Source: Acidimicrobiales bacterium (GTDB lineage Bacteria; Actinomycetota; Acidimicrobiia; Acidimicrobiales; RAAP-2). Taken from it: a DNA stretch of 43,835 bases. The position numbers and the translations under genes are program-made. Positions 1 through 43,835 of this stretch are shown one piece after another; the first letter of the stretch is position 1, and each line of letters starts with the position of its first letter. The stretch covers positions 1 through 43,835 of the forward strand of contig DATNLP010000413.1 of NCBI GenBank assembly GCA_035602795.1, written 5' to 3'. The notes beneath the pieces were generated by a model. The model did no database searches, was not told the origin of the DNA, and saw only the letters and a list, made by a program, of their open reading frames with translations.

Positions 1-18
1 GCGCCCGCGCCACGCCCC

Positions 19-459
19 GTGCTGTGGCGGCCCGAAGACCTCCTCCGGTGGGCACTCACGGTGGGGATCGGCGGCATCGTCGTGGCGGTGTCGTGGTACG
101 TCTGCGCCGGCGACGTCTCGTTCAGCCAGCAGATCGGGCCGGCCGACGCCGCCGTCGCCGGACTTCTGCTGGCCGGCATCGGCAACGTCGGCTGGTTGTT
201 GCGCGGCCGCCGCATCCTCGGCGAGCGCCGGCGCGCCCTCCTGCCCGACGTCCCCGCCCGCGTCGCCGTGGGGACGGTCCGTCCGGTCGGCGTGCACCAC
301 GAGGAGGAGGCCGGGGCGCTCTACGTGGCGGGTGACGGCATGGAGCGGTTCCACCGTCCCGACTGCCTGCTTGCGTCGGGGCGTCACGATTGGACGGCGA
401 AGACCCGGACCGAGCACGAGGTGGCCGGTCGCCGACCCTGCGGAGTGTGCCGCCCGTGA
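19..459 (+). CDS. Small membrane protein with C-terminal Ada-like Cys zinc-ribbon motif (possibly 5'-incomplete)
   Basis: Two hydrophobic helices (LTVGIGGIVVAVSWYV; AVAGLLLAGIGNVGWLL). C-terminus FHRPDC...AGRRPCGVCRP resembles the Ada N-terminal metal-binding motif (YxRPxC...GxRPCxxCxP). The reading frame stays open to the window edge, so the start may lie upstream. Confidence 0.55.
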   Translation: MLWRPEDLLRWALTVGIGGIVVAVSWYVCAGDVSFSQQIGPADAAVAGLLLAGIGNVGWLLRGRRILGERRRALLPDVPARVAVGTVRPVGVHHEEEAGALYVAGDGMERFHRPDCLLASGRHDWTAKTRTEHEVAGRRPCGVCRP

Positions 460-500
460 GCGCTCTGCCGTCCCTCCTGCTCGGGCGGGAAGCCACGACC

Positions 501-2531
501 ATGAGCAGTGACGCCCAGCAGCTCGTGCGCCGGGCGCTGGCCGTCGTGGCTCTCGGGATCGTGGCGGTGCTCCTCACCGTCGTCTTCTCGGTCGGCCCCT
601 ACGTCGTCACGGGGATCGCCGACGGATCCATCTACGCGCTGGCCGCATTGGGCCTCGTGCTCACCTACAAGACCTCCGGCATCTTCAACTTCGCCATCGG
701 AGCCCAGGCCGCCGCCTCGGCCTTCGTCTTCTATTCCTTCCGCGTCACCATGGGCCTCCCCTGGCCGGTGGCCGCCTTCTGTTCCGTGCTCCTCGTCGGG
801 CTCGGCGGCTCGCTGCTGCTCGAACGGATCGCCTTCTGGCTCACCGGCGCCCCGGCGGCCATGAAGGTCGTGGCCACCATCGGTCTCATCGTGCTCCTCG
901 AGTCCGTGCTGACCGGGGCCTACGGACAGGCCACGATTGAGTTCAGCGCGTTCTTGCCGGCCAAGGGGATCCACCTCCTGGGCGTGAACATCCTGGGGAG
1001 CCAGCTCATCGCGGTGGCCATCGCCGTGCTCGCCACGATCGGGCTCTACCTGTTCTTCGGGCGCACCCGGCTCGGCGTCTCCATGCAGGCCGTGGTGGAC
1101 TCGCCCACCCTCCTGGCGCTGGAAGCCACCAACCCGGTCGTGGTCCGGCGCTACGCCTGGGCGATCGGGTCCTGTTTCATTTCGATCTCGGGGATAATGC
1201 TCGCGCCCACGCTGGGGATCGACTTCGACATCTTCCTGCTCGTCTTCATTGCCGCCTTCGGCGCCGCTGCCGTGGGCGCCTTCAGCAGCCTCCCCTTGAC
1301 GTTCGCCGGCGCCATCGGCATCGGCATCACCATGAACGTGCTGAGCGACAAAATGGCCGGACAGACCAATCTCGTCCTGGCCGGGCTCTACACCCAGATC
1401 CCGTTCCTCGTGCTGGTAGCCGCGCTGCTGATCGTGCCGCGGCGCAAGCTCATCACCCGCGGTGTCGGGGCCGTGCGCAAGCTGCGGCCGGCCGTCACGT
1501 TCTCGGCACCCGTCGTGGCGGCCGGAGCCGTGGGCGGAGTCGGCGTCGCCATCGCCATTCCCTTCGTCGTCGGGGCGGCCTACGTCAACCAGTGGACCAC
1601 CGGGGTGGGCTTCGCGGTGGTGTTCGCCTCGCTCGGGCTGCTGCTGTGGACGTCCGGCCAGATTTCGCTGTGCCAGATGGCGTTCGCCGCCATCGGCGCC
1701 ACGACCTTCGGCCACGCCCAGGCGGCCGGGCTCCCCTGGCTGGCCGCCCTGGCCGTCTCGGTGCTCGTCGCCGTCGTGGCGGGCGGCCTGGCCGCCATCC
1801 CCTCGTTCCGCCTCAGCGGCGTCTACCTCGCCGTGGCGACCTTCGGGTTCGGGCTCCTGCTGCAGAACCTGATCTACCCGACGTTCCTCATGTTCGGCCA
1901 GACCGACTCGGTGACGGTCGCCCGTCCACAGTTCCTCGGGATCAATGCCACCTCCGACCGGGGTTACTACTTCTTGGCCCTCGTGATCGCCGGCCTCTGT
2001 GCCGTCCTCATCGTCGGCATCCGCCGGAGCCGGCTGGGTCGCCTCCTACGAGGGCTGTCGGACTCGCCCACCGCCCTCGAAGCGCACGGCACCAACACCA
2101 GGCTGACCCGCCTCTACGTGTTCTGCGCCGCAGCGGGCATCGCCGCCGTCGGCGGCGTCCTCATCGCCGGTGTCACCCAGTCGGCGGGCGGCACCCCGAC
2201 AGGTCCGTTCGGCTACTTCAACTCCGTGGTGCTGCTCGCCGTGCTCGCCTTCTGTGGCAGCCAACCCCTGCTGTCGCCGGCCATCGCGGCCTTCGTGTTC
2301 GAGGTGGTCAAGGTCTACCTGCCGACGGGCAACACCTGGCTGACCAACTACGAAGGCGCCTTCTTCGGGCTGGCCGCCATTGCGGTGGCGGTCGTGCCCG
2401 GCATGAACCTGTCCTTCCTCGGCCGCCGCGTCCAGGAGCGCCAGGGCCGGAGCCCGGTCACGAGCCGCGGGCAGAACGGCCAGCTCACCCGGGCTTCGGT
2501 GCCTCTGGCCACGCAGGGGGTCCGCTCATGA
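501..2531 (+). CDS. Branched-chain amino acid (HAAT family) ABC transporter permease, fused LivH-LivM
   Basis: N-terminal half has the LivH-like signature (DGSIYALAALGLVLTYKTSGIFNFAIGAQ). C-terminal half is LivM-like (GQISLCQMAFAAIGATTF...RLSGVYLAVATFGFG). It is polytopic throughout. ATG at 501 chosen inside the longer 390..2531 ORF. Confidence 0.9.
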   Translation: MSSDAQQLVRRALAVVALGIVAVLLTVVFSVGPYVVTGIADGSIYALAALGLVLTYKTSGIFNFAIGAQAAASAFVFYSFRVTMGLPWPVAAFCSVLLVGLGGSLLLERIAFWLTGAPAAMKVVATIGLIVLLESVLTGAYGQATIEFSAFLPAKGIHLLGVNILGSQLIAVAIAVLATIGLYLFFGRTRLGVSMQAVVDSPTLLALEATNPVVVRRYAWAIGSCFISISGIMLAPTLGIDFDIFLLVFIAAFGAAAVGAFSSLPLTFAGAIGIGITMNVLSDKMAGQTNLVLAGLYTQIPFLVLVAALLIVPRRKLITRGVGAVRKLRPAVTFSAPVVAAGAVGGVGVAIAIPFVVGAAYVNQWTTGVGFAVVFASLGLLLWTSGQISLCQMAFAAIGATTFGHAQAAGLPWLAALAVSVLVAVVAGGLAAIPSFRLSGVYLAVATFGFGLLLQNLIYPTFLMFGQTDSVTVARPQFLGINATSDRGYYFLALVIAGLCAVLIVGIRRSRLGRLLRGLSDSPTALEAHGTNTRLTRLYVFCAAAGIAAVGGVLIAGVTQSAGGTPTGPFGYFNSVVLLAVLAFCGSQPLLSPAIAAFVFEVVKVYLPTGNTWLTNYEGAFFGLAAIAVAVVPGMNLSFLGRRVQERQGRSPVTSRGQNGQLTRASVPLATQGVRS

Positions 2532-3349
2532 CCGAGCGCCTCCCCGACCTCGCCGTCGAGCACCTGACCGTGCGGTTCGGCGGGCTGGTCGCGGTCGACG
2601 ACGTGACCCTGCACGCTCCCGAGGGAACCATCACCGGCCTGATCGGTCCCAACGGGGCGGGCAAGACCACGACGTTCAACGCCTGCGCCGGGGTGGTCCC
2701 GGCCGCCGGGAAGATCCGGCTCGGCGGCCAGGACCTGGTTCACCTGTCCACGCCGGGGCGTGCGGCGCACGGGCTCGGAAGGACGTTCCAGCGGATGGAG
2801 TTGTTCGACTCCATGACGGTGGCAGAGAACGTGGCCCTCGGTCCGGAGGCCTTCTTCGCGGCACGACGCCCATGGAGCCAGATCTCCGGAGGCCGCCGCG
2901 AGCGGCGCCAGGTCGCCGAGCGATCGCGGGCGTCAATGGAGTGGTGCGGAATAGAGACGCTGGCGGCGTCGCGCGCGGGCGACCTCTCCACTGGGCAACG
3001 ACGGCTGGTCGAGCTCGCCCGCGCCATGGCGACGCCCTTTCGCTTCCTGCTCCTCGACGAGCCATCCTCGGGTCTCGACGTGCGCGAGACGGAGCGCTTC
3101 GGCGAAATTGTGAGCAGTTTCGTCGAGGAGACGGGCACCGGCATCCTCCTGGTCGAGCACGACATGGCGTTGGTCGCCTCGGTGTGCCGGTACATCTACG
3201 TGCTCGACTTCGGCAACCTGATCTTCAACGGAACGACCTCCGAGGTCCTTTCCTCCGAGGTCGTGCGGGCGGCCTATCTCGGGTCGGACACGCCTCAACT
3301 CGAGGTGTTCACACCCGCCGACGGAGGGGAGCTGGCGCCGAATGCTTGA
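2528..3349 (+). CDS. livG: HAAT ABC transporter ATP-binding protein, LivG type
   Basis: LAVEHLTVRFGGLVAVDDVTL, Walker A GPNGAGKTT, signature LSTGQRRLVELARA, Walker B LLLDEPSSG. ATGA overlap with the permease stop. Confidence 0.93.
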   Translation: MTERLPDLAVEHLTVRFGGLVAVDDVTLHAPEGTITGLIGPNGAGKTTTFNACAGVVPAAGKIRLGGQDLVHLSTPGRAAHGLGRTFQRMELFDSMTVAENVALGPEAFFAARRPWSQISGGRRERRQVAERSRASMEWCGIETLAASRAGDLSTGQRRLVELARAMATPFRFLLLDEPSSGLDVRETERFGEIVSSFVEETGTGILLVEHDMALVASVCRYIYVLDFGNLIFNGTTSEVLSSEVVRAAYLGSDTPQLEVFTPADGGELAPNA

Positions 3350-4040
3350 GCTCCGCCAGGTCTGCGCCGGCTACGGCAGCGGCAAAGTCCTCGAGCGCGT
3401 CGATCTGGTCGTCCCCGACGGTGCGGTGGTGGCCCTTCTCGGCCCCAACGGCGCCGGGAAGACGACGCTGCTCAAAGTGGCCTCGGGGCTGCTCAGACCC
3501 TCGTCGGGCCACGTGGTCTTCGACGGCGCGGACGTGACCGCGGCCACCCCCTACGAGCTGGCCCGCCTCGGCATCTGCCACGTCCCCGAAGGCCGCGGTG
3601 TCTTCCCGACGCTCTCGGTGGCCGACAACCTGAGGCTGCAGGCACCGCCGTCGGTGGATCGTCACGCGGTGGAGAGGGCCGCCTCGGTCTTCCCCAAGCT
3701 CGGGCAGCGCCGGAACCAGCTTGCGGGCACCCTTTCGGGCGGGGAGCAGCAGATGCTGGCTTTGGCCCGGGCGTACGTCGGTACGCCGACGACGGTGCTG
3801 CTCGACGAGGTCTCCATGGGCCTGGCGCCGAAGATCGTCGACGAGATCTTCGAGTACCTGCGCCGCCTGGCGGCGGAGGGCCTCTCCCTGCTCGTCGTCG
3901 AGCAGTACGTGGCCAGGGCGCTCGAGCTGGCGGACTACGTCTACATCCTCAACCGGGGCCGGATCCGCTTCGCCGGCGAGCCGTCGGAGGTCAAGGACGA
4001 GACCGTGCTCGAGTCGTATCTCGGGGCGCTGGCATCGTGA
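3342..4040 (+). CDS. livF: HAAT ABC transporter ATP-binding protein, LivF type
   Basis: MLELRQVCAGYGSGKVL, Walker A GPNGAGKTT, signature LSGGEQQMLALARA, Walker B LLDEVSMGL. 8-nt overlap with livG. Confidence 0.93.
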   Translation: MLELRQVCAGYGSGKVLERVDLVVPDGAVVALLGPNGAGKTTLLKVASGLLRPSSGHVVFDGADVTAATPYELARLGICHVPEGRGVFPTLSVADNLRLQAPPSVDRHAVERAASVFPKLGQRRNQLAGTLSGGEQQMLALARAYVGTPTTVLLDEVSMGLAPKIVDEIFEYLRRLAAEGLSLLVVEQYVARALELADYVYILNRGRIRFAGEPSEVKDETVLESYLGALAS

Positions 4041-5455
4041 GGCGACCAGCGTTCGGCGGACGGACCAAGCTCGCCACCCGGCTGGTCCAATTGGGCGCGG
4101 TCGCCGCTCTCGGTGTGGGCATCGGCGGGATGGTGGTGAGCTCGGGTGCCGGGGCGCAGGAACGCGACGCCAGCACCACCACGACCACGACGGCCAGCAA
4201 CCCCAACACCTACAACCTCTCCGCCCTGGCCAACGCACTCGACGTCCTGGTGACCGACCCGTCGGCGCCCCTCTCGGGTGACTTGGCCTACGAGCTCGGC
4301 CCGTGGGGCGCCTCTTCCACCATCGACAGCCTCGGTGAGTCCATGTCGGACGCGGGGGCGCCGTACTCGCCCTCCATCGCCTCGCTCCCCGGGACGGTGA
4401 ACGGCATCGGCGACGGCAATGTCCCGCCCCTCCCGCCGATCCCCGGCTACGTCTCCGCCAGCTACCCGAGCACCCCGACCAACAGCCAGACCCAAGGCGG
4501 GTACCAAATCACCTCCAGCGCCTCCGCCAGCAGCGCCAAGGGCACGGTCAGTCTGGGAGCACAGCCAAGCGGGTCCCAGAACAGCACGTTCTTCGCCTCC
4601 GCCGAGACGACGGCCAACGGTGACGGCAGTGTCTCCGTCGACGCCTCGGCCGGCATGGACGCCCTCGAATTCGGTCAACTCTTCGACCTCGGCAATGTCT
4701 CCTCGACGCTGTCGATGACCCAGCAGTCGAACCAGGAGCCAACGGTGACGTCGCAGACGAACCTGGGCACCATCACCCTGCTGGGTCAGGCGTCAGGGCT
4801 GAACGCGGCGGGGGTGAGCGCGCTCGGTCAAGGCACTCCCATCGACATCAACAGCGCGGTACTCGGCGCCCTCAATTCGCTCCTTTCGGGTGCGGGCATC
4901 ACGTTCACCTACGTTCCCGAGACGTTCACCTACACCGACGGCACCAGCAGCACCGGCTCGAGCCCCGAGACCGGCAAGACGCTGCAGTCGATCGACTCGG
5001 GTGCCCTGCAGGTGGCGGAGACCCAGAACTTGCCGTCACAGGGCCAGACGACCGTGACGCTCACCCTCGGCCGGGTGTACGTCTCGACGACGGACACCCC
5101 CGGTATCGGGCCGACCACGGGAAACAGCGGGACGATCGGTAACACCGGGACCACCGGGAACACCGGGAGCGCCGTGACAACGACCGCGCCTTCGTCCTCC
5201 AGCTCGTTGGGGAACACCGGAGCGGTGAGCGGTGCCTCGGCCCTCCCCTCCTCGAGCACACCAGGCAGCAGCCCCCCGTCGTCCAGCACTCCGCCGCGCA
5301 CGCTCCAGACGTCACCCGCCTTCGCGGTGGAGGAAGGCCCGCCTGCCCAGAGCCTGTACCTGGTCCTGGTGCTGGGCGCGCTGGCCATGCTGCTCGGGAC
5401 ACAGGCACTGCGGTACTTGGCCGTACGCCTCGCGTTGAGCGGTCGAACGCAATGA
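4037..5455 (+). CDS. Secreted Ser/Thr/Gly-rich protein with C-terminal transmembrane anchor, unknown function
   Basis: N-terminal signal-like segment (LVQLGAVAALGVGIGGMVVSSGAGA) and poly-Thr tract. GN[ST]G repeats are followed by a Pro/Ser-rich stalk. C-terminal hydrophobic helix LYLVLVLGALAMLLG is followed by basic residues. GTGA overlap with the livF stop. Confidence 0.7.
   Translation: MRRPAFGGRTKLATRLVQLGAVAALGVGIGGMVVSSGAGAQERDASTTTTTTASNPNTYNLSALANALDVLVTDPSAPLSGDLAYELGPWGASSTIDSLGESMSDAGAPYSPSIASLPGTVNGIGDGNVPPLPPIPGYVSASYPSTPTNSQTQGGYQITSSASASSAKGTVSLGAQPSGSQNSTFFASAETTANGDGSVSVDASAGMDALEFGQLFDLGNVSSTLSMTQQSNQEPTVTSQTNLGTITLLGQASGLNAAGVSALGQGTPIDINSAVLGALNSLLSGAGITFTYVPETFTYTDGTSSTGSSPETGKTLQSIDSGALQVAETQNLPSQGQTTVTLTLGRVYVSTTDTPGIGPTTGNSGTIGNTGTTGNTGSAVTTTAPSSSSSLGNTGAVSGASALPSSSTPGSSPPSSSTPPRTLQTSPAFAVEEGPPAQSLYLVLVLGALAMLLGTQALRYLAVRLALSGRTQ
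5114..5170 (+). repeat. In-frame coding low-complexity repeat TTGNSGTIGNTGTTGNTGS
   Basis: Read directly: acc acg gga aac agc ggg acg atc ggt aac acc ggg acc acc ggg aac acc ggg agc. A near-identical peptide motif recurs in the next gene. Confidence 0.8.
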
Positions 5456-5489
5456 AGGGACCACGAACCCGATCGGGAGGCGATACGCA

Positions 5490-6038
5490 GTGAGCCCAAG
5501 AAGAGCAATCCGTCGTCCGAGCTGGCTCCGCCACCGGGTGCCGAGCGCCCTGTGCATGACCGCGCTCGGTATCGCCCTGGCCGTCGGGGGCGCATCCGCT
5601 GGCACAGCGTCGGCGTCCACTGGCAACTCCGGCAACACGGGCAACACAGGCTCGGGGAGTGGGGCCGCCGTCGTGACACCGCTGCTGAAATTCTTCGAGT
5701 TCGGCAACACAATCGGCCTCCCCCTGCTGTGCAGCGACGCTGGTTCGATCGTGTCCATTTTCGGGGCCCAGTCGGGTACGGCCGCAGCGACCTCGCTCAT
5801 CGTCACCCAATTGGACAGCGAGTGCTCACAACTCGCCTCTCAGGGCTCGACCTACCTGCAGCAGGCCATCAGCGAGAGTGAGTCCCTGGAGCTGATCAAT
5901 CCCTACGTCGACCCGCTCATCGGCGACCTCTCCACTGGGCTGAGCACCGTCGGCAACCAGTACGGCTCGTCCCTGGCTCCGTTCGGGCCGACGGTTGCCG
6001 GACTCGGCGGCACGGTCGCGTTCTTCGAAGGTACCTGA
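5490..6038 (+). CDS. Secreted small protein, unknown function
   Basis: GTG start preceded by GGGAGG. Signal peptide (ALCMTALGIALAVGGASAGTASA), then a TGNSGNTGNTGSGSG repeat, then a two-Cys globular part. Confidence 0.65.
   Translation: MSPRRAIRRPSWLRHRVPSALCMTALGIALAVGGASAGTASASTGNSGNTGNTGSGSGAAVVTPLLKFFEFGNTIGLPLLCSDAGSIVSIFGAQSGTAAATSLIVTQLDSECSQLASQGSTYLQQAISESESLELINPYVDPLIGDLSTGLSTVGNQYGSSLAPFGPTVAGLGGTVAFFEGT
5619..5663 (+). repeat. In-frame coding low-complexity repeat TGNSGNTGNTGSGSG
   Basis: Same GN[ST]G periodicity as 5114..5170, here immediately after the signal peptide. Confidence 0.8.
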
Positions 6039-6039
6039 G

Positions 6040-6729
6040 GTGCGCGCCCCAGCTCGGGCGCTCTTCGCTGCCGGCCTGACCCTCTCGGCCCTGGGCCTGG
6101 CCGCCTGCGGGGGCCGCTTCGTGAGCCCGCACGACGCCGCCGCCCGGACCACCGTGATCGGGAGTGGACGGACCGTCGCGGACGGCGGGGACTCGACGAC
6201 GCCGACCACCTCGTCGGCCCCGGGGTCCGGCCCGTCGGCCCTGCCGAGCCTTCCCTCGACCGCGAGCCACCCGACGACGGTTCCCACCACGACGCGCGCC
6301 GGGAGCACCGCGAGCGAGGACCCGACCCAAAGGGCGATCATCACTGACTACGAGGCGTATCTGGTCGACCTCTCCGGGCTCGACGACAACCTGAGCAAGG
6401 CCTACGTCGGTCCATTGGCGTCGGTCACCACGAACCGGCTGGCCCAGGCCAGCGTGCGCCAGGCGGCCACCCTGCTGGCTGCGCAGGAGCACGGTGTCGG
6501 GACGCTACGCGACGACCACGTCTCGGTGGTCATGACGGGACCGGCCAGCGCCGCCCTGGCCGATTGCCAGGACGAGGACCACTTCTACCTGGTCAACGAC
6601 AACTCGGGGACACCCGATCCCTTCATCGAACGGGGCTACTTCGTCGGGTCCGCCCAGATGGTGCTCCAGAACGGGCACTGGCTGGTCGACGTGTTCACGA
6701 CGACGCACGTCACCTGCGCTGCCTTCTGA
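6040..6729 (+). CDS. Putative lipoprotein, unknown function
   Basis: GTG at 6040 gives VRAPARALFAAGLTLSALGLAACGG, a lipobox-like LAAC. A Pro/Ser/Thr linker follows, then a ~130-aa globular C-terminal domain. The upstream part of ORF 5995..6729 overlaps the previous gene and was trimmed. Confidence 0.65.
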   Translation: MRAPARALFAAGLTLSALGLAACGGRFVSPHDAAARTTVIGSGRTVADGGDSTTPTTSSAPGSGPSALPSLPSTASHPTTVPTTTRAGSTASEDPTQRAIITDYEAYLVDLSGLDDNLSKAYVGPLASVTTNRLAQASVRQAATLLAAQEHGVGTLRDDHVSVVMTGPASAALADCQDEDHFYLVNDNSGTPDPFIERGYFVGSAQMVLQNGHWLVDVFTTTHVTCAAF

Positions 6730-6733
6730 CGCG

Positions 6734-7699
6734 CTAGGCGGCCGTGCGCAAGGTGGCCCCGATCGACTGGAGCGCCGCGGCGATCTGACCGAGCGCGCCC
6801 GATGGGGCCGACCGGCTCTGCACCCGTGCCTCGTCGGCCAGAGCTGCCTCGGCGTCCACCAGCAGCCCGAGACGGAGGAGCTGCGCCGTCTGCATGCTGC
6901 CGGCCGGAGGGGCGATGGCGCTCACCGCGGTCTCGGCCCGCACGAGGGCATCGGCCATGCGAGCCAGGGACGCGCTGGTCGGCGCCTTCCGGATCAACGC
7001 CTGGCGCACCGACGACTGGGTGGGGAGGTCGGATCGGGCCACGGCGGCGGACCAGCCGGACATCGACTCCGTCCCCACGGCGGCGGTGATCGTGTCGGGC
7101 CAGGACGACACCAGGGGCTCGCCCGGCGCCAGGGCGACGGTGGACCAGACGGGGATGTGCGCCGCCGCCGCCGTATCGGCTCCGGCCACGGTCGAACCGA
7201 GGTCGGGCGCCAGCTGCGCCGTGCCCTGGTCGAATGTGACGTCCCCCAGCTCACGGATGCGCTGGTACGACCGCTGGAGCTGGGTGACGAGCGGACCCGT
7301 GTGGAGCTCGGTCGCCGCCTGCAAGACGCGGAAGGATTCCAGGTAGAGCTCGACGGCCGCCGCGTAGTCGGAGCGGACGCCGGCATAGCCCGACAGCGGC
7401 GCCAGTGACGCCACCTTGTGCTCGACCGCTTCGAGCGTGGGAATGGTCCGGGTCAATGCGCGGCGTGCCGTCGCCCCCGACTCCAAGCCCTGCTGCCACG
7501 ACTGGGCCGCATTCAGGCCCGCCAGGAGATCCGCCTGCAGCGGACTGAGGTCGGTGACGATTGTCTGGTACCAGCTCCGTACTTGTGAAGCGGAGGTGGT
7601 GGGCGCCGAGTCGGCCGGCGCCGAGCTCACTGTCGCACTGGCGCCGAGAACAAATGCCGCAACGAGCGCGACGACCCACCTCTTCCACGTCGCCGTCAC
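6734..7699 (-). CDS. Secreted, predominantly helical protein, unknown function
   Basis: GTG start. Signal peptide WVVALVAAFVLGASATVSSAPA. Ala/Leu/Gln-rich sequence without recognisable catalytic motifs. Lies downstream of the binding-protein gene on the same strand. Confidence 0.6.
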   Translation of the reverse strand: MTATWKRWVVALVAAFVLGASATVSSAPADSAPTTSASQVRSWYQTIVTDLSPLQADLLAGLNAAQSWQQGLESGATARRALTRTIPTLEAVEHKVASLAPLSGYAGVRSDYAAAVELYLESFRVLQAATELHTGPLVTQLQRSYQRIRELGDVTFDQGTAQLAPDLGSTVAGADTAAAAHIPVWSTVALAPGEPLVSSWPDTITAAVGTESMSGWSAAVARSDLPTQSSVRQALIRKAPTSASLARMADALVRAETAVSAIAPPAGSMQTAQLLRLGLLVDAEAALADEARVQSRSAPSGALGQIAAALQSIGATLRTAA

Positions 7700-7790
7700 G
7701 GGGACACCTTAGGAACGTTGTGCGTCGAGTCCCGATCGCCCGACGAACGCACCCGGTCGGGACCGGGCGTCCCAGGGGGTCCCGCTCAGT

Positions 7791-9089
7791 TCAGTTCGTC
7801 TTCGCTACGGAAGTTCCCGGCACCAAGGTCTGGGTCTTGGCGTCGTAGTGATAGATCGTAACCGGGCCGATCGCGTAGGGCTGGCCTGGTGCGAAGGAGA
7901 GGGGGCCGCCTGCCCCGGGGATGCTGGCGTTCTTCAGATCGTAGCCAGCCTTGGTGAAGCTGGCCACGGTCAGGTTCTTACCCGCCGCGTCGGCGATCTT
8001 GACGAAGAGGCCGAGGTACTGGCAGGCCTCGATCACCGACTCGTACGTGGTGTCATTGGTCACCACCGTCGTCTCGGGGTTGGGCGGATTCGAGACCTGG
8101 TCCGACGGGTAGGCCTTTCGGACCTCCGCGGCGCACTTCTGAATGGCCGGGTCCTTCCACTGCTGGTAGGCGGTCGGGGTCGAAGTGGCGGCCAGCGAGT
8201 AGTCCAGGTACGGGTTGCCACCCTTGGTCGACTCGACGTACGAGATGTAGGAGGACTCGCTGGTGGCGATGTACAAGGGCTTGTACTGACTCTGCAGATC
8301 CGCCTGCGCCCGGGGCCACGTGGTCGAGCCGGAGCCGCCGACACCGAGGACCACGTTGATCCCGTCGTTCTGGAACTTCGTCTCAATGGTCTGGGTGTCC
8401 TGGTCGGAGGCGACGGTGTCGGTGGACGGCGCGTTGTCCAGAGCCGTATCCACGAGGTCCACGTGCAACTTGGCGAGATCGGCCTTGACGGCAGACACTT
8501 CCGGGGCGTCCGAGGTGGCGCCGTAGAAGATGCCGACCTTCTTGCCGTTGAATACGCCCAGCTTCTTGAACGCTGCCAGCTGCACGGCGTCGAACGGCGC
8601 GTCGGGCGGGACGATGGCGAAGTCGGGAGCTGAACCGGCCGGCAACGTGCCAGGTAGGGATCCCGCGATCACCGGCGTGTCGTGCGTCGTCTGGTAGCAG
8701 TCCGGGAACACCGGAGAGATGGAGACGAAGACGTGGTCGTCCTCGGTCAGCTGGGTGCAGGAGTTGGCCGCATCCGCCGGCAACGCCGGGTCCATACCCA
8801 CGTTGGCCAGGACCAGCTTGCGCCCGTCGACGCCACCCGCCTTGTTGATACCGGCGATGACGGCGTTGTAGGCATCGACGAAGTTGCCGTCGTTGATGTT
8901 GACGCCGAGGTTCTTGAGCTCGGTAAAATTGACCCAGGGCAGGCCGACAGTGATCGTTGTCTTGGTCACGCCCTGGTCGGCCGGGCTCGTGGCCGCACCG
9001 GCGGGGGCGACCCCGGCGGACACGATCGTGCCTCCCAGAGTGGCGAGGGCTGCGGCCGTCCACAGCACGTTCCGGACGCGCAATTTCAT
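7791..9089 (-). CDS. Secreted ABC transporter substrate-binding protein, type-I (Leu/Ile/Val-binding-like) fold
   Basis: ATG at 9089 gives MKLRVRNVLWTAAALATLGGTIVSAGVAPAGA (signal peptide). ITVGLPW...AGGVDGRKL...VFVSISP is typical of the LivJ/K-type family. It is a paralogue of the decayed gene at 28551..29712. Confidence 0.85.
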   Translation of the reverse strand: MKLRVRNVLWTAAALATLGGTIVSAGVAPAGAATSPADQGVTKTTITVGLPWVNFTELKNLGVNINDGNFVDAYNAVIAGINKAGGVDGRKLVLANVGMDPALPADAANSCTQLTEDDHVFVSISPVFPDCYQTTHDTPVIAGSLPGTLPAGSAPDFAIVPPDAPFDAVQLAAFKKLGVFNGKKVGIFYGATSDAPEVSAVKADLAKLHVDLVDTALDNAPSTDTVASDQDTQTIETKFQNDGINVVLGVGGSGSTTWPRAQADLQSQYKPLYIATSESSYISYVESTKGGNPYLDYSLAATSTPTAYQQWKDPAIQKCAAEVRKAYPSDQVSNPPNPETTVVTNDTTYESVIEACQYLGLFVKIADAAGKNLTVASFTKAGYDLKNASIPGAGGPLSFAPGQPYAIGPVTIYHYDAKTQTLVPGTSVAKTN

Positions 9090-9320
9090 GTGATCTCTCC
9101 CTCGCACTCGCCGGACTCGAGTCACCGAGCCGCGTTTCGCCGTCTGAACATTACGAGAGACCATGCGAAGAAAACCGTCACCGAACTGGTCACTGACCTG
9201 CTCGTTCCGGAACCCGCAGTACGCCCCCCGAAATGCAACCTCAATATATCAACCGGTCGGTACAAAATGCAAGGCACTTCTCCGTCACCGGTAACGGCGT
9301 TTCTGCAAACGGCTACGCCG

Positions 9321-9338
9321 TAACCTGACATTTGTTCC
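9321..9338 (-). promoter_or_regulatory. Box A: TAACCTGACATTTGTTCC (minus strand reads GGAACAAATGTCAGGTTA), candidate operator
   Basis: Exact reverse complement of the 18-mer at 13217..13234. Lies in the 282-bp divergent region between the binding-protein gene and the tandem TetR gene, 34 nt upstream of the TetR ATG. Confidence 0.6.
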
Positions 9339-9371
9339 CAACAAAACGGTGCCTGGCTACGATGACGCGGG

Positions 9372-10616
9372 ATGCCGTCCGAAGGAGCCCGCCGGGAAGA
9401 GATACTTCAGACAGCGGGCACGCTCTTCGCATCCTCGGGCTTGCGGACCTCCCTCAACGAGATCGCCGACGCCTGCGGCATCCTCCCGGGCAGCCTCTAC
9501 CACCACTTCGAATCCAAAGAAGCGATCATCGTCGAGTTGGTGCAGCGCTACGAGGACGACCTCACGCGCATCGCCAAGGAAGCGCGCGACACCCTGCACG
9601 AGCCGACGCCCCGGTCGCTTGAAGCACGGGTGATCGAGTTCGGCCGCGCCATCGCCGCCGTCGGCCTCGAGCACCGGGCCGCACTCCTCCTCACGCTGTA
9701 CGAGCCGCCGGTGGGGGCGGGCCAGGAGTCCGGCCATGCCCTCAAGTCACCCCCGGCGATCCACCAAGCCATGCAGGAGATTCTGCAAGCCGGTCTCGCC
9801 AACGGCGACGTGCGGTCGGGGATCGATCTCTCTTTGCTCTCCGATCGAATGTGCCTCAGCATGCTGCACGTCGGCGTCGGCATCTCCCATCTCACGCCTG
9901 GGGGTGACGTCGTCCCGGACACGAGGATCCGCATCCTGCTGGACGGGCTGGCGGCCAAGCCTCCATCGAACGCCGCGCTCGACCGCTCGACCGCACTCAA
10001 GGCGGCCCAAGCTGCCATCGTCTCCTGGGGCGAAGAAGGTGCGGACGACGACGAGCGCCTCGTGCACCTGCGCGCGGTAGCGCGCACTGAGTTCGGACGG
10101 CGCGGGTACGAAGCGACCACCATGCGAGACATCGCGTCGGCCTCCGGCTTCAGCACCGGCACGGTCTATCGGTTGCTCGGCTCTAAGGACCAGTTGCTGA
10201 TCTCCGTCATGTCGTCGTACGTCGACAAGGTCAGCCGCGCATGGGATGCGGTCGTCCGCTCTGATTCGACGCCGCTCACCAAGATCGACGCATTGATGTG
10301 GGTCACCATCAACGTGCTCGACACCCTCAGCGAGGAGTTCAAGATCACGCTGGCCTGGCTGCGCCAGTCCCCGCCGAGCAGCGCCCCGGCGCTCGGGATG
10401 TCCTTCCCCGAACAATTGCGCCACGTCCGCACGCTTCTCACCACGGGGACGCGCGACGGAGTGATTCAGTTGGAAGGCGCGTCCGCCGAAATCAGGGCCC
10501 GCTGCGTCCTCGAAGCGATCTGGGGTGCCGGTTCCCACGTCACGGAACTCTCGCCAAAGGAATCTCACGCATTGGCCCGCGACACCGTGCTGCGCGGGGC
10601 GGCCACCCACGCTTGA
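9372..10616 (+). CDS. Tandem-duplicated TetR/AcrR family regulator (two HTH-plus-ligand modules in one 414-aa chain)
   Basis: HTH 1: REEILQTAGTLFASSGLRTSLNEIADACGILPGSLYHHFESKEAII. HTH 2 starts near residue 225: LRAVARTEFGRRGYEATTMRDIASASGFSTGTVYRLLGSKDQLL. The protein is about twice the normal TetR length. Confidence 0.85.
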   Translation: MPSEGARREEILQTAGTLFASSGLRTSLNEIADACGILPGSLYHHFESKEAIIVELVQRYEDDLTRIAKEARDTLHEPTPRSLEARVIEFGRAIAAVGLEHRAALLLTLYEPPVGAGQESGHALKSPPAIHQAMQEILQAGLANGDVRSGIDLSLLSDRMCLSMLHVGVGISHLTPGGDVVPDTRIRILLDGLAAKPPSNAALDRSTALKAAQAAIVSWGEEGADDDERLVHLRAVARTEFGRRGYEATTMRDIASASGFSTGTVYRLLGSKDQLLISVMSSYVDKVSRAWDAVVRSDSTPLTKIDALMWVTINVLDTLSEEFKITLAWLRQSPPSSAPALGMSFPEQLRHVRTLLTTGTRDGVIQLEGASAEIRARCVLEAIWGAGSHVTELSPKESHALARDTVLRGAATHA

Positions 10617-10653
10617 GCCCGAGCCCGCGCCCATCCAAGAAGGGTCCCACCGG

Positions 10654-12384
10654 GTGAGTGAGCCGAAGACACCCGGTCCGGAACGGCTGAAGCTGTTGGC
10701 CTCCGCCGTCGCGGGCCGACCGGTCACCGTGGCCGCTCTCCACCCACCCGGAACGGCTGCCTGGACGGATGGGACGACCGTCTTCGTCGATCCCGCGGCG
10801 GCGACGCGCGAGCAGGTCCGATACGTCGCAGTCCAGGCCGCACTCCTGTCCTCGGGCAGCCTCGACGCCGAATTCCTGAGCGCAATAGCACGTCGGCCGG
10901 CCCTCTGCCGGAGGTACCTGGCTGTGGAAGGTCACCGGGCCCTGGCCGCTCACCAGGACCTGCTCCCCCCGAGCGCACGGCTCTTGATCGATCGCCGGAT
11001 GGCAGCCCGCAGCGGGTCGCCGGCCCAATCCCTCGCCATCGCCATGAGCCGCGAGGTGGTTGCGGATGCTCCACACTCCTTCGGCACGATTCGACCCCGC
11101 CGGTTGCGCTCGGACTTGGGCAAGTCGGCGGAGACCAACGCAGCCGCCCAACACGTCCCGAGACAGACCGACGCCCATCTCCTACGAGAGCTCGACGACG
11201 AGGAGGACGATGGTGGCGCTCTCTTCGACACCGTCTCGAGCCCGGTCGGCGGGGGCGGCGGCATCGGCCGGCTCATCAAGAGGCTGATCGGCGACGCGCG
11301 CTCGGGCGATGGTGGTCCGCCCGGGGCGGACGCCGTCACGCATAGGTCTCGCCGTGGTGGCGGTCGGCCGGCCGCCGGCACCATGACGACAGCCATCACC
11401 TCCATCACGGACTCAATGGAGGACGCGGCCCATCGGGAATGGACCTACCCCGAGTGGGATCTGCACCGGCACCGCTACCGCCAGGACTGGTGCACGGTCA
11501 GCGAATCCGAGCCGGCGGCGGCCAAGCTCGCTCCGTTCGAACTCGCCGACACGCACTCGCTGCGCCGAGCACTGGCCCGGTTGGGCCGGGAGTGGCAACG
11601 GCGTCCGCGACAGCTACAGGGCATCGACATCGACATCGACGCCGCCGTGGCAGCGTACGTCGATGTGGTCGCAGGATCGCCTCCAGCTGAGGAGGTTTAC
11701 ATTGACATCCTGCGGCAGCGCCGCGATCTCGCCGTGCTGATCCTGCTCGACATCTCAGGGTCGGCTGGGGAGCCGAGCCCGTCGGGCGGCATGGTGCACG
11801 ACCATCAGCGGGCCGCCGCGGCGGCGCTCGTCCGGTCGATGCACGATCTGGGTGACCGCGTGGCCCTCTATTCCTTCTGCTCCCAGGGACGGACAGCGGT
11901 GCACGTGGTGCCGATGAAGCAGTTCCGCGAAAGCCTCGAGACCAGGGTGCTGCAGCGACTTGGCGGCACCTCTCCCGGGGCATATACCCGGCTCGGCGCG
12001 GCCATCCGCCATGGGTCGGCGGTGGTCGAGCGCGACGGCGGCACGACGAGGCGATTACTCGTCGTCCTATCGGACGGGTTCGCCTACGACCACGGCTACG
12101 AGGGCGCCTACGGAGAGGCCGACGCGCGGCGCGCGCTGGCGGAAGCCCGAAGAAGGGGAACGGCGTGCCTCTGCTTGAGCATGGGCGCTCCGACCGATAC
12201 GGAGGCGCTACGGAGGGTTTTCGGAACGGCCGCGCACGCCCGCGTTCCGCGGGTCGAGGACTTGCCGGCGATGGTCGGTCCACTGTTCGGGTTCGCCCTC
12301 AGGTCGGCGGAAGCCCAGCAGCGGACGTTCCAGCGCAAACTCCGGACAAAGGAGCGTCTCGAGGTCGAAAGGAGGACGGCATGA
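10654..12384 (+). CDS. vWA-domain protein, NorD/CbbO-like partner of a MoxR-class ATPase
   Basis: C-terminal vWA domain with MIDAS DxSxS (LILLDISGSAGE) and LLVVLSDG. Long helical N-terminal region. GTG at 10654 follows AAGAAGGG. ATGA overlap with the downstream AAA+ gene. Confidence 0.8.
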   Translation: MSEPKTPGPERLKLLASAVAGRPVTVAALHPPGTAAWTDGTTVFVDPAAATREQVRYVAVQAALLSSGSLDAEFLSAIARRPALCRRYLAVEGHRALAAHQDLLPPSARLLIDRRMAARSGSPAQSLAIAMSREVVADAPHSFGTIRPRRLRSDLGKSAETNAAAQHVPRQTDAHLLRELDDEEDDGGALFDTVSSPVGGGGGIGRLIKRLIGDARSGDGGPPGADAVTHRSRRGGGRPAAGTMTTAITSITDSMEDAAHREWTYPEWDLHRHRYRQDWCTVSESEPAAAKLAPFELADTHSLRRALARLGREWQRRPRQLQGIDIDIDAAVAAYVDVVAGSPPAEEVYIDILRQRRDLAVLILLDISGSAGEPSPSGGMVHDHQRAAAAALVRSMHDLGDRVALYSFCSQGRTAVHVVPMKQFRESLETRVLQRLGGTSPGAYTRLGAAIRHGSAVVERDGGTTRRLLVVLSDGFAYDHGYEGAYGEADARRALAEARRRGTACLCLSMGAPTDTEALRRVFGTAAHARVPRVEDLPAMVGPLFGFALRSAEAQQRTFQRKLRTKERLEVERRTA

Positions 12385-13190
12385 CTTCTGGACCCCGGCC
12401 CTACTACGTCCCGGTCGGAGATGAGGAGGCCGTCTTTGCGGCCGCGTTCCGCCAAAGCCTGTCGATCCTCCTGAAAGGGCCCACGGGCTGTGGCAAGACG
12501 CGTTTCGTCGAAGCCATGGCGTACGACCTGCAGCGTCCGCTCATCACAGTCGCCTGCCACGACGACTTGACGACGGCGGATCTGGTGGGCCGCTTCCTTC
12601 TGCGGGGCGGCGAGACCACCTGGGTCGACGGACCACTGACGCGAGCGGTCCGGGAGGGCGCCATCTGCTACCTCGACGAAATCGTCGAGGCGCGCCAGGA
12701 CACGACCGTGGTCCTCCATCCACTGACGGACCACCGCCGCCAGATGCCGATCGATCGCCTCGGCGTCACACTCGAGGCCGCACCGGGTTTCTGCCTCGTC
12801 GTGTCCTACAACCCGGGCTACCAGAGCGTCCTCAAGGATCTGAAGGACTCGACCCGACAGCGCATGATCGCCATCGAGCTCGATTTTCCGCCAGCCGACG
12901 TCGAGGAGAAGGTCGTGGCGCACGAGGCCGGCGTGGACCACCAGACGGCGTCACTCCTGGTGGGGCTCGGGCGGGCCATCCGGCGTCTCGAGAACGTCGG
13001 ACTGCGTGAGGTGGCCTCGACCCGACTGCTGGTTGCCGCGGGCCGGTTGGTCCAACAGGGCCTGGGCCTCCCTACGGCGGCGCGGGCGGCGGTCGCCGGG
13101 CCGCTCACGGACGATCCTGTGGTGACGGCGGGACTGATTCAGATGATCGACGCCTACTGCGAGGACCAACCCGCCGGGCCGGACGATTGA
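12381..13190 (+). CDS. AAA+ ATPase of the CbbQ/NirQ/NorQ/GvpN (MoxR) family
   Basis: SILLKGPTGCGKTRFVEAMA (Walker A), AICYLDEIVEA (Walker B), LVVSYNPGYQ, about 269 aa. This is the typical size and motif order for the family. Confidence 0.9.
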   Translation: MTSGPRPYYVPVGDEEAVFAAAFRQSLSILLKGPTGCGKTRFVEAMAYDLQRPLITVACHDDLTTADLVGRFLLRGGETTWVDGPLTRAVREGAICYLDEIVEARQDTTVVLHPLTDHRRQMPIDRLGVTLEAAPGFCLVVSYNPGYQSVLKDLKDSTRQRMIAIELDFPPADVEEKVVAHEAGVDHQTASLLVGLGRAIRRLENVGLREVASTRLLVAAGRLVQQGLGLPTAARAAVAGPLTDDPVVTAGLIQMIDAYCEDQPAGPDD

Positions 13191-13216
13191 CGCTGGTGGG
13201 CCTGGTCGCTAAGGTC

Positions 13217-13234
13217 GGAACAAATGTCAGGTTA
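13217..13234 (+). promoter_or_regulatory. Box B: GGAACAAATGTCAGGTTA, candidate operator
   Basis: Identical 18-mer to box A (opposite orientation). Lies 20 nt upstream of the GTG at 13254, in the 63-nt gap after the MoxR gene. Confidence 0.6.
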
Positions 13235-13253
13235 GCGCCGGGGCTGCGGGGCC

Positions 13254-14390
13254 GTGGTTGCTCGACAAGGGGGGCGCGTGTCCTACGTCAGTACCGCCGA
13301 ACCGATCAAGATCGGGTACCTGTTCGACTTCAAGCTCCCTGAGGGCTATCCCCAGGAGTCTCGCGACGACCTGGTGCTCCCCTTCGAGCTCGTCTTCAAG
13401 CAGGGCCTCGAGCAAGGGGTTCTCGACCGCCCGGTGGAGATCGTGTTCCGCGAGGTCGAAGGCCTACCCAAGGGCACCATAAAAGCCGTGATCGATGCCT
13501 ACGGCGAGCTGGTCGACGAGGGTTGCCTCGTCGTCTTCGGCCCGGCCATCACCGACAACTGCGTGCCGACCCGCGAGGCGATCGAGGAGCGCTTTCGCGT
13601 GCCGGCCATCAGCGTGACGGGCAGCGAGGAGTGGCTGGGCGAGTGGACGTTCGCCCTGTCCATGGGCTCGATGACCGACGAGCCCATCTTCTGGGCCGAC
13701 CTGCTCGTCAAGGACGGCCACCGCGAGGTCGGGCTCCTGATCGAGCGGTCACTGGTCGGTGACTCCTACGTGCGCAACTTCCGCAAGGCGTGTGCCGACC
13801 GCGACATACGGATCGTGGCGGAGGAATGGGTCCCCCAGACGGCTCAGGACATCAGCACGTCCGTGCGCAACCTGCACGAGGCCAAAGCCGAGGCGATTGT
13901 GCATTGCGGCTTCGGTTTCGGCATCGTCTTCGTCAACCCGACGCTGGCGGAAATGAACTGGAATCCTCCTCGATACATGGGCACGGCGTTCCAGAACGCC
14001 TGGATCAACCAACTGATGTGGGATGCCATCCGGGGCTACACGGGGCTGGACCAGTACGACGAGTCGAACCCGGTCGGGCAGGCCTTCCTCGACGAGTACA
14101 ACGTGGCCTATGGGCGTCGGCCGGAGTACTGCGTTCCCGTGGTCAACCGCGACATCGCGACCATTTTGCTGCTCGCCCTGGCGGACGCACATCCCCTCAC
14201 TCCGCGTGGGGTGAAGGAGGCCCTCGAGCGGGTGAAGATGGTCCCCGCCGCCTCCGGTGCTCCTGGGACCCGGCTTTCCTTCGGTAGGTGGACGCGCCGA
14301 GGCTGGATGGGCGCCGGCTATCTCGTGGCGCGCCAGCTGGATGAGGAGTTCGGCTCGTCGCACCTCGTCGGCCGCTTCGGGCAAGTCTGA
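13254..14390 (+). CDS. Type-I periplasmic-binding-protein-fold protein without a signal peptide (predicted cytoplasmic ligand-binding protein)
   Basis: IKIGYLFD...VVFGPAITDN...VGLLIERSLVGDSY...IVHCGFGFG follows the LivK/AmiC-type fold pattern. The N-terminus MVARQGGRVSYVSTAEP has no hydrophobic leader or lipobox. Confidence 0.8.
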   Translation: MVARQGGRVSYVSTAEPIKIGYLFDFKLPEGYPQESRDDLVLPFELVFKQGLEQGVLDRPVEIVFREVEGLPKGTIKAVIDAYGELVDEGCLVVFGPAITDNCVPTREAIEERFRVPAISVTGSEEWLGEWTFALSMGSMTDEPIFWADLLVKDGHREVGLLIERSLVGDSYVRNFRKACADRDIRIVAEEWVPQTAQDISTSVRNLHEAKAEAIVHCGFGFGIVFVNPTLAEMNWNPPRYMGTAFQNAWINQLMWDAIRGYTGLDQYDESNPVGQAFLDEYNVAYGRRPEYCVPVVNRDIATILLLALADAHPLTPRGVKEALERVKMVPAASGAPGTRLSFGRWTRRGWMGAGYLVARQLDEEFGSSHLVGRFGQV

Positions 14391-14393
14391 GCG

Positions 14394-15545
14394 GTGACGA
14401 CCCAGCTGGAGCGAGCGGAACAAGTCACTACCGACGAACCCTCTGCCGCGACGACGGCAACGAAGTCGACCCGCTCGGGCATCGCCTGGGGCTTGATCGG
14501 CTGCGCGGTGGCCCTGCTGCTCATCTTCATCGCGCACAATGCCCGCCGTGGCGCCGTCGTCGCACGCATCAAGAACGCTGCCGTGCAGGGCGCACCACGT
14601 CCGGTCAGGCCATTGTTCGGCTGGACCCACTGGTTGGGGTTCCTCCAGGTCAGCACGATCATCTCCATGGCGGTGATCGTGGTGGTCTTCGTCGTGCTGT
14701 GGCGGCGGCACCCGAAGCACCCGGTCTTGCTCATGGCGATCGCGTGCACCACGCTCGTCTGGCAGGACCCGATCATGAACTGGTCCCCGTACGCGGTGTA
14801 CAACCCGCAGCTATGGCACTGGCCCGAGTCCTGGCCGCTTGTCTCGCTCTCGCCGACGGTCGAACCCTTCGTCGTGATCGGCTACGTGATGTTCTACCTG
14901 GTCCCCGGATTGATCGGCATCTGGGCCCTCCAGCGCATCCAGCAGCGAAAGCCAGTCACGTCCTTTGTCTGGCGTCATCCGCTCGTCACCCTGGCCCTCC
15001 TGATCTACCCGATCGGATTCATTTACGACGCCATCCAGGAGATCATCCTCATCCGGACCGGCATGTACACCTACTCGCAGGTGATCCCGTTCGGGTCCGT
15101 CTTCGTCGGCAAGCAGTACCAGTTCCCCCTCATTTGGGAGTCGTCACTCGTGACCGCCGTCATGATCCCCGCCGGCGTGCTCCTCTACCGCGACGACACC
15201 GGCAAGACCGTGGCGGAGAAACTGGCCCAACGGGTGCGGTCGTTCCGCGGGCGTCCGGCGCTCGGCACCTTCGTCGTCATGGCCCTGATCCTCAACGCTT
15301 GCTACTTCTTCCTGTACGGCGGCGGGTTCGCCATCATCAAGGACACCGGCGTGGCCACCTCAGTCGCCTGCCCGTGGCCCTACCCCGAAGCGAAGGTCTA
15401 TGACCCACAGGGCTTCTACGAGAAAGCGGGAGCAACCGGGCCGTACTCCGTGGGAATCTGGAGCGGCTGGGAGATGGCGCAATCAGGTCGTCCGGACATC
15501 AGCCCGCCCGTTGGCGGAGGCCCCTGCAGCACGGCACACGGCTGA
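14394..15545 (+). CDS. Polytopic (about 7 TM) Trp-rich integral membrane protein, unknown function
   Basis: Hydrophobic segments include GIAWGLIGCAVALLLIFIA, ISMAVIVVVFVVLW, FVVIGYVMFYLVPGLIGIWAL and FVVMALILNACYFFLYGGGF. Starts 3 nt after the preceding stop. I have a weak recollection of resemblance to proteins annotated as AveC family, which I cannot verify here. Confidence 0.7.
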   Translation: MTTQLERAEQVTTDEPSAATTATKSTRSGIAWGLIGCAVALLLIFIAHNARRGAVVARIKNAAVQGAPRPVRPLFGWTHWLGFLQVSTIISMAVIVVVFVVLWRRHPKHPVLLMAIACTTLVWQDPIMNWSPYAVYNPQLWHWPESWPLVSLSPTVEPFVVIGYVMFYLVPGLIGIWALQRIQQRKPVTSFVWRHPLVTLALLIYPIGFIYDAIQEIILIRTGMYTYSQVIPFGSVFVGKQYQFPLIWESSLVTAVMIPAGVLLYRDDTGKTVAEKLAQRVRSFRGRPALGTFVVMALILNACYFFLYGGGFAIIKDTGVATSVACPWPYPEAKVYDPQGFYEKAGATGPYSVGIWSGWEMAQSGRPDISPPVGGGPCSTAHG

Positions 15546-15558
15546 CCTCGCCAGACGT

Positions 15559-16329
15559 TCAGGGATTCAGCTGACCGCTCGGGCGCACCACGATCTCGTG
15601 GATGCAGATCCCGTCCGGCCGGCTCATGACGAACGTGATGCAGTCGGCCAACTCTTCGGGTGCGGCCGGCACGCCCCCCTCGACGAAGAACGGGGTGTCG
15701 GTCGGTGGGATGTCGCCGTCCATGATGAGTCCCTCCATGGTGAGACCCTCGGTGTCGAACATCCCGGGCATGACGAGACTGACGTTGATGCCCTGGGGTG
15801 CCAGTTCGATGCGCAACGTATCGAAGGCCGCCTCTAGACCGCGCTTCGAGGCGGCGTAGATGCCGACGCCGGACATGGGCGTCAAGGCACCGGTCGATCC
15901 CACCAGGATGACGTCGCGCCGGCCCGCGCTCGAGAAGTGGGGCAAGGCGTAGCGGACCGTCGCCAGCGGACCGAGCAGGTTCAGTTCGATGAGCTCACGC
16001 CATCGCTGCGGGGTCCCGGTCGCCACCGTCCCGGTCATCATCGCCCCCGCCACCGAGACGACACCGTCGAGGTCGCCGAGCTGGCGAGCGGCGTCGGTGA
16101 CCCTCTCGTCCAGCGTCTCGAGGTCGGTCACGTCGCAGGCCACCCAGACGGCACGGTCCCCGAGTTCCTCGGCCAGCGCGCCGAGGCGCTCCTTCCGCCG
16201 GGCCAGCATGGCGACCGATCCGCCCTGGGCGACGATCGACCGGCAGGTGGCCGCCCCGATCCCACTCGATGCGCCAGTCACGAGGACGCGCCGGCCGCTC
16301 AGGTCAACGAGCACGCTCATGAACAACAC
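15559..16329 (-). CDS. Short-chain dehydrogenase/reductase (SDR)
   Basis: VLVTGASSGIGAAT (TGxxxGxG), NLLG, and YAASK (catalytic YxxxK). An alternative ATG start lies at 16320. Confidence 0.9.
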   Translation of the reverse strand: MLFMSVLVDLSGRRVLVTGASSGIGAATCRSIVAQGGSVAMLARRKERLGALAEELGDRAVWVACDVTDLETLDERVTDAARQLGDLDGVVSVAGAMMTGTVATGTPQRWRELIELNLLGPLATVRYALPHFSSAGRRDVILVGSTGALTPMSGVGIYAASKRGLEAAFDTLRIELAPQGINVSLVMPGMFDTEGLTMEGLIMDGDIPPTDTPFFVEGGVPAAPEELADCITFVMSRPDGICIHEIVVRPSGQLNP

Positions 16330-16434
16330 CCCTTTCTGACCTCCCCCTCGGGGACGGCGACGTTAGTTGCTCCGCCCCGACGGGCCACCGGGCGCAGGTT
16401 GACGGGACCGCAAAACCCCCAGTACCTTCCGTGT

Positions 16435-16451
16435 GAACAAATATTAGGTTA
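16435..16451 (+). promoter_or_regulatory. Box C: GAACAAATATTAGGTTA, candidate operator (2 mismatches to boxes A/B)
   Basis: Lies 14 nt upstream of the P450 GTG, in the divergent SDR/P450 intergenic region. The flank TCGCCGG also resembles the box B flank GCGCCGG. It contains a TANNNT-type hexamer, TAGGTT. Confidence 0.5.
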
Positions 16452-16464
16452 TCGCCGGAAGGTC

Positions 16465-17724
16465 GTGAAATTGGCAGGCAAAGGTCCAGACACAGGAGCC
16501 GCGGTCGACCTCGAAGGCGCCGACGCCGACAACGACGAGTTCGGCCTGTTCGACGACGCCGTGGCGGGCGACGCCCGGGATCCCTACCCCGAGCTGGCCC
16601 AGGCTCGTCGCGATACCCCGATCCAGATCCTGGACGCCTCGTTGATGCCACACGACGACGCGCATCCGGTCTACTTCATCTACCGCCACGACGACATCGC
16701 CGCCATTCTCCGAGACGGCGAGACCTTCTCCTCGGCCCACATCATCGACCTGATCATGGGACCGGTCATGGGCGAGCACATCATGCTGGGCATGGACGAC
16801 CCGCAGCACCGCCGCTACCGGGCACTGGTGACCACTGCGTTCCGCCAGAAGGTGCTCGCCACGTGGGAGACCGATCTGGTCGCCAAGGTGGTCAATGACC
16901 TCATCGACCGATTCGTCGATCGCGGTCACGCCGAGTTGGTCCGCGAGTTCACGTTCCCGTACCCGACCCAGATCATCGCCGGCCTCCTCGGCCTGCCGCG
17001 GCAGGACTACAAGCGGTTCCAACGCTGGTCCATCGCCATTCTCAGCTTCCTCAGCAAGCCGGAGGAAGCGATCGCCGCGTCGCAGGAAGTGAAGGAGTAC
17101 ATCGCCGACATCCTGGAGGAACGGCGCCAGACGCCTGCCCAGGACCTGATCAGTGACCTAGCCCGGGCCGAACTGGACGGCGAGCACCTGAGCGACGAGG
17201 AGATCTTCTCGTTCCTCCGGCTTCTGCTGCCTGCCGGGGTCGAGACCACGTTTCGCGCCACGGGGAACCTGCTCTTCTCGCTGCTCTCCCATCCGGACCA
17301 GCTCGACGCCGTCCGGGCCGACCGCCGCCTCATCCCGCAAGCGATTGAGGAGGCGCTCCGCCTCGAGACGCCGCTGCTCAACATCACCCGCTTGGCCACC
17401 AAGGACACGGAGATCGACGGCGTGTCAATTGAGGCCGGCTCGACCGTGATGCTCATGCTGGCAGCGGCCAACCGGGACGAGAACCGCCACGACGACCCCG
17501 ACGCCTTCGACATCTTCCGGAGCGATCCGAAGCCGCATATCTCCTTCGGACATGGGCCCCACATGTGTCTCGGCGTGCACCTGGCCCGGATCGAGATGCG
17601 GGTCGCCCTTGATCACTTGCTCGACCGCCTCCCCAACCTGCGCCTCGACCCGGCTGCGGTCGATCCGCACATCCGGGGCCAGGTGTTCCGGTCCCCCACC
17701 GACCTGCCGGTCCTCTTCGGATGA
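16465..17724 (+). CDS. Cytochrome P450
   Basis: ExxR (EEALRLETP) and heme-thiolate loop FGHGPHMCLGVHLAR. GTG at 16465 follows GGAAGG. The 5' part of the long ORF 15937..17724 is antisense to the SDR gene and was trimmed. Confidence 0.92.
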   Translation: MKLAGKGPDTGAAVDLEGADADNDEFGLFDDAVAGDARDPYPELAQARRDTPIQILDASLMPHDDAHPVYFIYRHDDIAAILRDGETFSSAHIIDLIMGPVMGEHIMLGMDDPQHRRYRALVTTAFRQKVLATWETDLVAKVVNDLIDRFVDRGHAELVREFTFPYPTQIIAGLLGLPRQDYKRFQRWSIAILSFLSKPEEAIAASQEVKEYIADILEERRQTPAQDLISDLARAELDGEHLSDEEIFSFLRLLLPAGVETTFRATGNLLFSLLSHPDQLDAVRADRRLIPQAIEEALRLETPLLNITRLATKDTEIDGVSIEAGSTVMLMLAAANRDENRHDDPDAFDIFRSDPKPHISFGHGPHMCLGVHLARIEMRVALDHLLDRLPNLRLDPAAVDPHIRGQVFRSPTDLPVLFG

Positions 17725-17762
17725 CAGCCAGATCCGTATGACCCTGAGAAACGGAGCGGACC

Positions 17763-19049
17763 ATGCACATTGACGACCTCATCCTCGTCTCCGTCGACGA
17801 CCACGTCGTCGAACCGAAAGACATGTTCGAGGGTCACATCCCGGCCAAGTACAAGGACCAGGCGCCGAAAGTGATCGTCAAGGACGACGGCACCGACGCC
17901 TGGGTGTTCGAAGGGCAGGAGGCCACCAACGTCGGGCTGAACGCCGTGGCAGGCCGGCCCCCCGACGAGTACGGCATCGAACCGACCCGATTTCGCGAGA
18001 TGCGGCCCGGCTGCCACGACATACACGAGCGCATCCGCGACATGAACGCGAACGGCGTGCTCGCCTCGCTGAACTTCCCGTCCTACCCGCAGTTCTGCGG
18101 CCAGTACTTCGCCCGGGCGACCGACAAGGACCTGGCCATCGCCGTGCTGCGCGCCTACAACGACTGGCACGTGGACACATGGTGCGGGACCTACCCGGGA
18201 CGTATGATCCCCCTCGCGCTCCCGCCGATCTGGGACGTTGAGCTGATGGCGGACGAGGTGCACCGCGTGGCGAAGAAGGGCTGCCACGCCGTCACCTTCT
18301 CGGAGAACCCCGAGAAACTCGGCTACCCCTCCTTGCACAATGAGCACTGGGACCCGTTCTGGACCGCATGCAGCGAGGAGAACACCGTCGTCTGCCTGCA
18401 CATCGGGTCGTCGTCGCAGGTTGTGGTGACGTCGATCGAGGCACCAATCGACACGCTGATCACTTTGCAGCCGATCAACATCGTCCAGGCGGCGGCCGAT
18501 CTGCTGTGGTCGCCGGTGCTACGGAAATTCCCCGACATCACGTTCGCGCTCAGCGAGGGAGGAATCGGATGGATCCCCTACTTCCTCGAGCGGGTGGACA
18601 ACGTCTATAAGCACCACCGGGCCTGGACCCACCAGAACTTCGGTGACAAGTTGCCGAGCGAGGTCTTCTCGGAGCGGATCGTAACCTGCTTCATCGACGA
18701 CGCCTTCGGGATTGAGGTCCGGGACAAGCTCAACGTCGACATGATCACCTGGGAGTGCGACTACCCCCACTCCGACTCTGTCTGGCCCGAGTCGCCGGAA
18801 GTGCTGGCCGAGTATCTCGTCGGCGTGCCGACCGAGGAGGTGGCGAAGATCACGCACGAAAACGCTCTGCGAGTCTTCTCCTTCGACGCGTTCGCACATG
18901 TGCCGAAGAGCGTGGCCACCGTCGGCGCCCTGCGGGCCCAGGCTACCGACGTCGACCTGGGCTACCGCTCCTCGGCCCGTCTCAAGAAGACGGGCACCGA
19001 CACCGTCAGCGTGCTCAGCCTGGCCAGCACCTTGTCGCCGGCCAGCTGA
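17763..19049 (+). CDS. Amidohydrolase-2 (ACMSD-like, metal-dependent TIM-barrel hydrolase/decarboxylase) family protein
   Basis: LILVSVDDHVVEP start motif, FSENP, and WECDYPHSD near the C-terminal metal-site region. About 428 aa, typical of the actinobacterial family. Confidence 0.85.
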   Translation: MHIDDLILVSVDDHVVEPKDMFEGHIPAKYKDQAPKVIVKDDGTDAWVFEGQEATNVGLNAVAGRPPDEYGIEPTRFREMRPGCHDIHERIRDMNANGVLASLNFPSYPQFCGQYFARATDKDLAIAVLRAYNDWHVDTWCGTYPGRMIPLALPPIWDVELMADEVHRVAKKGCHAVTFSENPEKLGYPSLHNEHWDPFWTACSEENTVVCLHIGSSSQVVVTSIEAPIDTLITLQPINIVQAAADLLWSPVLRKFPDITFALSEGGIGWIPYFLERVDNVYKHHRAWTHQNFGDKLPSEVFSERIVTCFIDDAFGIEVRDKLNVDMITWECDYPHSDSVWPESPEVLAEYLVGVPTEEVAKITHENALRVFSFDAFAHVPKSVATVGALRAQATDVDLGYRSSARLKKTGTDTVSVLSLASTLSPAS

Positions 19050-19081
19050 CCCGGCCGCGGACCGCTGAGCAAGGCCGCACT

Positions 19082-20005
19082 GTGATCGACTTCGACGAGC
19101 AGGTGGTCATCGTGACCGGAGCCGGTCGTGGGCTCGGGCGCCTGTACGCCCTGGACCTCGCCGCACGGGGTGCCTCGGTCGTGGTCAACGATCTCGGAGG
19201 GACCATGCACGGCCACGGGGCCGACGACAGCATTGCCGACAAAGTGGTCAAGGAGATCGAGGTGGCGGGCGGTGTTGCCGTAGCCTCCCATGACTCGGTG
19301 GCCACGCCCGAGGGTGGCGACGCCATTGTGCAGAGTGCGCTGAAAACGTACGGCCGACTCGATGCCGTGGTGAGCAATGCCGGGATCTTCCATACCGCGC
19401 CCTTCGACGAACTCGAAGTGGATGACTGGCGCCGAATGTTGAACGTCCACGTCGACGGCGGCTTCTTCCTCAGCCAGCCGGCCTACCGGGTAATGAAGGC
19501 GCAGGGCTATGGCCGCTTCGTCTTCATCGCCTCCTCGGCCGGGCTCTTCGGGCAGCCCAACTCGGCTCACTACGCCGCCGCCAAGGCCGCCCTCTTGGGA
19601 TTGACCAACGTGATCGCCATCGAGGGTGCGGAGCACGGGATCCTGGCCAACACGATGCTGCCGTTCGGCTACTCGCGCATGGTAACCGAGACGATCGGCG
19701 AGCTCCCCGAGGACTCCGAGTTCCTGCATGCCATCGATCCGCAATGGGTCGTGCCCATCGTCACCTACCTCTCCAGCAAGGCCTGCGACGTCAGCCATCA
19801 CAACTACTCGGCCTGCGCCGGCCGCTTCGCCCGCGTCTTCGTGGGCCTGGCCGAGGGCTGGCTGGCTGAGCGTGGCAAGCCGCCGACCGCTGAAGATGTT
19901 GCCGCCCACCTCGCCGAGGTCACGGCGACCGAGCCGTTCACCATCCCGGGCTCCATCTTCGACGAGGTCGCGGGGATCGTTTCCCGGCTGGGCCTGACCA
20001 GCTGA
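19082..20005 (+). CDS. SDR family oxidoreductase (hydroxyacyl-CoA / hydroxysteroid dehydrogenase-like)
   Basis: VVIVTGAGRGLGRLYALDLAARGASVVVNDLGG, NAGI, and YAAAK catalytic motif. GTG at 19082 chosen inside the longer ORF. Confidence 0.88.
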   Translation: MIDFDEQVVIVTGAGRGLGRLYALDLAARGASVVVNDLGGTMHGHGADDSIADKVVKEIEVAGGVAVASHDSVATPEGGDAIVQSALKTYGRLDAVVSNAGIFHTAPFDELEVDDWRRMLNVHVDGGFFLSQPAYRVMKAQGYGRFVFIASSAGLFGQPNSAHYAAAKAALLGLTNVIAIEGAEHGILANTMLPFGYSRMVTETIGELPEDSEFLHAIDPQWVVPIVTYLSSKACDVSHHNYSACAGRFARVFVGLAEGWLAERGKPPTAEDVAAHLAEVTATEPFTIPGSIFDEVAGIVSRLGLTS

Positions 20006-20130
20006 GAAAGGCCCGACCAGACCGACAGCGACGTTCCGTGCTGTCTTCGGGCGTTCCACTACGCAGCTCGAAACCCAGGTGCGGATTACCGAGGCGCGTA
20101 GACGCCGAATTTCGGTACCCCGAGGCGGCG

Positions 20131-20322
20131 CTAGTCCTCTATAGAAATGGCGTTCTTCGGACAGGCACGCACGGCCTCCATGAGCCGCTCGCGCATCTCC
20201 TCGGGTGGGTTCTCGTTCAGCACGTAGAGGAAGTCGTCGTCGCGCACCTCGAAGACCTCGGGAATGATGCCCATGCACAGGGCATTGCTCTCGCACAGGT
20301 CGAAATCGACGACGACTCGCAT
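20131..20322 (-). CDS. Small ferredoxin (3Fe-4S type, P450 redox partner-like)
   Basis: MRVVVDFDLCESNALCMG...ACPKNAI (CxxxxxC...CP). GGAGGA sits 6 nt upstream of the ATG at 20322, and the ORF track start at 20328 abuts it. Confidence 0.85.
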   Translation of the reverse strand: MRVVVDFDLCESNALCMGIIPEVFEVRDDDFLYVLNENPPEEMRERLMEAVRACPKNAISIED

Positions 20323-20394
20323 CAGCATTCCTCCGGGTTCGAACGGTCAGGCAGAACGGGCCAACATTACGGCACGGCCGCTGCGCCCTCAGAA

Positions 20395-21141
20395 TCAGAT
20401 GTACATCCCGCCGTTGACCCCGATGATCTGGCCCGTGACATAGGCGCCGTCCTCCGAGCACAGGTACGAACAGGCCCCGGCGATGTCGTCAGGCGTGCCC
20501 GCCCGCTTGAGCGGGACCATCTTCGCCATGATCTCCACGCTCGGGACGTGGCCCTCCTCCTCCCCCTTTCGGGCCATCGGCGTGTCCACGATGGTCGGCG
20601 GGATCGTGTTGACCGTGATCCCATGACCAGCCAGCTCGCGGGCGAAGGCCTTGGTCAGCCCGATGACGCCGCCCTTCGAGGCCACGTAGTGAGCCATGTT
20701 GGGAGCACCCGACTGGGCGCTCGACGAGGAGATCGTGACGATGCGGCCCCACTGCGCCTCGATCATGTCCGGCACGGCCAGCTGCATGGAGACGAAGGTG
20801 CCGGTCAGGTTGACTGCGATGACCCGGTCCCAGCGCTCGGCCGAGATGTCGGTCACGGGGTCGAACGCCTCCATGCCGGCGCTGGTGACCACGATCGTGA
20901 TCGGACCCAGGTCCTTGCGCACCGCCGCGTACGCCTGCTCGAGCCCGGCCCGGTCGGCGACGTCGACGCCGAAGCCGGCGGCCGTCGACCCTCCGGCGGA
21001 CAGCTCGGCCGCGGCCGCCTGCGCGGCGGCGCCGTCGAGGTCCAGCAGCGCCACCGCGTGACCGTCACTCGCCAACCGGCGGGCCACGCCCAGTCCGATG
21101 CCCGACGCCGCGCCCGTCACCACGGCCACCCGTGTGCTCAT
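20395..21141 (-). CDS. SDR family oxidoreductase (FabG-like)
   Basis: VAVVTGAASGIGLG, NLTG, YVASKGG, PGxxxT-like IPPTIVDT. ATGA overlap with the upstream P450 stop. Confidence 0.92.
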   Translation of the reverse strand: MSTRVAVVTGAASGIGLGVARRLASDGHAVALLDLDGAAAQAAAAELSAGGSTAAGFGVDVADRAGLEQAYAAVRKDLGPITIVVTSAGMEAFDPVTDISAERWDRVIAVNLTGTFVSMQLAVPDMIEAQWGRIVTISSSSAQSGAPNMAHYVASKGGVIGLTKAFARELAGHGITVNTIPPTIVDTPMARKGEEEGHVPSVEIMAKMVPLKRAGTPDDIAGACSYLCSEDGAYVTGQIIGVNGGMYI

Positions 21142-22439
21142 GATGCCTCCTCGGACGGCGTGAACTCGATGTACAACTTGTGCAGGCCGCGCAGCACCCA
21201 CGTCGGTTCATAGCTGAACCGACGATTTCCGGGAGGCCCATGGTGCTCCTCGGACAACCGGATGTTCCGCATGCGATCCAAAATCCGCTCCACGCTGACC
21301 CTTCCCTCCACGCGCGCCAGCGGACCGCCCGGGCACGAGTGGGGACCGCGCCCGAACGCGAGATGCGACTTGGCGTTGGGCCGGTCGGCCCGGAATTCCG
21401 CCGGTGCCTCGAACAGCCGGGGGTCGCGGTTGGCCGCGCCGTTCAACACCATGACGGGGGTCCCGGCGGCGATGTCCACACCGGCCACGGTGGTGTTGCG
21501 CCGGGCCAACCGGAAGTCTGCCTTCACCGGGCTCTCGATGCGGAGCGCCTCCTCAATGAAGCCGGGGATGCGGTCACTGTGCGCCCGCAGCTCGTCCTGC
21601 AATTCGGGGTACTCGCTCAGGTACTTCAACGCGACGGCGAGTAGACGGGCCGTCGTCTCCTGGCCGGCGGCGAAGAGGAAGGTCGCCGTACGCACGACCG
21701 AGGCGACATCGGGCACCGACCCGTCCGGGTAGGTGCCCAGCGCCAGATCCGTCAGCACATCCTTGCGTGGGCTGCGCCGGCGGTCCTCGATGTACTCGGC
21801 GAAGGTGTCGTCGAGCCACGACAGCGCGTTGAGCTCGCTGCCCTCGGGGTGCACGCCCGTCACGCCGCCTCCGATCTCTCCGGGCGGCGCACTCAGCAAC
21901 CCGAAGCCCTCGCGAAAGCGCCGGTGGTCCTCCTCGGGCACGCCGAGCACGTCGGCCACGGCCAGCATGGCGAAGGGCTGGGAGTACGCACTGATGAACT
22001 CGCAGTGGCCGGCGCCGACGAACTCGTCGATCTGCCGGTCGGCCATCCGCCACATGAACGCCTCGTTCTCCTTCAGGCGCTTGGGCGTCAGCAGGCGCAT
22101 GATCAGGGCCCGCTCCTGCGTGTGCATGGGCGCGTCCATGGTGACCATGTGTTCGTTCATCGGGAGCTGGTCCCGGTGGGCGTCGATGATGTCGCCGACG
22201 TCGTCACCCTCGAGCGGGACGGGGAAGGCGGCGAACGGGCCGATGACGGAGTTGCACGAGGAGAAGGTCGCCGTGTCGAGATAGATCTCGGCCGCCTCTT
22301 CGTACCCCGACACCGCCACCACGCCGTGCGTCGCTGTCGGCGTCACCGGGCACTTCGAGCGCAGATGATCGAAATACGGGTAGGGGTCTTCGAGCAGCGA
22401 TTCGTCGCTGAAGAAGTCGACCTCGTCGTAGTTGACCAT
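21138..22439 (-). CDS. Cytochrome P450
   Basis: ExxR (EEALRIESP) and heme loop FGRGPHSCPGGPLAR. ATG at 22439 gives MVNYDEVDFFSDESLLEDPYPYF, a typical P450 N-terminus. Confidence 0.92.
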   Translation of the reverse strand: MVNYDEVDFFSDESLLEDPYPYFDHLRSKCPVTPTATHGVVAVSGYEEAAEIYLDTATFSSCNSVIGPFAAFPVPLEGDDVGDIIDAHRDQLPMNEHMVTMDAPMHTQERALIMRLLTPKRLKENEAFMWRMADRQIDEFVGAGHCEFISAYSQPFAMLAVADVLGVPEEDHRRFREGFGLLSAPPGEIGGGVTGVHPEGSELNALSWLDDTFAEYIEDRRRSPRKDVLTDLALGTYPDGSVPDVASVVRTATFLFAAGQETTARLLAVALKYLSEYPELQDELRAHSDRIPGFIEEALRIESPVKADFRLARRNTTVAGVDIAAGTPVMVLNGAANRDPRLFEAPAEFRADRPNAKSHLAFGRGPHSCPGGPLARVEGRVSVERILDRMRNIRLSEEHHGPPGNRRFSYEPTWVLRGLHKLYIEFTPSEEAS

Positions 22440-22508
22440 GTGCCTCCGATCACGCCCGCGCCGGGCTGCTGCCGCAAATGCTGTGCGACTGCTTAGCACG
22501 CTGCGGTA

Positions 22509-22528
22509 TGCTGTGCAATCGCACAGCA
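22509..22528. promoter_or_regulatory. Inverted repeat TGCTGTGC-AATC-GCACAGCA, candidate TetR operator
   Basis: 8-bp perfect arms with a 4-bp spacer. Lies 16 nt upstream of the TetR ATG (22544) and 70 nt upstream of the divergent P450 start. The left arm ATGCTGTGC is also repeated directly at 22478..22486. Confidence 0.6.
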
Positions 22529-22543
22529 GCTGGAACTGACCCC

Positions 22544-23170
22544 ATGACATCGACCCGCCGCATCGGAACCGAGACTTCGGCCACCCGTACCGCCCTCCTC
22601 GATGCCGCCCAGCAGGTCTTGCTCGAGGAGGGCTACGCCGCGGCCACCTCCCGCCGGGTGGCGGCGCGGGCCGGCCTCAAGCCCCAACTCGTCCACTACT
22701 ACTTCCGCACGATGGACGATCTCTTCCTGGCGCTCGTCCGGCGGGGGGCGGAGCAGAACCTCGAGCGCCAGGCCGAAGCGCTGGCCTCGCCGTGCCCGCT
22801 ACGGGCGCTGTGGGAGCTCAGCAACGACCCGGCCGCCAGCGCGCTGACAATCGAATTCGCGGCGCTGGCCAATCACCGCAAGGCCATCCGGGCGGAGCTG
22901 GCGTCCTATGGCGAGCAGTTCCGCCGACTGCAAACTGAGGCGCTCAATCGGATCTTCGAGCGCTACGGCATCGACTCCCGCGCCTACCCGCCCGAGGTGA
23001 TGATCGTCACCATGACCAGCCTGTCGCAGGTGATGGGCATGGAACAGCTCCTGGGCATGACGGCGGGCCACGACGCGACCCGCCAGCTCGTCGAAGGGTT
23101 GCTCGCTCGCTATGAGCATGACTCAGCCGGTTCTGCCCTCACCTTGCCCGGAGGGTCACCCCCCGACTAA
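22544..23170 (+). CDS. TetR/AcrR family transcriptional regulator
   Basis: TRTALLDAAQQVLLEEGYAAATSRRVAARAGLKPQLVHYYFRTMDDLF (HTH). About 208 aa. Divergent from the P450-SDR-ferredoxin operon. Confidence 0.88.
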   Translation: MTSTRRIGTETSATRTALLDAAQQVLLEEGYAAATSRRVAARAGLKPQLVHYYFRTMDDLFLALVRRGAEQNLERQAEALASPCPLRALWELSNDPAASALTIEFAALANHRKAIRAELASYGEQFRRLQTEALNRIFERYGIDSRAYPPEVMIVTMTSLSQVMGMEQLLGMTAGHDATRQLVEGLLARYEHDSAGSALTLPGGSPPD

Positions 23171-23288
23171 AGCCCACGTGGCCTTTGGTCGGCGAGGCTC
23201 CCGACGATGCCGGATCCGTCGCCGCAGATCCGTAGCTGGACGCCACATGCCGATCGCCCCTTCGGAAGTGTGGCCGAGAACTGATGCA

Positions 23289-26171
23289 TCACCCTGTTGG
23301 CGCGTGTGGATTCGCTCCTGGAACCTCGGTGAGTTGCTCTTCCGGTACCGGTGTTGAAATCGGCCCCTGGTCCAACGGCATCGACGCGGCGTCACCGCTC
23401 CGAGCGATGGCCCTCTCGTCGGTACCGAGATAGCTGGCGATGACCTTCGGGTCTTCGCGCAGCTCGTGGGGTGTCCCCTCGGCGATGATGCGCCCGGTCT
23501 CGAGGCAGTACACGCGCCCGGACATTCCCATGATGAGAGGCATGTCGTGCTCGATCAGGAGCACCGAGGCCGAGAGCTCCTCGCGGATGGCAACGATCAG
23601 CGGCCCGAACGCCTCCGTCTCACGTTGCGCCAGTCCCGCCGTGGGCTCATCGAGGCAGAGCACCTTGGCATCGAGAGCAAGCAGGCCCGCAAGTTCGACG
23701 ATGCGGCGTGTCCCCGTTGACAGATCGGAGATGTAGTGGTCCTGATACCGGCCGAGGCCCAGAAAATCAACCAGCTCGGAGACCTCAGCCTTTGCCGCCT
23801 TGCTATGACGCCTGGCTTTCGGCAGCCCGAACGCACTGGGAAGGAGGCTCGACACAGCCTTCGCCTCGACGGCCACCAGCAAGGTCTCGGTGACCGTCAA
23901 CTCGGGGAACAGGGTGGCGGACTGGAAGGTACGCCCCAGACCCAGGGTGGCGCGGTACCCGGGGGGCTTGCCCGACACTTCGTTGCCCAGCAAAGTCACC
24001 GATCCCGTGGAAGGGACGAATCCTCCGATGGCATTCATGAGCGTGGACTTGCCGGCCCCGTTGGCGCCGATGAGGCCCACGATCTCCCCGCTGCGGACGT
24101 TGAGGGATACGCCGTCCACCGCCAAGAGGCCGCCGAAACGGACCCTCAGGTCACTGACCTCGAGCACCGGGCCGGACGCTGCGAAATCGACGTCGGCTGC
24201 TCGGTGCTTCCGAACCACTTCGGCGGCCTTGGGACGTTCCGCCATCGGTTGCTCCCCCACCCTCTTGTCGGCCCAGGACAAGATCGCGTCGCGAACCCCG
24301 GAGGTCAGCTGGTTCAGGCCCCGAGGGAAGTACAACAAGACGATCAGGAGCCCCAGGCTCGAGCTCAGCAGCCCGACCAAGGCATTGTTCGGGGCGAGTG
24401 CGGGGATCCCGATCACAACGACGGCGCCGATGATGGCGCCCGAGACCGACCCCATACCTCCGATCACCACCATGGCCACCAGGTTGAGGGAGTCGTTCAC
24501 CAAGAAGAAGTCCTGGGTGAACGCGATGTTGGCGTAGGCGCCGGCCAGGAGCGCCCCACCCAGGCCGGCGAGACCACCGGAAACGGCGAAGGTCTGGAGC
24601 TTCAGACGTACGGGCCGCACCCCGTATGCGGTGGCCGCCACCTCATTGTCCCGTAGCGCCCTGATGGTGCGGCCGGCGCCGCTGTCGCGCAGCCGGCTGA
24701 GCATCAGCACCACGAGCGCAAGGACGACGAGGACGACGTAGTAGTAGGTCTTCTGCCCGGGGAAGTTGAGGAACCCGAGCTTGCCCGGGACGAAGGGCAC
24801 GTTGGCGCCATCGGGCGATTCTCCGGAGAAGAAGGGCAGGTAATAGAAATACTGCTCGGCGGTCAGCGCAAGGACGAAGGTGACGACGGCCAGGTAGAGA
24901 CCCCGTACCCGCAGCGAGCCGATCCCCACCCCGAGAGCGAGCAAACCGGAGGCCGCCGCCGTGGCCAGGACGGCAAACCAGAAGGGGACACCATCGGTGA
25001 CCAGGCGCGCCGCGAAGAGCGCCGCCAGCCCGGCGAAGGCCATCTGTCCCAGGGACAGCTGCCCGAGCCAACCGGTCAGGATGGTCAGCGACGAGGCGCA
25101 GATGGCGAAGCCCAGGACGGCGGTGAAGAGCTGCTGGCTCGAGGGCTCGCTCTTGATGAGGGGCAGCACCACGGCAATGGCGCCGAGGAGCAAGATGCCG
25201 CCCTTGTCGATGTTGCGGGCCCACCAGACGGAGCGCAGACGTGCGGGGATCGGACGTGTGCGCGGCGAGAAGGCGAAGACGCCGGAATCCTCCCCTTCAC
25301 GCTTGGCAAAGATGACGGCTACGAACACGGCGATGAACAGCAACAGGTCGGTGATACCGGGAGTGGCCAAGAAGTTGTAGGAGAGGACACTCTGCACAAT
25401 CGCAATCACCACGGAGGCCAGGACTGCGACGCGGAAGGAGCGCAGTCCGGCGATGACCGCTGCGGCGAGGCCGTAGGCGAGGGTCTCGGGGCCCAGGTTG
25501 GAAAGCCCCGCCGCCGTCGACGATTCGCCGGCGAAGAGGATGACCGAGAGGGTCGAGAGCACCGCGGCGAGGGACCACACCATGGTGGAGACCAACTTGG
25601 GTGAGATCGACGACAGACGGGCGAGCGATGGGTTGGCCGCGCTCGCCTTGACGGTCTTGCCGATCATGGTGTGATCGAGGAACCAGATGAGGGCCACCAC
25701 GGCGACTGGGACCAGGACCAGCACGGCGAGGTCGGCGCCGCGCACGTTGACGCCCGCGATCGTCCACGTGCTCAACCCGAAGGCGGCCGGGTAGTGAGCG
25801 CTGGCGTCCGACGGCTGAGGAATTTTGAAGGCGATGACCTGCGCCACGCCACCGATGCCGATGGTGGCGACAAGGACCACGACACGAGGGGCGTTGCGAA
25901 GGCGGCGGATCACCGTCATTTCGATGACTGCGCCAAACACCAGACCGGCGATGAGCGAGATGACCAGCGCTACCCAGAACGGGACGTGGTACTGGACGAC
26001 GAGGAGCGCCAGGAGGGCCGCACCGATCACGCCCATGTTGCCCACGGCAAAGTTGATGATCCTGGTCGCCCGGTAGACGAGCACCACACCGACGGCGATC
26101 AGCGCGATGGCGAGACCCTGGACGAGACCGTCCCAGACGATTTGGGAATTGACCCAGGAAACGGCCAGCAT
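23289..26171 (-). CDS. HAAT ABC transporter triple fusion: LivH-like permease + LivM-like permease + LivG-like ATPase (960 aa)
   Basis: N-terminus: VQGLAIALIAVGVVLVYRATRIINFAVGNMG (LivH). Middle: GQLSLGQMAFAGLAALF...RVRGLYLAVVTFVLAL (LivM). C-terminus: LEVSDLRVRFGGLLAVDGVSL, GANGAGKST, LSTGTRRIVELAG, LCLDEPTAGL (LivG). The ORF is uninterrupted. Confidence 0.9.
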   Translation of the reverse strand: MLAVSWVNSQIVWDGLVQGLAIALIAVGVVLVYRATRIINFAVGNMGVIGAALLALLVVQYHVPFWVALVISLIAGLVFGAVIEMTVIRRLRNAPRVVVLVATIGIGGVAQVIAFKIPQPSDASAHYPAAFGLSTWTIAGVNVRGADLAVLVLVPVAVVALIWFLDHTMIGKTVKASAANPSLARLSSISPKLVSTMVWSLAAVLSTLSVILFAGESSTAAGLSNLGPETLAYGLAAAVIAGLRSFRVAVLASVVIAIVQSVLSYNFLATPGITDLLLFIAVFVAVIFAKREGEDSGVFAFSPRTRPIPARLRSVWWARNIDKGGILLLGAIAVVLPLIKSEPSSQQLFTAVLGFAICASSLTILTGWLGQLSLGQMAFAGLAALFAARLVTDGVPFWFAVLATAAASGLLALGVGIGSLRVRGLYLAVVTFVLALTAEQYFYYLPFFSGESPDGANVPFVPGKLGFLNFPGQKTYYYVVLVVLALVVLMLSRLRDSGAGRTIRALRDNEVAATAYGVRPVRLKLQTFAVSGGLAGLGGALLAGAYANIAFTQDFFLVNDSLNLVAMVVIGGMGSVSGAIIGAVVVIGIPALAPNNALVGLLSSSLGLLIVLLYFPRGLNQLTSGVRDAILSWADKRVGEQPMAERPKAAEVVRKHRAADVDFAASGPVLEVSDLRVRFGGLLAVDGVSLNVRSGEIVGLIGANGAGKSTLMNAIGGFVPSTGSVTLLGNEVSGKPPGYRATLGLGRTFQSATLFPELTVTETLLVAVEAKAVSSLLPSAFGLPKARRHSKAAKAEVSELVDFLGLGRYQDHYISDLSTGTRRIVELAGLLALDAKVLCLDEPTAGLAQRETEAFGPLIVAIREELSASVLLIEHDMPLIMGMSGRVYCLETGRIIAEGTPHELREDPKVIASYLGTDERAIARSGDAASMPLDQGPISTPVPEEQLTEVPGANPHAPTG

Positions 26172-28405
26172 CAGGCGGGAACCTCACCGCCGAGGAACAC
26201 GGCCCGAGCCAGGTCGTCATTCGCCATGAGGTCGGCGATGGCGCCCTCGAACCGGACCTGTCCCTTTTCGAGGAAGACCGCCCGGTCGGCGATGGCCGCT
26301 GCGACGTTGAGCGACTGCTCCACGATGATCATGGTGACGCCTTCGCTCTTCAGTCGCTCGACAACTGCGATGAGCTCCTGGACGACGACCGGCGCCAGCC
26401 CGAGCGAGAGCTCGTCGATCATGAGCACTTCGGGGTCGTGCAGCAACGCGATGGCGAGCGCGAGCATTTGCTGCTGGCCCCCGGACATGGTGTCGGCTCG
26501 ACGCCCTTTGGCCGCTTTCAAGGCTGGGAAGAGGGAGTACATCCGCTCGATGCGGCGCTCGAGGTCGGCCTGATCGCTCCGGTAGACGAAACCGCCCATC
26601 TCGAGATTCTCCCGAACTGTCATCTCGCCGAAGACGCCGCGGCCACCGGGCAGGAGGTGGATGCCGAGCTTGGCGCGCTGCTCCGGGGTCGAGTAGGTGA
26701 TGGTCCGTCCCTTCAGGCGCACGACCCCGCGGTCCGCCGTGACCAGCCCCGCGGCGACCCGCAGCGCAGTGGACTTGCCCGCCCCGTTGGTGCCGAGCAA
26801 GGCGAGCACCTCGCCTTTCTTGACCTCGAAGCTCACGCCGAAGAGAACCTGGACATGCCCGTAGCTGAAGTCGATGTTGTTCAGCTGAAGGGCCGGGATG
26901 GCGTCGGGGTTGTCCGCCTGCCGCTGGTGCTCCTCCTGCTCTTCCTGGAGCTCGAGGACGATCAGAGAGAGGTCGTTGCGGATGTAGTGCGAGCCCCGGA
27001 TGATCATGATCCCCCCGACGATGGTGGTGGGGATCATCAAGATGAGCACGGCGGCTCGGGGCCCGAAGGCCTGGTCGAGGCCGGCCGACAGGATGGCCCC
27101 GCCCGTGGCTCCGATGAAGAAGAGGTAGATGGAACCCACGGCGCCGGTGATCCCGCGCAAGTGGTACGGGGCGACCGAGGTGAGGACGGGTCCGACCATG
27201 GAGAACGCGCACATGGAGAGCACAGTGGCCAGGACCGAGAAGCAAGCCCACAGCACGGCGTTCGGCATGAAGTACTGGATCGGCACGATCACGGCGACCG
27301 GCAGGATGATCTTGCCGATGAGGGCCAAGGCCTTGGCGGGGTCGAGCCGGTACAGGCGGTCGTAGTAACGCCCCACGAAGGGCAGGGCGACGAGGACGCC
27401 CAGGCTGGCGAACGTCCCAACCAGGCCGCGCCGGAACGCATCGAGCCCGTACTGCTGCTTCAAGAAGAGGTTGCCGAGGACAGGAGCGGTGAAGAGGGCA
27501 AAGCCCATGGCGGTGAACCCAATCAGGACCATGCGGAGGGTGCGGATCCGCATGATGCGCGCCCACGCGGCCTCGAGCGAAGGCGGTATCGGCTTGGTGT
27601 CGTCGATCACCTCACCGAGCACATCGAGCTTCTCGTGCTGGCCTCGGGGAGGTTCCCGAAGACGGAAGGCAATGATGGCGACGACGATGACGGGAAGGCC
27701 GAGGATGTAGAAGGCCCAGCGCCAGCCGTTGGGCCCTCCAACCACGGTGGCGATGGTCCCGACCAGAACCGGACTGAGTGCCGTTGCGACCCCCGTCGCC
27801 ATGCCCATGGCAGAGAAGATCCGGCCCCGGAGGTTGATGGGATAGGTGTCGGCCAGCAGCGTGCCGTTGACCGCGTACGCGGAGGCCTGGGTGACACCCA
27901 CGCCGAAGCGGGCGAGGAAGAAGGTCAGGATGTTCGTGGCCAGCCCCGACAGGAACACCATGACGCCGAAGAACAGGGTGGCGAACCCGATGATGGGCGC
28001 TCGGCGGAAGCGATCAGCCATCCAGCCCATCGGCACGATGCCGATGACCAGGAAGCCTCCCGATATGCCGGCGACGAACACGATCACGCCGGAGCTCACG
28101 TGGAAGGACGCCTGGATGTTCGGGGCGAGGACGCCGAGGCCCGCACTCTGCAAGTTGTCGAGCGTGACGATGAGGGCCAGGATGACGAAGGTGGTGTATC
28201 CCGACTTGCGCAGGCCCTCGCGCAACGTGACGCGCTCTTCGCGCGTTCCCGGCAGGAGATCCTCCGGCAGCAGGATCTCTTCCGGTTTTCTCGTCGACTC
28301 CTGACGCTCCTGGGCAGTGTCGGCCACGAAGCGAGCTAGGTCCGTTGGGCTTCCGCTACCCGACGGTGCGGACGCCACCGAATCGGGATCCAGCGTGGCG
28401 CTCAC
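26171..28405 (-). CDS. Fusion of a 12-TM MFS-type membrane domain with a LivF-like ABC ATPase domain
   Basis: MFS motif A-like GWMADRFRRAPIIG and multiple TM helices, then an acidic linker (LELQEEQEEHQRQ), then LQLNNIDFSYGHVQVL, GTNGAGKST, MSGGQQQMLALA, LMIDELSLGL. The stop overlaps the next gene's ATG (ATGA). The start is uncertain: GTG at 28405 follows GGTGAGGACGAGG, while the ORF maximum of 28666 would overlap the upstream pseudogene. Confidence 0.85.
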   Translation of the reverse strand: MSATLDPDSVASAPSGSGSPTDLARFVADTAQERQESTRKPEEILLPEDLLPGTREERVTLREGLRKSGYTTFVILALIVTLDNLQSAGLGVLAPNIQASFHVSSGVIVFVAGISGGFLVIGIVPMGWMADRFRRAPIIGFATLFFGVMVFLSGLATNILTFFLARFGVGVTQASAYAVNGTLLADTYPINLRGRIFSAMGMATGVATALSPVLVGTIATVVGGPNGWRWAFYILGLPVIVVAIIAFRLREPPRGQHEKLDVLGEVIDDTKPIPPSLEAAWARIMRIRTLRMVLIGFTAMGFALFTAPVLGNLFLKQQYGLDAFRRGLVGTFASLGVLVALPFVGRYYDRLYRLDPAKALALIGKIILPVAVIVPIQYFMPNAVLWACFSVLATVLSMCAFSMVGPVLTSVAPYHLRGITGAVGSIYLFFIGATGGAILSAGLDQAFGPRAAVLILMIPTTIVGGIMIIRGSHYIRNDLSLIVLELQEEQEEHQRQADNPDAIPALQLNNIDFSYGHVQVLFGVSFEVKKGEVLALLGTNGAGKSTALRVAAGLVTADRGVVRLKGRTITYSTPEQRAKLGIHLLPGGRGVFGEMTVRENLEMGGFVYRSDQADLERRIERMYSLFPALKAAKGRRADTMSGGQQQMLALAIALLHDPEVLMIDELSLGLAPVVVQELIAVVERLKSEGVTMIIVEQSLNVAAAIADRAVFLEKGQVRFEGAIADLMANDDLARAVFLGGEVPA

Positions 28406-28550
28406 GCGAGTTCGGACCTCGTCCTCACCGGACCTACCACCCTCCCACTCGGACCTGCACGAGGGGCACTCTACGCCTTTGTTACCGCTAACGGCACGTG
28501 GCTCAACCGAACAAGCGACTGACACGGACGTCAGCCTGAAGGCCCAACAC

Positions 28551-29712
28551 CTACGGGGTGGCCGACTTGGTCGAGAAGACCAGTTGATTGGTGGCGGCGT
28601 CGTACTTGCCGACAAGAACTGGTCCGATCGCGTCGGCCTGTCCGGGTCCGAACGAGACCGGCCCACCCGATCCGGGGAACGTGACGTTCCGGAGCCCGTA
28701 CCCCGCCTTGGTGAAGCTGGCGACGGTCAGGTTCTTCCCGGCCGCCTTGGCGATCGCAGCAAACATGGCGACGTTTTGACACGCGGACTCGGCCGACACA
28801 TAGCTGTGGTCCTGGCTGTTGGACGTCGCGCTGGGGGTGGCGATCTCGTCGGTGGGATACGCCTTTTTGATGATGCTGATGCACTTCTGGACGGCGGGTT
28901 CGCTGAACTCCTGCAGACTCGTGACCGTCCCCGTGGACGTGGTCAGCGTCTTGAGGAACGGTCTTTGCCCGCTGGGTCCGCCAGACAGAGTCCCCAAGAG
29001 AGCCGAAGAGTCCAAGGCGACCCAGGGCGGGTTGTAGGTCGCTTGGGTCTCGGCCAGACCAGCGGGCCAACCCGATGATGCCGAGGCAACCGCGACGACC
29101 TCGATTACCCCGGCACTCTGGAAGCGATTGATGATGATCTGGTCCTGAGCGATGATCGCTGACTGGTCACCGGCCGGAGCCGAATTGACCGCGGATTGGA
29201 CGACGTTCACGTGCAGTTTCTTCAACGTGGCGATGTCCGCGGTGACTTGGCCCTGGTCGGCCGTCACGCCGCCCACGACGACGACCTTCTTCCCCTTGAA
29301 ATCGCCCAGCTTGTTGAAGACCGCAAGCTGGACCGGGTCGTAGGCCGTGGCGGGAGGCGTCAGCGTGAAGTTGGCTGCGCTCGGTCCCCGTGATGGAGCC
29401 TTCGATGGTGGCGTTGGGCGTCGGCGTGTCGTGATTCACGAGATAGCAGTTCGGTTCGTAGGGTGACATGGCCACAAAGATTGAGTCATCCCCCGTCAAC
29501 GTGGTGCAGACCGAGTCCACGCCCACTGTGCCGTGGCCAAGTTCACGGGCTCGAAGTAGGCCACGATCTTTCGACCGTCGATGCCACCGTGGGCGTTCAA
29601 GTCGGCGATGAGGGCGCCGTTGGCATCGGGCCAGCTCCCCTGGGTGAGCTTCGAGCAGCGCGACCATCGTCACGGCCGCGGTCCCGGTGGCGAATCCAAT
29701 CCGCTTCGACAT
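28551..29712 (-). pseudogene. Decayed Liv-type substrate-binding protein gene (at least 3 frameshifts plus loss of the N-terminal beta-strand region)
   Basis: Homology to the 7791..9089 protein is spread over three frames. Signal peptide MSKRIGFATGTAAVTMVALL is in one frame. LTQGSWPDANGALIADLNAHGGIDGRKIVAYFEPVNL is in a second. DSVCTTLTGDDSIFVAMSPYEPNCYLVNHDTP is back in the first. GPSAANFTLTPPATAYDPVQLAVFNKLGDFKGKKVVVVGG... through to the stop is in a third (ORF 28551..29276). One shift lies at a C4/G4 run (29386..29389). Confidence 0.7.
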
Positions 29713-29828
29713 GGTGTGCGCTCCCCTTGGCGGCGGTGTGCCGCTGCGCTGCTGCCCCGCACCGCCCTCCACGGCCGGTCGCTGCCTGTCTCGGAAGTGT
29801 CGAAGTTTGACACATCCCCGCTCTCTCC

Positions 29829-29842
29829 TGCAAAGCTTTGCA
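29829..29842. promoter_or_regulatory. Perfect 14-bp palindrome TGCAAAGCTTTGCA (site 1), candidate LacI-type operator
   Basis: Read directly; it is self-complementary. Lies in the divergent region between the fused-ABC operon and uxaC. Confidence 0.6.
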
Positions 29843-29860
29843 CCGAGGCCAGGCCGGGGG

Positions 29861-29876
29861 TTTTACAACTGTAAAA
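29861..29876. promoter_or_regulatory. Inverted repeat TTTTACA-AC-TGTAAAA
   Basis: 7-bp perfect arms with a 2-bp spacer, located between the two 14-bp palindromes. It overlaps the candidate minus-strand -10 hexamer. Confidence 0.4.
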
Positions 29877-29897
29877 GCGTAAGGCCGCAATTCGCAA
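29868..29897 (-). promoter_or_regulatory. Candidate sigma-70/SigA-like promoter for the minus-strand ABC operon (-35 TTGCGA, 18-nt spacer, -10 TACAGT)
   Basis: The minus strand reads TTGCGA-attgcggccttacgcttt-TACAGT. Identified by eye only, in the most AT-rich part of the region. Confidence 0.3.
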
Positions 29898-29946
29898 TCC
29901 TCAGGTGCAAAATCTGCCAAATTCAGTCCCAATGTGGCGGATCCCG

Positions 29947-31377
29947 GTGAGCTGTGCAAAGCTTTGCAGCACCGTGCACGAAGACCGTCTCTTCCCGTCT
30001 GATCCAGACGTGCGCAGAGTTGCGCGCACCATTTACGAGGGAACACGATTTCTCCCGATCATCAGTCCTCATGGCCACTGCGACCCCTCCGTCCTGGCCG
30101 ATGACGCTGGCTTAGGCGACCCGGCAGCCGAGTTGGTGACCAAGGACCACTATCTCCTCCGGCTCCTCTACAGTCAGGGTACGCCGCTCGAAGCCTTAGG
30201 TGTCGTCGCCCTGGACGACACTCCCACGGAGGTGGACGGCCGCCGCATTTGGCGGCGGCTAGCCGAGAACTACGACCTCTTCCGTGGCACGCCTTCCCGA
30301 TTGTGGCTCGACTACACCCTTTCGGAGGTCCTGGGGGTGACCGAGCCCCTGCGAGCTGAGTCATCAGACGACATCTACGAGCAGATCACGAACCGTCTCG
30401 GCTGGGACGATTATCGCGCTCGCTCGCTGTACGAGCGCTTCGGTATCGAGTTTCTGGCAACGACCGACGGTGCCGCCGCCAATCTCGATGCCCACGCCCG
30501 GATCCGGCAATCCGACTGGCCCGGTCGCGTCGTACCAACCTTCCGCCCGGACGATGTGATCGACGTGGAGCGGGGCGACTTCCGGGACAACCTTCGCCGG
30601 CTGGCCGAGTTGACGGACACCGACACCGCAACCTGGCCCGGCTACCTCGACGCGCTGCGCCTGAGGCGCCGGCAATTCATTGAAGCCGGCGCCACGGCGT
30701 CCGATCACGGGCACCCATCGGCGGCCACCGCTGATCTCCAGCCGTCCGAGAAGGAGCGTCTCTTCACCCGCGTCGCGAAAGACAACGCAGAACCCGGAGA
30801 CGCCGAGTTGTTCCGCGCCCAGATGCTGACCGAAATGGTTGCCATGAGCCTGGACGACGGGCTCGTCATGCAACTCCACGTCGGTTCTTGGCGCGATCAC
30901 AACCCGCTCCTGGCGGCGCGCTTCGGACGTGACATCGGAGCAGACATGCCCAAGCCGGCCGACTTCGTGGCGTCGCTCAAGCCAATGCTCGACCGGTTCG
31001 GAAACGAGCCCGACCTGACGATCGTCATCTACACACTGGACGAAACAACCTACGGGCGTGAGTTGGCACCAATGGCCGGGCACTACCCTGTTCTGCGGCT
31101 CGGCCCGCCGTGGTGGTTCTACGACAGCCCACAGGGCATGCGGCGGTTCTACGACCAGGTCGTGGAAACGGCGGGGTTCTCCAACCTGGTGGGATTCAAT
31201 GACGACGCCCGATCCCTGCTGACGATACCGGCCAGGCACGACGTTGCCCGGAGGATCAATGCCGGCTTCCTGGCCGGGTTGGTCACCGAGCACCGCATGG
31301 ACGAGAGAGACGCGGCGGAAATTGCCTCCGACCTGGCATACGGGCTGGCGCGACGTGCGTTTCGCGTTGCAACGTGA
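29947..31377 (+). CDS. uxaC: Glucuronate isomerase (uronate isomerase)
   Basis: HEDRLFPSDPDVRRVARTIYEGTRFLPIISPHGHCDP is the classic UxaC N-terminus, and the length is about 470 aa. The start is ambiguous: GTG 29947 (with GGCGGA 6 nt upstream), GTG 29974, or ATG 29932. Confidence 0.9.
   Translation: MSCAKLCSTVHEDRLFPSDPDVRRVARTIYEGTRFLPIISPHGHCDPSVLADDAGLGDPAAELVTKDHYLLRLLYSQGTPLEALGVVALDDTPTEVDGRRIWRRLAENYDLFRGTPSRLWLDYTLSEVLGVTEPLRAESSDDIYEQITNRLGWDDYRARSLYERFGIEFLATTDGAAANLDAHARIRQSDWPGRVVPTFRPDDVIDVERGDFRDNLRRLAELTDTDTATWPGYLDALRLRRRQFIEAGATASDHGHPSAATADLQPSEKERLFTRVAKDNAEPGDAELFRAQMLTEMVAMSLDDGLVMQLHVGSWRDHNPLLAARFGRDIGADMPKPADFVASLKPMLDRFGNEPDLTIVIYTLDETTYGRELAPMAGHYPVLRLGPPWWFYDSPQGMRRFYDQVVETAGFSNLVGFNDDARSLLTIPARHDVARRINAGFLAGLVTEHRMDERDAAEIASDLAYGLARRAFRVAT
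29955..29968. promoter_or_regulatory. Perfect 14-bp palindrome TGCAAAGCTTTGCA (site 2), candidate LacI-type operator
   Basis: Identical to site 1, with centres exactly 126 bp apart. It overlaps or abuts the uxaC translation start (candidates 29947 and 29974). Confidence 0.6.
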
Positions 31378-31898
31378 CGGCGGTCGTCCTCGTGGGCCTC
31401 ATGGGAGCGGGAAAGTCCTCCGTCGGCTCGGTGGTCGCGGCCCGCATGGGCGTGACGTTCGTCGATGTCGATGTCGCCATTGTCGGAGGGACCGGAAAGA
31501 CAGTGCGCGAGCTCTGGGAGCAAGGCGGTGAGCCGGCTTACCGATACCTGGAGTCGAAAGTCGTGCTCGACACGTTGGCCGAAGAGCGGGACGTGGTCCT
31601 GGCGGCGCCCGGCGGCGTCGTCCTCGACCCGGCGGTGCGGGCCGCCCTGGCCGATGCCTTTGTGGTCTGGCTCCGCACCGATCCGGCAACCCTCGCGAGT
31701 CGTGTGCGACTCGACGACCATCGTCCGTTGTTGGGCGCGCACCCCCGGGACGTGCTCACCACCATGGAACATGAGCGTTCCGGGGTTTACGAAGGACTTG
31801 CCGATCTCGTGATCGACACCGATCACGAAGATGTCGAGACGATCGCCGGCCGCATCGTCAGAGCGCTCGACGACCGGACATCGCCCGGCCGACCGTAG
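31374..31898 (+). CDS. Shikimate-kinase-family (AroK-like) P-loop kinase, paralogue embedded in the uronate operon
   Basis: VLVGLMGAGKSSVG (P-loop), FVDVDVAI..TGKTV.ELW...GEPAYRYLE, VLAAPGGVV (AroK has TGGG), HRPLL. 174 aa. GTGA overlap with the uxaC stop. Confidence 0.85.
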   Translation: MTAVVLVGLMGAGKSSVGSVVAARMGVTFVDVDVAIVGGTGKTVRELWEQGGEPAYRYLESKVVLDTLAEERDVVLAAPGGVVLDPAVRAALADAFVVWLRTDPATLASRVRLDDHRPLLGAHPRDVLTTMEHERSGVYEGLADLVIDTDHEDVETIAGRIVRALDDRTSPGRP

Positions 31899-31918
31899 AC
31901 AGGCAAAAGGGGAGAATC

Positions 31919-33703
31919 ATGCTCCGACCTCAGGATAACGCGAGACGAGAAGCACGACGCCTCGACGGCCTCTGGGATTTCGCGGTGGACACCCAGGGCG
32001 TAGGCCGCGATAAGGGTTGGTGGCGGGGGCCATTGGCCAATGCGACCCCCATGCCCGTTCCCAGTAGTTACAACGACATTCTCGTCGACCCGGCCGTCCA
32101 CGAACACGTGGGTGACGTCTGGTACCAGCGCACCGTCTTCGCCCCCCGTGGCTGGGACGGTCAACGGGTCGTCCTCCGGTTCGACGCAGCGACCCACCGA
32201 GCCAGCGTATGGGTCGACGACACGCACGTCGTTTCACACGAGGGTGGCTACACGCCCTTCGAGGCGGACATCACCGACGCCATCGAACCGGGGATCGAGG
32301 CCCGTCTCACCGTTGCAGTCAACAACGAGCTCACGTGGCACTCGATCCCCCCGGGGATCGTCGAAGTGATGCCCGGCGGTCAGCGACGTCAACGCCAGTA
32401 CCACGACTTCTTCAACTATGCCGGGCTCAATCGGGGAGTCTGGCTGTACTCGACCGCGCGCTCGCACATTGCTGACGTGGCCGTCATCACCGACATTGAA
32501 GATGGAATCGGCATCGTCGGATACTCCACAGTCATCGATGAACCGGGAGCCACGACGGTCAAGGTGCAGCTCCTGGACGCAGAGGGCGCCACGGTGGCGG
32601 CGGCGACCGGTGACGAGGGCGAGCTGCAGGTCAGCCCTCCCCACCTCTGGCAACCCCGAAACGCTTATCTCTACGAGTTCCGGGTCGACCTGATGGACGG
32701 AGAGGACCTGATCGATCGCTACGTGCTGCCGGTGGGGATCCGAACCGTGCGGGTCGAGGAATCCCGGTTCCTGATCAACGACGAGCCGTTCTATTTTCGT
32801 GGGTTCGGGATGCACGAAGACCTCAACGTGCGCGGACGTGGGCATGACGATGCATCGACCGTCCACGACTTCGCGCTCTTGCGTTGGCTCGGAGCCAACT
32901 CGTTCCGGACGTCCCACTACCCCTACGCAGAGGAGGTCCTCGACCTGGCCGACCAGCTCGGCATCGTTGTCATCGACGAGACGGCCGCGGTCGGCCTAAA
33001 CCTCGGCGTCGGCGGAGGCCTCTTCCTCGGTGGTTCCAAGACGACGTTCTCCGAGGAGACCATTGGTTCCGCGACCCAGGCCACGCACCGCCGAGCCATC
33101 GAGGAGTTGATCGCTCGCGACAAGAACCACCCGTGCGTCGTGCTCTGGAGCCTGGCCAACGAGCCCGAATCCCACACCGATGAGGCGCGCGTCTACTTCG
33201 AGCCGCTGTTCGATCTGGCCCGGAAGTCCGATCCCACTCGGCCGGTCGGATTCGTCAACATGATGTTCGCCCAGCCTGACGCCTGCAAAGTCAGCGAGCT
33301 GGCCGACGTCGTCATGATCAATCGGTACTACGGGTGGTACGTCGAACCCGGAGACCTGGTCGCCGCGGAGCGCGGCCTCGAGCGCGAGCTGTTGGCCTGG
33401 GTTGACCGCCACGGCAAGCCGATCATCGTCACCGAATACGGCGCCGACGCGATGCCGGGACTGCACACACTCGATGCAGTTGTTTGGAGCGAGGAATATC
33501 AAGCGGCTCTTCTCGACACGTATCACCGTGTTTTCGACCGCATCGACGGCGTGGTCGGGGAGCAGGTCTGGAATTTTGCCGACTTCGCCACCCCGCCGTC
33601 GTTCATGCGAGTCGACGGCAACAAGAAGGGCGTGTTTACCCGCGACCGCCACCCGAAGGCGGCCGCGCACCATTTGCGCCGGCGCTGGCTCGCCTCTTCG
33701 TGA
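31919..33703 (+). CDS. uidA: Beta-glucuronidase (GH2)
   Basis: MLRPQDNARREARRLDGLWDF...VVLRFDAATHRASVWVDD...HEGGYTPFEADIT closely parallels E. coli GUS. Acid/base WSLANEPES and nucleophile IVTEYGAD motifs are present. Confidence 0.93.
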   Translation: MLRPQDNARREARRLDGLWDFAVDTQGVGRDKGWWRGPLANATPMPVPSSYNDILVDPAVHEHVGDVWYQRTVFAPRGWDGQRVVLRFDAATHRASVWVDDTHVVSHEGGYTPFEADITDAIEPGIEARLTVAVNNELTWHSIPPGIVEVMPGGQRRQRQYHDFFNYAGLNRGVWLYSTARSHIADVAVITDIEDGIGIVGYSTVIDEPGATTVKVQLLDAEGATVAAATGDEGELQVSPPHLWQPRNAYLYEFRVDLMDGEDLIDRYVLPVGIRTVRVEESRFLINDEPFYFRGFGMHEDLNVRGRGHDDASTVHDFALLRWLGANSFRTSHYPYAEEVLDLADQLGIVVIDETAAVGLNLGVGGGLFLGGSKTTFSEETIGSATQATHRRAIEELIARDKNHPCVVLWSLANEPESHTDEARVYFEPLFDLARKSDPTRPVGFVNMMFAQPDACKVSELADVVMINRYYGWYVEPGDLVAAERGLERELLAWVDRHGKPIIVTEYGADAMPGLHTLDAVVWSEEYQAALLDTYHRVFDRIDGVVGEQVWNFADFATPPSFMRVDGNKKGVFTRDRHPKAAAHHLRRRWLASS

Positions 33704-34700
33704 CCTTGCCAGTGGATTCCCGGGGGACGAACGTGCCGAACAGCTCGGTGGTCGGGGTCCCCTCACCCTGGAACAGCTCCACAGCGGCTACGCCGGCCTC
33801 GTCGGTCGGCAGACGAATAGTGGTCAAGGGCGGTGCGACCATGGCCGCCATGGGCACGTCATCGAACCCGATCACACTGATGTCGCCCGGGACCGAGACA
33901 CCAAGACGAGCGAGGCCGGCAATGACCCCCAGCGCCATCTGGTCGTTGAACGCCATGAGAGCCGTGGTGCCGCTGTCCAGGACTCGCGGCACGGCGTCGA
34001 ACGCCGCCTCGAAGGTCGGGGCCGGCGTGTCGATCATCCGGACCTGCATGCCGACCGGGCCACTGGTCTTGCGCACCGCTGCACGGCGTTCGCCAGCGGC
34101 CCACGAGCTGGTCGGCCCCCCCAAGAAGACCAGGTCCCGGTGCCCGAGGGTGGCGAGATGGATGAGCGCCTCGTGAACGGCCGGCGCACTCCGCAACAAC
34201 ACCGAGGCGTGACCGCGAACGGGACGCTGCACGAACACCGCCGGCATGGAGCCGAGGGCCTCAAGTTCGCGGTGGAGGCGCCTCGGGGACATGACGACGA
34301 ACCCGTCGACGTCGTGGGCCAGGGCTCGGGCAACCTTGACCTCTTCCCTCGGGTGCTCGCCGGTGTCCGCGAGAAGTACCTGCAACTCGGACTCGCGGGC
34401 GGTGCGCTCGACAGCACGAACCATGGAGCCGAAGTAGGGATTTGTGATGTCCGGAACGATCACGGCGATGTTGCCCGTGCGCCCGGTCTTCATCACCCGT
34501 GCCGCACGGTTCGGTACAAATCCGAGCTGCTCCACCGCGCGTTCGACCCGCACGCGCGTCGCCGGGGCGACCTTCTCCGGTCGGGTCAGCGCACGAGACA
34601 CGGTTGCCGGGTGCACCTTGGCGCGAGCGGCCACGTCGAGGATCGTGACGCGTCTCGGAGTCCCCACAGGCACCGACGTTACACGCCGGACCACGAGCAT
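33636..34700 (-). CDS. LacI family transcriptional regulator
   Basis: VTILDVAARAKVHPATVSRALTRPEKVAPATRVRVERAVEQLGFVPNRAAR (HTH) followed by a PBP-like effector domain. The 3' end overlaps the uidA 3' end convergently (33636..33703). Alternative GTG starts lie at 34673 and 34667. Confidence 0.88.
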   Translation of the reverse strand: MLVVRRVTSVPVGTPRRVTILDVAARAKVHPATVSRALTRPEKVAPATRVRVERAVEQLGFVPNRAARVMKTGRTGNIAVIVPDITNPYFGSMVRAVERTARESELQVLLADTGEHPREEVKVARALAHDVDGFVVMSPRRLHRELEALGSMPAVFVQRPVRGHASVLLRSAPAVHEALIHLATLGHRDLVFLGGPTSSWAAGERRAAVRKTSGPVGMQVRMIDTPAPTFEAAFDAVPRVLDSGTTALMAFNDQMALGVIAGLARLGVSVPGDISVIGFDDVPMAAMVAPPLTTIRLPTDEAGVAAVELFQGEGTPTTELFGTFVPRESTGKVTKRRASAGANGARPPSGGGRG

Positions 34701-34705
34701 CGATC

Positions 34706-36106
34706 ATGACTGCGACGACGGAAACGCAAGCGCGGCTCTCTGCCCGAACGCTTGGCTTCGCACGCGCCCCGTCAGTGCCCACGTACGACAGAACGATATC
34801 GGCGAGCATCGCCCACGTCGGGCTCGGCGCCTTCGTCAGGGCTCACCTCGCCGTCTACGCCGATGATCTGTCTCGGCTGGGCCGCTCGGCGCTGATTCGC
34901 GCCACGTCACTGCACAGCCACGCCGTAGCCGATCAGTTGACGCCACAAGATTGTCTCTACGCCGTGGCCGAGCGCGAACCGGGAGCCGACCCCCCACCCC
35001 GCGTCATCGGATCGATCACGTCCGCTTCGACCGGCCCCGCCGCGGCCCTCGATGCACTAGGAGCGCCGAGCACGCGCCTGGTGACGCTGACCATTACGGA
35101 AAAGGGATACGACCTCACCGAGGAGGATCTGGAACGTCCGGAGCACTCGCCCTCTGCCCTGGCGGTGGTGACGCGTGCGTTAGCCCGGTGCTGCGACTCT
35201 GGGCAGATGCCACCAATGATCGCCTCCCTCGACAACGTCATGGACAATGGGGTCCTTCTCCGATCCCGCGTCTCCGAGATCGCAGAGCGCCTCAACCCTT
35301 CGCTCCCTCGATGGATCGAGGAGGCGGTTCGGTTTCCGAGTTCGGTCGTCGATCGGATGGTACCGGCGACGACCGAACAGGACATTGAGGACGTCAGCGA
35401 TCAGCTCGGCCTCGTTGACCTCGGCGCCGTGACGACCGAGCGGCATCGCTCATGGGTGATGACGGAGGAAGCGCCGTTGCTTCCACTCTCCGAGGTCGGC
35501 GTCGACATCGTCGAGGACATCGTCCCCTTCGAGCAACGGAAGCTCTGGTTGCTGAACGGACCGCACTCCGCCTTGGCCTACTGCGGGATTTTGGCTGGCT
35601 GCACCACGATTGCGGAGGCGTCCAATCATCCGATCGTGTCGGTGTTCGTTCGGAGGCTTGTGGATGACGTTCTCGAAGTGGTCGACTTACCCGTGAGGCT
35701 TCAGCCGAAGGACTTTGCTATGGAAGCCTTGGAGCGCTTCGGGAACCCCAGCCTCGGGCACACGTGCGCGAAGGTCGGAGCCGACGGGTCCCGAAAGCTA
35801 CCGCAGCGGTTCGGGTCGATCGTGGTCGCCCGCAGGCAGGCGGGGCTCGAAACCACGAGCTTCGCAACGGTTGCCGCACTGTGGGTCGCGTTGGCCAGCG
35901 GCCTCGCCATCGGCGGCTCGAACATGGCGGGCGTGGAGGATCCGGCGAGCCCGCGGTTGCGGTCGGCCGCGGTCCGCCATGACCTTGGACAGCTGGTGCA
36001 CCTGGCGCTCAATGACGGGTTCGAGGGCGACTTCGTGGCGCTCGTGGTCGACACCCTGGCTCGTCTCCTCCAAGAAGGAATGGGGCTCCTACAGGTGAGT
36101 CCGTGA
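34706..36106 (+). CDS. Mannitol dehydrogenase family oxidoreductase (fructuronate reductase / mannonate oxidoreductase-like)
   Basis: PTYDRTISASIAHVGLGAFVRAHLAVY N-terminal Rossmann motif and LLNGPHSALAY are typical of the long-chain mannitol dehydrogenase (UxuB/UxaB/MtlK) family. Substrate is inferred from uxaC/uidA context only. Confidence 0.85.
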   Translation: MTATTETQARLSARTLGFARAPSVPTYDRTISASIAHVGLGAFVRAHLAVYADDLSRLGRSALIRATSLHSHAVADQLTPQDCLYAVAEREPGADPPPRVIGSITSASTGPAAALDALGAPSTRLVTLTITEKGYDLTEEDLERPEHSPSALAVVTRALARCCDSGQMPPMIASLDNVMDNGVLLRSRVSEIAERLNPSLPRWIEEAVRFPSSVVDRMVPATTEQDIEDVSDQLGLVDLGAVTTERHRSWVMTEEAPLLPLSEVGVDIVEDIVPFEQRKLWLLNGPHSALAYCGILAGCTTIAEASNHPIVSVFVRRLVDDVLEVVDLPVRLQPKDFAMEALERFGNPSLGHTCAKVGADGSRKLPQRFGSIVVARRQAGLETTSFATVAALWVALASGLAIGGSNMAGVEDPASPRLRSAAVRHDLGQLVHLALNDGFEGDFVALVVDTLARLLQEGMGLLQVSP

Positions 36107-37326
36107 CCGCCACGATCGGGGACCGCCACGGAGTTCTGAGTGCGGAAGAGGTACGCGGATTCATTGAGTCGTGCCAGGCAGCGATCGACCTCGACGGCCG
36201 CTCGCTCTGTCTCGTGATTCCGGATGCCACGAGGACCTGCCCACTTCCATTGCTCCTGTCCGCGGTGGCTGCGTCTGTTGGTGCGCGCGTCCGTTCCTGC
36301 ACTGCCGTCGTGGCGTTGGGGACGCACGCGCCGATGACAAGGGAGGCGATCGCCACCATGGTCGGCGATCCCGAATTCCCCGTGGTGAACCATGAGTGGT
36401 GGGTCCCAGAAACCTTCACCGGTGTGGGTACACTCGGCGCGGACACCGTGTCCGAACTCTCGAATGGAATGCTCCGGGAGGTCGTCGACGTCCGGATAAA
36501 CCGATTGGTCCTGGAGAGTGACGTGACGATCATCATCGGCCCGGTGCTCCCCCACGAGGTGGTCGGGTTCTCCGGTGGAAACAAATACCTCTTTCCCGGG
36601 CTGTCGGGTCAGGAGCTCATCGACGTGACCCACTGGCTCGGCGCTCTCATCACAAGCCGCACGATCATCGGCACCCGCGGCATCACCCCGGTTCGTGCGC
36701 TGATTGATGCGGCAGCTGGTCTGGTACCCGGAGAGCGGCATGCGCTGTGCGCAGTGGTCGATCATGCGACGCGAGGGCTGCACTCCCTCTCGTTCGGCTC
36801 ACCCGAACTGGCCTGGGCGGCGGCGGCGGGCGTCGCGGCGGACACGCATATCGAGTACCTGCCGGCACCGGTCAGCCGAGTGCTGTCGATCGTGCCGCCT
36901 CGGTACGCAGACCTCTGGACCGGTGCCAAGGGCTTCTACAAGGTCGAGCCGGTCGTGGCCGACGGAGGTGAGGTCGTGCTGTTTGCACCGCACATAACCG
37001 AAATTGCGGCCATGCACCCGGACCAGGAGGGAGTGGGCTATCACTCGCGCGATTTCTTCCTGGCCCACTGGGAGGAGTACCAAAGTCATCCCCGAGGCGA
37101 ACTCGCCCATTCCACCCACCTCTACGGAGCCGGGACGTACGACCCGGTGTACGGCGAGCATCAACGCGTGCGCGTCACCCTCGCCACTGGCATCCCAGAA
37201 GAGGTCGTGACGAGGGCGAACCTCAACTACATGGACCCCGCCTCGGTTGACGTGGCTGCGTGGACGGCCGACGCCGGCGCGCTCGTCGTGCCCGACGCCG
37301 GTGAGGTCCTCTTCCGCTTGCGGTAA
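36103..37326 (+). CDS. LarA-like (lactate racemase N-terminal domain / nickel-pincer-nucleotide-dependent racemase-epimerase superfamily) protein
   Basis: VIPDATRTCP (LarA: SSDHTRPVP), VVALGTHAPMT (LarA: ATGFHRPST), LPHEVVGFSGGNKYLFPG (LarA: ESHFFAGFSGGRKSVLPG with the cofactor-tethering Lys), then THW (LarA: ANH). LarA motifs are recalled from the L. plantarum enzyme. GTGA overlap with the reductase stop. Confidence 0.82.
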   Translation: MTATIGDRHGVLSAEEVRGFIESCQAAIDLDGRSLCLVIPDATRTCPLPLLLSAVAASVGARVRSCTAVVALGTHAPMTREAIATMVGDPEFPVVNHEWWVPETFTGVGTLGADTVSELSNGMLREVVDVRINRLVLESDVTIIIGPVLPHEVVGFSGGNKYLFPGLSGQELIDVTHWLGALITSRTIIGTRGITPVRALIDAAAGLVPGERHALCAVVDHATRGLHSLSFGSPELAWAAAAGVAADTHIEYLPAPVSRVLSIVPPRYADLWTGAKGFYKVEPVVADGGEVVLFAPHITEIAAMHPDQEGVGYHSRDFFLAHWEEYQSHPRGELAHSTHLYGAGTYDPVYGEHQRVRVTLATGIPEEVVTRANLNYMDPASVDVAAWTADAGALVVPDAGEVLFRLR

Positions 37327-37341
37327 AGAGCCAGCCCTCCG

Positions 37342-37357
37342 CCGGCCCTGCGGCCGG
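37342..37357. terminator. GC hairpin CCGGCC-ctgc-GGCCGG between convergent genes (weak bidirectional terminator candidate)
   Basis: 6-bp perfect stem with a 4-nt loop in the 37-nt gap between the LarA-like stop and the oxidoreductase stop. There is no U-tract. Confidence 0.25.
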
Positions 37358-37363
37358 TCACCA

Positions 37364-38335
37364 TCACTCCCCTGGAAAGACGAGCCCGATCTGATGCCGG
37401 ATCGAGTCGAGCGTGGTGGCGAGGACGAACGTTTCGTCGAGGGGCATGACCGGACTCTCTGTTTCGCCCGCAGCCAAACAGCGATGAACCTCTTCGATCT
37501 CAAACCGCAGCCCATTGCCTTCGTAGGAACAGTCGACCAGCTCTGATCCGGCGACGGTCGTCACGGTGAAGGCGTTGGGACAGTGCATCAACGCGGGGAT
37601 GTCGATCCATCCTTCGGTGCCCGAGATCCGGCCCGTACAGGTCATGCCCACCCGCAGAGCGGCCTTGACGACTCCGAGTCCGCCGCCGGGATGGCGCAGC
37701 ACTGCCGCAACCTGTTCGTCAACACCGGTCTCCCCGATGACCCCCTCTGCCGCAGCGTGTTGGGGATGACCCAGCACCAGCGAGCAGAGCTGGATCGGAT
37801 AGATGCCCAGGTCGAGCAAACCACCACCACCCAGATCGAGCCGGAACAACCGATCTTCCGGATCCATCGCCCTGCGAAACCCAAAGTCCGCCTCGACCAG
37901 GAGCGGCTCTCCGATTCGCCCGGTCCCGATGACGTCGACCATGGAGCGGTAGCTCGGAAGGAATCGGCTCCAGATGGCCTCCATCAAGAACAAACCCCGA
38001 GAGCGAGCTTCTTCGACCATCTGTCGTGCGTAACCGGCATTGAGCGCAAACGGCTTCTCGCAGAGCACGTGCTTTCCCGCCTGGAGGATGGCCACGGTAT
38101 CGGACGCGTGCCGCGACTGAGGGGTGGCCACATACACCACATCGACGTTTGGATCTTCCCCGAGTGCGGCGTAGCTGTCGTAGCGGGTGGCCACGCCGAA
38201 CCGATCACCGAAGACATCAGCTCTCTCCGCTGAACGTGAAGCCACTGCGACGATCTCGCCGTCGTCGACCAGACGCATTGCGTCAGCGAAGCCGACGGCG
38301 ATTGCACCTGGCCCTATGACTCCCCACCGAACCAT
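37364..38335 (-). CDS. Gfo/Idh/MocA family oxidoreductase (dihydrodiol / D-xylose 1-dehydrogenase-like)
   Basis: MVRWGVIGPGAIA (Rossmann), HVLCEKPFAL (EKP motif), and LMEAIWSRFLP, which resembles the DHDH subfamily. ATG at 38335 is preceded by GGAGGGAG. Confidence 0.88.
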   Translation of the reverse strand: MVRWGVIGPGAIAVGFADAMRLVDDGEIVAVASRSAERADVFGDRFGVATRYDSYAALGEDPNVDVVYVATPQSRHASDTVAILQAGKHVLCEKPFALNAGYARQMVEEARSRGLFLMEAIWSRFLPSYRSMVDVIGTGRIGEPLLVEADFGFRRAMDPEDRLFRLDLGGGGLLDLGIYPIQLCSLVLGHPQHAAAEGVIGETGVDEQVAAVLRHPGGGLGVVKAALRVGMTCTGRISGTEGWIDIPALMHCPNAFTVTTVAGSELVDCSYEGNGLRFEIEEVHRCLAAGETESPVMPLDETFVLATTLDSIRHQIGLVFPGE

Positions 38336-38440
38336 CTCGTCTCCCTCCGTCCCCTCCCCCGTCGGCCCCGTGCGTACTCTCGATGGAAAACCCTGGGAGG
38401 AGGCAGAACCGGCACTCACGGCAACTCTCCCTCGATTCTC

Positions 38441-38454
38441 TGATAACGCTATCA
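38441..38454. promoter_or_regulatory. LacI-family-type operator candidate TGATAACGCTATCA
   Basis: Fits the generic LacI/GalR pattern TGnnAnCGnTnnCA, with TGATA/TATCA arms. Lies 94 nt upstream of xylA and 106 nt upstream of the divergent oxidoreductase. Confidence 0.5.
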
Positions 38455-38547
38455 TTGGGACCGCATACCGGTTCTGGTGACTCCCGGGACCGGCGAACGC
38501 ACGCCTCGGTCGGCTGACCCGACGGGCAGCAGGGAAGGACACCAGAG

Positions 38548-39705
38548 ATGAGCGATTCGTACGTACCCCGTCCCGAGCACCGGTTCACGTTCGGGCTTTG
38601 GACCGTCGGAAACCCCGGGCGTGACCCCTTCGGCAACGTGGTTCGAGCTGAGCTTGACCCCGTCGAGACGGTCTATCGCCTGGCCGAGCTCGGCGCCTAC
38701 GGGATCTCCTTCCACGACAACGACTTGGTGCCGTACGGGGCCTCGGCGTCTGAAGGGCAGACGATCATCAAGCGGTTCCGGCACGCACTCGACGAGACCG
38801 GCATGAAGGTCCCCATGGCGACGACCAACTTGTTCTGGCGCCCGATCTTCAAGGAGGGTGCGTTCACCGCCAACGATCCGGCCATTCGGCGCTTCGCCGT
38901 GAAGAAGACGTGCGAAGCCATGGAGCTCGGCGCTGAGCTGGGGGCCGAGGTCCAGGTCATGTGGGGTGGGCGCGAGGGTGCGGAGGTCGACGCGGCAAAA
39001 GACGTGCGTGCGGCACTGGACCGCTACAAAGAGGCCGTCGACCTCTGCTGCGAACACATCCGAGCCCGCGACCTCGGTCTCCGCATAGCCCTCGAGCCCA
39101 AGCCGAACGAACCGCGGGGCGACATCCTGCTCCCCACCGTCGGCCATGCACTGGCCTTCATCAACGAGCTCGAATGGCCCGAGATGGTGGGACTGAACCC
39201 TGAATTCGCTCACGAAACGATGAGCGGACTCTCCTTCTCACACGCTGTGGCACAGACGCTGTGGCACGGGAAACTGTTCCACATCGACCTCAACGCCCAG
39301 CGAATCGGCAAGTTCGACCAGGACTTCCGGTTCGGTTCCGAGGGTATCCGCGACGCCTTCTACGTCGTGAAACTCCTCGAGGACTCAGGGTGGGACGGCA
39401 TGCGGCATTTCGACGCGCACCCCTACCGCACCGAGGACGCTGACGGCGTCTGGGACTTCGCCCGCGGTTGCATGCGGAGCTATCTGATCCTGGCCGAGAA
39501 GGCTCGGCAATTCCGAGCGGACAGCGAGATTCAAGAAGCGCTGCGCGTCGCCAAAGCCCCACAACTGCACGAGCGGACCGCGCCTGCGGGCGGTCTCGGC
39601 GAGATCCTCTCCTCCGACTACGACGAGGAGACGCTGGCGGCGCAGGGATACGGGCTCGAACGTCTTGACCAGCTGGTGACCGAATTGCTTCTCGGAGCTC
39701 GCTAG
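38548..39705 (+). CDS. xylA: Xylose isomerase (class I, actinobacterial type)
   Basis: [48 protein letters not shown]. About 385 aa. Confidence 0.95.
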
Positions 39706-41123
39706 TGCCCCTCGTGGTCGGGGTCGACTCGTCCACGTCCGCGTGCAAGGTACAGGTGCACGACCTCGACACGGGTGAAGTGGTGGCATCGGGGCGTGCT
39801 CCCCACACCTCCACCGTGCCACCGAAAAGTGAGCAGGACCCGCAGGAGTGGGAGATCGCGTTGCGTACGGCGTGCGCACAAGCCGGTGTACCCGACGCGC
39901 GCCGCCCAGCCGCCCTGGCCGTCGCCGCACAACAGCACGGTCTCGTCGTCCTCGACCAAAGCGGTGAACCCCTTCGGCCGGCCAAGCTGTGGAACGACAC
40001 CGAGTCGGCTCCTGACGCCGAAGCGCTGCTCCCTCTTCTGCCCAATGGCCCGGCCGGCTGGGCCGAAGCTTGCGGCAGCGTCCCCGTGCCCAGCTTCACC
40101 ATCACCAAACTGCACTGGCTGCAGAGACGCGAGCCCGAGACCCTCAAAGGTGCGGCGGCCATCATGCTGCCTCACGACTGGCTGACGTTCCGGCTCACGG
40201 GCCGACGGGTTACGGATCGCGGCGATGCGTCCGGGACGGGCTATTGGTCTCCGCGCGAAGACCGGTATCGCTTCGACCTCTTGCGCCTGGTCGAACCATC
40301 AATCGCGTGGGACGCACTGGTCCCCGAGGTCCTGGCTCCCGATGCCGCCGCCGGAGAGTGGACCGGCATGGGAGTCACGATCACCGCTGGGACCGGCGAC
40401 AACATGGCCGCTGCCCTGGGGCTCGGCCTGCGTCCCGGGGAGCTGGTACTGAGCTTCGGTACGAGTGCGACTGCATTCACGGTCAGTGACGTCGCGGCGA
40501 ACGATGTAACCGGCACCGTTGCCGGCTTCGCCGATGCCACCGGTCGTTTCCTACCGTTGGTCTGCACCATGAACGCCACCAAAGTCACGGATGCGATCGC
40601 TCGGCTCCTCGGCGTCGATCATGAGACCTTCGACGCTCTGGCCCTGGAGGCACCCGCTGGGTCGAATGGCCTTGTGCTCGTTCCGCACCTTGACGGCGAG
40701 CGGACGCCCAATCGTCCTTCGGCAACCGGTTCTCTCTCGGGACTCCGCACCGACGCCGCACCTGCGCACCTCGCCCGGGCCGCAGTCGAGGGGGTGGTCT
40801 GCAACCTCTTGGCGGCGGCGGATGCCCTCGGACAGCAGGCGACCGACGGCAGGGTGCTGCTCGTCGGTGGCGCGGCGCGGAGCCCCGCGTATCGTCGCGT
40901 CGTGGCCGACCTCACGGGTCGGGTCGTGCAAGTGCCGTCCGACGGGGAACTCGTCGCCGCCGGAGCCGCGGTGCAGGCCGCTGCCGTCCACCTGGGGTGT
41001 GGCTTCACTGAGATCACCGACGCGTGGAACCTCGGCCGCGGCGACCTCGTCGAACCCGACGACAGGGTCGACCGGGCGGCGATCCGCGGGGCCTACGCCG
41101 ACGCCGCCGCCAAAGCGCCATGA
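39705..41123 (+). CDS. xylB: Xylulokinase (FGGY family)
   Basis: LVVGVDSSTSACKV, KLWNDT, GTGDNMAAALG, GGAARS. GTG overlaps the last base of the xylA TAG. Confidence 0.9.
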   Translation: MPLVVGVDSSTSACKVQVHDLDTGEVVASGRAPHTSTVPPKSEQDPQEWEIALRTACAQAGVPDARRPAALAVAAQQHGLVVLDQSGEPLRPAKLWNDTESAPDAEALLPLLPNGPAGWAEACGSVPVPSFTITKLHWLQRREPETLKGAAAIMLPHDWLTFRLTGRRVTDRGDASGTGYWSPREDRYRFDLLRLVEPSIAWDALVPEVLAPDAAAGEWTGMGVTITAGTGDNMAAALGLGLRPGELVLSFGTSATAFTVSDVAANDVTGTVAGFADATGRFLPLVCTMNATKVTDAIARLLGVDHETFDALALEAPAGSNGLVLVPHLDGERTPNRPSATGSLSGLRTDAAPAHLARAAVEGVVCNLLAAADALGQQATDGRVLLVGGAARSPAYRRVVADLTGRVVQVPSDGELVAAGAAVQAAAVHLGCGFTEITDAWNLGRGDLVEPDDRVDRAAIRGAYADAAAKAP

Positions 41124-41181
41124 TCCCCTCAAACGGGTCGTACACGAAAGCCTGAAAGTGGATCCACCCCGCCGAGCCGTG

Positions 41182-42168
41182 ATGGCGGATGTCGCCCGAC
41201 GAGCGGGAGTCTCGGTCATGACGGTGTCCCGCGTGCTCAATGGTTACCCGGGAGTTGCCGTCGCCACGCGGCGCCGGGTGGAGAAGGCGATGACGGCCCT
41301 CGACTACCGCGCCAATACCGCAGCACGGGTTCTCGCGGGCGGAAGGTCCAGGACATTGGGCGTCATCGCTGTCGAAAGCGAGCAGTTTGGCCCTTCGCAC
41401 ACACTTTTTGGGATTGAGGCGGCCGCCCGAGACGCAGGCCACAAGGTCACGTTCGTGACGGCGAGCCCAAACGGCGGAGACATGTCGAGCACCCTCGAGC
41501 ACCTCCGGACATCCGATGCGGAAGGAGTGATCGTCGTCGCCCCCGTCCGCCAGGTGGTCGATGCGATAACCGGCGTCGACCCCGGAGTGCCCCTCGTGGT
41601 GGTGGGTGGCGACCCCGAGATGGACGTCGCCACGGTCACCATCGATCAACACGAAGGCGCCCGCCTGGCGACCGAACATCTCCTCGAACTAGGACATACA
41701 ACCGTCCACCACGTGCGCGGACCAAAAGACTGGATCGATGCCGATGCCCGGGCGCGCGGGTGGGCCGACGCCCTCCGCTCCGGCAAGGCAACCCGGCGCC
41801 GCGCGATCGTCGGTGACTGGGGCGCACGAAGCGGCTATGCCGCCGGTGTGCGACTCGCCCGCGAGTCCAGCGTCACGGCGGTCTTCGCGGCCAACGATCA
41901 GATGGCGCTCGGCGTCATCCGCGCCCTTCACGATGAAGGTCGCCGGGTGCCCGCTGATGTGAGCGTCGTCGGCTTCGACGATACGCCCGAATCCGCCTAC
42001 TTCCTCCCGGCCCTGACGACCATTCGCCAGAATCTTGGTGAGGTCGGCCGGCGCAGCGTGCAGCTCATCTTTTCGATGATCGACGACTCCGTCGCCGAGC
42101 GGCACGTCGTCGTGTCCGCCGGGCTGGTCGAACGCGAGAGCACGACTTCGCCGGCCTCGCACCACTGA
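41182..42168 (+). CDS. LacI family transcriptional regulator (probable xylose-locus regulator)
   Basis: MADVARRAGVSVMTVSRVLNGYPGVAVATRRRVEKAMTALDYRANTAAR, then an effector domain (VFAANDQMALGVIRAL, SVVGFDD). The 5' part of ORF 40591..42168 lies in an alternative frame within xylB and was trimmed. Confidence 0.88.
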   Translation: MADVARRAGVSVMTVSRVLNGYPGVAVATRRRVEKAMTALDYRANTAARVLAGGRSRTLGVIAVESEQFGPSHTLFGIEAAARDAGHKVTFVTASPNGGDMSSTLEHLRTSDAEGVIVVAPVRQVVDAITGVDPGVPLVVVGGDPEMDVATVTIDQHEGARLATEHLLELGHTTVHHVRGPKDWIDADARARGWADALRSGKATRRRAIVGDWGARSGYAAGVRLARESSVTAVFAANDQMALGVIRALHDEGRRVPADVSVVGFDDTPESAYFLPALTTIRQNLGEVGRRSVQLIFSMIDDSVAERHVVVSAGLVERESTTSPASHH

Positions 42169-42188
42169 GTCCATCTGACGGCGACCCC

Positions 42189-43289
42189 TCAGCGGATCAG
42201 CTCACCGACATCATCGAGCGCGCCACAGTCGCAGAGGACCACGACGGTGCCGCCACAGCCACCACCGCTCGACCGGGCCCCATGGACGCCCGGCCTCGCC
42301 AGCGCTTTCTCGACCAGGGTGGTGGCAGCGGGATGGCCGAGTCCCATGGTGTCGTAGCCGGCGTGGCTGGCGGCCATAGCGAATCCCACCGTTCGCGCGT
42401 CGCCCTTGCGGAGTGCCGTGAGGGCCATCGCGCCCCGCAGATGCTCCTCCGCTCCAAAGCTTGTCGAAGCACGTACGGGGTACCACTCATTCGGATCGAC
42501 GGCAGTGACGGTATCGCCATGGTCCCCCCAGTGGTCGATGAACTCCGATCCGCTGAAGACGTCAGGGAGAGAATCCACCGCGGACGCCGGCAACTCGCTC
42601 GCCCAGGACCACGAATGCCCCGTGGCATCCTCGACCATCCGCTTGCCCATGAAGGCAGCCGCTCTCGCGCGCCGGTAGGGGTCCCCCCCGACGTCGTGCG
42701 CGACGCCGGTGGGCCAGCCCACGACCTCGAGCCCGTGCGGCACGGCAACCGTCTCTGCGACGGAAGCCGGCCGGCAGAGAATCGGGAGCACTGTGCCGCG
42801 AACTCCCATGGCCACAGCCACCTGATCCATGATCCCGCACGGGGCGCCGACGACCTGGTTTTCTGCCTCCTGACACAGAGCGGCCAGGTGGAGCGGCGGA
42901 ACGGTCTCGGCGCCCAGAGCGCGGGCGGTGGCCACCTCGAGCGCAGCACTCGACGCCACCCCGACCGATGCCGGTAGGTCGGACGAGACTGTCACGGTCC
43001 CACGAGCGTCGCCAATGATGCGATGACGCAGAAGGACGACGGCGACACCGATCACGTAGTGCGTCCACCGTGGTAGCGGCGCCAAGACCTCCCGAACCTT
43101 CTCGTAGGGCAGGCTCGCCAACCGAGCAAGCTCATCGGCCGACAGGGTGGCCGGCCCGACCTCGAAGTCACCATCGCCATCTACGTCCACCTCAGCGGAC
43201 TGACGGGTCGGCATCTCCAGCACGAGGGCACCGGAATAGTCCGCCACGCCGCCAAGCAGGTCGAGGCGACCGGGGGCGCTACCCCGCAC
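42189..43289 (-). CDS. GHMP-family sugar 1-kinase (galactokinase / L-arabinokinase-like)
   Basis: APGRLDLLGGVADYSGALVLEMP (compare plant arabinokinase APGRLDVMGGIADYSGS) and GHMP motif II DLPASVGVASSAALEVA. GTG at 43289 was chosen, giving an 11-nt overlap with the upstream gene. Confidence 0.8.
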   Translation of the reverse strand: MRGSAPGRLDLLGGVADYSGALVLEMPTRQSAEVDVDGDGDFEVGPATLSADELARLASLPYEKVREVLAPLPRWTHYVIGVAVVLLRHRIIGDARGTVTVSSDLPASVGVASSAALEVATARALGAETVPPLHLAALCQEAENQVVGAPCGIMDQVAVAMGVRGTVLPILCRPASVAETVAVPHGLEVVGWPTGVAHDVGGDPYRRARAAAFMGKRMVEDATGHSWSWASELPASAVDSLPDVFSGSEFIDHWGDHGDTVTAVDPNEWYPVRASTSFGAEEHLRGAMALTALRKGDARTVGFAMAASHAGYDTMGLGHPAATTLVEKALARPGVHGARSSGGGCGGTVVVLCDCGALDDVGELIR

Positions 43290-43830
43290 GGAGCTCGTCC
43301 ACGAGCTCGGCCAGGATCGGCGAGATCTTCGCCGCCAGCACCCCGTTGGCGTACCCGACCCAGGCCACGGGCGAGGTCGTGTCGAGCGGTGCTTCCAACG
43401 GCCGCCCCCAGGGGTCGGTGACCACTCCACCTGCTTCGGTCAGCAGCATGGAAGTGCACAGATCGTAGGGATGACAGGCGAAAGCCTCGGTGTCGACCAA
43501 GGGGCGGAGGTCGGCGACGAACCGGTCGTGCCCCGTCATGAGCTCGTAGAGCTGACCTCCGCTCGAGATGTACTCGTCGTCAAAAACGGTCTCGCATCCG
43601 ATGCGACGGAAGAGCTCAGCCTCGAACGCGGCCAGTGCGGGCTTCCCGGGTAGAAAGAACTTGGCCAGACCGCTGAAGCTGTGGTCGAGGTCGGCCGCCG
43701 ACGAAGGCCGTTGGTCGAGGAGCACCCTCGTCCCGTCCCGCAGATCGATCCGCTCTGCTTGGAGACCTCCCCCACGCGTGCCGCTCACCTGGTCAGCGGC
43801 ACCCTGCTTCGAAGTCGGGAGTTCGGTCAT
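43279..43830 (-). CDS. Inositol-monophosphatase / FBPase superfamily-like protein, probably 5'-truncated by the window edge
   Basis: ACHPYDLCTSMLLTEAGGVVTD resembles IMPase signature 2 (WDxAAG...GG). Signature 1 (DPxDGT) is absent, and the frame is open to the window end. The true start therefore probably lies beyond 43835. Confidence 0.5.
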   Translation of the reverse strand: MTELPTSKQGAADQVSGTRGGGLQAERIDLRDGTRVLLDQRPSSAADLDHSFSGLAKFFLPGKPALAAFEAELFRRIGCETVFDDEYISSGGQLYELMTGHDRFVADLRPLVDTEAFACHPYDLCTSMLLTEAGGVVTDPWGRPLEAPLDTTSPVAWVGYANGVLAAKISPILAELVDELRAG

Positions 43831-43835
43831 GGCGG

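Follow-up and report, generated by a model that had tools for sequence, protein, structure and literature searches.

The closest described counterpart of the regulator discussed here is Mce3R (Rv1963c) of M. tuberculosis, a double-TFR repressor for which a cryo-EM structure is available (9b7y) and whose single chain, a pseudo-dimer, has been shown in experiments to bind an operator that is not palindromic (PMC11667970). The sites of Mce3R are 25-bp non-palindromes, paired 53 bp apart. Classical TetR-family systems, such as TetR/tetO, QacR and KstR/KstR2, rely on homodimers, whose two HTHs occupy successive major grooves, one at each half-site; the operators, 15-17 bp in length, are truly palindromic. 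Their operator overlaps the promoter, the regulator is autoregulated and encoded beside its targets, and a genome-context rule has been described for regulators of this family (PMC3511530). Two TetR units have also been joined artificially in one chain, since the engineered single-chain TetR and the synthetic tandem TetR are fusions of complete dimerising repressors (PMC3711444), which could in principle read two different half-sites.

The window analysed in this work is a stretch of 43,835 nucleotides from an Acidimicrobiales bacterium. Its gene at 9372..10616 (+ strand) encodes a 414-aa protein in which Pfam recognised two TetR_N stretches, and therefore two HTH domains in a single polypeptide as in Mce3R. 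The two halves of this regulator are 31% identical, this identity running across the DNA-binding domain only. When the AF2 model (pLDDT 86.8, pTM 0.87) was compared by Foldseek, the top match was Mce3R (9b7y_A), aligned over the full length (430 columns, TM 0.66/0.70), while ordinary TetR regulators cover just one half of the model. We predict from this model that the regulator folds like Mce3R, as a one-chain intramolecular pseudo-dimer with two different HTHs, the four-helix-bundle core being made by the same chain. The features of the double-TFR (Mce3R-like) class found at this locus are the two TetR_N HTHs, the predicted pseudo-dimer fold, unequal operator halves and a site preceding the gene of the regulator itself, this last as a matter of position. 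The family is natural and widespread (more than 2,900 homologues at E<1e-20) and has co-evolved operators, unlike the engineered tandem repressors.

The possibility that the protein is an Mce3R orthologue, controlling the Mce3R regulon with its mce3-type or Rv1936-type targets, was considered and rejected. The two proteins share 17% identity, with phmmer similarity confined to the N-terminal HTH (E 1.6e-11), the GAACAAAT...AGGTTA box described below is absent from the Mce3R probe A sequence, and no mce genes were found among the gene calls and Pfam matches of the window. The target genes differ from those of Mce3R, there being no mce operon here, and each promoter has one compact site of 16-17 bp instead of a pair.

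Three strong copies of this box are present in the window, the sequence GGAACAAATGTCAGGTTA occurring twice and TGAACAAATATTAGGTTA once. Box A (9321..9338, - strand, 28.6 bits) is the exact reverse complement of box B (13217..13234, + strand, 28.4 bits), and box C (16434..16451, + strand, 34.7 bits) is the best match to the family position-weight matrix, which was built from independent loci. The 17-mer core of box C equals that of the other two at 15/17 positions, differing at core positions 9 and 11 only; of these two, the first varies across the family and the second is either T or C. An earlier sequence-only reading had reported these three copies, and its coordinates and sequences were confirmed, as was its claim that all three are intergenic when the Pfam-supported gene calls are used. 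The CGCCGG stretch which it noted 3' of boxes B and C did not hold up as part of the element, being unconserved in the family, where matrix information is about 0 past position 18. Moreover, the flanks of boxes A, B and C gave no alignment, so the box is discrete and not a piece of a longer repeat.

The same reading had considered such a recurrence unlikely by chance and we came to the same result: none of 100 dinucleotide-preserving shuffles of the window contained three matches (shuffle mean 0.01), and the next best site in the whole window reaches about 11 bits, the same as in the shuffles, so that no fourth box was found. A chance recurrence, or the remnant of a small mobile repeat, might be suspected because the AT-rich box stands out in a genome of 66% GC, and because a few isolated high-GC matches of the genome scan (L001, L012, L017, L100), whose neighbours are unrelated, may themselves be due to chance. 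The shuffles, the unrelated flanks and the retention of the box at orthologous positions across Actinomycetota classes speak against this explanation, which we regard as effectively refuted.

Box A is placed 34 nt 5' of the ATG of the double-TetR gene (9372), on the strand opposite to it, and on its other side faces a divergent gene encoding a secreted solute-binding protein (7791..9089, - strand, signal peptide MKLRVRNVLWTAAALATLGG...), from whose signal-peptide start (9089) it is 232 nt away, or 157 nt if the longest-ORF start (9164) is taken. In this divergent region box A is a candidate autoregulatory operator. The genes encoding a VWA protein (10654-12384, +) and a MoxR/CbbQ-type AAA+ protein (12381-13190, +) are probably co-transcribed with the regulator gene (10654..13190 for the pair). 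The end of box B is separated by 19 nt from the GTG (13254) of a cytoplasmic PBP-like gene (13254-14390, +), which belongs to Peripla_BP_6 and, judging from the N-terminus of the protein, has no signal peptide. This gene and the following one, encoding an AveC-like membrane protein (14394-15545, +), are the predicted target operon of box B (13254..15545). Box C ends 13 nt before the GTG (16465) of a P450 gene (16465-17724, +), which together with an Amidohydro_2 gene (17763-19049, +) and a second SDR gene ending at 20005 (+) is the predicted target operon of this box (16465..20005). The first SDR gene (15559..16329, -) is divergent from the P450 gene, shares with it a 135-bp control region containing box C and may be a second target. 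As in the case of Mce3R, the putative targets are lipid or xenobiotic-type oxidoreductases.

The box was also found at orthologous positions in Acidimicrobiia MAGs, and it occurs in Mycobacterium and Mycolicibacter as well. Orthologues of the double TetR with 47-49% identity are encoded by Mycobacterium barrassiae and Mycolicibacter sinensis. Between the MoxR and PBP-like genes the exact pattern is present in six loci (L027, L050, L055, L071, L082, L116) and a copy with one mismatch in L109; three of the six (L055, L071, L082) retain the whole order TetR2-VWA-MoxR-box-PBP, and the divergent SDR and P450 genes with the box between them are retained in L052, L067, L075 and L109. The footprinting of orthologous intergenic regions, which had been proposed as a check, thus showed the box kept at both positions.

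An independent sample of 80 metagenome loci (682 kb) was chosen solely by homology to the double TetR (45-69% identity). It contained 102 box-like sites with at most three mismatches against about 1.2 expected, an enrichment of about 85-fold, with at least one site in 48/80 loci; many of these loci are related and the site counts are not independent events. Although about 81% of this DNA is predicted to be coding, 87 of the 102 sites (85%) are intergenic, so that the intergenic enrichment for which the earlier reading had proposed a test was obtained in related genomes. Of 77 loci, 49 (about 0.1 expected) have a box of at least 12 bits in the 250 nt preceding the regulator gene, a co-occurrence which was counted in regulator-selected loci and is compatible also with a second regulator travelling with the cluster. 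In seven loci (L121, L122, L123, L134, L172, L125, L136) the box is placed and oriented as box A, 21-53 nt before the regulator start. We consider it likely that the 414-aa double TetR encoded beside box A has the box as its operator, and the conservation described supports the view that the three boxes define a conserved, uncharacterised regulon in Acidimicrobiia and mycobacteria.

Across the family the box is a heterotypic inverted repeat of 16-17 bp (GAACArAT/ATTwGGTy) with AAC and ACC half-sites, whose centres are about 10 bp apart. The box had been described as not palindromic, which is true in that its halves differ (AAC against ACC) and inaccurate in that it is an imperfect inverted repeat, AAC...GGT, with 7/8 half-site positions complementary in the consensus. 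Boxes A and B of the window are far less symmetric, with 3-4/8 complementary pairs. A search with a strand-symmetric seed recovered 137 unique sites where chance would give about 4. Of these sites 109 were AAC/ACC, 25 ACC/ACC and 3 AAC/AAC; independent pairing of the halves would have given 67 mixed sites (p = 1e-13, n=137). The operator length and the two half-sites are those of TetR/tetO, QacR and KstR/KstR2, and as in other classical systems the site is predicted to overlap the promoter and the regulator, encoded beside its predicted targets, to be autoregulated, but the halves differ systematically.

This asymmetry bears on the question of which protein reads the box. A genuine operator could be bound by some other regulator travelling with the cluster, for example a homodimeric single-domain TetR such as the one encoded in the window at 22478-23170, adjoining a second P450, or its mycobacterial counterparts. 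Indeed, in eight mycobacterial loci with a CACTATCTTAA-extended box no double-TetR homologue was found within the 8 kb examined, and several of them (e.g. L102, L112, L032) have a single-domain TetR in the cluster, beside AveC-like and P450 genes. A homodimer, however, predicts homotypic half-sites, whereas most sites are heterotypic; the box is repeatedly found directly upstream of the double-TetR gene itself, and within the window no box is near the single TetR. We therefore hold this alternative to be unlikely, and the double TetR remains the preferred reader.

The boxes also have a fixed relation to -10-like hexamers. Reading the sequence, TAAGGT (13210..13215, +) was found 2 nt 5' of box B and TACCTT (16423..16428, +) 6 nt 5' of box C. 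Orthologous loci keep TANNNT at the box B position with varying inner bases (TAGCTT, TAGTGT, TATGTT, TAGTTT), and have TACCGT at the place equivalent to TACCTT of box C. At the target promoters the AAC side of the box is 2-7 nt downstream of TANNNT. In the strand-symmetric site set a predicted hexamer was on the AAC side in 60 cases and on the opposite side in 14; among 230 strong boxes the figures were 121 and 34. Because TANNNT is usually just 5' of the AAC side, the box is predicted to cover the transcription start and repression by occlusion is predicted. This polarity relative to the -10 is a further difference from classical TetR operators, as a homodimer could not impose it.

The regulator's own promoter is arranged differently. 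A TACGAT hexamer (9358..9363, +), whose promoter role we infer, is 8 nt before the ATG, and the same layout is seen in L121 (TACCAT at 9987-9992, ATG at 10001). Its position suggests that the double-TetR transcript is leaderless, in which case box A would be at about -34 to -51. On the (-) strand, which is its own, no TANNNT was found 5' of box A on the AAC side and the geometry is unlike that of boxes B and C; for this reason the solute-binding protein gene is the weakest putative member of the regulon and its control by the box is uncertain.

The double TetR might bind the box as an activator or dual regulator and not as a simple repressor, given that a polarity fixed relative to the -10 would suit a protein contacting RNA polymerase in any orientation-dependent manner. 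Activators are known in the TetR family, though few, and NCBIfam FasR ('HTH-type transcriptional activator') is a weak match here. We find this quite improbable. The box follows the -10 and overlies the predicted start, which is a repressor position, activators being normally placed upstream of -35, and by far the most TetR-family regulators, Mce3R included, act as repressors (PMC11667970, PMC3511530).

The tight coupling to the -10 would also mean that the predicted transcript includes most of the box, and a variant box of the mycobacterial loci directly abuts the Shine-Dalgarno of luciferase-like monooxygenase genes. The box could accordingly work with no DNA-binding protein dedicated to it, as a 5'-UTR or promoter-proximal element, for instance an RNA hairpin, a translational operator or an initially transcribed sequence. 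With a predicted start inside the box, the AAC arm would be absent from the RNA and a hairpin impossible; moreover, the spacing of the half-site centres is typical of paired HTH readers, and at the regulator's own promoter the box precedes the -10 and is on the opposite strand. This makes such an element very unlikely.

Taking repression by the double TetR as the preferred reading, we propose that the single polypeptide forms an Mce3R-like intramolecular pseudo-dimer whose two unlike HTHs, with recognition helices PGSLYHHF and TGTVYRLL, would read the unlike AAC and ACC half-sites. At the target promoters the bound protein would extend over the start of transcription and about the first 15 bases transcribed, so blocking RNA polymerase, while at its own, probably leaderless promoter a box over the -35/spacer region would lead to autorepression. 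A small ligand, probably a substrate or CoA-thioester intermediate of the P450/SDR/amidohydrolase/PBP-like/AveC-like pathway, may release the double TetR from the box, and the three transcription units would then be turned on together.

Three known types of operator were compared with the box and rejected. The KstR-type consensus TnnAACnnGTTnnA is a 14-bp palindrome with AAC and GTT arms and 2 nt between them; in the box the outer AAC/GTT triplets (positions 2-4 and 14-16) are 9 nt apart and the conserved core of the right half is GGT (positions 13-15). The LexA Cheo box has the consensus GAAC-N4-GTTC, and here GAAC and the next 4 nt are followed by GTCA or ATTA. The IdeR/DtxR iron box is palindromic (TTAGGTTAGSCTAACCTAA); one half only is present (TTAGGTTA), the second being absent from the 3' flank.

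The almost constant placement of the AAC half at the -10 raises the idea of a directional operator, bound by the double TetR in one orientation relative to RNA polymerase. We put it forward tentatively, as a rather unlikely extension of the reading above. Such a system would give orientation-specific control, beyond the reach of homodimeric TetR repressors, of a widespread uncharacterised actinobacterial pathway. One HTH or domain could, for example, contact or exclude sigma region 2, or the protein could act as a directional roadblock, and outcomes could depend on whether a site is on the same strand or, like box A, on the opposite one. The pathway would centre on the cytoplasmic binding-protein-like protein, the AveC-like membrane protein, the VWA/MoxR pair and the P450/SDR/amidohydrolase enzymes. 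The sequence-only reading had linked the TetR2-vWA-MoxR, PBP-like/7-TM and P450-amidohydrolase-SDR units through the boxes, and this link agrees with the boxes found upstream of the regulator gene and with the families directly downstream of boxes elsewhere (n=54), which are Peripla_BP_6 (12), P450 (10) and VWA (9), then DAP_DH_C (4), aldehyde dehydrogenase (3), TetR (3) and luciferase-like monooxygenase (2).

In the window, the 18-mer GGAACAAATGTCAGGTTA is found at 13217-13234 (+) (box B), its exact reverse complement at 9321-9338 (box A) and the related sequence TGAACAAATATTAGGTTA at 16434-16451 (+) (box C), confirming the coordinates of a previous sequence-only reading. This AT-rich element is conspicuous because the GC content of the window, a metagenome contig of 43.8 kb (ENA ERZ27256038), is about 66%. 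When the window was shuffled 100 times with dinucleotides preserved, no shuffle gave three matches, so that the recurrence exceeds chance, as had been claimed, and gene calls place all three boxes in intergenic DNA, again as previously described.

The gene map of that reading was reproduced by Pfam. Box A lies between the gene encoding a secreted solute-binding protein (7791-9089, -; Pfam and gene calls) and the gene encoding a 414-aa regulator with two TetR_N domains (9372-10616), hereafter the double TetR, which is followed by a VWA gene (10654-12384) and a MoxR/CbbQ-type AAA+ gene (12381-13190). Box B precedes a gene encoding a Peripla_BP_6 protein without signal peptide (PBP-like; 13254-14390) and the gene of an AveC-like membrane protein (14394-15545). 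Box C is placed between an SDR gene (15559-16329, -) and a P450 gene (16465-17724), downstream of which are an Amidohydro_2 gene (17763-19049) and a second SDR gene. When the three boxes were aligned with 60 nt on either side the likeness ended at the box edges, which rules out a longer repeat or a mobile element. No further box above noise was found in the window by 4-mismatch scans or a matrix scan, and these scans gave none in the 21-23 kb region, where a second P450 gene (21138-22550, -) and a single-domain TetR gene (22478-23170, +) diverge, their longest ORFs overlapping by about 70 nt. Since no box is nearby, this pair looks like a separate regulatory unit.

The proposal that the boxes join these genes into one regulon was supported by an independent sample of 80 metagenome loci (682 kb), selected only by homology of an encoded protein to the 414-aa regulator (45-69% identity). 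Allowing up to three mismatches to the 15 fixed positions, 102 sites were found in these loci versus six in five shuffled replicates, and 48 of the 80 loci carried at least one. The expected intergenic enrichment was also observed, with 87 of the 102 sites lying between genes versus about 81% of the DNA predicted as coding. Of the loci, 77 had enough upstream sequence, and in 49 of them a box scoring 12 bits or more was present within 250 nt of the regulator start, where about 0.1 would be expected. In the closest relatives (loci L121-L123, L134, L172, L125 and L136) it precedes the regulator start by 21-53 nt and is on the opposite strand, like box A. Boxes were directly followed by 54 ORFs, which mostly belong to the Peripla_BP_6 (12), P450 (10), VWA (9), DAP_DH_C (4), aldehyde dehydrogenase (3), TetR (3) and luciferase-like monooxygenase (2) families. 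The same gene families thus recur next to boxes across the double-TetR family, as the regulon reading predicts.

In L121 the divergent SDR/P450 region has two boxes, 17009-17025 (-) and 17111-17127 (+), one toward each gene; L123 also has a site at 8511-8527 (-). As the window has only box C at this place, its SDR gene may have lost its own operator or never had one.

The matrix derived from the independent double-TetR loci reads gGAACArATrTTwGGTya and contains practically no information outside positions 0-18. Its symmetry centre falls between positions 8 and 9, giving the halves GAACArAT and rACCwAAT (the latter read on the opposite strand), whose chief systematic difference is position 3 versus position 14 (AAC versus ACC). 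The box had been described as not being a palindrome; this holds in that the halves differ, but seven of the eight half-site positions of the consensus are complementary, so that it is nearly palindromic and is better described as a heterotypic inverted repeat. Boxes A and B, with three to four of eight complementary pairs, are at the asymmetric end of the family range, and box C (5/8) is nearer the consensus, departing from A and B at position 9, which is variable in the family, and position 11 (T or C). To avoid bias from an asymmetric seed the search was repeated with a strand-symmetric pattern, which returned 137 unique sites where chance would give about 4: 109 AAC|ACC, 25 ACC|ACC and 3 AAC|AAC. 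Independent halves would yield only 67 mixed sites (p = 1e-13); the asymmetry is therefore a selected property.

The polarity of the box next to a -10-like element is fixed. In 121 of 230 strong boxes the AAC side is preceded by a TANNNT hexamer that ends 1-9 nt 5' of it, versus 34 of 230 on the other side (chance about 10); among the symmetric-seed sites the numbers are 60 and 14 (p = 6e-8). From one orthologous locus to another the inner bases change but T-A...T persists, as would be expected of a -10 element. The candidate hexamers in the window are TAAGGT (13210-13215) 5' of box B and TACCTT (16423-16428) 5' of box C. The usual actinobacterial spacing from -10 to start would place the transcription start inside the box, where a bound protein would occlude it. 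At the regulator itself, TACGAT (9358-9363) is found 8 nt before the ATG, and TACCAT stands at the same distance in L121 (9987-9992; 9987-10003 with the ATG), whose regulator is 65% identical. This suggests that the double-TetR mRNA is leaderless and that box A covers the -35/spacer region of its promoter. Scanning the box A region with an E. coli-type promoter model gave no hits, such a model being uninformative for a high-GC actinobacterium.

Other readings of the element were discarded. The CGCCGG 3' flank, previously noted as similar between copies, is not conserved in the family matrix, nor is a CCCGnCGGGC block about 50 nt upstream, which for box A falls within the TetR coding sequence; both were treated as GC-rich chance. 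An ECF-sigma promoter (GGAAC...GTT) has a spacing of 16-18 nt, and the 9 nt of the box rule it out. LexA, IdeR and KstR boxes show partial resemblance only. A literature string search with six box variants returned nothing relevant.

An exact-pattern scan with GAACAAATNTNAGGTTA, using one genome per species, matched at least 120 loci, most of them in AT-rich genomes, in which chance alone would produce the pattern. Among the matches listed, 34 were high-GC loci (>55%) and for the most part belonged to Acidimicrobiia MAGs and to Mycobacterium or Mycolicibacter. Comparison by tblastn with the proteins of the window showed conservation at orthologous intergenic positions: the order MoxR, box, PBP-like in six loci (L027, L050, L055, L071, L082, L116) and the box between divergent SDR and P450 genes in four (L052, L067, L075, L109). 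Allowing mismatches, further copies were found 5' of double-TetR orthologues (L071, L082), 5' of P450 genes (L050, L082), 5' of the PBP-like gene (L109) and downstream, past the SDR 3' end, in the four SDR/P450 loci. In the Acidimicrobiia MAG contigs L050 and L071 the matches to MoxR, PBP-like, P450 and amidohydrolase were broken across reading frames, probably by assembly indel errors and not as real pseudogenes.

In mycobacteria, luciferase-like monooxygenase and DAP-dehydrogenase-like/aminotransferase genes diverge from the region that contains the box. A variant box, nnACAAATATTAGGTTG, runs directly into nCTAGGAG (Shine-Dalgarno) and a gene start in loci from Mycobacterium and other Actinomycetota: L054 2445-2461 (-), L098 1249-1265 (-; the downstream gene, when checked, encodes a luciferase-like monooxygenase), L115 6338-6354 (+), L030 2216-2232 (+) and L199 8264-8280 (-). 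A box abutting the Shine-Dalgarno sequence could provide roadblock control within an operon. Moreover, eight loci from Mycobacterium or uncultured Actinomycetota (L019, L032, L054, L077, L094, L102, L112, L115) have an extended flank in common, CACTATCTTAAn, which adjoins the box on its 5' side, contains the -10-like hexamer TATCTT and sits between the luciferase-like monooxygenase gene and the divergent DAP-dehydrogenase-like and aminotransferase pair. No double-TetR homologue was detected within 8 kb of sequence in any of the eight; the clusters of L032, L102 and L112 also have an AveC-like gene, a single-domain TetR and a P450.

The main alternative is that another regulator travelling with the cluster binds the box, and the several mycobacterial loci that have only a single-domain TetR within 8 kb of sequence speak for it, whereas the heterotypic half-sites and the autoregulatory position of the box at the double-TetR gene argue against it. 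Most likely, the double TetR would bind the box and repress both its own gene and the box-linked genes, with a putative ligand relieving repression, the bound protein covering predicted start sites inside the box.

The two halves of the double TetR are 31% identical, across the DNA-binding domain only, and have different recognition helices (PGSLYHHF versus TGTVYRLL). An AlphaFold2 model built with 40 homologues (pLDDT 86.8, pTM 0.87) was compared with the PDB by Foldseek. Mycobacterium tuberculosis Mce3R (9b7y) came first, the predicted fold aligning with it end to end (TM 0.66/0.70, 17% identity), whereas all other TetR-family structures matched one half only (query TM 0.28-0.39). Mce3R is a one-chain pseudo-dimer with a non-palindromic operator (PMC11667970). 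Because sequence similarity to Mce3R is restricted to the N-terminal HTH and its probe sequences (supplement of PMC11667970) do not contain the box, which also rules out identity with the Mce3R operator, the double TetR is not an Mce3R orthologue but a separate, distant member of the group.

To our knowledge, Mce3R is the sole double-TetR member studied, and a literature search for other characterised double TetR-family regulators returned Mce3R work only. Double-TetR regulators make up a large group in actinobacteria: a 2013 study (PMC3711444) predicted about 200, and more than 2,900 homologues (E<1e-20) belong to the present subfamily, named only 'AcrR/TetR family'. The Mce3R operator is long, and PMC11667970 gives no short consensus. 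Our finding does not reveal a new regulatory principle; it adds a short, sharply defined candidate operator with more than 130 natural variants, a heterotypic half-site code and a fixed promoter geometry, making directly testable how two fused, diverged HTHs share the reading of one operator. It further gathers a recurrent, unannotated set of genes (cytoplasmic PBP-like, AveC-like, VWA/MoxR, P450, SDR and amidohydrolase, with luciferase-like monooxygenases and DAP-dehydrogenase-like enzymes in mycobacteria) into one putative regulon, a handle on inducer and pathway. NCBIfam has no curated family for the double TetR, VWA, PBP-like, AveC-like or amidohydrolase proteins. The system can serve both for dissecting DNA reading by fused TetR domains and for opening this actinobacterial gene set.

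ABC transporter genes of the branched-chain-amino-acid type lie on both sides of the box-linked genes (23289-26171, -; 390-4040, +); among them is a 960-aa ORF in which permease (BPD_transp_2) and ATPase (ABC_tran) domains are fused. A 4-nt overlap (12381-12384) between the VWA gene and the MoxR/CbbQ-type ATPase gene suggests translational coupling, and since the ATPase has a CbbQ/NirQ/NorQ C-terminal domain the pair resembles enzyme-activating chaperones of the NorQ/NorD or CbbQ/CbbO type.

Follow-up and report, generated by a model that had tools for sequence, protein, structure and literature searches.

A NorQD-type AAA+/vWA gene pair linked to an AveC-like membrane protein in a TetR-associated oxidation cluster of Actinomycetota

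To our knowledge, only a few clients are known for MoxR machines of the CbbQ/NorQ type, mainly RuBisCO, a soluble enzyme which is served by the activase CbbQ/CbbO, and nitric oxide reductase, where NorQ/NorD acts on the membrane-embedded NorB. A MoxR ATPase and a vWA protein are also combined in CoxD/CoxE/CoxF, where they mature a metalloenzyme, the CO dehydrogenase. Two further described systems resemble neighbours of the gene pair reported here. AveC of Streptomyces avermitilis functions in the avermectin cluster and is not known to rely on an AAA+/vWA pair there, and proteins of the AmiC type are LivJ-fold proteins lacking a signal peptide, which work inside the cell together with an antiterminator.

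The locus was analyzed within a stretch of 43.8 kb (in the following, the window). Its central genes are:

10654-12384, forward strand: NorD-like vWA adaptor, 576 aa, with a GTG start at 10654 and a TGA stop at 12384
12381-13190, forward strand: CbbQ/NorQ-type MoxR AAA+ ATPase, 269 aa, with an ATG start and a TGA stop
13278-14390, forward strand: PBP-like protein, a cytoplasmic binding-protein homologue of 370 aa (Pfam Peripla_BP_6, type-1 PBP/LivJ fold)
14394-15545, forward strand: AveC-like protein, 383 aa, with approximately seven TM helices (PF17198, formerly DUF5135), put forward here as client or partner of the two preceding chaperone-type proteins (vWA and AAA+)

A check of the ORFs and the sequence confirmed the vWA/AAA+ pair, its coordinates and its ATGA overlap, all of which had been given in a preliminary description of this DNA. 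The overlap of the vWA stop with the ATPase start occupies 12381-12384, an AGGAGG is found 8 nt 5′ of the ATPase ATG, and 37 nt lie between the end of a gene for a double TetR (9372-10616) and the vWA start.

According to its sequence, the ATPase is a member of the CbbQ/NorQ/NirQ/GvpN (CGN) clade of MoxR AAA+ ATPases, with a hexameric state and an ATPase activity stimulated by the vWA partner being predicted. Pfam assigns an AAA_5 core (115 bits) followed by a CbbQ_C C-terminal domain (90 bits); this architecture and the length of the protein fit the clade, whose members have approximately 260-270 aa. The protein aligns over its full length with NorQ in the PDB (9qhd_A, E 3e-97; 9qh4_A, E 4e-95) and is likewise close to the CbbQ structures (5c3c, E 1e-86; 6l1q, E 2.5e-86). 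The alignments to NorQ and CbbQ place the Walker A motif at GPTGCGKT, the Walker B motif at CYLDE and the helix-2-insert at GRFLLRGGETT; the latter corresponds to the pore-insert motif GRxLL/IxxxxT that contacts the finger of NorD (PMC13036017). A cysteine in the P-loop and a second one 22 residues further on reproduce the spacing of C46 and C68 in PdNorQ (PMC13036017). In NCBIfam TIGR02640, the model for GvpN, the ATPase scores 77.8 bits and stays below the cut-off, which is 266.8. An anti-phage MoxR/vWA conflict system was also considered and rejected, as the PADLOC defence models yielded only P-loop-level IetA matches (≤25 bits) for the ATPase, and the vWA, PBP-like and AveC-like proteins gave no match.

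The vWA protein begins with an N-terminal domain and linker (residues 1-256); the TYPEWD motif and the finger region come next, and the C-terminal part is a VWA domain, for which Pfam reports VWA (39.7 bits), VWA_2 and VWA_CoxE (29.4 bits). Its MIDAS (LLDISGSAGE) is complete, with D366, S368, G369, S370, T445 and D474 being invariant in 26 homologues. A profile search aligned residues 257-545 with residues 349-641 of NorD (9qhd_G, E 2e-54), so that TYPEWD motif, finger region, VWA domain and MIDAS are all shared with NorD. Both parts of the preliminary assignment, a genuine NorQ/CbbQ-type MoxR ATPase and a NorD-like vWA partner, are thus supported by Pfam and by the PDB alignments. In contrast to this shared half, residues 1-256 could not be aligned to NorD (9qhd_G or 9qh6_G), neither by single sequence nor by profile, and the profile retrieved no other solved protein for them either. 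Within its own family this half is nevertheless conserved, including in a relative of 39% identity, and one conserved segment of its linker, GGGGxIGRLLKRLL, is basic and amphipathic. As the counterpart of residues 1-256 in NorD is the target-side domain with its linker, a family-specific domain at this position points to a putative new target. [quoted passage not shown]

Concerning the other known pairs, the likeness to CbbQ/CbbO lies in the ATPase clade and in the logic of an ATPase with a vWA adaptor. CbbO, however, is larger than the adaptor found here, and neither the window nor the related loci offer a RuBisCO or carboxysome context. The resemblance to the Cox system consists, beyond the general pairing, of the weak VWA_CoxE match; unlike CoxD, the ATPase belongs to the CbbQ/NorQ type with its CbbQ_C domain. 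Pfam scans of the ORFs called in the window revealed no genes for COX1/NorB, RuBisCO or CO dehydrogenase (seven window ORFs gave no match at all, and ORF 7791-9164 only a sub-threshold one to Peripla_BP_6), in line with the earlier statement that no known client is encoded there. Likewise, no nor, cbb or cox genes were present among the conserved neighbours of the pair in 80 related loci.

These 80 loci constitute the main family and originate from two classes of Actinomycetota (Acidimicrobiia, Mycobacteriaceae, Aldersonia and Pseudofrankia); 67 of them could be evaluated. The pair had been described as an orphan, which was not borne out, since it has strongly conserved partners. The AveC-like gene accompanies it in 64 of the 67 evaluable loci, the PBP-like gene in 63, a P450 gene (P450a) in 51 and an amidohydrolase gene in 11. 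A gene-neighbourhood comparison, which the preliminary description had proposed, revealed the colinear order vWA, AAA+, PBP-like, AveC-like in 58/67 loci, with independent gene calls and Pfam annotation in agreement. The four genes are tightly spaced and show median identities of 54-79% between the classes. An apparent PBP-AveC fusion (an 811-aa ORF in L028) proved to be an artefact, caused by a frameshift in a long-read MAG.

The PBP-like protein has no signal peptide, and most of the homologues listed are 370 aa long and start with MSYES. At a median of 69%, its identity between the classes is unusually high, and its gene is tightly coupled to the AveC-like gene, with a gap of typically 1-7 nt in the related loci. 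Its AF2 model (pLDDT 82) matched LivJ-type and aromatic-acid binding proteins in Foldseek (E 1e-19 to 1e-13). As these matches are generic (13-18% identity), no ligand could be inferred from the fold. LivJ fold, missing signal peptide and intracellular location are shared with AmiC-type homologues; AmiC, however, is paired with an antiterminator and the PBP-like protein with a membrane protein.

This membrane protein, the only one within the conserved core, matches PF17198 with 243 bits (Pfam cut-off 26.6) and belongs to the same family as the spirocyclases AveC and MeiC of avermectin and meilingmycin. The context differs from theirs, as it consists of a catabolic-type P450/SDR/ALDH cluster with an AAA+/vWA pair: neither the window nor the recurring gene families of the 80 main loci include PKS genes, and P450, SDR and ALDH genes are the neighbours. 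The AF2 model contains seven long helices but is of mediocre quality (pLDDT 64); all Foldseek matches to this model stayed at E 0.9 or worse, and a sequence search of the PDB gave no match. Features of haem-copper oxidases are lacking. Close orthologues hinted at a di-iron-like site (H142, E145, E157, H195, D212, E216, E249). This candidate was dropped, as family-wide only D125, H142 and D337 are invariant polar residues, among which no multi-ligand metal site is recognisable. By the positive-inside rule, a conserved RDDTG loop is predicted to be cytoplasmic and the family hallmark loops to face outward, away from a cytoplasmic chaperone. The loops predicted on the cytoplasmic side span residues 103-110, 186-195 and 265-287, RDDTG included. 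Acidic surface residues of NorB have been proposed to bind the MIDAS of NorD (PMC13036017), and by analogy the RDDTG loop is a possible counterpart of them.

More distant AveC-like relatives (28-49% identical) provided six informative contexts, with five others left out because their contigs were too short. In four of the six, a CbbQ-type AAA+ gene lies at most two genes away from the AveC-like gene, in four further gene orders:

L083: AveC → vWA → AAA → GMC oxidoreductase
L084: TetR → AveC → AAA
L089: AveC → TetR → AAA → vWA N-terminal domain
L090: vWA ← AAA ←, divergent from → AveC-like paralogue → AveC

Three of these four also show the vWA partner, recognised by the N-terminal domain specific to this family, and in none of the four did the recovered stretch include a PBP-like gene. 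The order adaptor before ATPase, usual in this family in distinction to NorQD and emphasized in the preliminary description, holds for the window but does not define the family, since in L089 and L090 the AAA+ gene comes first and the vWA gene second. In the two remaining contexts, L088 (M. vanbaalenii) and L091 (M. branderi), the AveC-like gene adjoins P450/SDR/ALDH genes, and no AAA+/vWA genes occur within 9 kb. A plasmid collection contained one weak AveC-family match, with AAA+/vWA genes absent nearby.

Around the four-gene unit, the window contains a regulator, repeated boxes and several genes for oxidative enzymes:

9324-9338, reverse strand: box copy 1, GGAACAAATGTCAGG, an exact 15-mer and candidate operator in the divergent region between the upstream binding-protein gene PBP0 (reverse) and the double TetR gene (forward)
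9372-10616, forward strand: fused double TetR (TetR2), 414 aa with two TetR_N stretches (Pfam), the candidate repressor of the cluster
13187-13215, forward strand: promoter-like element read from the sequence, TTGACG (13187-13192), a 17-nt spacer and TAAGGT (13210-13215), followed by box copy 2
13217-13231, forward strand: box copy 2, GGAACAAATGTCAGG, an exact 15-mer before the PBP-like gene
15559-16329, reverse strand: SDRa, short-chain dehydrogenase (Pfam adh_short), with an orthologue of 63-99% identity in Acidimicrobiia loci
16435-16448, forward strand: box copy 3, the variant GAACAAATATTAGG, located 17 nt 5′ of the P450a start
16465-17724, forward strand: P450a (Pfam p450), a conserved cluster member
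17763-19049, forward strand: Amidohydro_2 protein (Pfam), accessory
19082-20005, forward strand: SDRb, short-chain dehydrogenase (Pfam), frequent (41/67 loci)
21138-22499, reverse strand: P450b, CYP150 family (PDB 6dcd, CYP150A6, E 1e-173), in 35/67 loci

The box, written as GAACAAAT(A/G)T(C/T)AGGT, is the candidate target of the double TetR; for a degenerate pattern of the box, 0.16 matches would be expected by chance. The box family is found 189 times in 77 of the 80 related loci and never in shuffled loci; 38 copies lie before the vWA unit, 51 before the PBP/AveC unit and 18 are oriented upstream of P450a. The 15-bp box is conserved between Acidimicrobiia and Mycobacteriaceae, hence across both classes, and marks promoters. 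TAnnnT is located 1-4 nt upstream of the box in 128 of 192 copies, of which 118 also have TTGACG 16-19 nt further upstream, and in Acidimicrobiia and mycobacteria the spacer between the AAA and PBP genes shows this layout as well. In the window its TTGACG overlaps the stop codon of the ATPase gene; a scan with the E. coli consensus did not call the element. A homologue of the double TetR is encoded within 10 kb in 54/67 evaluable loci, and we infer that it binds the box and represses the cluster. The shared-box co-regulation suggested earlier stands for TetR2/PBP0, the PBP-like gene and P450a, but the box does not directly precede the amidohydrolase or the second P450. A pathway substrate could not be deduced from the P450s, with P450b belonging to the CYP150 family and P450a having its closest solved structures only at about E 1e-71. 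The CYP150 literature did not yield this cluster context, and no description of the system was found under AveC-like proteins, DUF5135, NorQ/NorD in mycobacteria or MoxR neighbourhoods.

Taken together, we see about an even chance that the vWA/AAA+ pair works as a NorQD-type machine whose dedicated target is the AveC-like 7-TM protein, within a TetR-controlled P450/SDR/ALDH oxidation cluster. The machine would consist of a hexameric ATPase ring and one adaptor with its finger in the pore, and the adaptor's own N-terminal domain would suit it to the new target. This target would most likely be the AveC-like protein, encoded two genes downstream and probably in complex with the translationally coupled PBP-like protein. 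By analogy with NorQD, the machine would again act from the cytoplasmic side on an integral membrane protein, with the N-terminal domain, linker and MIDAS of the adaptor contacting cytoplasmic surfaces of the AveC-like protein. ATP would then power its remodelling, its loading with a cofactor or metal, or its activation or resetting. The unit as a whole may serve a catabolic-type oxidation cluster (P450s, SDRs, ALDH) for a hydrophobic substrate, which the fused double TetR would repress via the box at the promoters of the vWA/AAA+, PBP/AveC-like and P450 units. One argument for the AveC-like client is that its linkage to AAA+/vWA genes survives gene rearrangement in distant relatives; others are the co-regulation by the box and its being the sole membrane protein of the conserved core. 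Against it count the AveC-like genes of L088 and L091 with no AAA+/vWA genes nearby, the avermectin AveC that is not known to have such a pair, the absence of a recognisable metal site, the mediocre AF2 model with no structural neighbour, the outward-facing hallmark loops, and that the linkage evidence is all genomic. The clients suggested earlier (amidohydrolase, P450s, binding protein) did not include the AveC-like protein, which is now the best candidate.

Within the main family the linkage of the PBP-like protein is almost equally strong, so it or its complex with the AveC-like protein could be the direct target. The stronger version, in which the PBP-like protein alone is loaded or unloaded with a ligand or metal, or remodelled, and the AveC-like protein is merely its membrane partner, is considered quite unlikely. 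It would fit a soluble and, like the chaperone, presumably cytoplasmic protein of unusual conservation whose gene directly follows the ATPase gene in most loci, and the binding-protein homologue proposed earlier is indeed conserved in the main family. Against it stand the four rearranged contexts, where the AveC-like gene lies beside AAA+/vWA genes and no PBP-like gene appears in the stretch recovered; moreover, a PBP-like gene also occurs with an AveC-like and a P450 gene where AAA+/vWA genes are absent nearby. Another idea dispenses with maturation: vWA, AAA+, PBP-like and AveC-like proteins might form a membrane device for uptake, extraction or sensing of a hydrophobic substrate, which is driven by the AAA+ motor and hands the substrate to the P450s. 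The colinear and conserved four-gene unit, the predicted pairing of a ligand-binding fold with a 7-TM protein, the amphipathic stretch in the vWA linker and the lipid-type oxidation genes as neighbours would all agree with such a device. We nevertheless hold it to be rather improbable, as in most loci the box separates the vWA/AAA+ from the PBP/AveC transcription unit, the stretches recovered for the rearranged relatives contain no PBP-like gene, and we know of no MoxR/vWA system that acts as a motor of this kind.

That a soluble enzyme of the island (P450, Amidohydro_2 or dehydrogenase) is the client, by insertion of a metal or cofactor or by activase-like removal of an inhibitor, appears very unlikely. 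CbbQO is a precedent for this type of machine acting on a soluble enzyme, P450a shares the box, and P450 genes also lie near the AveC-like genes of L084, L088, L090 and L091. Yet the P450s are frequent without being universal: CYP150 reaches only about half of the evaluable loci, and L083 and L089 combine AveC-like and AAA+/vWA genes with no P450 in the stretch recovered. P450s are not known to require chaperones of the MoxR/vWA type. The amidohydrolase, given its rarity, is a poor candidate. Finally, an ordinary NorQD or CbbQO pair, with the genes of its nitric oxide reductase or RuBisCO at another site of the genome, would account for the high similarity of the ATPase to NorQ and for JGI and NCBI naming some of the homologues NorD. 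The N-terminal half unrelated to NorD, the lack of nor, cbb and cox genes in the window and among the conserved neighbours, and the synteny with other genes across two classes make this extremely unlikely.

For PF17198, the linkage offers a functional lead, the first one beyond pathways of the avermectin type. A bolder proposal, which we regard as rather doubtful, is that the PF17198 proteins of Actinobacteria form a novel class of membrane enzymes or substrate handlers for hydrophobic compounds, whose active state has to be built or reset by a dedicated NorQD-type AAA+ machine; in that case they would be just the second client of this machine type located in the membrane, and one unrelated to respiration. 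Alternatively, the AAA+, vWA, PBP-like and 7-TM proteins would form a new ATP-driven device feeding membrane-dissolved substrates to P450 pathways. How the N-terminal half of an adaptor selects its target is a wider question, on which this large conserved family, where the N-terminal half differs and a candidate client is at hand, has a bearing. The public NorD labels on these proteins are misleading where denitrification potential is inferred from metagenomes. The double TetR and the box, from Acidimicrobiia to Mycobacteriaceae, define a regulon for a widespread uncharacterised oxidation pathway of soil Actinobacteria. The family comprises 507 relatives in GTDB contigs with one genome per species, with culturable mycobacteria such as Mycolicibacterium agri, M. 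moriokaense and M. arenosum among the carriers. As a side observation, the distant locus L088 also contains a gene for a 1172-aa AMP-binding/PP-binding/reductase protein.

The vWA protein and the CbbQ/NorQ-type AAA+ ATPase are encoded behind a double TetR gene, and ORF calls together with Pfam bear out the close pairing, the overlap at a shared ATGA and the 37-nt gap that had been reported in the preliminary description. The genes considered here are:

9372-10616, + strand: double TetR ORF with two TetR_N domains (Pfam), ending 37 nt 5′ of the vWA start
10654 (GTG) to 12384 (TGA), + strand: vWA ORF, 576 aa; Pfam VWA, VWA_2 and VWA_CoxE
12381 (ATG) to 13190 (TGA), + strand: AAA+ ORF, 269 aa; Pfam AAA_5 and CbbQ_C
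13278-14390, + strand: PBP-like protein, a cytoplasmic binding-protein homologue
14394-15545, + strand: AveC-like membrane protein (PF17198)
16465-17724, + strand: P450a
17763-19049, + strand: amidohydrolase (Amidohydro_2)
19082-20005, + strand: SDRb
21138-22499, − strand: CYP150-type P450

An AGGAGG lies 8 nt 5′ of the ATPase ATG. The window has a GC content of 64-71%, and its closest relatives are Acidimicrobiaceae MAGs, with a protein identity of 98% in the loci L001 and L006. Its called ORFs include ABC/Liv-type transporters, binding proteins, P450s, SDRs, Amidohydro_2 and a sugar-acid cluster by Pfam content. Pfam scans of these ORFs, seven of which had no match, turned up no nor, cbb or cox genes, in line with the earlier claim that the window holds no such client.

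Databases contain more than 3,000 relatives of the vWA protein, the closest 120 of which have 57-98% identity along the whole length. Scanning GTDB with a single genome per species gave 507 relatives, and the best 80 of these 507 loci, from Acidimicrobiia, Mycobacterium/Mycolicibacterium/Mycolicibacter, Aldersonia and Pseudofrankia, were compared with the window proteins by tblastn, the 67 loci with at least 4.5 kb downstream being evaluable.

Window genes in the 67 evaluable loci (loci; median identity)
AAA+: 67/67; 79%
AveC-like: 64/67; 64%
PBP-like: 63/67; 69%
Double TetR: 54/67; 50%
P450a: 51/67; 62%
SDRb: 41/67; 70%
CYP150-type P450: 35/67; 49%
Amidohydrolase: 11/67; 83%

The genes are colinear as vWA-AAA-PBP-AveC in 58 of the 67 loci (18/24 Acidimicrobiia and 40/43 others), so that the pair is not the orphan it had been taken for. 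A public gene set, called independently and carrying precomputed Pfam domains, agrees with this layout. By spacing, the four genes form two tight pairs, vWA/AAA with a 4-nt overlap in most Acidimicrobiia, and PBP-like/AveC-like with a gap of typically 1-7 nt in Acidimicrobiia and other loci alike. In de novo clustering of neighbours in the 80 loci, none of the nor, cbb or cox families recurred; newly found were a 326-aa SDR and an aldehyde dehydrogenase, both 3′ of the AveC-like gene in mycobacteria. One locus (L060, DOUU01000019.1) is filed as 'Deltaproteobacteria bacterium UBA9160'; as it is a 6-kb contig carrying an actinobacterial-type cluster, this label probably reflects a binning error.

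With 473 representatives at E ≤ 1e-3 among 1.84 billion, the AveC-like proteins form a small family. Distant members, 28-49% identical, were looked up, and six contexts were long enough to judge.

Contexts of distant AveC-like relatives (gene order; AAA+/vWA)
L083: AveC-like, vWA, AAA+, GMC oxidoreductase, with overlapping stops and starts; yes
L084: TetR, AveC-like, AAA+ (61%); AAA+ only
L089: AveC-like, TetR, AAA+, ORF matching the vWA N-terminal domain; yes
L090: vWA and AAA+ (75%; AAA+ first), divergent from a putative tandem of AveC-like genes; yes
L088 (M. vanbaalenii): AveC-like beside P450, SDR and PBP-like genes; none within 9 kb
L091 (M. branderi pJCM12687): AveC-like beside P450, ALDH and alcohol dehydrogenase genes; none within 9 kb

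[quoted passage not shown] As the linkage survives four further gene orders and the family-specific vWA N-terminal domain is retained, the partner indicated is the AveC-like protein, and this is the strongest evidence obtained here.

In L090 the putative AveC-like tandem is followed 3′ by acyl-CoA dehydrogenase, P450, enoyl-CoA hydratase, acyl-CoA synthetase, GMC oxidoreductase and ALDH genes. A 286-aa membrane protein without Pfam match (8144-9004 of L090) overlaps the AveC-like start and by eye looks like a short divergent AveC-like paralogue (ELPFEIVANHTGVYTYYGQQP cf. DAIQEIILIRTGMYTYSQVIP); if so, the AveC-like subunits there would be in tandem. Paralogues of the AveC-like and PBP-like genes recur right beside P450 genes with SDR/ALDH/ECH (L088, L091, L019, L015), even with no AAA+/vWA nearby, which suggests a general tie of PF17198 to P450-based oxidation clusters in mycobacteria. 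Several cluster genes are frameshifted in long-read MAG contigs (L028, L089, L090 and other MFD/ERZ records), including a split AAA+ and a split vWA gene; an 811-aa PBP-AveC 'fusion' in L028 was dismissed as such an assembly artefact, and fusions or truncations in these records are not reliable at face value.

Alignments spanning the whole ATPase were obtained with solved NorQ (9qhd_A, E 3e-97; 9qh4_A, E 4e-95) and CbbQ structures (5c3c, E 1e-86; 6l1q, E 2.5e-86); against the GvpN model the protein falls short (77.8 bits, cut-off 266.8). It carries Walker A GPTGCGKT, Walker B CYLDE and the helix-2-insert GRFLLRGGETT, a motif which in NorQ grips the NorD finger (PMC13036017). A P-loop Cys and a second Cys 22 residues on are spaced as in PdNorQ C46/C68, the pair forming an inhibitory disulphide (PMC13036017). 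The vWA protein aligns with NorD only at residues 257-545 (E 2e-54, profile of 26 homologues), a stretch comprising the TYPEWD motif, the finger region and the MIDAS-bearing VWA domain. No match was found for residues 1-256, which are well conserved within the family (LLASAIAGR, WTDG, VQAxLL, RRYLAVEGHRAL, GGGGxIGRLLKRLL). The motor and motor-binding half are thus NorQD-like, whereas the target side differs. In the vWA linker (residues about 190-215) an acidic run, LRELDDEEDD, precedes a Gly-rich basic amphipathic stretch, SSPVGGGGGIGRLIKRLIGD; both are near-invariant in the family, the latter being recognisable even in the 39%-identical L083 protein, and this element could bind a membrane or a partner.

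The AveC-like protein matches PF17198 with 243 bits, and its AF2 model (pLDDT 64) has seven long helices; no solved structure resembling it was found by sequence or fold search. A low-confidence topology from the positive-inside rule, N-in/C-out, would place loops 103-110, 186-195 and 265-287, the last with the family-wide RDDxG motif, in the cytoplasm, and the hallmark loop 125-158 (D125, H142), loop 222-245 and a Cys-containing C-terminal tail outside. The PBP-like protein, 370 aa in most homologues listed, begins with MSYES; as it has no signal peptide and its model, of good quality (pLDDT 82), adopts a LivJ-type Venus flytrap fold, it is predicted to be an intracellular ligand binder.

Of the readings considered, the one with most support has a NorQD-type machine redirected to the AveC-like membrane protein, perhaps together with the PBP-like one. 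By analogy to NorQD and NorB, the pair would act on the AveC-like protein from the cytoplasm, within a putative TetR-controlled oxidation pathway for a hydrophobic substrate. Candidate effects are metal or cofactor insertion, activation or reset, and caution on this chemistry is warranted since the AveC-like protein lacks a clear metal-ligand set. Alternatively, the PBP-like protein could be the direct client, its gene following that of the ATPase in most loci; against this, no PBP-like gene was found in the recovered stretch of L083, L084, L089 or L090. A soluble enzyme could also be the client, such as P450a, which shares the box and lies in 51 of the 67 loci. The preliminary description had sought the client among the amidohydrolase, the P450s and the binding-protein homologue; the distant contexts point to the AveC-like protein instead. 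A further rival to a maturation factor is a working four-protein membrane device, which the colinear order would also fit. An ordinary NorQD acting in trans is very unlikely, being opposed by this conserved colinearity and by vWA residues 1-256, which are not NorD-like. Membership in a defence system was rejected.

The shared box noted earlier was recovered as well: the window holds two exact copies of GGAACAAATGTCAGG, at 9324-9338 (−) and 13217-13231 (+), and a variant at 16435-16448. The 15-bp consensus, GAACAAAT(A/G)T(C/T)AGGT, matches nearly letter for letter between Acidimicrobiia and Mycobacteriaceae, and 189 boxes were found in 77 of the 80 loci (shuffled sequence: 0), oriented upstream of PBP-like (51), vWA (38), P450a (18) and luciferase-like oxidoreductase (9) genes. 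In the AAA-to-PBP spacer of Acidimicrobiia and mycobacteria the box directly follows a TAnnnT hexamer, with TTGACG 17-18 nt further upstream; in the window TTGACG contains the ATPase stop codon, the whole element spanning 13187-13231. Both hexamers are present at 118/192 boxes. A promoter scan with an E. coli consensus did not call these promoters, as expected for TAnnnT-type -10 elements. The box lacks palindromic symmetry, as would fit a fused double TetR binding as a pseudo-dimer; this protein is the obvious candidate for the box binder.

A literature search found no paper describing the cluster, and public records name its proteins 'NorD', 'Mg-chelatase subunit ChlD', 'ABC transporter substrate-binding protein' and 'spirocyclase AveC family protein'. 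The type of motor and adaptor is known, whereas the target side and the conserved uncharacterised partner are new.

Elsewhere in the window, two unusual fused transporter ORFs lie on the − strand, one of 960 aa (23289-26171; Liv-type permease BPD_transp_2, ABC ATPase domain and BCA_ABC_TP_C) and one of 718 aa (26171-28327; MFS_1, then ABC ATPase domain). Four ORFs at 4037-7699 (472, 182, 229 and 321 aa), which show a coding-type GC3 bias and lack Pfam matches, sit between the genes for ABC ATPases and the one for the upstream binding protein; they occur only in the three closest relatives. The right third (30136-43833) is an unrelated sugar-acid/hexuronate-type cluster encoding glucuronate isomerase, a shikimate-kinase-like protein, GH2, a mannitol dehydrogenase family member, a Lar_N protein, a xylose-isomerase-like TIM barrel, FGGY kinase, a LacI regulator and GHMP kinase.

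Follow-up and report, generated by a model that had tools for sequence, protein, structure and literature searches.

We lean towards reading six genes in the window, by which we mean the whole 43,835-nucleotide stretch of DNA that was analyzed, as a LacI-controlled glucuronide utilization cluster in which a GntE-type bypass replaces the KDG branch of the Ashwell pathway. If this is true, glucuronides would reach 6-phosphogluconate by way of a nickel-dependent epimerase, with no textbook dehydratase route. The initial annotation had put forward a possible mannonate-to-gluconate bypass; homology and comparative genomics back its LarA-family C2 epimerase, but the idea had already been published. 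The route itself is not new, as the GntE/GntK link leading from mannonate through gluconate to 6-phosphogluconate was proposed for T. maritima (Rodionova 2012, as cited in PMC6978723 and PMC7583248) and the activity was reported by Desguin 2020. What is new here is a previously undescribed small shikimate-kinase-like kinase that is built into the cluster.

The genes for UxaC, a 174-aa P-loop kinase, UidA, a LacI regulator, a mannitol-dehydrogenase-family reductase and a LarA homolog all lie within positions 29,829-37,326. The source organism is a soil actinobacterium of an uncultured Acidimicrobiia lineage. The features, with the adjoining transporter genes, are as follows.

23289-29733, minus strand: Liv-type ABC transporter operon (Pfam domains), divergent from uxaC, made up of permease-ATPase (23289-26171) and MFS-ATPase (26171-28666) fusion genes and a substrate-binding protein gene that is disrupted (28551-29733)
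29829-29842: distal copy of the operator-like 14-bp perfect palindrome TGCAAAGCTTTGCA, which has two exact copies in the window
29955-29968: second copy of the palindrome, directly 5' of the probable uxaC start, GTG 29974
29974-31377, plus strand: uxaC, glucuronate isomerase; the ORF reaches back to 29905
31374-31898, plus strand: SKI-family kinase, 174 aa (Pfam SKI; Walker A GLMGAGKS)
31919-33703, plus strand: uidA, GH2 beta-glucuronidase (NCBIfam NF007538)
33636-34700, minus strand: LacI-family transcriptional regulator (Pfam LacI, Peripla_BP_1, Peripla_BP_3)
34706-36106, plus strand: long-chain mannitol-dehydrogenase-family reductase (Pfam Mannitol_dh, Mannitol_dh_C)
36103-37326, plus strand: LarA homolog of group 19 (Pfam Lar_N; nearest structure 4NAR)

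Family scans recovered every gene named in the initial annotation at its coordinates, and both translational couplings it had described can be read in the sequence as GTGA stop/start overlaps, one joining uxaC to the kinase gene (31374-31377) and the other joining the reductase gene to that of the LarA homolog (36103-36106). The start of uxaC needs revision from 29947 to the more probable GTG at 29974, because the NCBIfam alignment begins there (ORF residue 23) and the conserved operator palindrome occupies 29955-29968. This 14-mer is found again in 40 related loci, there too at the uxaC 5' end, and is probably the site bound by the LacI-family regulator of the cluster, whose gene converges on uidA, overlapping it by 68 bp, and diverges from the reductase gene, a position that is kept in relatives.

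The entry enzymes were assigned at equivalog level, with 492 bits against NF002794 for UxaC (cutoff 387; Pfam UxaC E=2.2e-67) and 873 bits against NF007538 for UidA (cutoff 544), and a ribosome-binding site, AAGGGGAG, precedes the uidA ATG. The Liv-type operon is possibly an uptake system associated with the cluster: its trio of genes adjoins uxaC also in L003-L006, L008, L010, L013, L014 and other loci, and in the window the substrate-binding protein gene contains in-frame stops.

The reductase carries both domains of its Pfam family and is UxuB-like, probably a fructuronate reductase that would convert D-fructuronate to D-mannonate. Its top NCBIfam match is the fructuronate reductase model NF011611 at 191 bits, compared with 114 bits for the UxaB model, and the closest solved structure is E. 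coli YdfI (4IM7, 4e-51). The low identity to E. coli UxuB (32% over the full length) and a score far under the NF011611 cutoff of 603 count against the bypass.

The LarA homolog is probably a GntE1-type C2 epimerase that depends on the nickel-pincer nucleotide (NPN) and is predicted to convert D-mannonate to D-gluconate. It matches Pfam Lar_N at 78 bits (cutoff 23), and its structural matches are led by T. maritima GntE2 (4NAR, 3.7e-48), followed by 9EID (1e-8) and 5HUQ (1e-6), with LarA itself matching only at 1e-6. Identity to three group-19 sequences reaches 54% (MODMU_3050), 48% (GntE1 of Corynebacterium glutamicum) and 44%, compared with 29% both to GntE2, a member of group 20, and to a group-18 sequence. 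The initial annotation had called for phylogenetic placement and had pointed to a branch of the superfamily reported to epimerize gluconate and mannonate; in a neighbor-joining tree the protein nests inside LarAH group 19 together with GntE1, for which epimerization of D-mannonate to D-gluconate has been assayed in vitro (Desguin 2020, PMC7583248). Group 19 has no NCBIfam model of its own, the nearest being that of group 18 (NF052594, 145 bits, under the cutoff of 500).

The lactate racemase motifs listed in the initial annotation are all present, D41-A-T-R44, G73-T-H75, H151-EVV-GFSGG-N-K161 and H177, together with K276, and are invariant in 12 homologs. Among them, NPN-binding R44, K161 and H177 (LarA R75, K184 and H200) align with GntE2 R41, K164 and H180, and the catalytic residues D41, H75, H151 and K276 correspond to LarA D72, H108, H174 and K298. 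The published specificity signature of GntE enzymes consists of E-V after the catalytic His, a Trp in helix alpha-11 and A/H in helix alpha-14 (Desguin 2020; JBC 2024), and the window protein has its counterparts in H151-E152-V153, W272-T-G-A-K276 and A335-H336-S-T-H339. The last signature position (AHSTH-x-R) is Tyr341 in the window instead of Arg or Lys, which counts against the bypass; the equivalent residue is Tyr or Phe in each of the 48 own-clade loci that could be read, Arg in 21 of 23 sister-clade loci, and, among published references, Arg in GntE1, MODMU_3050 and GntE2 and Lys in Trad_0660. A further point against the bypass is the KM of GntE1 for D-mannonate, 120 mM, which led its authors to doubt that mannonate is the native substrate (PMC7583248).

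The gene neighborhood was compared over 10 kb around the LarAH gene in 80 species-level loci, 54 from the window's clade and 26 from a sister clade. Within this distance we found the reductase in 73 loci, UxaC in 64 and UidA in 40. The reductase adjoins LarAH in those 73, so the uxuB/larA-like pair, which the initial annotation had proposed to check in other genomes, is kept in most of these species. Complete genomes with the cluster include OY970164.1, OY970336.1 and OY970387.1. UxuA, UxaA, KdgK, Eda and Edd were found in 0/80 loci within 10 kb, and no dehydratase or aldolase is among the recurrent neighbor families of the 80 related loci. The window itself also agrees with the gene absences first described for it: Pfam scans of about 36 ORFs found none of UxuA, UxaA, KdgK, KDPG aldolase or LarB/C/E, and tblastn searches of the window gave no match with E. 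coli UxuA, UxaA, KdgK, Eda and Edd or with LarB/C/E from a relative. The larB/C/E genes were detected neither in the 43.8-kb window nor in the 10-kb flanks of any own-clade locus (54/54), which counts against the bypass.

In the sister clade, LarB and LarC adjoin LarAH in 5 of 26 loci and LarE does so in 4, in an arrangement in which an operon of LarE, FGGY kinase, reductase and UxaC faces LarAH, LarB and LarC. All five sister FGGY kinases score higher with gntK_FGGY (299-362 bits) than with XylB (242-273 bits), and two contigs of one MAG (L070 and L073) have a GntK/IdnK gluconokinase in place of the FGGY kinase. That kinases of different families fill this slot suggests that the intermediate being phosphorylated is gluconate or its C2 epimer, and the combination of gluconokinase-like kinases with larBCE in these other actinobacterial operons supports gluconate as the product.

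The kinase of the window belongs to another family. The proposal that the small P-loop kinase phosphorylates gluconate holds up as to its position, coupled to uxaC, but the protein is of the SKI family (Pfam SKI E=1.6e-35) and is not GntK-like. Assignment as a GntK-type gluconokinase was rejected: the protein is shikimate-kinase-like, does not match TIGR01313 (GntK/IdnK type), aligns with E. coli GntK by BLASTP over 30 residues of the P-loop only, and matches the gluconokinase structure 3T61 only at E=0.12. With similarity to GntK ending at the P-loop, a gluconokinase role rests on gene position; we regard the protein as a plausible candidate gluconate or mannonate kinase. The retained AroK polar residues described below and the P-loop-limited likeness to GntK count against the bypass.

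The kinase could instead be a plain shikimate kinase, a redundant AroK paralog, leaving gluconate to a conventional GntK from another part of the genome, an explanation that we consider possible but doubtful. Its top structure matches are both AroK (2e-23 for E. coli 1KAG over residues 4-166, and 6e-21), yet the protein falls under the cutoff of every AroK/AroL NCBIfam equivalog model listed, the best being PRK13946 with 134 bits against 186. Every polar shikimate-binding and catalytic residue is kept (K14, D31, D33, R57, G80, G81, R117 and R135; for reference, D34, R58, G80, G81 and R136 are the polar residues of the Mtb enzyme), and K14, D33, R57, G80, G81 and R135 are invariant across 113 members of the kinase subfamily. 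The hydrophobic part of the pocket, by contrast, is altered, all members of the subfamily having W48, Y56 and P79 at positions where Mtb AroK has F49, F57 and G79; Phe, Phe and Gly occupy these positions in four AroK structures and in most of the nearest AroK-like representatives, among which these substitutions are rare. Source annotation pipelines name the homologs shikimate kinase, whereas their location speaks for a different role: the subfamily lies directly 3' of uxaC in 28 of 54 own-clade loci (28 of 80 overall), mostly in Acidimicrobiaceae/Microthrixaceae, this coupled position is fixed in the 28 species, and all sampled members of the closest homologs (at least 58% identity) sit in the same cluster and none in an aro operon. 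The gene is missing from 26 of 54 clade loci and survives in L005/L006 as a decayed remnant with a Walker A Lys-to-Arg change and a 46-residue deletion; both observations count against the bypass and would suit a redundant paralog. Where the gene is retained, on the other hand, its rate of change is like that of its neighbors (median identity 60%, compared with 54-73% for the other four cluster genes), which suggests shared selection, and no metabolic connection of shikimate to glucuronides is apparent.

It seems unlikely that the epimerase acts on another sugar acid (an aldarate, D-altronate, or L-gulonate/L-idonate), or that it works in reverse to feed UxuA, KdgK and Eda encoded elsewhere. 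UxaC also handles galacturonate, but UidA fixes glucuronate as the input. The predicted substrate of the reductase depends on a 191-bit match to a model with a cutoff of 603, although the protein is still nearer to UxuB/YdfI than to UxaB (191 versus 114 bits). The change from Arg to Tyr341 may shift specificity, and an aldarate was suggested for GntE1 by Desguin et al. in view of its high KM (PMC7583248); against this, the overlap of the epimerase gene with that of the UxuB-like reductase and its linkage to UxaC, seen in both clades, imply that the reductase product should be what the epimerase acts on. Moreover, the sister operons contain gluconokinase-like genes, a dehydratase occurs in 0/80 loci, and the cluster encodes no obvious enzyme that would take the C2 epimers of altronate or gulonate further. 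Still less probable is a kinase-first order, with the SKI kinase acting on D-mannonate and the LarA homolog then converting 6-phosphomannonate to 6-phosphogluconate: a KM as high as 120 mM for free mannonate hints at some other substrate for GntE1, and the kinase pocket is unlike those of both AroK and GntK, but GntE1 and GntE2 both act on unphosphorylated mannonate (PMC7583248), the Arg-to-Tyr/Phe change in the window's clade loses a positive charge where a phosphate site would call for gaining one, a linked kinase is lacking in half of the clade, and the sister-cluster kinases are most similar to gluconokinases.

In the GntE-type bypass that we favor, UidA would cleave imported glucuronides into aglycone and D-glucuronate, UxaC would isomerize D-glucuronate to D-fructuronate, and the UxuB-like reductase would form D-mannonate from it. 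The group-19 LarA homolog would then invert C2 by a hydride shuttle on the NPN cofactor, giving D-gluconate, which after phosphorylation to 6-phosphogluconate would enter the pentose-phosphate pathway; this direction of flux and the substrates of reductase, epimerase and kinase are predictions. Phosphorylation would most likely fall to the uxaC-coupled SKI kinase, as a shikimate-kinase paralog recruited to a sugar acid, and in clade members lacking it a kinase encoded elsewhere would act.

Compared with the E. coli Ashwell pathway (UxaC-UxuB-UxuA-KdgK-Eda), the cluster shares UxaC, a UxuB-like reductase and UidA as feeder, but has, in the window and the 80 loci, an epimerase in place of dehydratase, KDG kinase and aldolase. 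The T. maritima system with GntE2 (TM0442, 4NAR) follows the same logic of UxaC, UxuB, C2 epimerase, kinase and pentose-phosphate pathway, although GntE2 is only 29% identical and falls in LarAH group 20. The gluconokinase of T. maritima is an FGGY enzyme, and the organism has the classical UxuA/KdgK/KdgA branch as well, whereas the window has an SKI-family kinase and a dehydratase branch is not linked to it. The galacturonate pathway of Lactobacillus suebicus likewise brings hexuronate in as mannonate and yields 6-phosphogluconate in a redox-neutral manner without KDG, but in this Firmicute the kinase acts first, followed by a 6-phosphomannonate 2-epimerase, as found in extracts (Valk et al. 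2020, PMC6978723), and the pathway is not assigned to genes. The kinase shares with AroK (E. coli 1KAG, M. tuberculosis 1L4U) the fold family, Walker A, DxD, R57, GG, R135 and the RPLL lid motif, and differs in its scores under the equivalog cutoffs, in W48, Y56 and P79 for Phe, Phe and Gly, in its location in a uronate cluster instead of an aro operon, and in being dispensable in sister lineages. With regard to C. glutamicum GntE1, the window differs in having Tyr341 for the signature Arg, a clade without larBCE within 10 kb, and uidA and an SKI-family kinase built into the cluster; it derives from an uncultured Acidimicrobiia member, and the activity of its epimerase is predicted. The two epimerases nevertheless belong to the same LarA-superfamily group, with 48% identity and nested placement in the tree, and share the NPN-binding and catalytic residues, the E-V loop, the Trp of helix alpha-11 and the AHSTH motif. 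They also share a type of neighborhood, as the group-19 neighbors listed in Table S1 of PMC7583248 include LacI, UxaC (COG1904), mannitol dehydrogenase (COG0246) and beta-glucuronidase (COG3250).

The uronate cluster lies at 29.8-37.3 kb and contains all the genes named in the initial annotation, together with a LacI-family regulator:

29905-31377, + strand: uxaC open reading frame (NCBIfam equivalog, 492 bits against a cutoff of 387)
31374-31898, + strand: 174-aa kinase of the shikimate-kinase family (SKI kinase)
31919-33703, + strand: uidA (NCBIfam equivalog, 873 bits against a cutoff of 544)
33636-34700, - strand: LacI-family regulator, between uidA and the reductase gene
34706-36106, + strand: mannitol-dehydrogenase-family protein (the reductase)
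36103-37326, + strand: LarA homolog (LarAH)

UxaC and UidA both score above their equivalog cutoffs, and the two GTGA stop/start overlaps that had been described, joining uxaC to the kinase gene and the reductase gene to LarAH, are real. The start of uxaC is most likely the GTG at 29974, which corrects the start assigned previously. The reductase is 32% identical to E. coli UxuB, with YdfI as its nearest structure. As had been claimed, the classical downstream enzymes are missing: Pfam and tblastn searches of the window yielded no UxuA, UxaA, KdgK or Eda, and likewise no Edd, LarB, LarC or LarE. uidA and the LacI gene converge and share 68 bp at their 3' ends (33636-33703), as in relatives, e.g. 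7537-7604 of the related locus L001.

The LarA homolog contains every motif attributed to it (D41-x-T-R44, G-x-H75, H151-xxx-GFSGG-x-K161, H177 and K276). Its top match among solved structures is T. maritima TM0442 (4NAR, E = 3.7e-48), the D-gluconate 2-epimerase GntE2, whereas lactate racemase matches at 1e-6 only. Among the reference sequences in the supplement of Desguin et al. 2020 (PMC7583248), the two group-19 proteins Modestobacter MODMU_3050 and C. glutamicum GntE1 share 54% and 48% identity with the window's protein, and GntE2 (group 20) and a group-18 protein share 29% each. The phylogenetic placement suggested as a check in the initial annotation gave the same answer, with the window's protein falling inside group 19, together with GntE1, in a neighbour-joining tree of 76 relatives and the references.

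More than 8,000 database relatives of this protein exist, the nearest in Acidimicrobiales metagenome-assembled genomes (MAGs). A scan of one genome per species detected relatives in 308 of 185,579 species genomes, and the best 80 loci among them were analyzed with 10-kb flanks. The complete chromosomes OY970164.1, OY970336.1 and OY970387.1 also encode this cluster. Genes in the related loci were called with a GC3 heuristic, and several long-read assemblies have frameshifts. The loci split into two clades. In that of the window (54 loci with identities of at least 65%, mostly Acidimicrobiaceae and Microthrixaceae), the gene order is collinear, with UxaC, SKI kinase where present, UidA, LacI on the opposite strand, reductase and LarAH. 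In the sister clade (26 loci, actinobacterial), the reductase and UxaC genes are transcribed away from the LarAH gene, and there is no uidA; larB and larC lie beside the LarAH gene in five of these loci, four of which also have larE. The two clades differ in the epimerase itself. The published GntE signature is recognizable in the window's protein by an E-V pair following the catalytic His, a Trp in helix alpha-11 and the AHSTH motif, while the signature Arg two residues past AHSTH is replaced by Tyr341. All 48 members of the window's clade that could be read have Tyr or Phe here; Arg occupies the position in 21 of 23 sister-clade members, and GntE2 and the published group-19 sequences have Arg or Lys.

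Searching within 10 kb of the LarAH gene by tblastn located the reductase in 73 of the 80 loci, which answers the suggested check on conservation of the reductase-LarAH pair, as well as UxaC in 64, UidA in 40 and the SKI kinase in 28. E. coli-type UxuA, UxaA, KdgK, Eda, Edd and ExuT were each found in 0/80 loci by the same search, which, relying on E. coli queries, very divergent or non-homologous dehydratases could escape. Pfam scans confined to the recurrent neighbour families returned Amidohydro_2 proteins, glycosidases, transporters and similar functions, and no enolase-type mannonate dehydratase, other hidden dehydratase or aldolase. The strongest evidence here that the group-19 epimerase yields gluconate and that the exit point is 6-phosphogluconate comes from two distinct kinase families in these operons. 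Five sister-clade loci have an FGGY kinase in the reductase-UxaC operon, and all five kinases match the gntK_FGGY gluconokinase model best (299-362 bits, below the equivalog cutoff, versus 242-273 bits for XylB); one further MAG, on its contigs L070 and L073, encodes a gluconokinase of the GntK/IdnK type (149 bits, cutoff 114). Given the near-constant adjacency of the reductase and UxaC, the lack of an adjacent dehydratase in every locus and the presence of two gluconokinase-like families in the operon, we argue that conversion of mannonate to gluconate is the physiological reaction of group-19 LarAH.

The kinase of the window itself is of a different kind. The small P-loop kinase coupled to uxaC is present as described. 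It is not a GntK: BLASTP against E. coli GntK aligned the P-loop only and no gluconokinase model matched. Instead, almost the entire protein (residues 4-166) aligns with AroK of E. coli (2e-23) and M. tuberculosis (6e-21), and K14, D31, D33, R57, G80, G81, R117 and R135 are retained, which correspond to residues that serve catalysis and polar shikimate binding in the M. tuberculosis shikimate-kinase structures. That the protein is nevertheless a plain shikimate kinase appears unlikely to us. Score, context, divergence pace and pocket residues all set it apart from housekeeping AroK. It scores below every NCBIfam AroK cutoff; its best 120 database homologs (at least 58% identity) constitute one subfamily, every sampled member of which lies directly 3' of uxaC in a uronate cluster; and it diverges at the same pace as the neighbouring genes. 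Furthermore, W48, Y56 and P79, at shikimate-contact positions, are invariant across 113 subfamily members; F, F and G stand there in the four AroK structures and in most of the closest representatives of 50%-identity clusters. A change of substrate in this fold has a precedent in the NCBIfam model for a SKI-family homoserine kinase. A sugar-acid kinase, acting on gluconate or, less likely, mannonate, is a reading that we regard as almost evenly poised between true and false. The narrower claim that it represents the first gluconate kinase derived from a shikimate-kinase scaffold is put forward tentatively. A literature search found no paper tying a shikimate-kinase-like gene to uxaC clusters.

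An essential role of the SKI kinase is counted against by its absence from 26 of the 54 loci of the window's clade and by its decay in L005 and L006, loci of a sister lineage with LarAH 87% identical. There, the gene following uxaC (5394-5786) is a 128-aa remnant with a Walker A sequence GAGRSS (K to R) that has lost about 46 residues, including R57 and the PGG motif; in locus L008 (LarAH 86% identical) the gene is lost entirely. A lineage-specific insertion, the view first taken because the kinase is absent in L001 and L002 and decayed in L006, was dropped when tblastn on the 80 loci identified the gene in 28 species, in each case immediately 3' of uxaC. Among more remote proteins, the distant W/Y/P-type relatives P0245, P0252 and P0253 sit on contigs of just 1-2 kb, too short to be informative, where no aro or uronate genes are seen. 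The near relatives P0243, P0244 and P0256 (346-366 aa) contain two SKI-like stretches and look like tandem duplications of a shikimate-kinase-like protein.

Upstream of uxaC, the 14-bp palindrome TGCAAAGCTTTGCA occurs in two exact copies 126 bp apart (29829-29842 and 29955-29968) and recurs unchanged where uxaC begins in 40 related loci of different species. It is likely a LacI-family operator, through which the LacI regulator probably controls the cluster. No copy precedes the reductase-LarAH pair, and a promoter and terminator scan of 29300-37600 revealed nothing above shuffled expectation. The divergent ABC system includes a substrate-binding-protein gene (28551-29733, - strand) disrupted by in-frame stops at ~29,400-29,500, representing either a pseudogene or an assembly error; its ortholog in locus L003 is intact (439 aa). 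Next to it, a single 831-aa open reading frame (26171-28666, - strand) joins an MFS_1 transporter domain to an ABC ATPase domain at the C terminus. This architecture is unusual in a Liv-type ABC operon and is kept as a 744-aa fusion beside uxaC in L003-L006 and other loci. The position upstream of uxaC occupied by ABC transporter genes in the window is taken in about 20 species of its clade by a divergent Amidohydro_2 (PF04909) gene (e.g. L033 229-1482, L091 1120-2322, L093 3213-4415), whose product could serve the pathway as a lactonase-type enzyme.

The window (G+C ~66% overall) comes from a 63.8-kb scaffold (ENA ERZ28654840, scaffold_91). Its remainder encodes Liv-type ABC transporters, TetR regulators, VWA/CbbQ proteins, an AveC-like protein, P450s, short-chain dehydrogenases, xylAB, a second LacI regulator and a GHMP kinase. 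The segment 3' of the cluster (37364-43835) comprises a Gfo/Idh/MocA oxidoreductase, xylA, xylB, the second LacI regulator and a GHMP kinase/inositol-monophosphatase-like gene pair; in relatives, GalT comes next. Synteny of this segment extends to ~20-30 relatives, and the uronate cluster is therefore part of a larger conserved sugar-utilisation island. At 14394-22550, an AveC-like spirocyclase-family protein, two cytochrome P450s, three short-chain dehydrogenases, an Amidohydro_2 protein and a TetR regulator may form a small oxidative catabolic or secondary-metabolite module unrelated to the cluster; P450, short-chain dehydrogenase and TetR genes recur near the cluster in relatives. A 414-aa TetR-family protein (9372-10616) carries two TetR_N DNA-binding domains, indicating a tandem or duplicated TetR.

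From what the genes encode, their placement in families, the conserved residues and the synteny observed, we infer a route, including each substrate and direction of flux. Glucuronides would be imported, possibly via the divergent Liv-type ABC system, which many relatives also have beside uxaC, and hydrolyzed by UidA to D-glucuronate, which UxaC would isomerize to D-fructuronate. The UxuB-like reductase would then produce D-mannonate, the NPN-dependent group-19 LarAH would convert it to D-gluconate, and a kinase would form 6-phosphogluconate. Such a route would be widespread among uncultured soil actinobacteria, mostly Acidimicrobiaceae and Microthrixaceae MAGs. Should gluconate or mannonate prove to be the substrate of the SKI kinase, the shikimate-kinase family would gain a new specificity, the routine aroK annotation of these genes would be wrong, and a compact part would be available for redox-neutral uronate-to-pentose engineering.

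In vitro, both GntE1 and GntE2 use the nickel-pincer cofactor to turn D-mannonate into D-gluconate (PMC7583248). The KM of GntE1, 120 mM, left the native role of this actinobacterial group open, and its authors suspected another substrate (PMC7583248); the comparative data help to settle the physiological role of the group-19 homologs. Table S1 of Desguin et al. 2020 already lists LacI, COG1904 (UxaC), COG0246 and COG3250 as group-19 neighbours (PMC7583248). In L. suebicus, mannonate kinase is followed by 6-phosphomannonate 2-epimerase (Valk et al. 2020, PMC6978723). Were the SKI kinase a D-mannonate 6-kinase and the Tyr/Phe-type LarAH a 6-phosphomannonate 2-epimerase, genes for both orphan L. 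suebicus activities would be supplied and the poor handling of free mannonate by GntE1 explained, yet we consider this improbable, as the gluconokinase-like families in the sister-clade operons point to gluconate. Epimerization of free mannonate, our preferred reading, follows instead the order GntE then GntK, which, as summarised by Valk et al. 2020 (PMC6978723), Rodionova 2012 had proposed from T. maritima gene order; in L. suebicus, by contrast, the kinase acts before the epimerase. The gene content claimed in the initial annotation holds, and its interpretation holds in part: group-19 placement and synteny support the mannonate-to-gluconate bypass, but as a rediscovery rather than a new pathway, since both the GntE proposal and the in vitro activity are published. 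What is new in the window's clade, relative to these systems, is the dedicated kinase derived from shikimate kinase, the change of the epimerase signature from Arg to Tyr/Phe and the fused uidA module.
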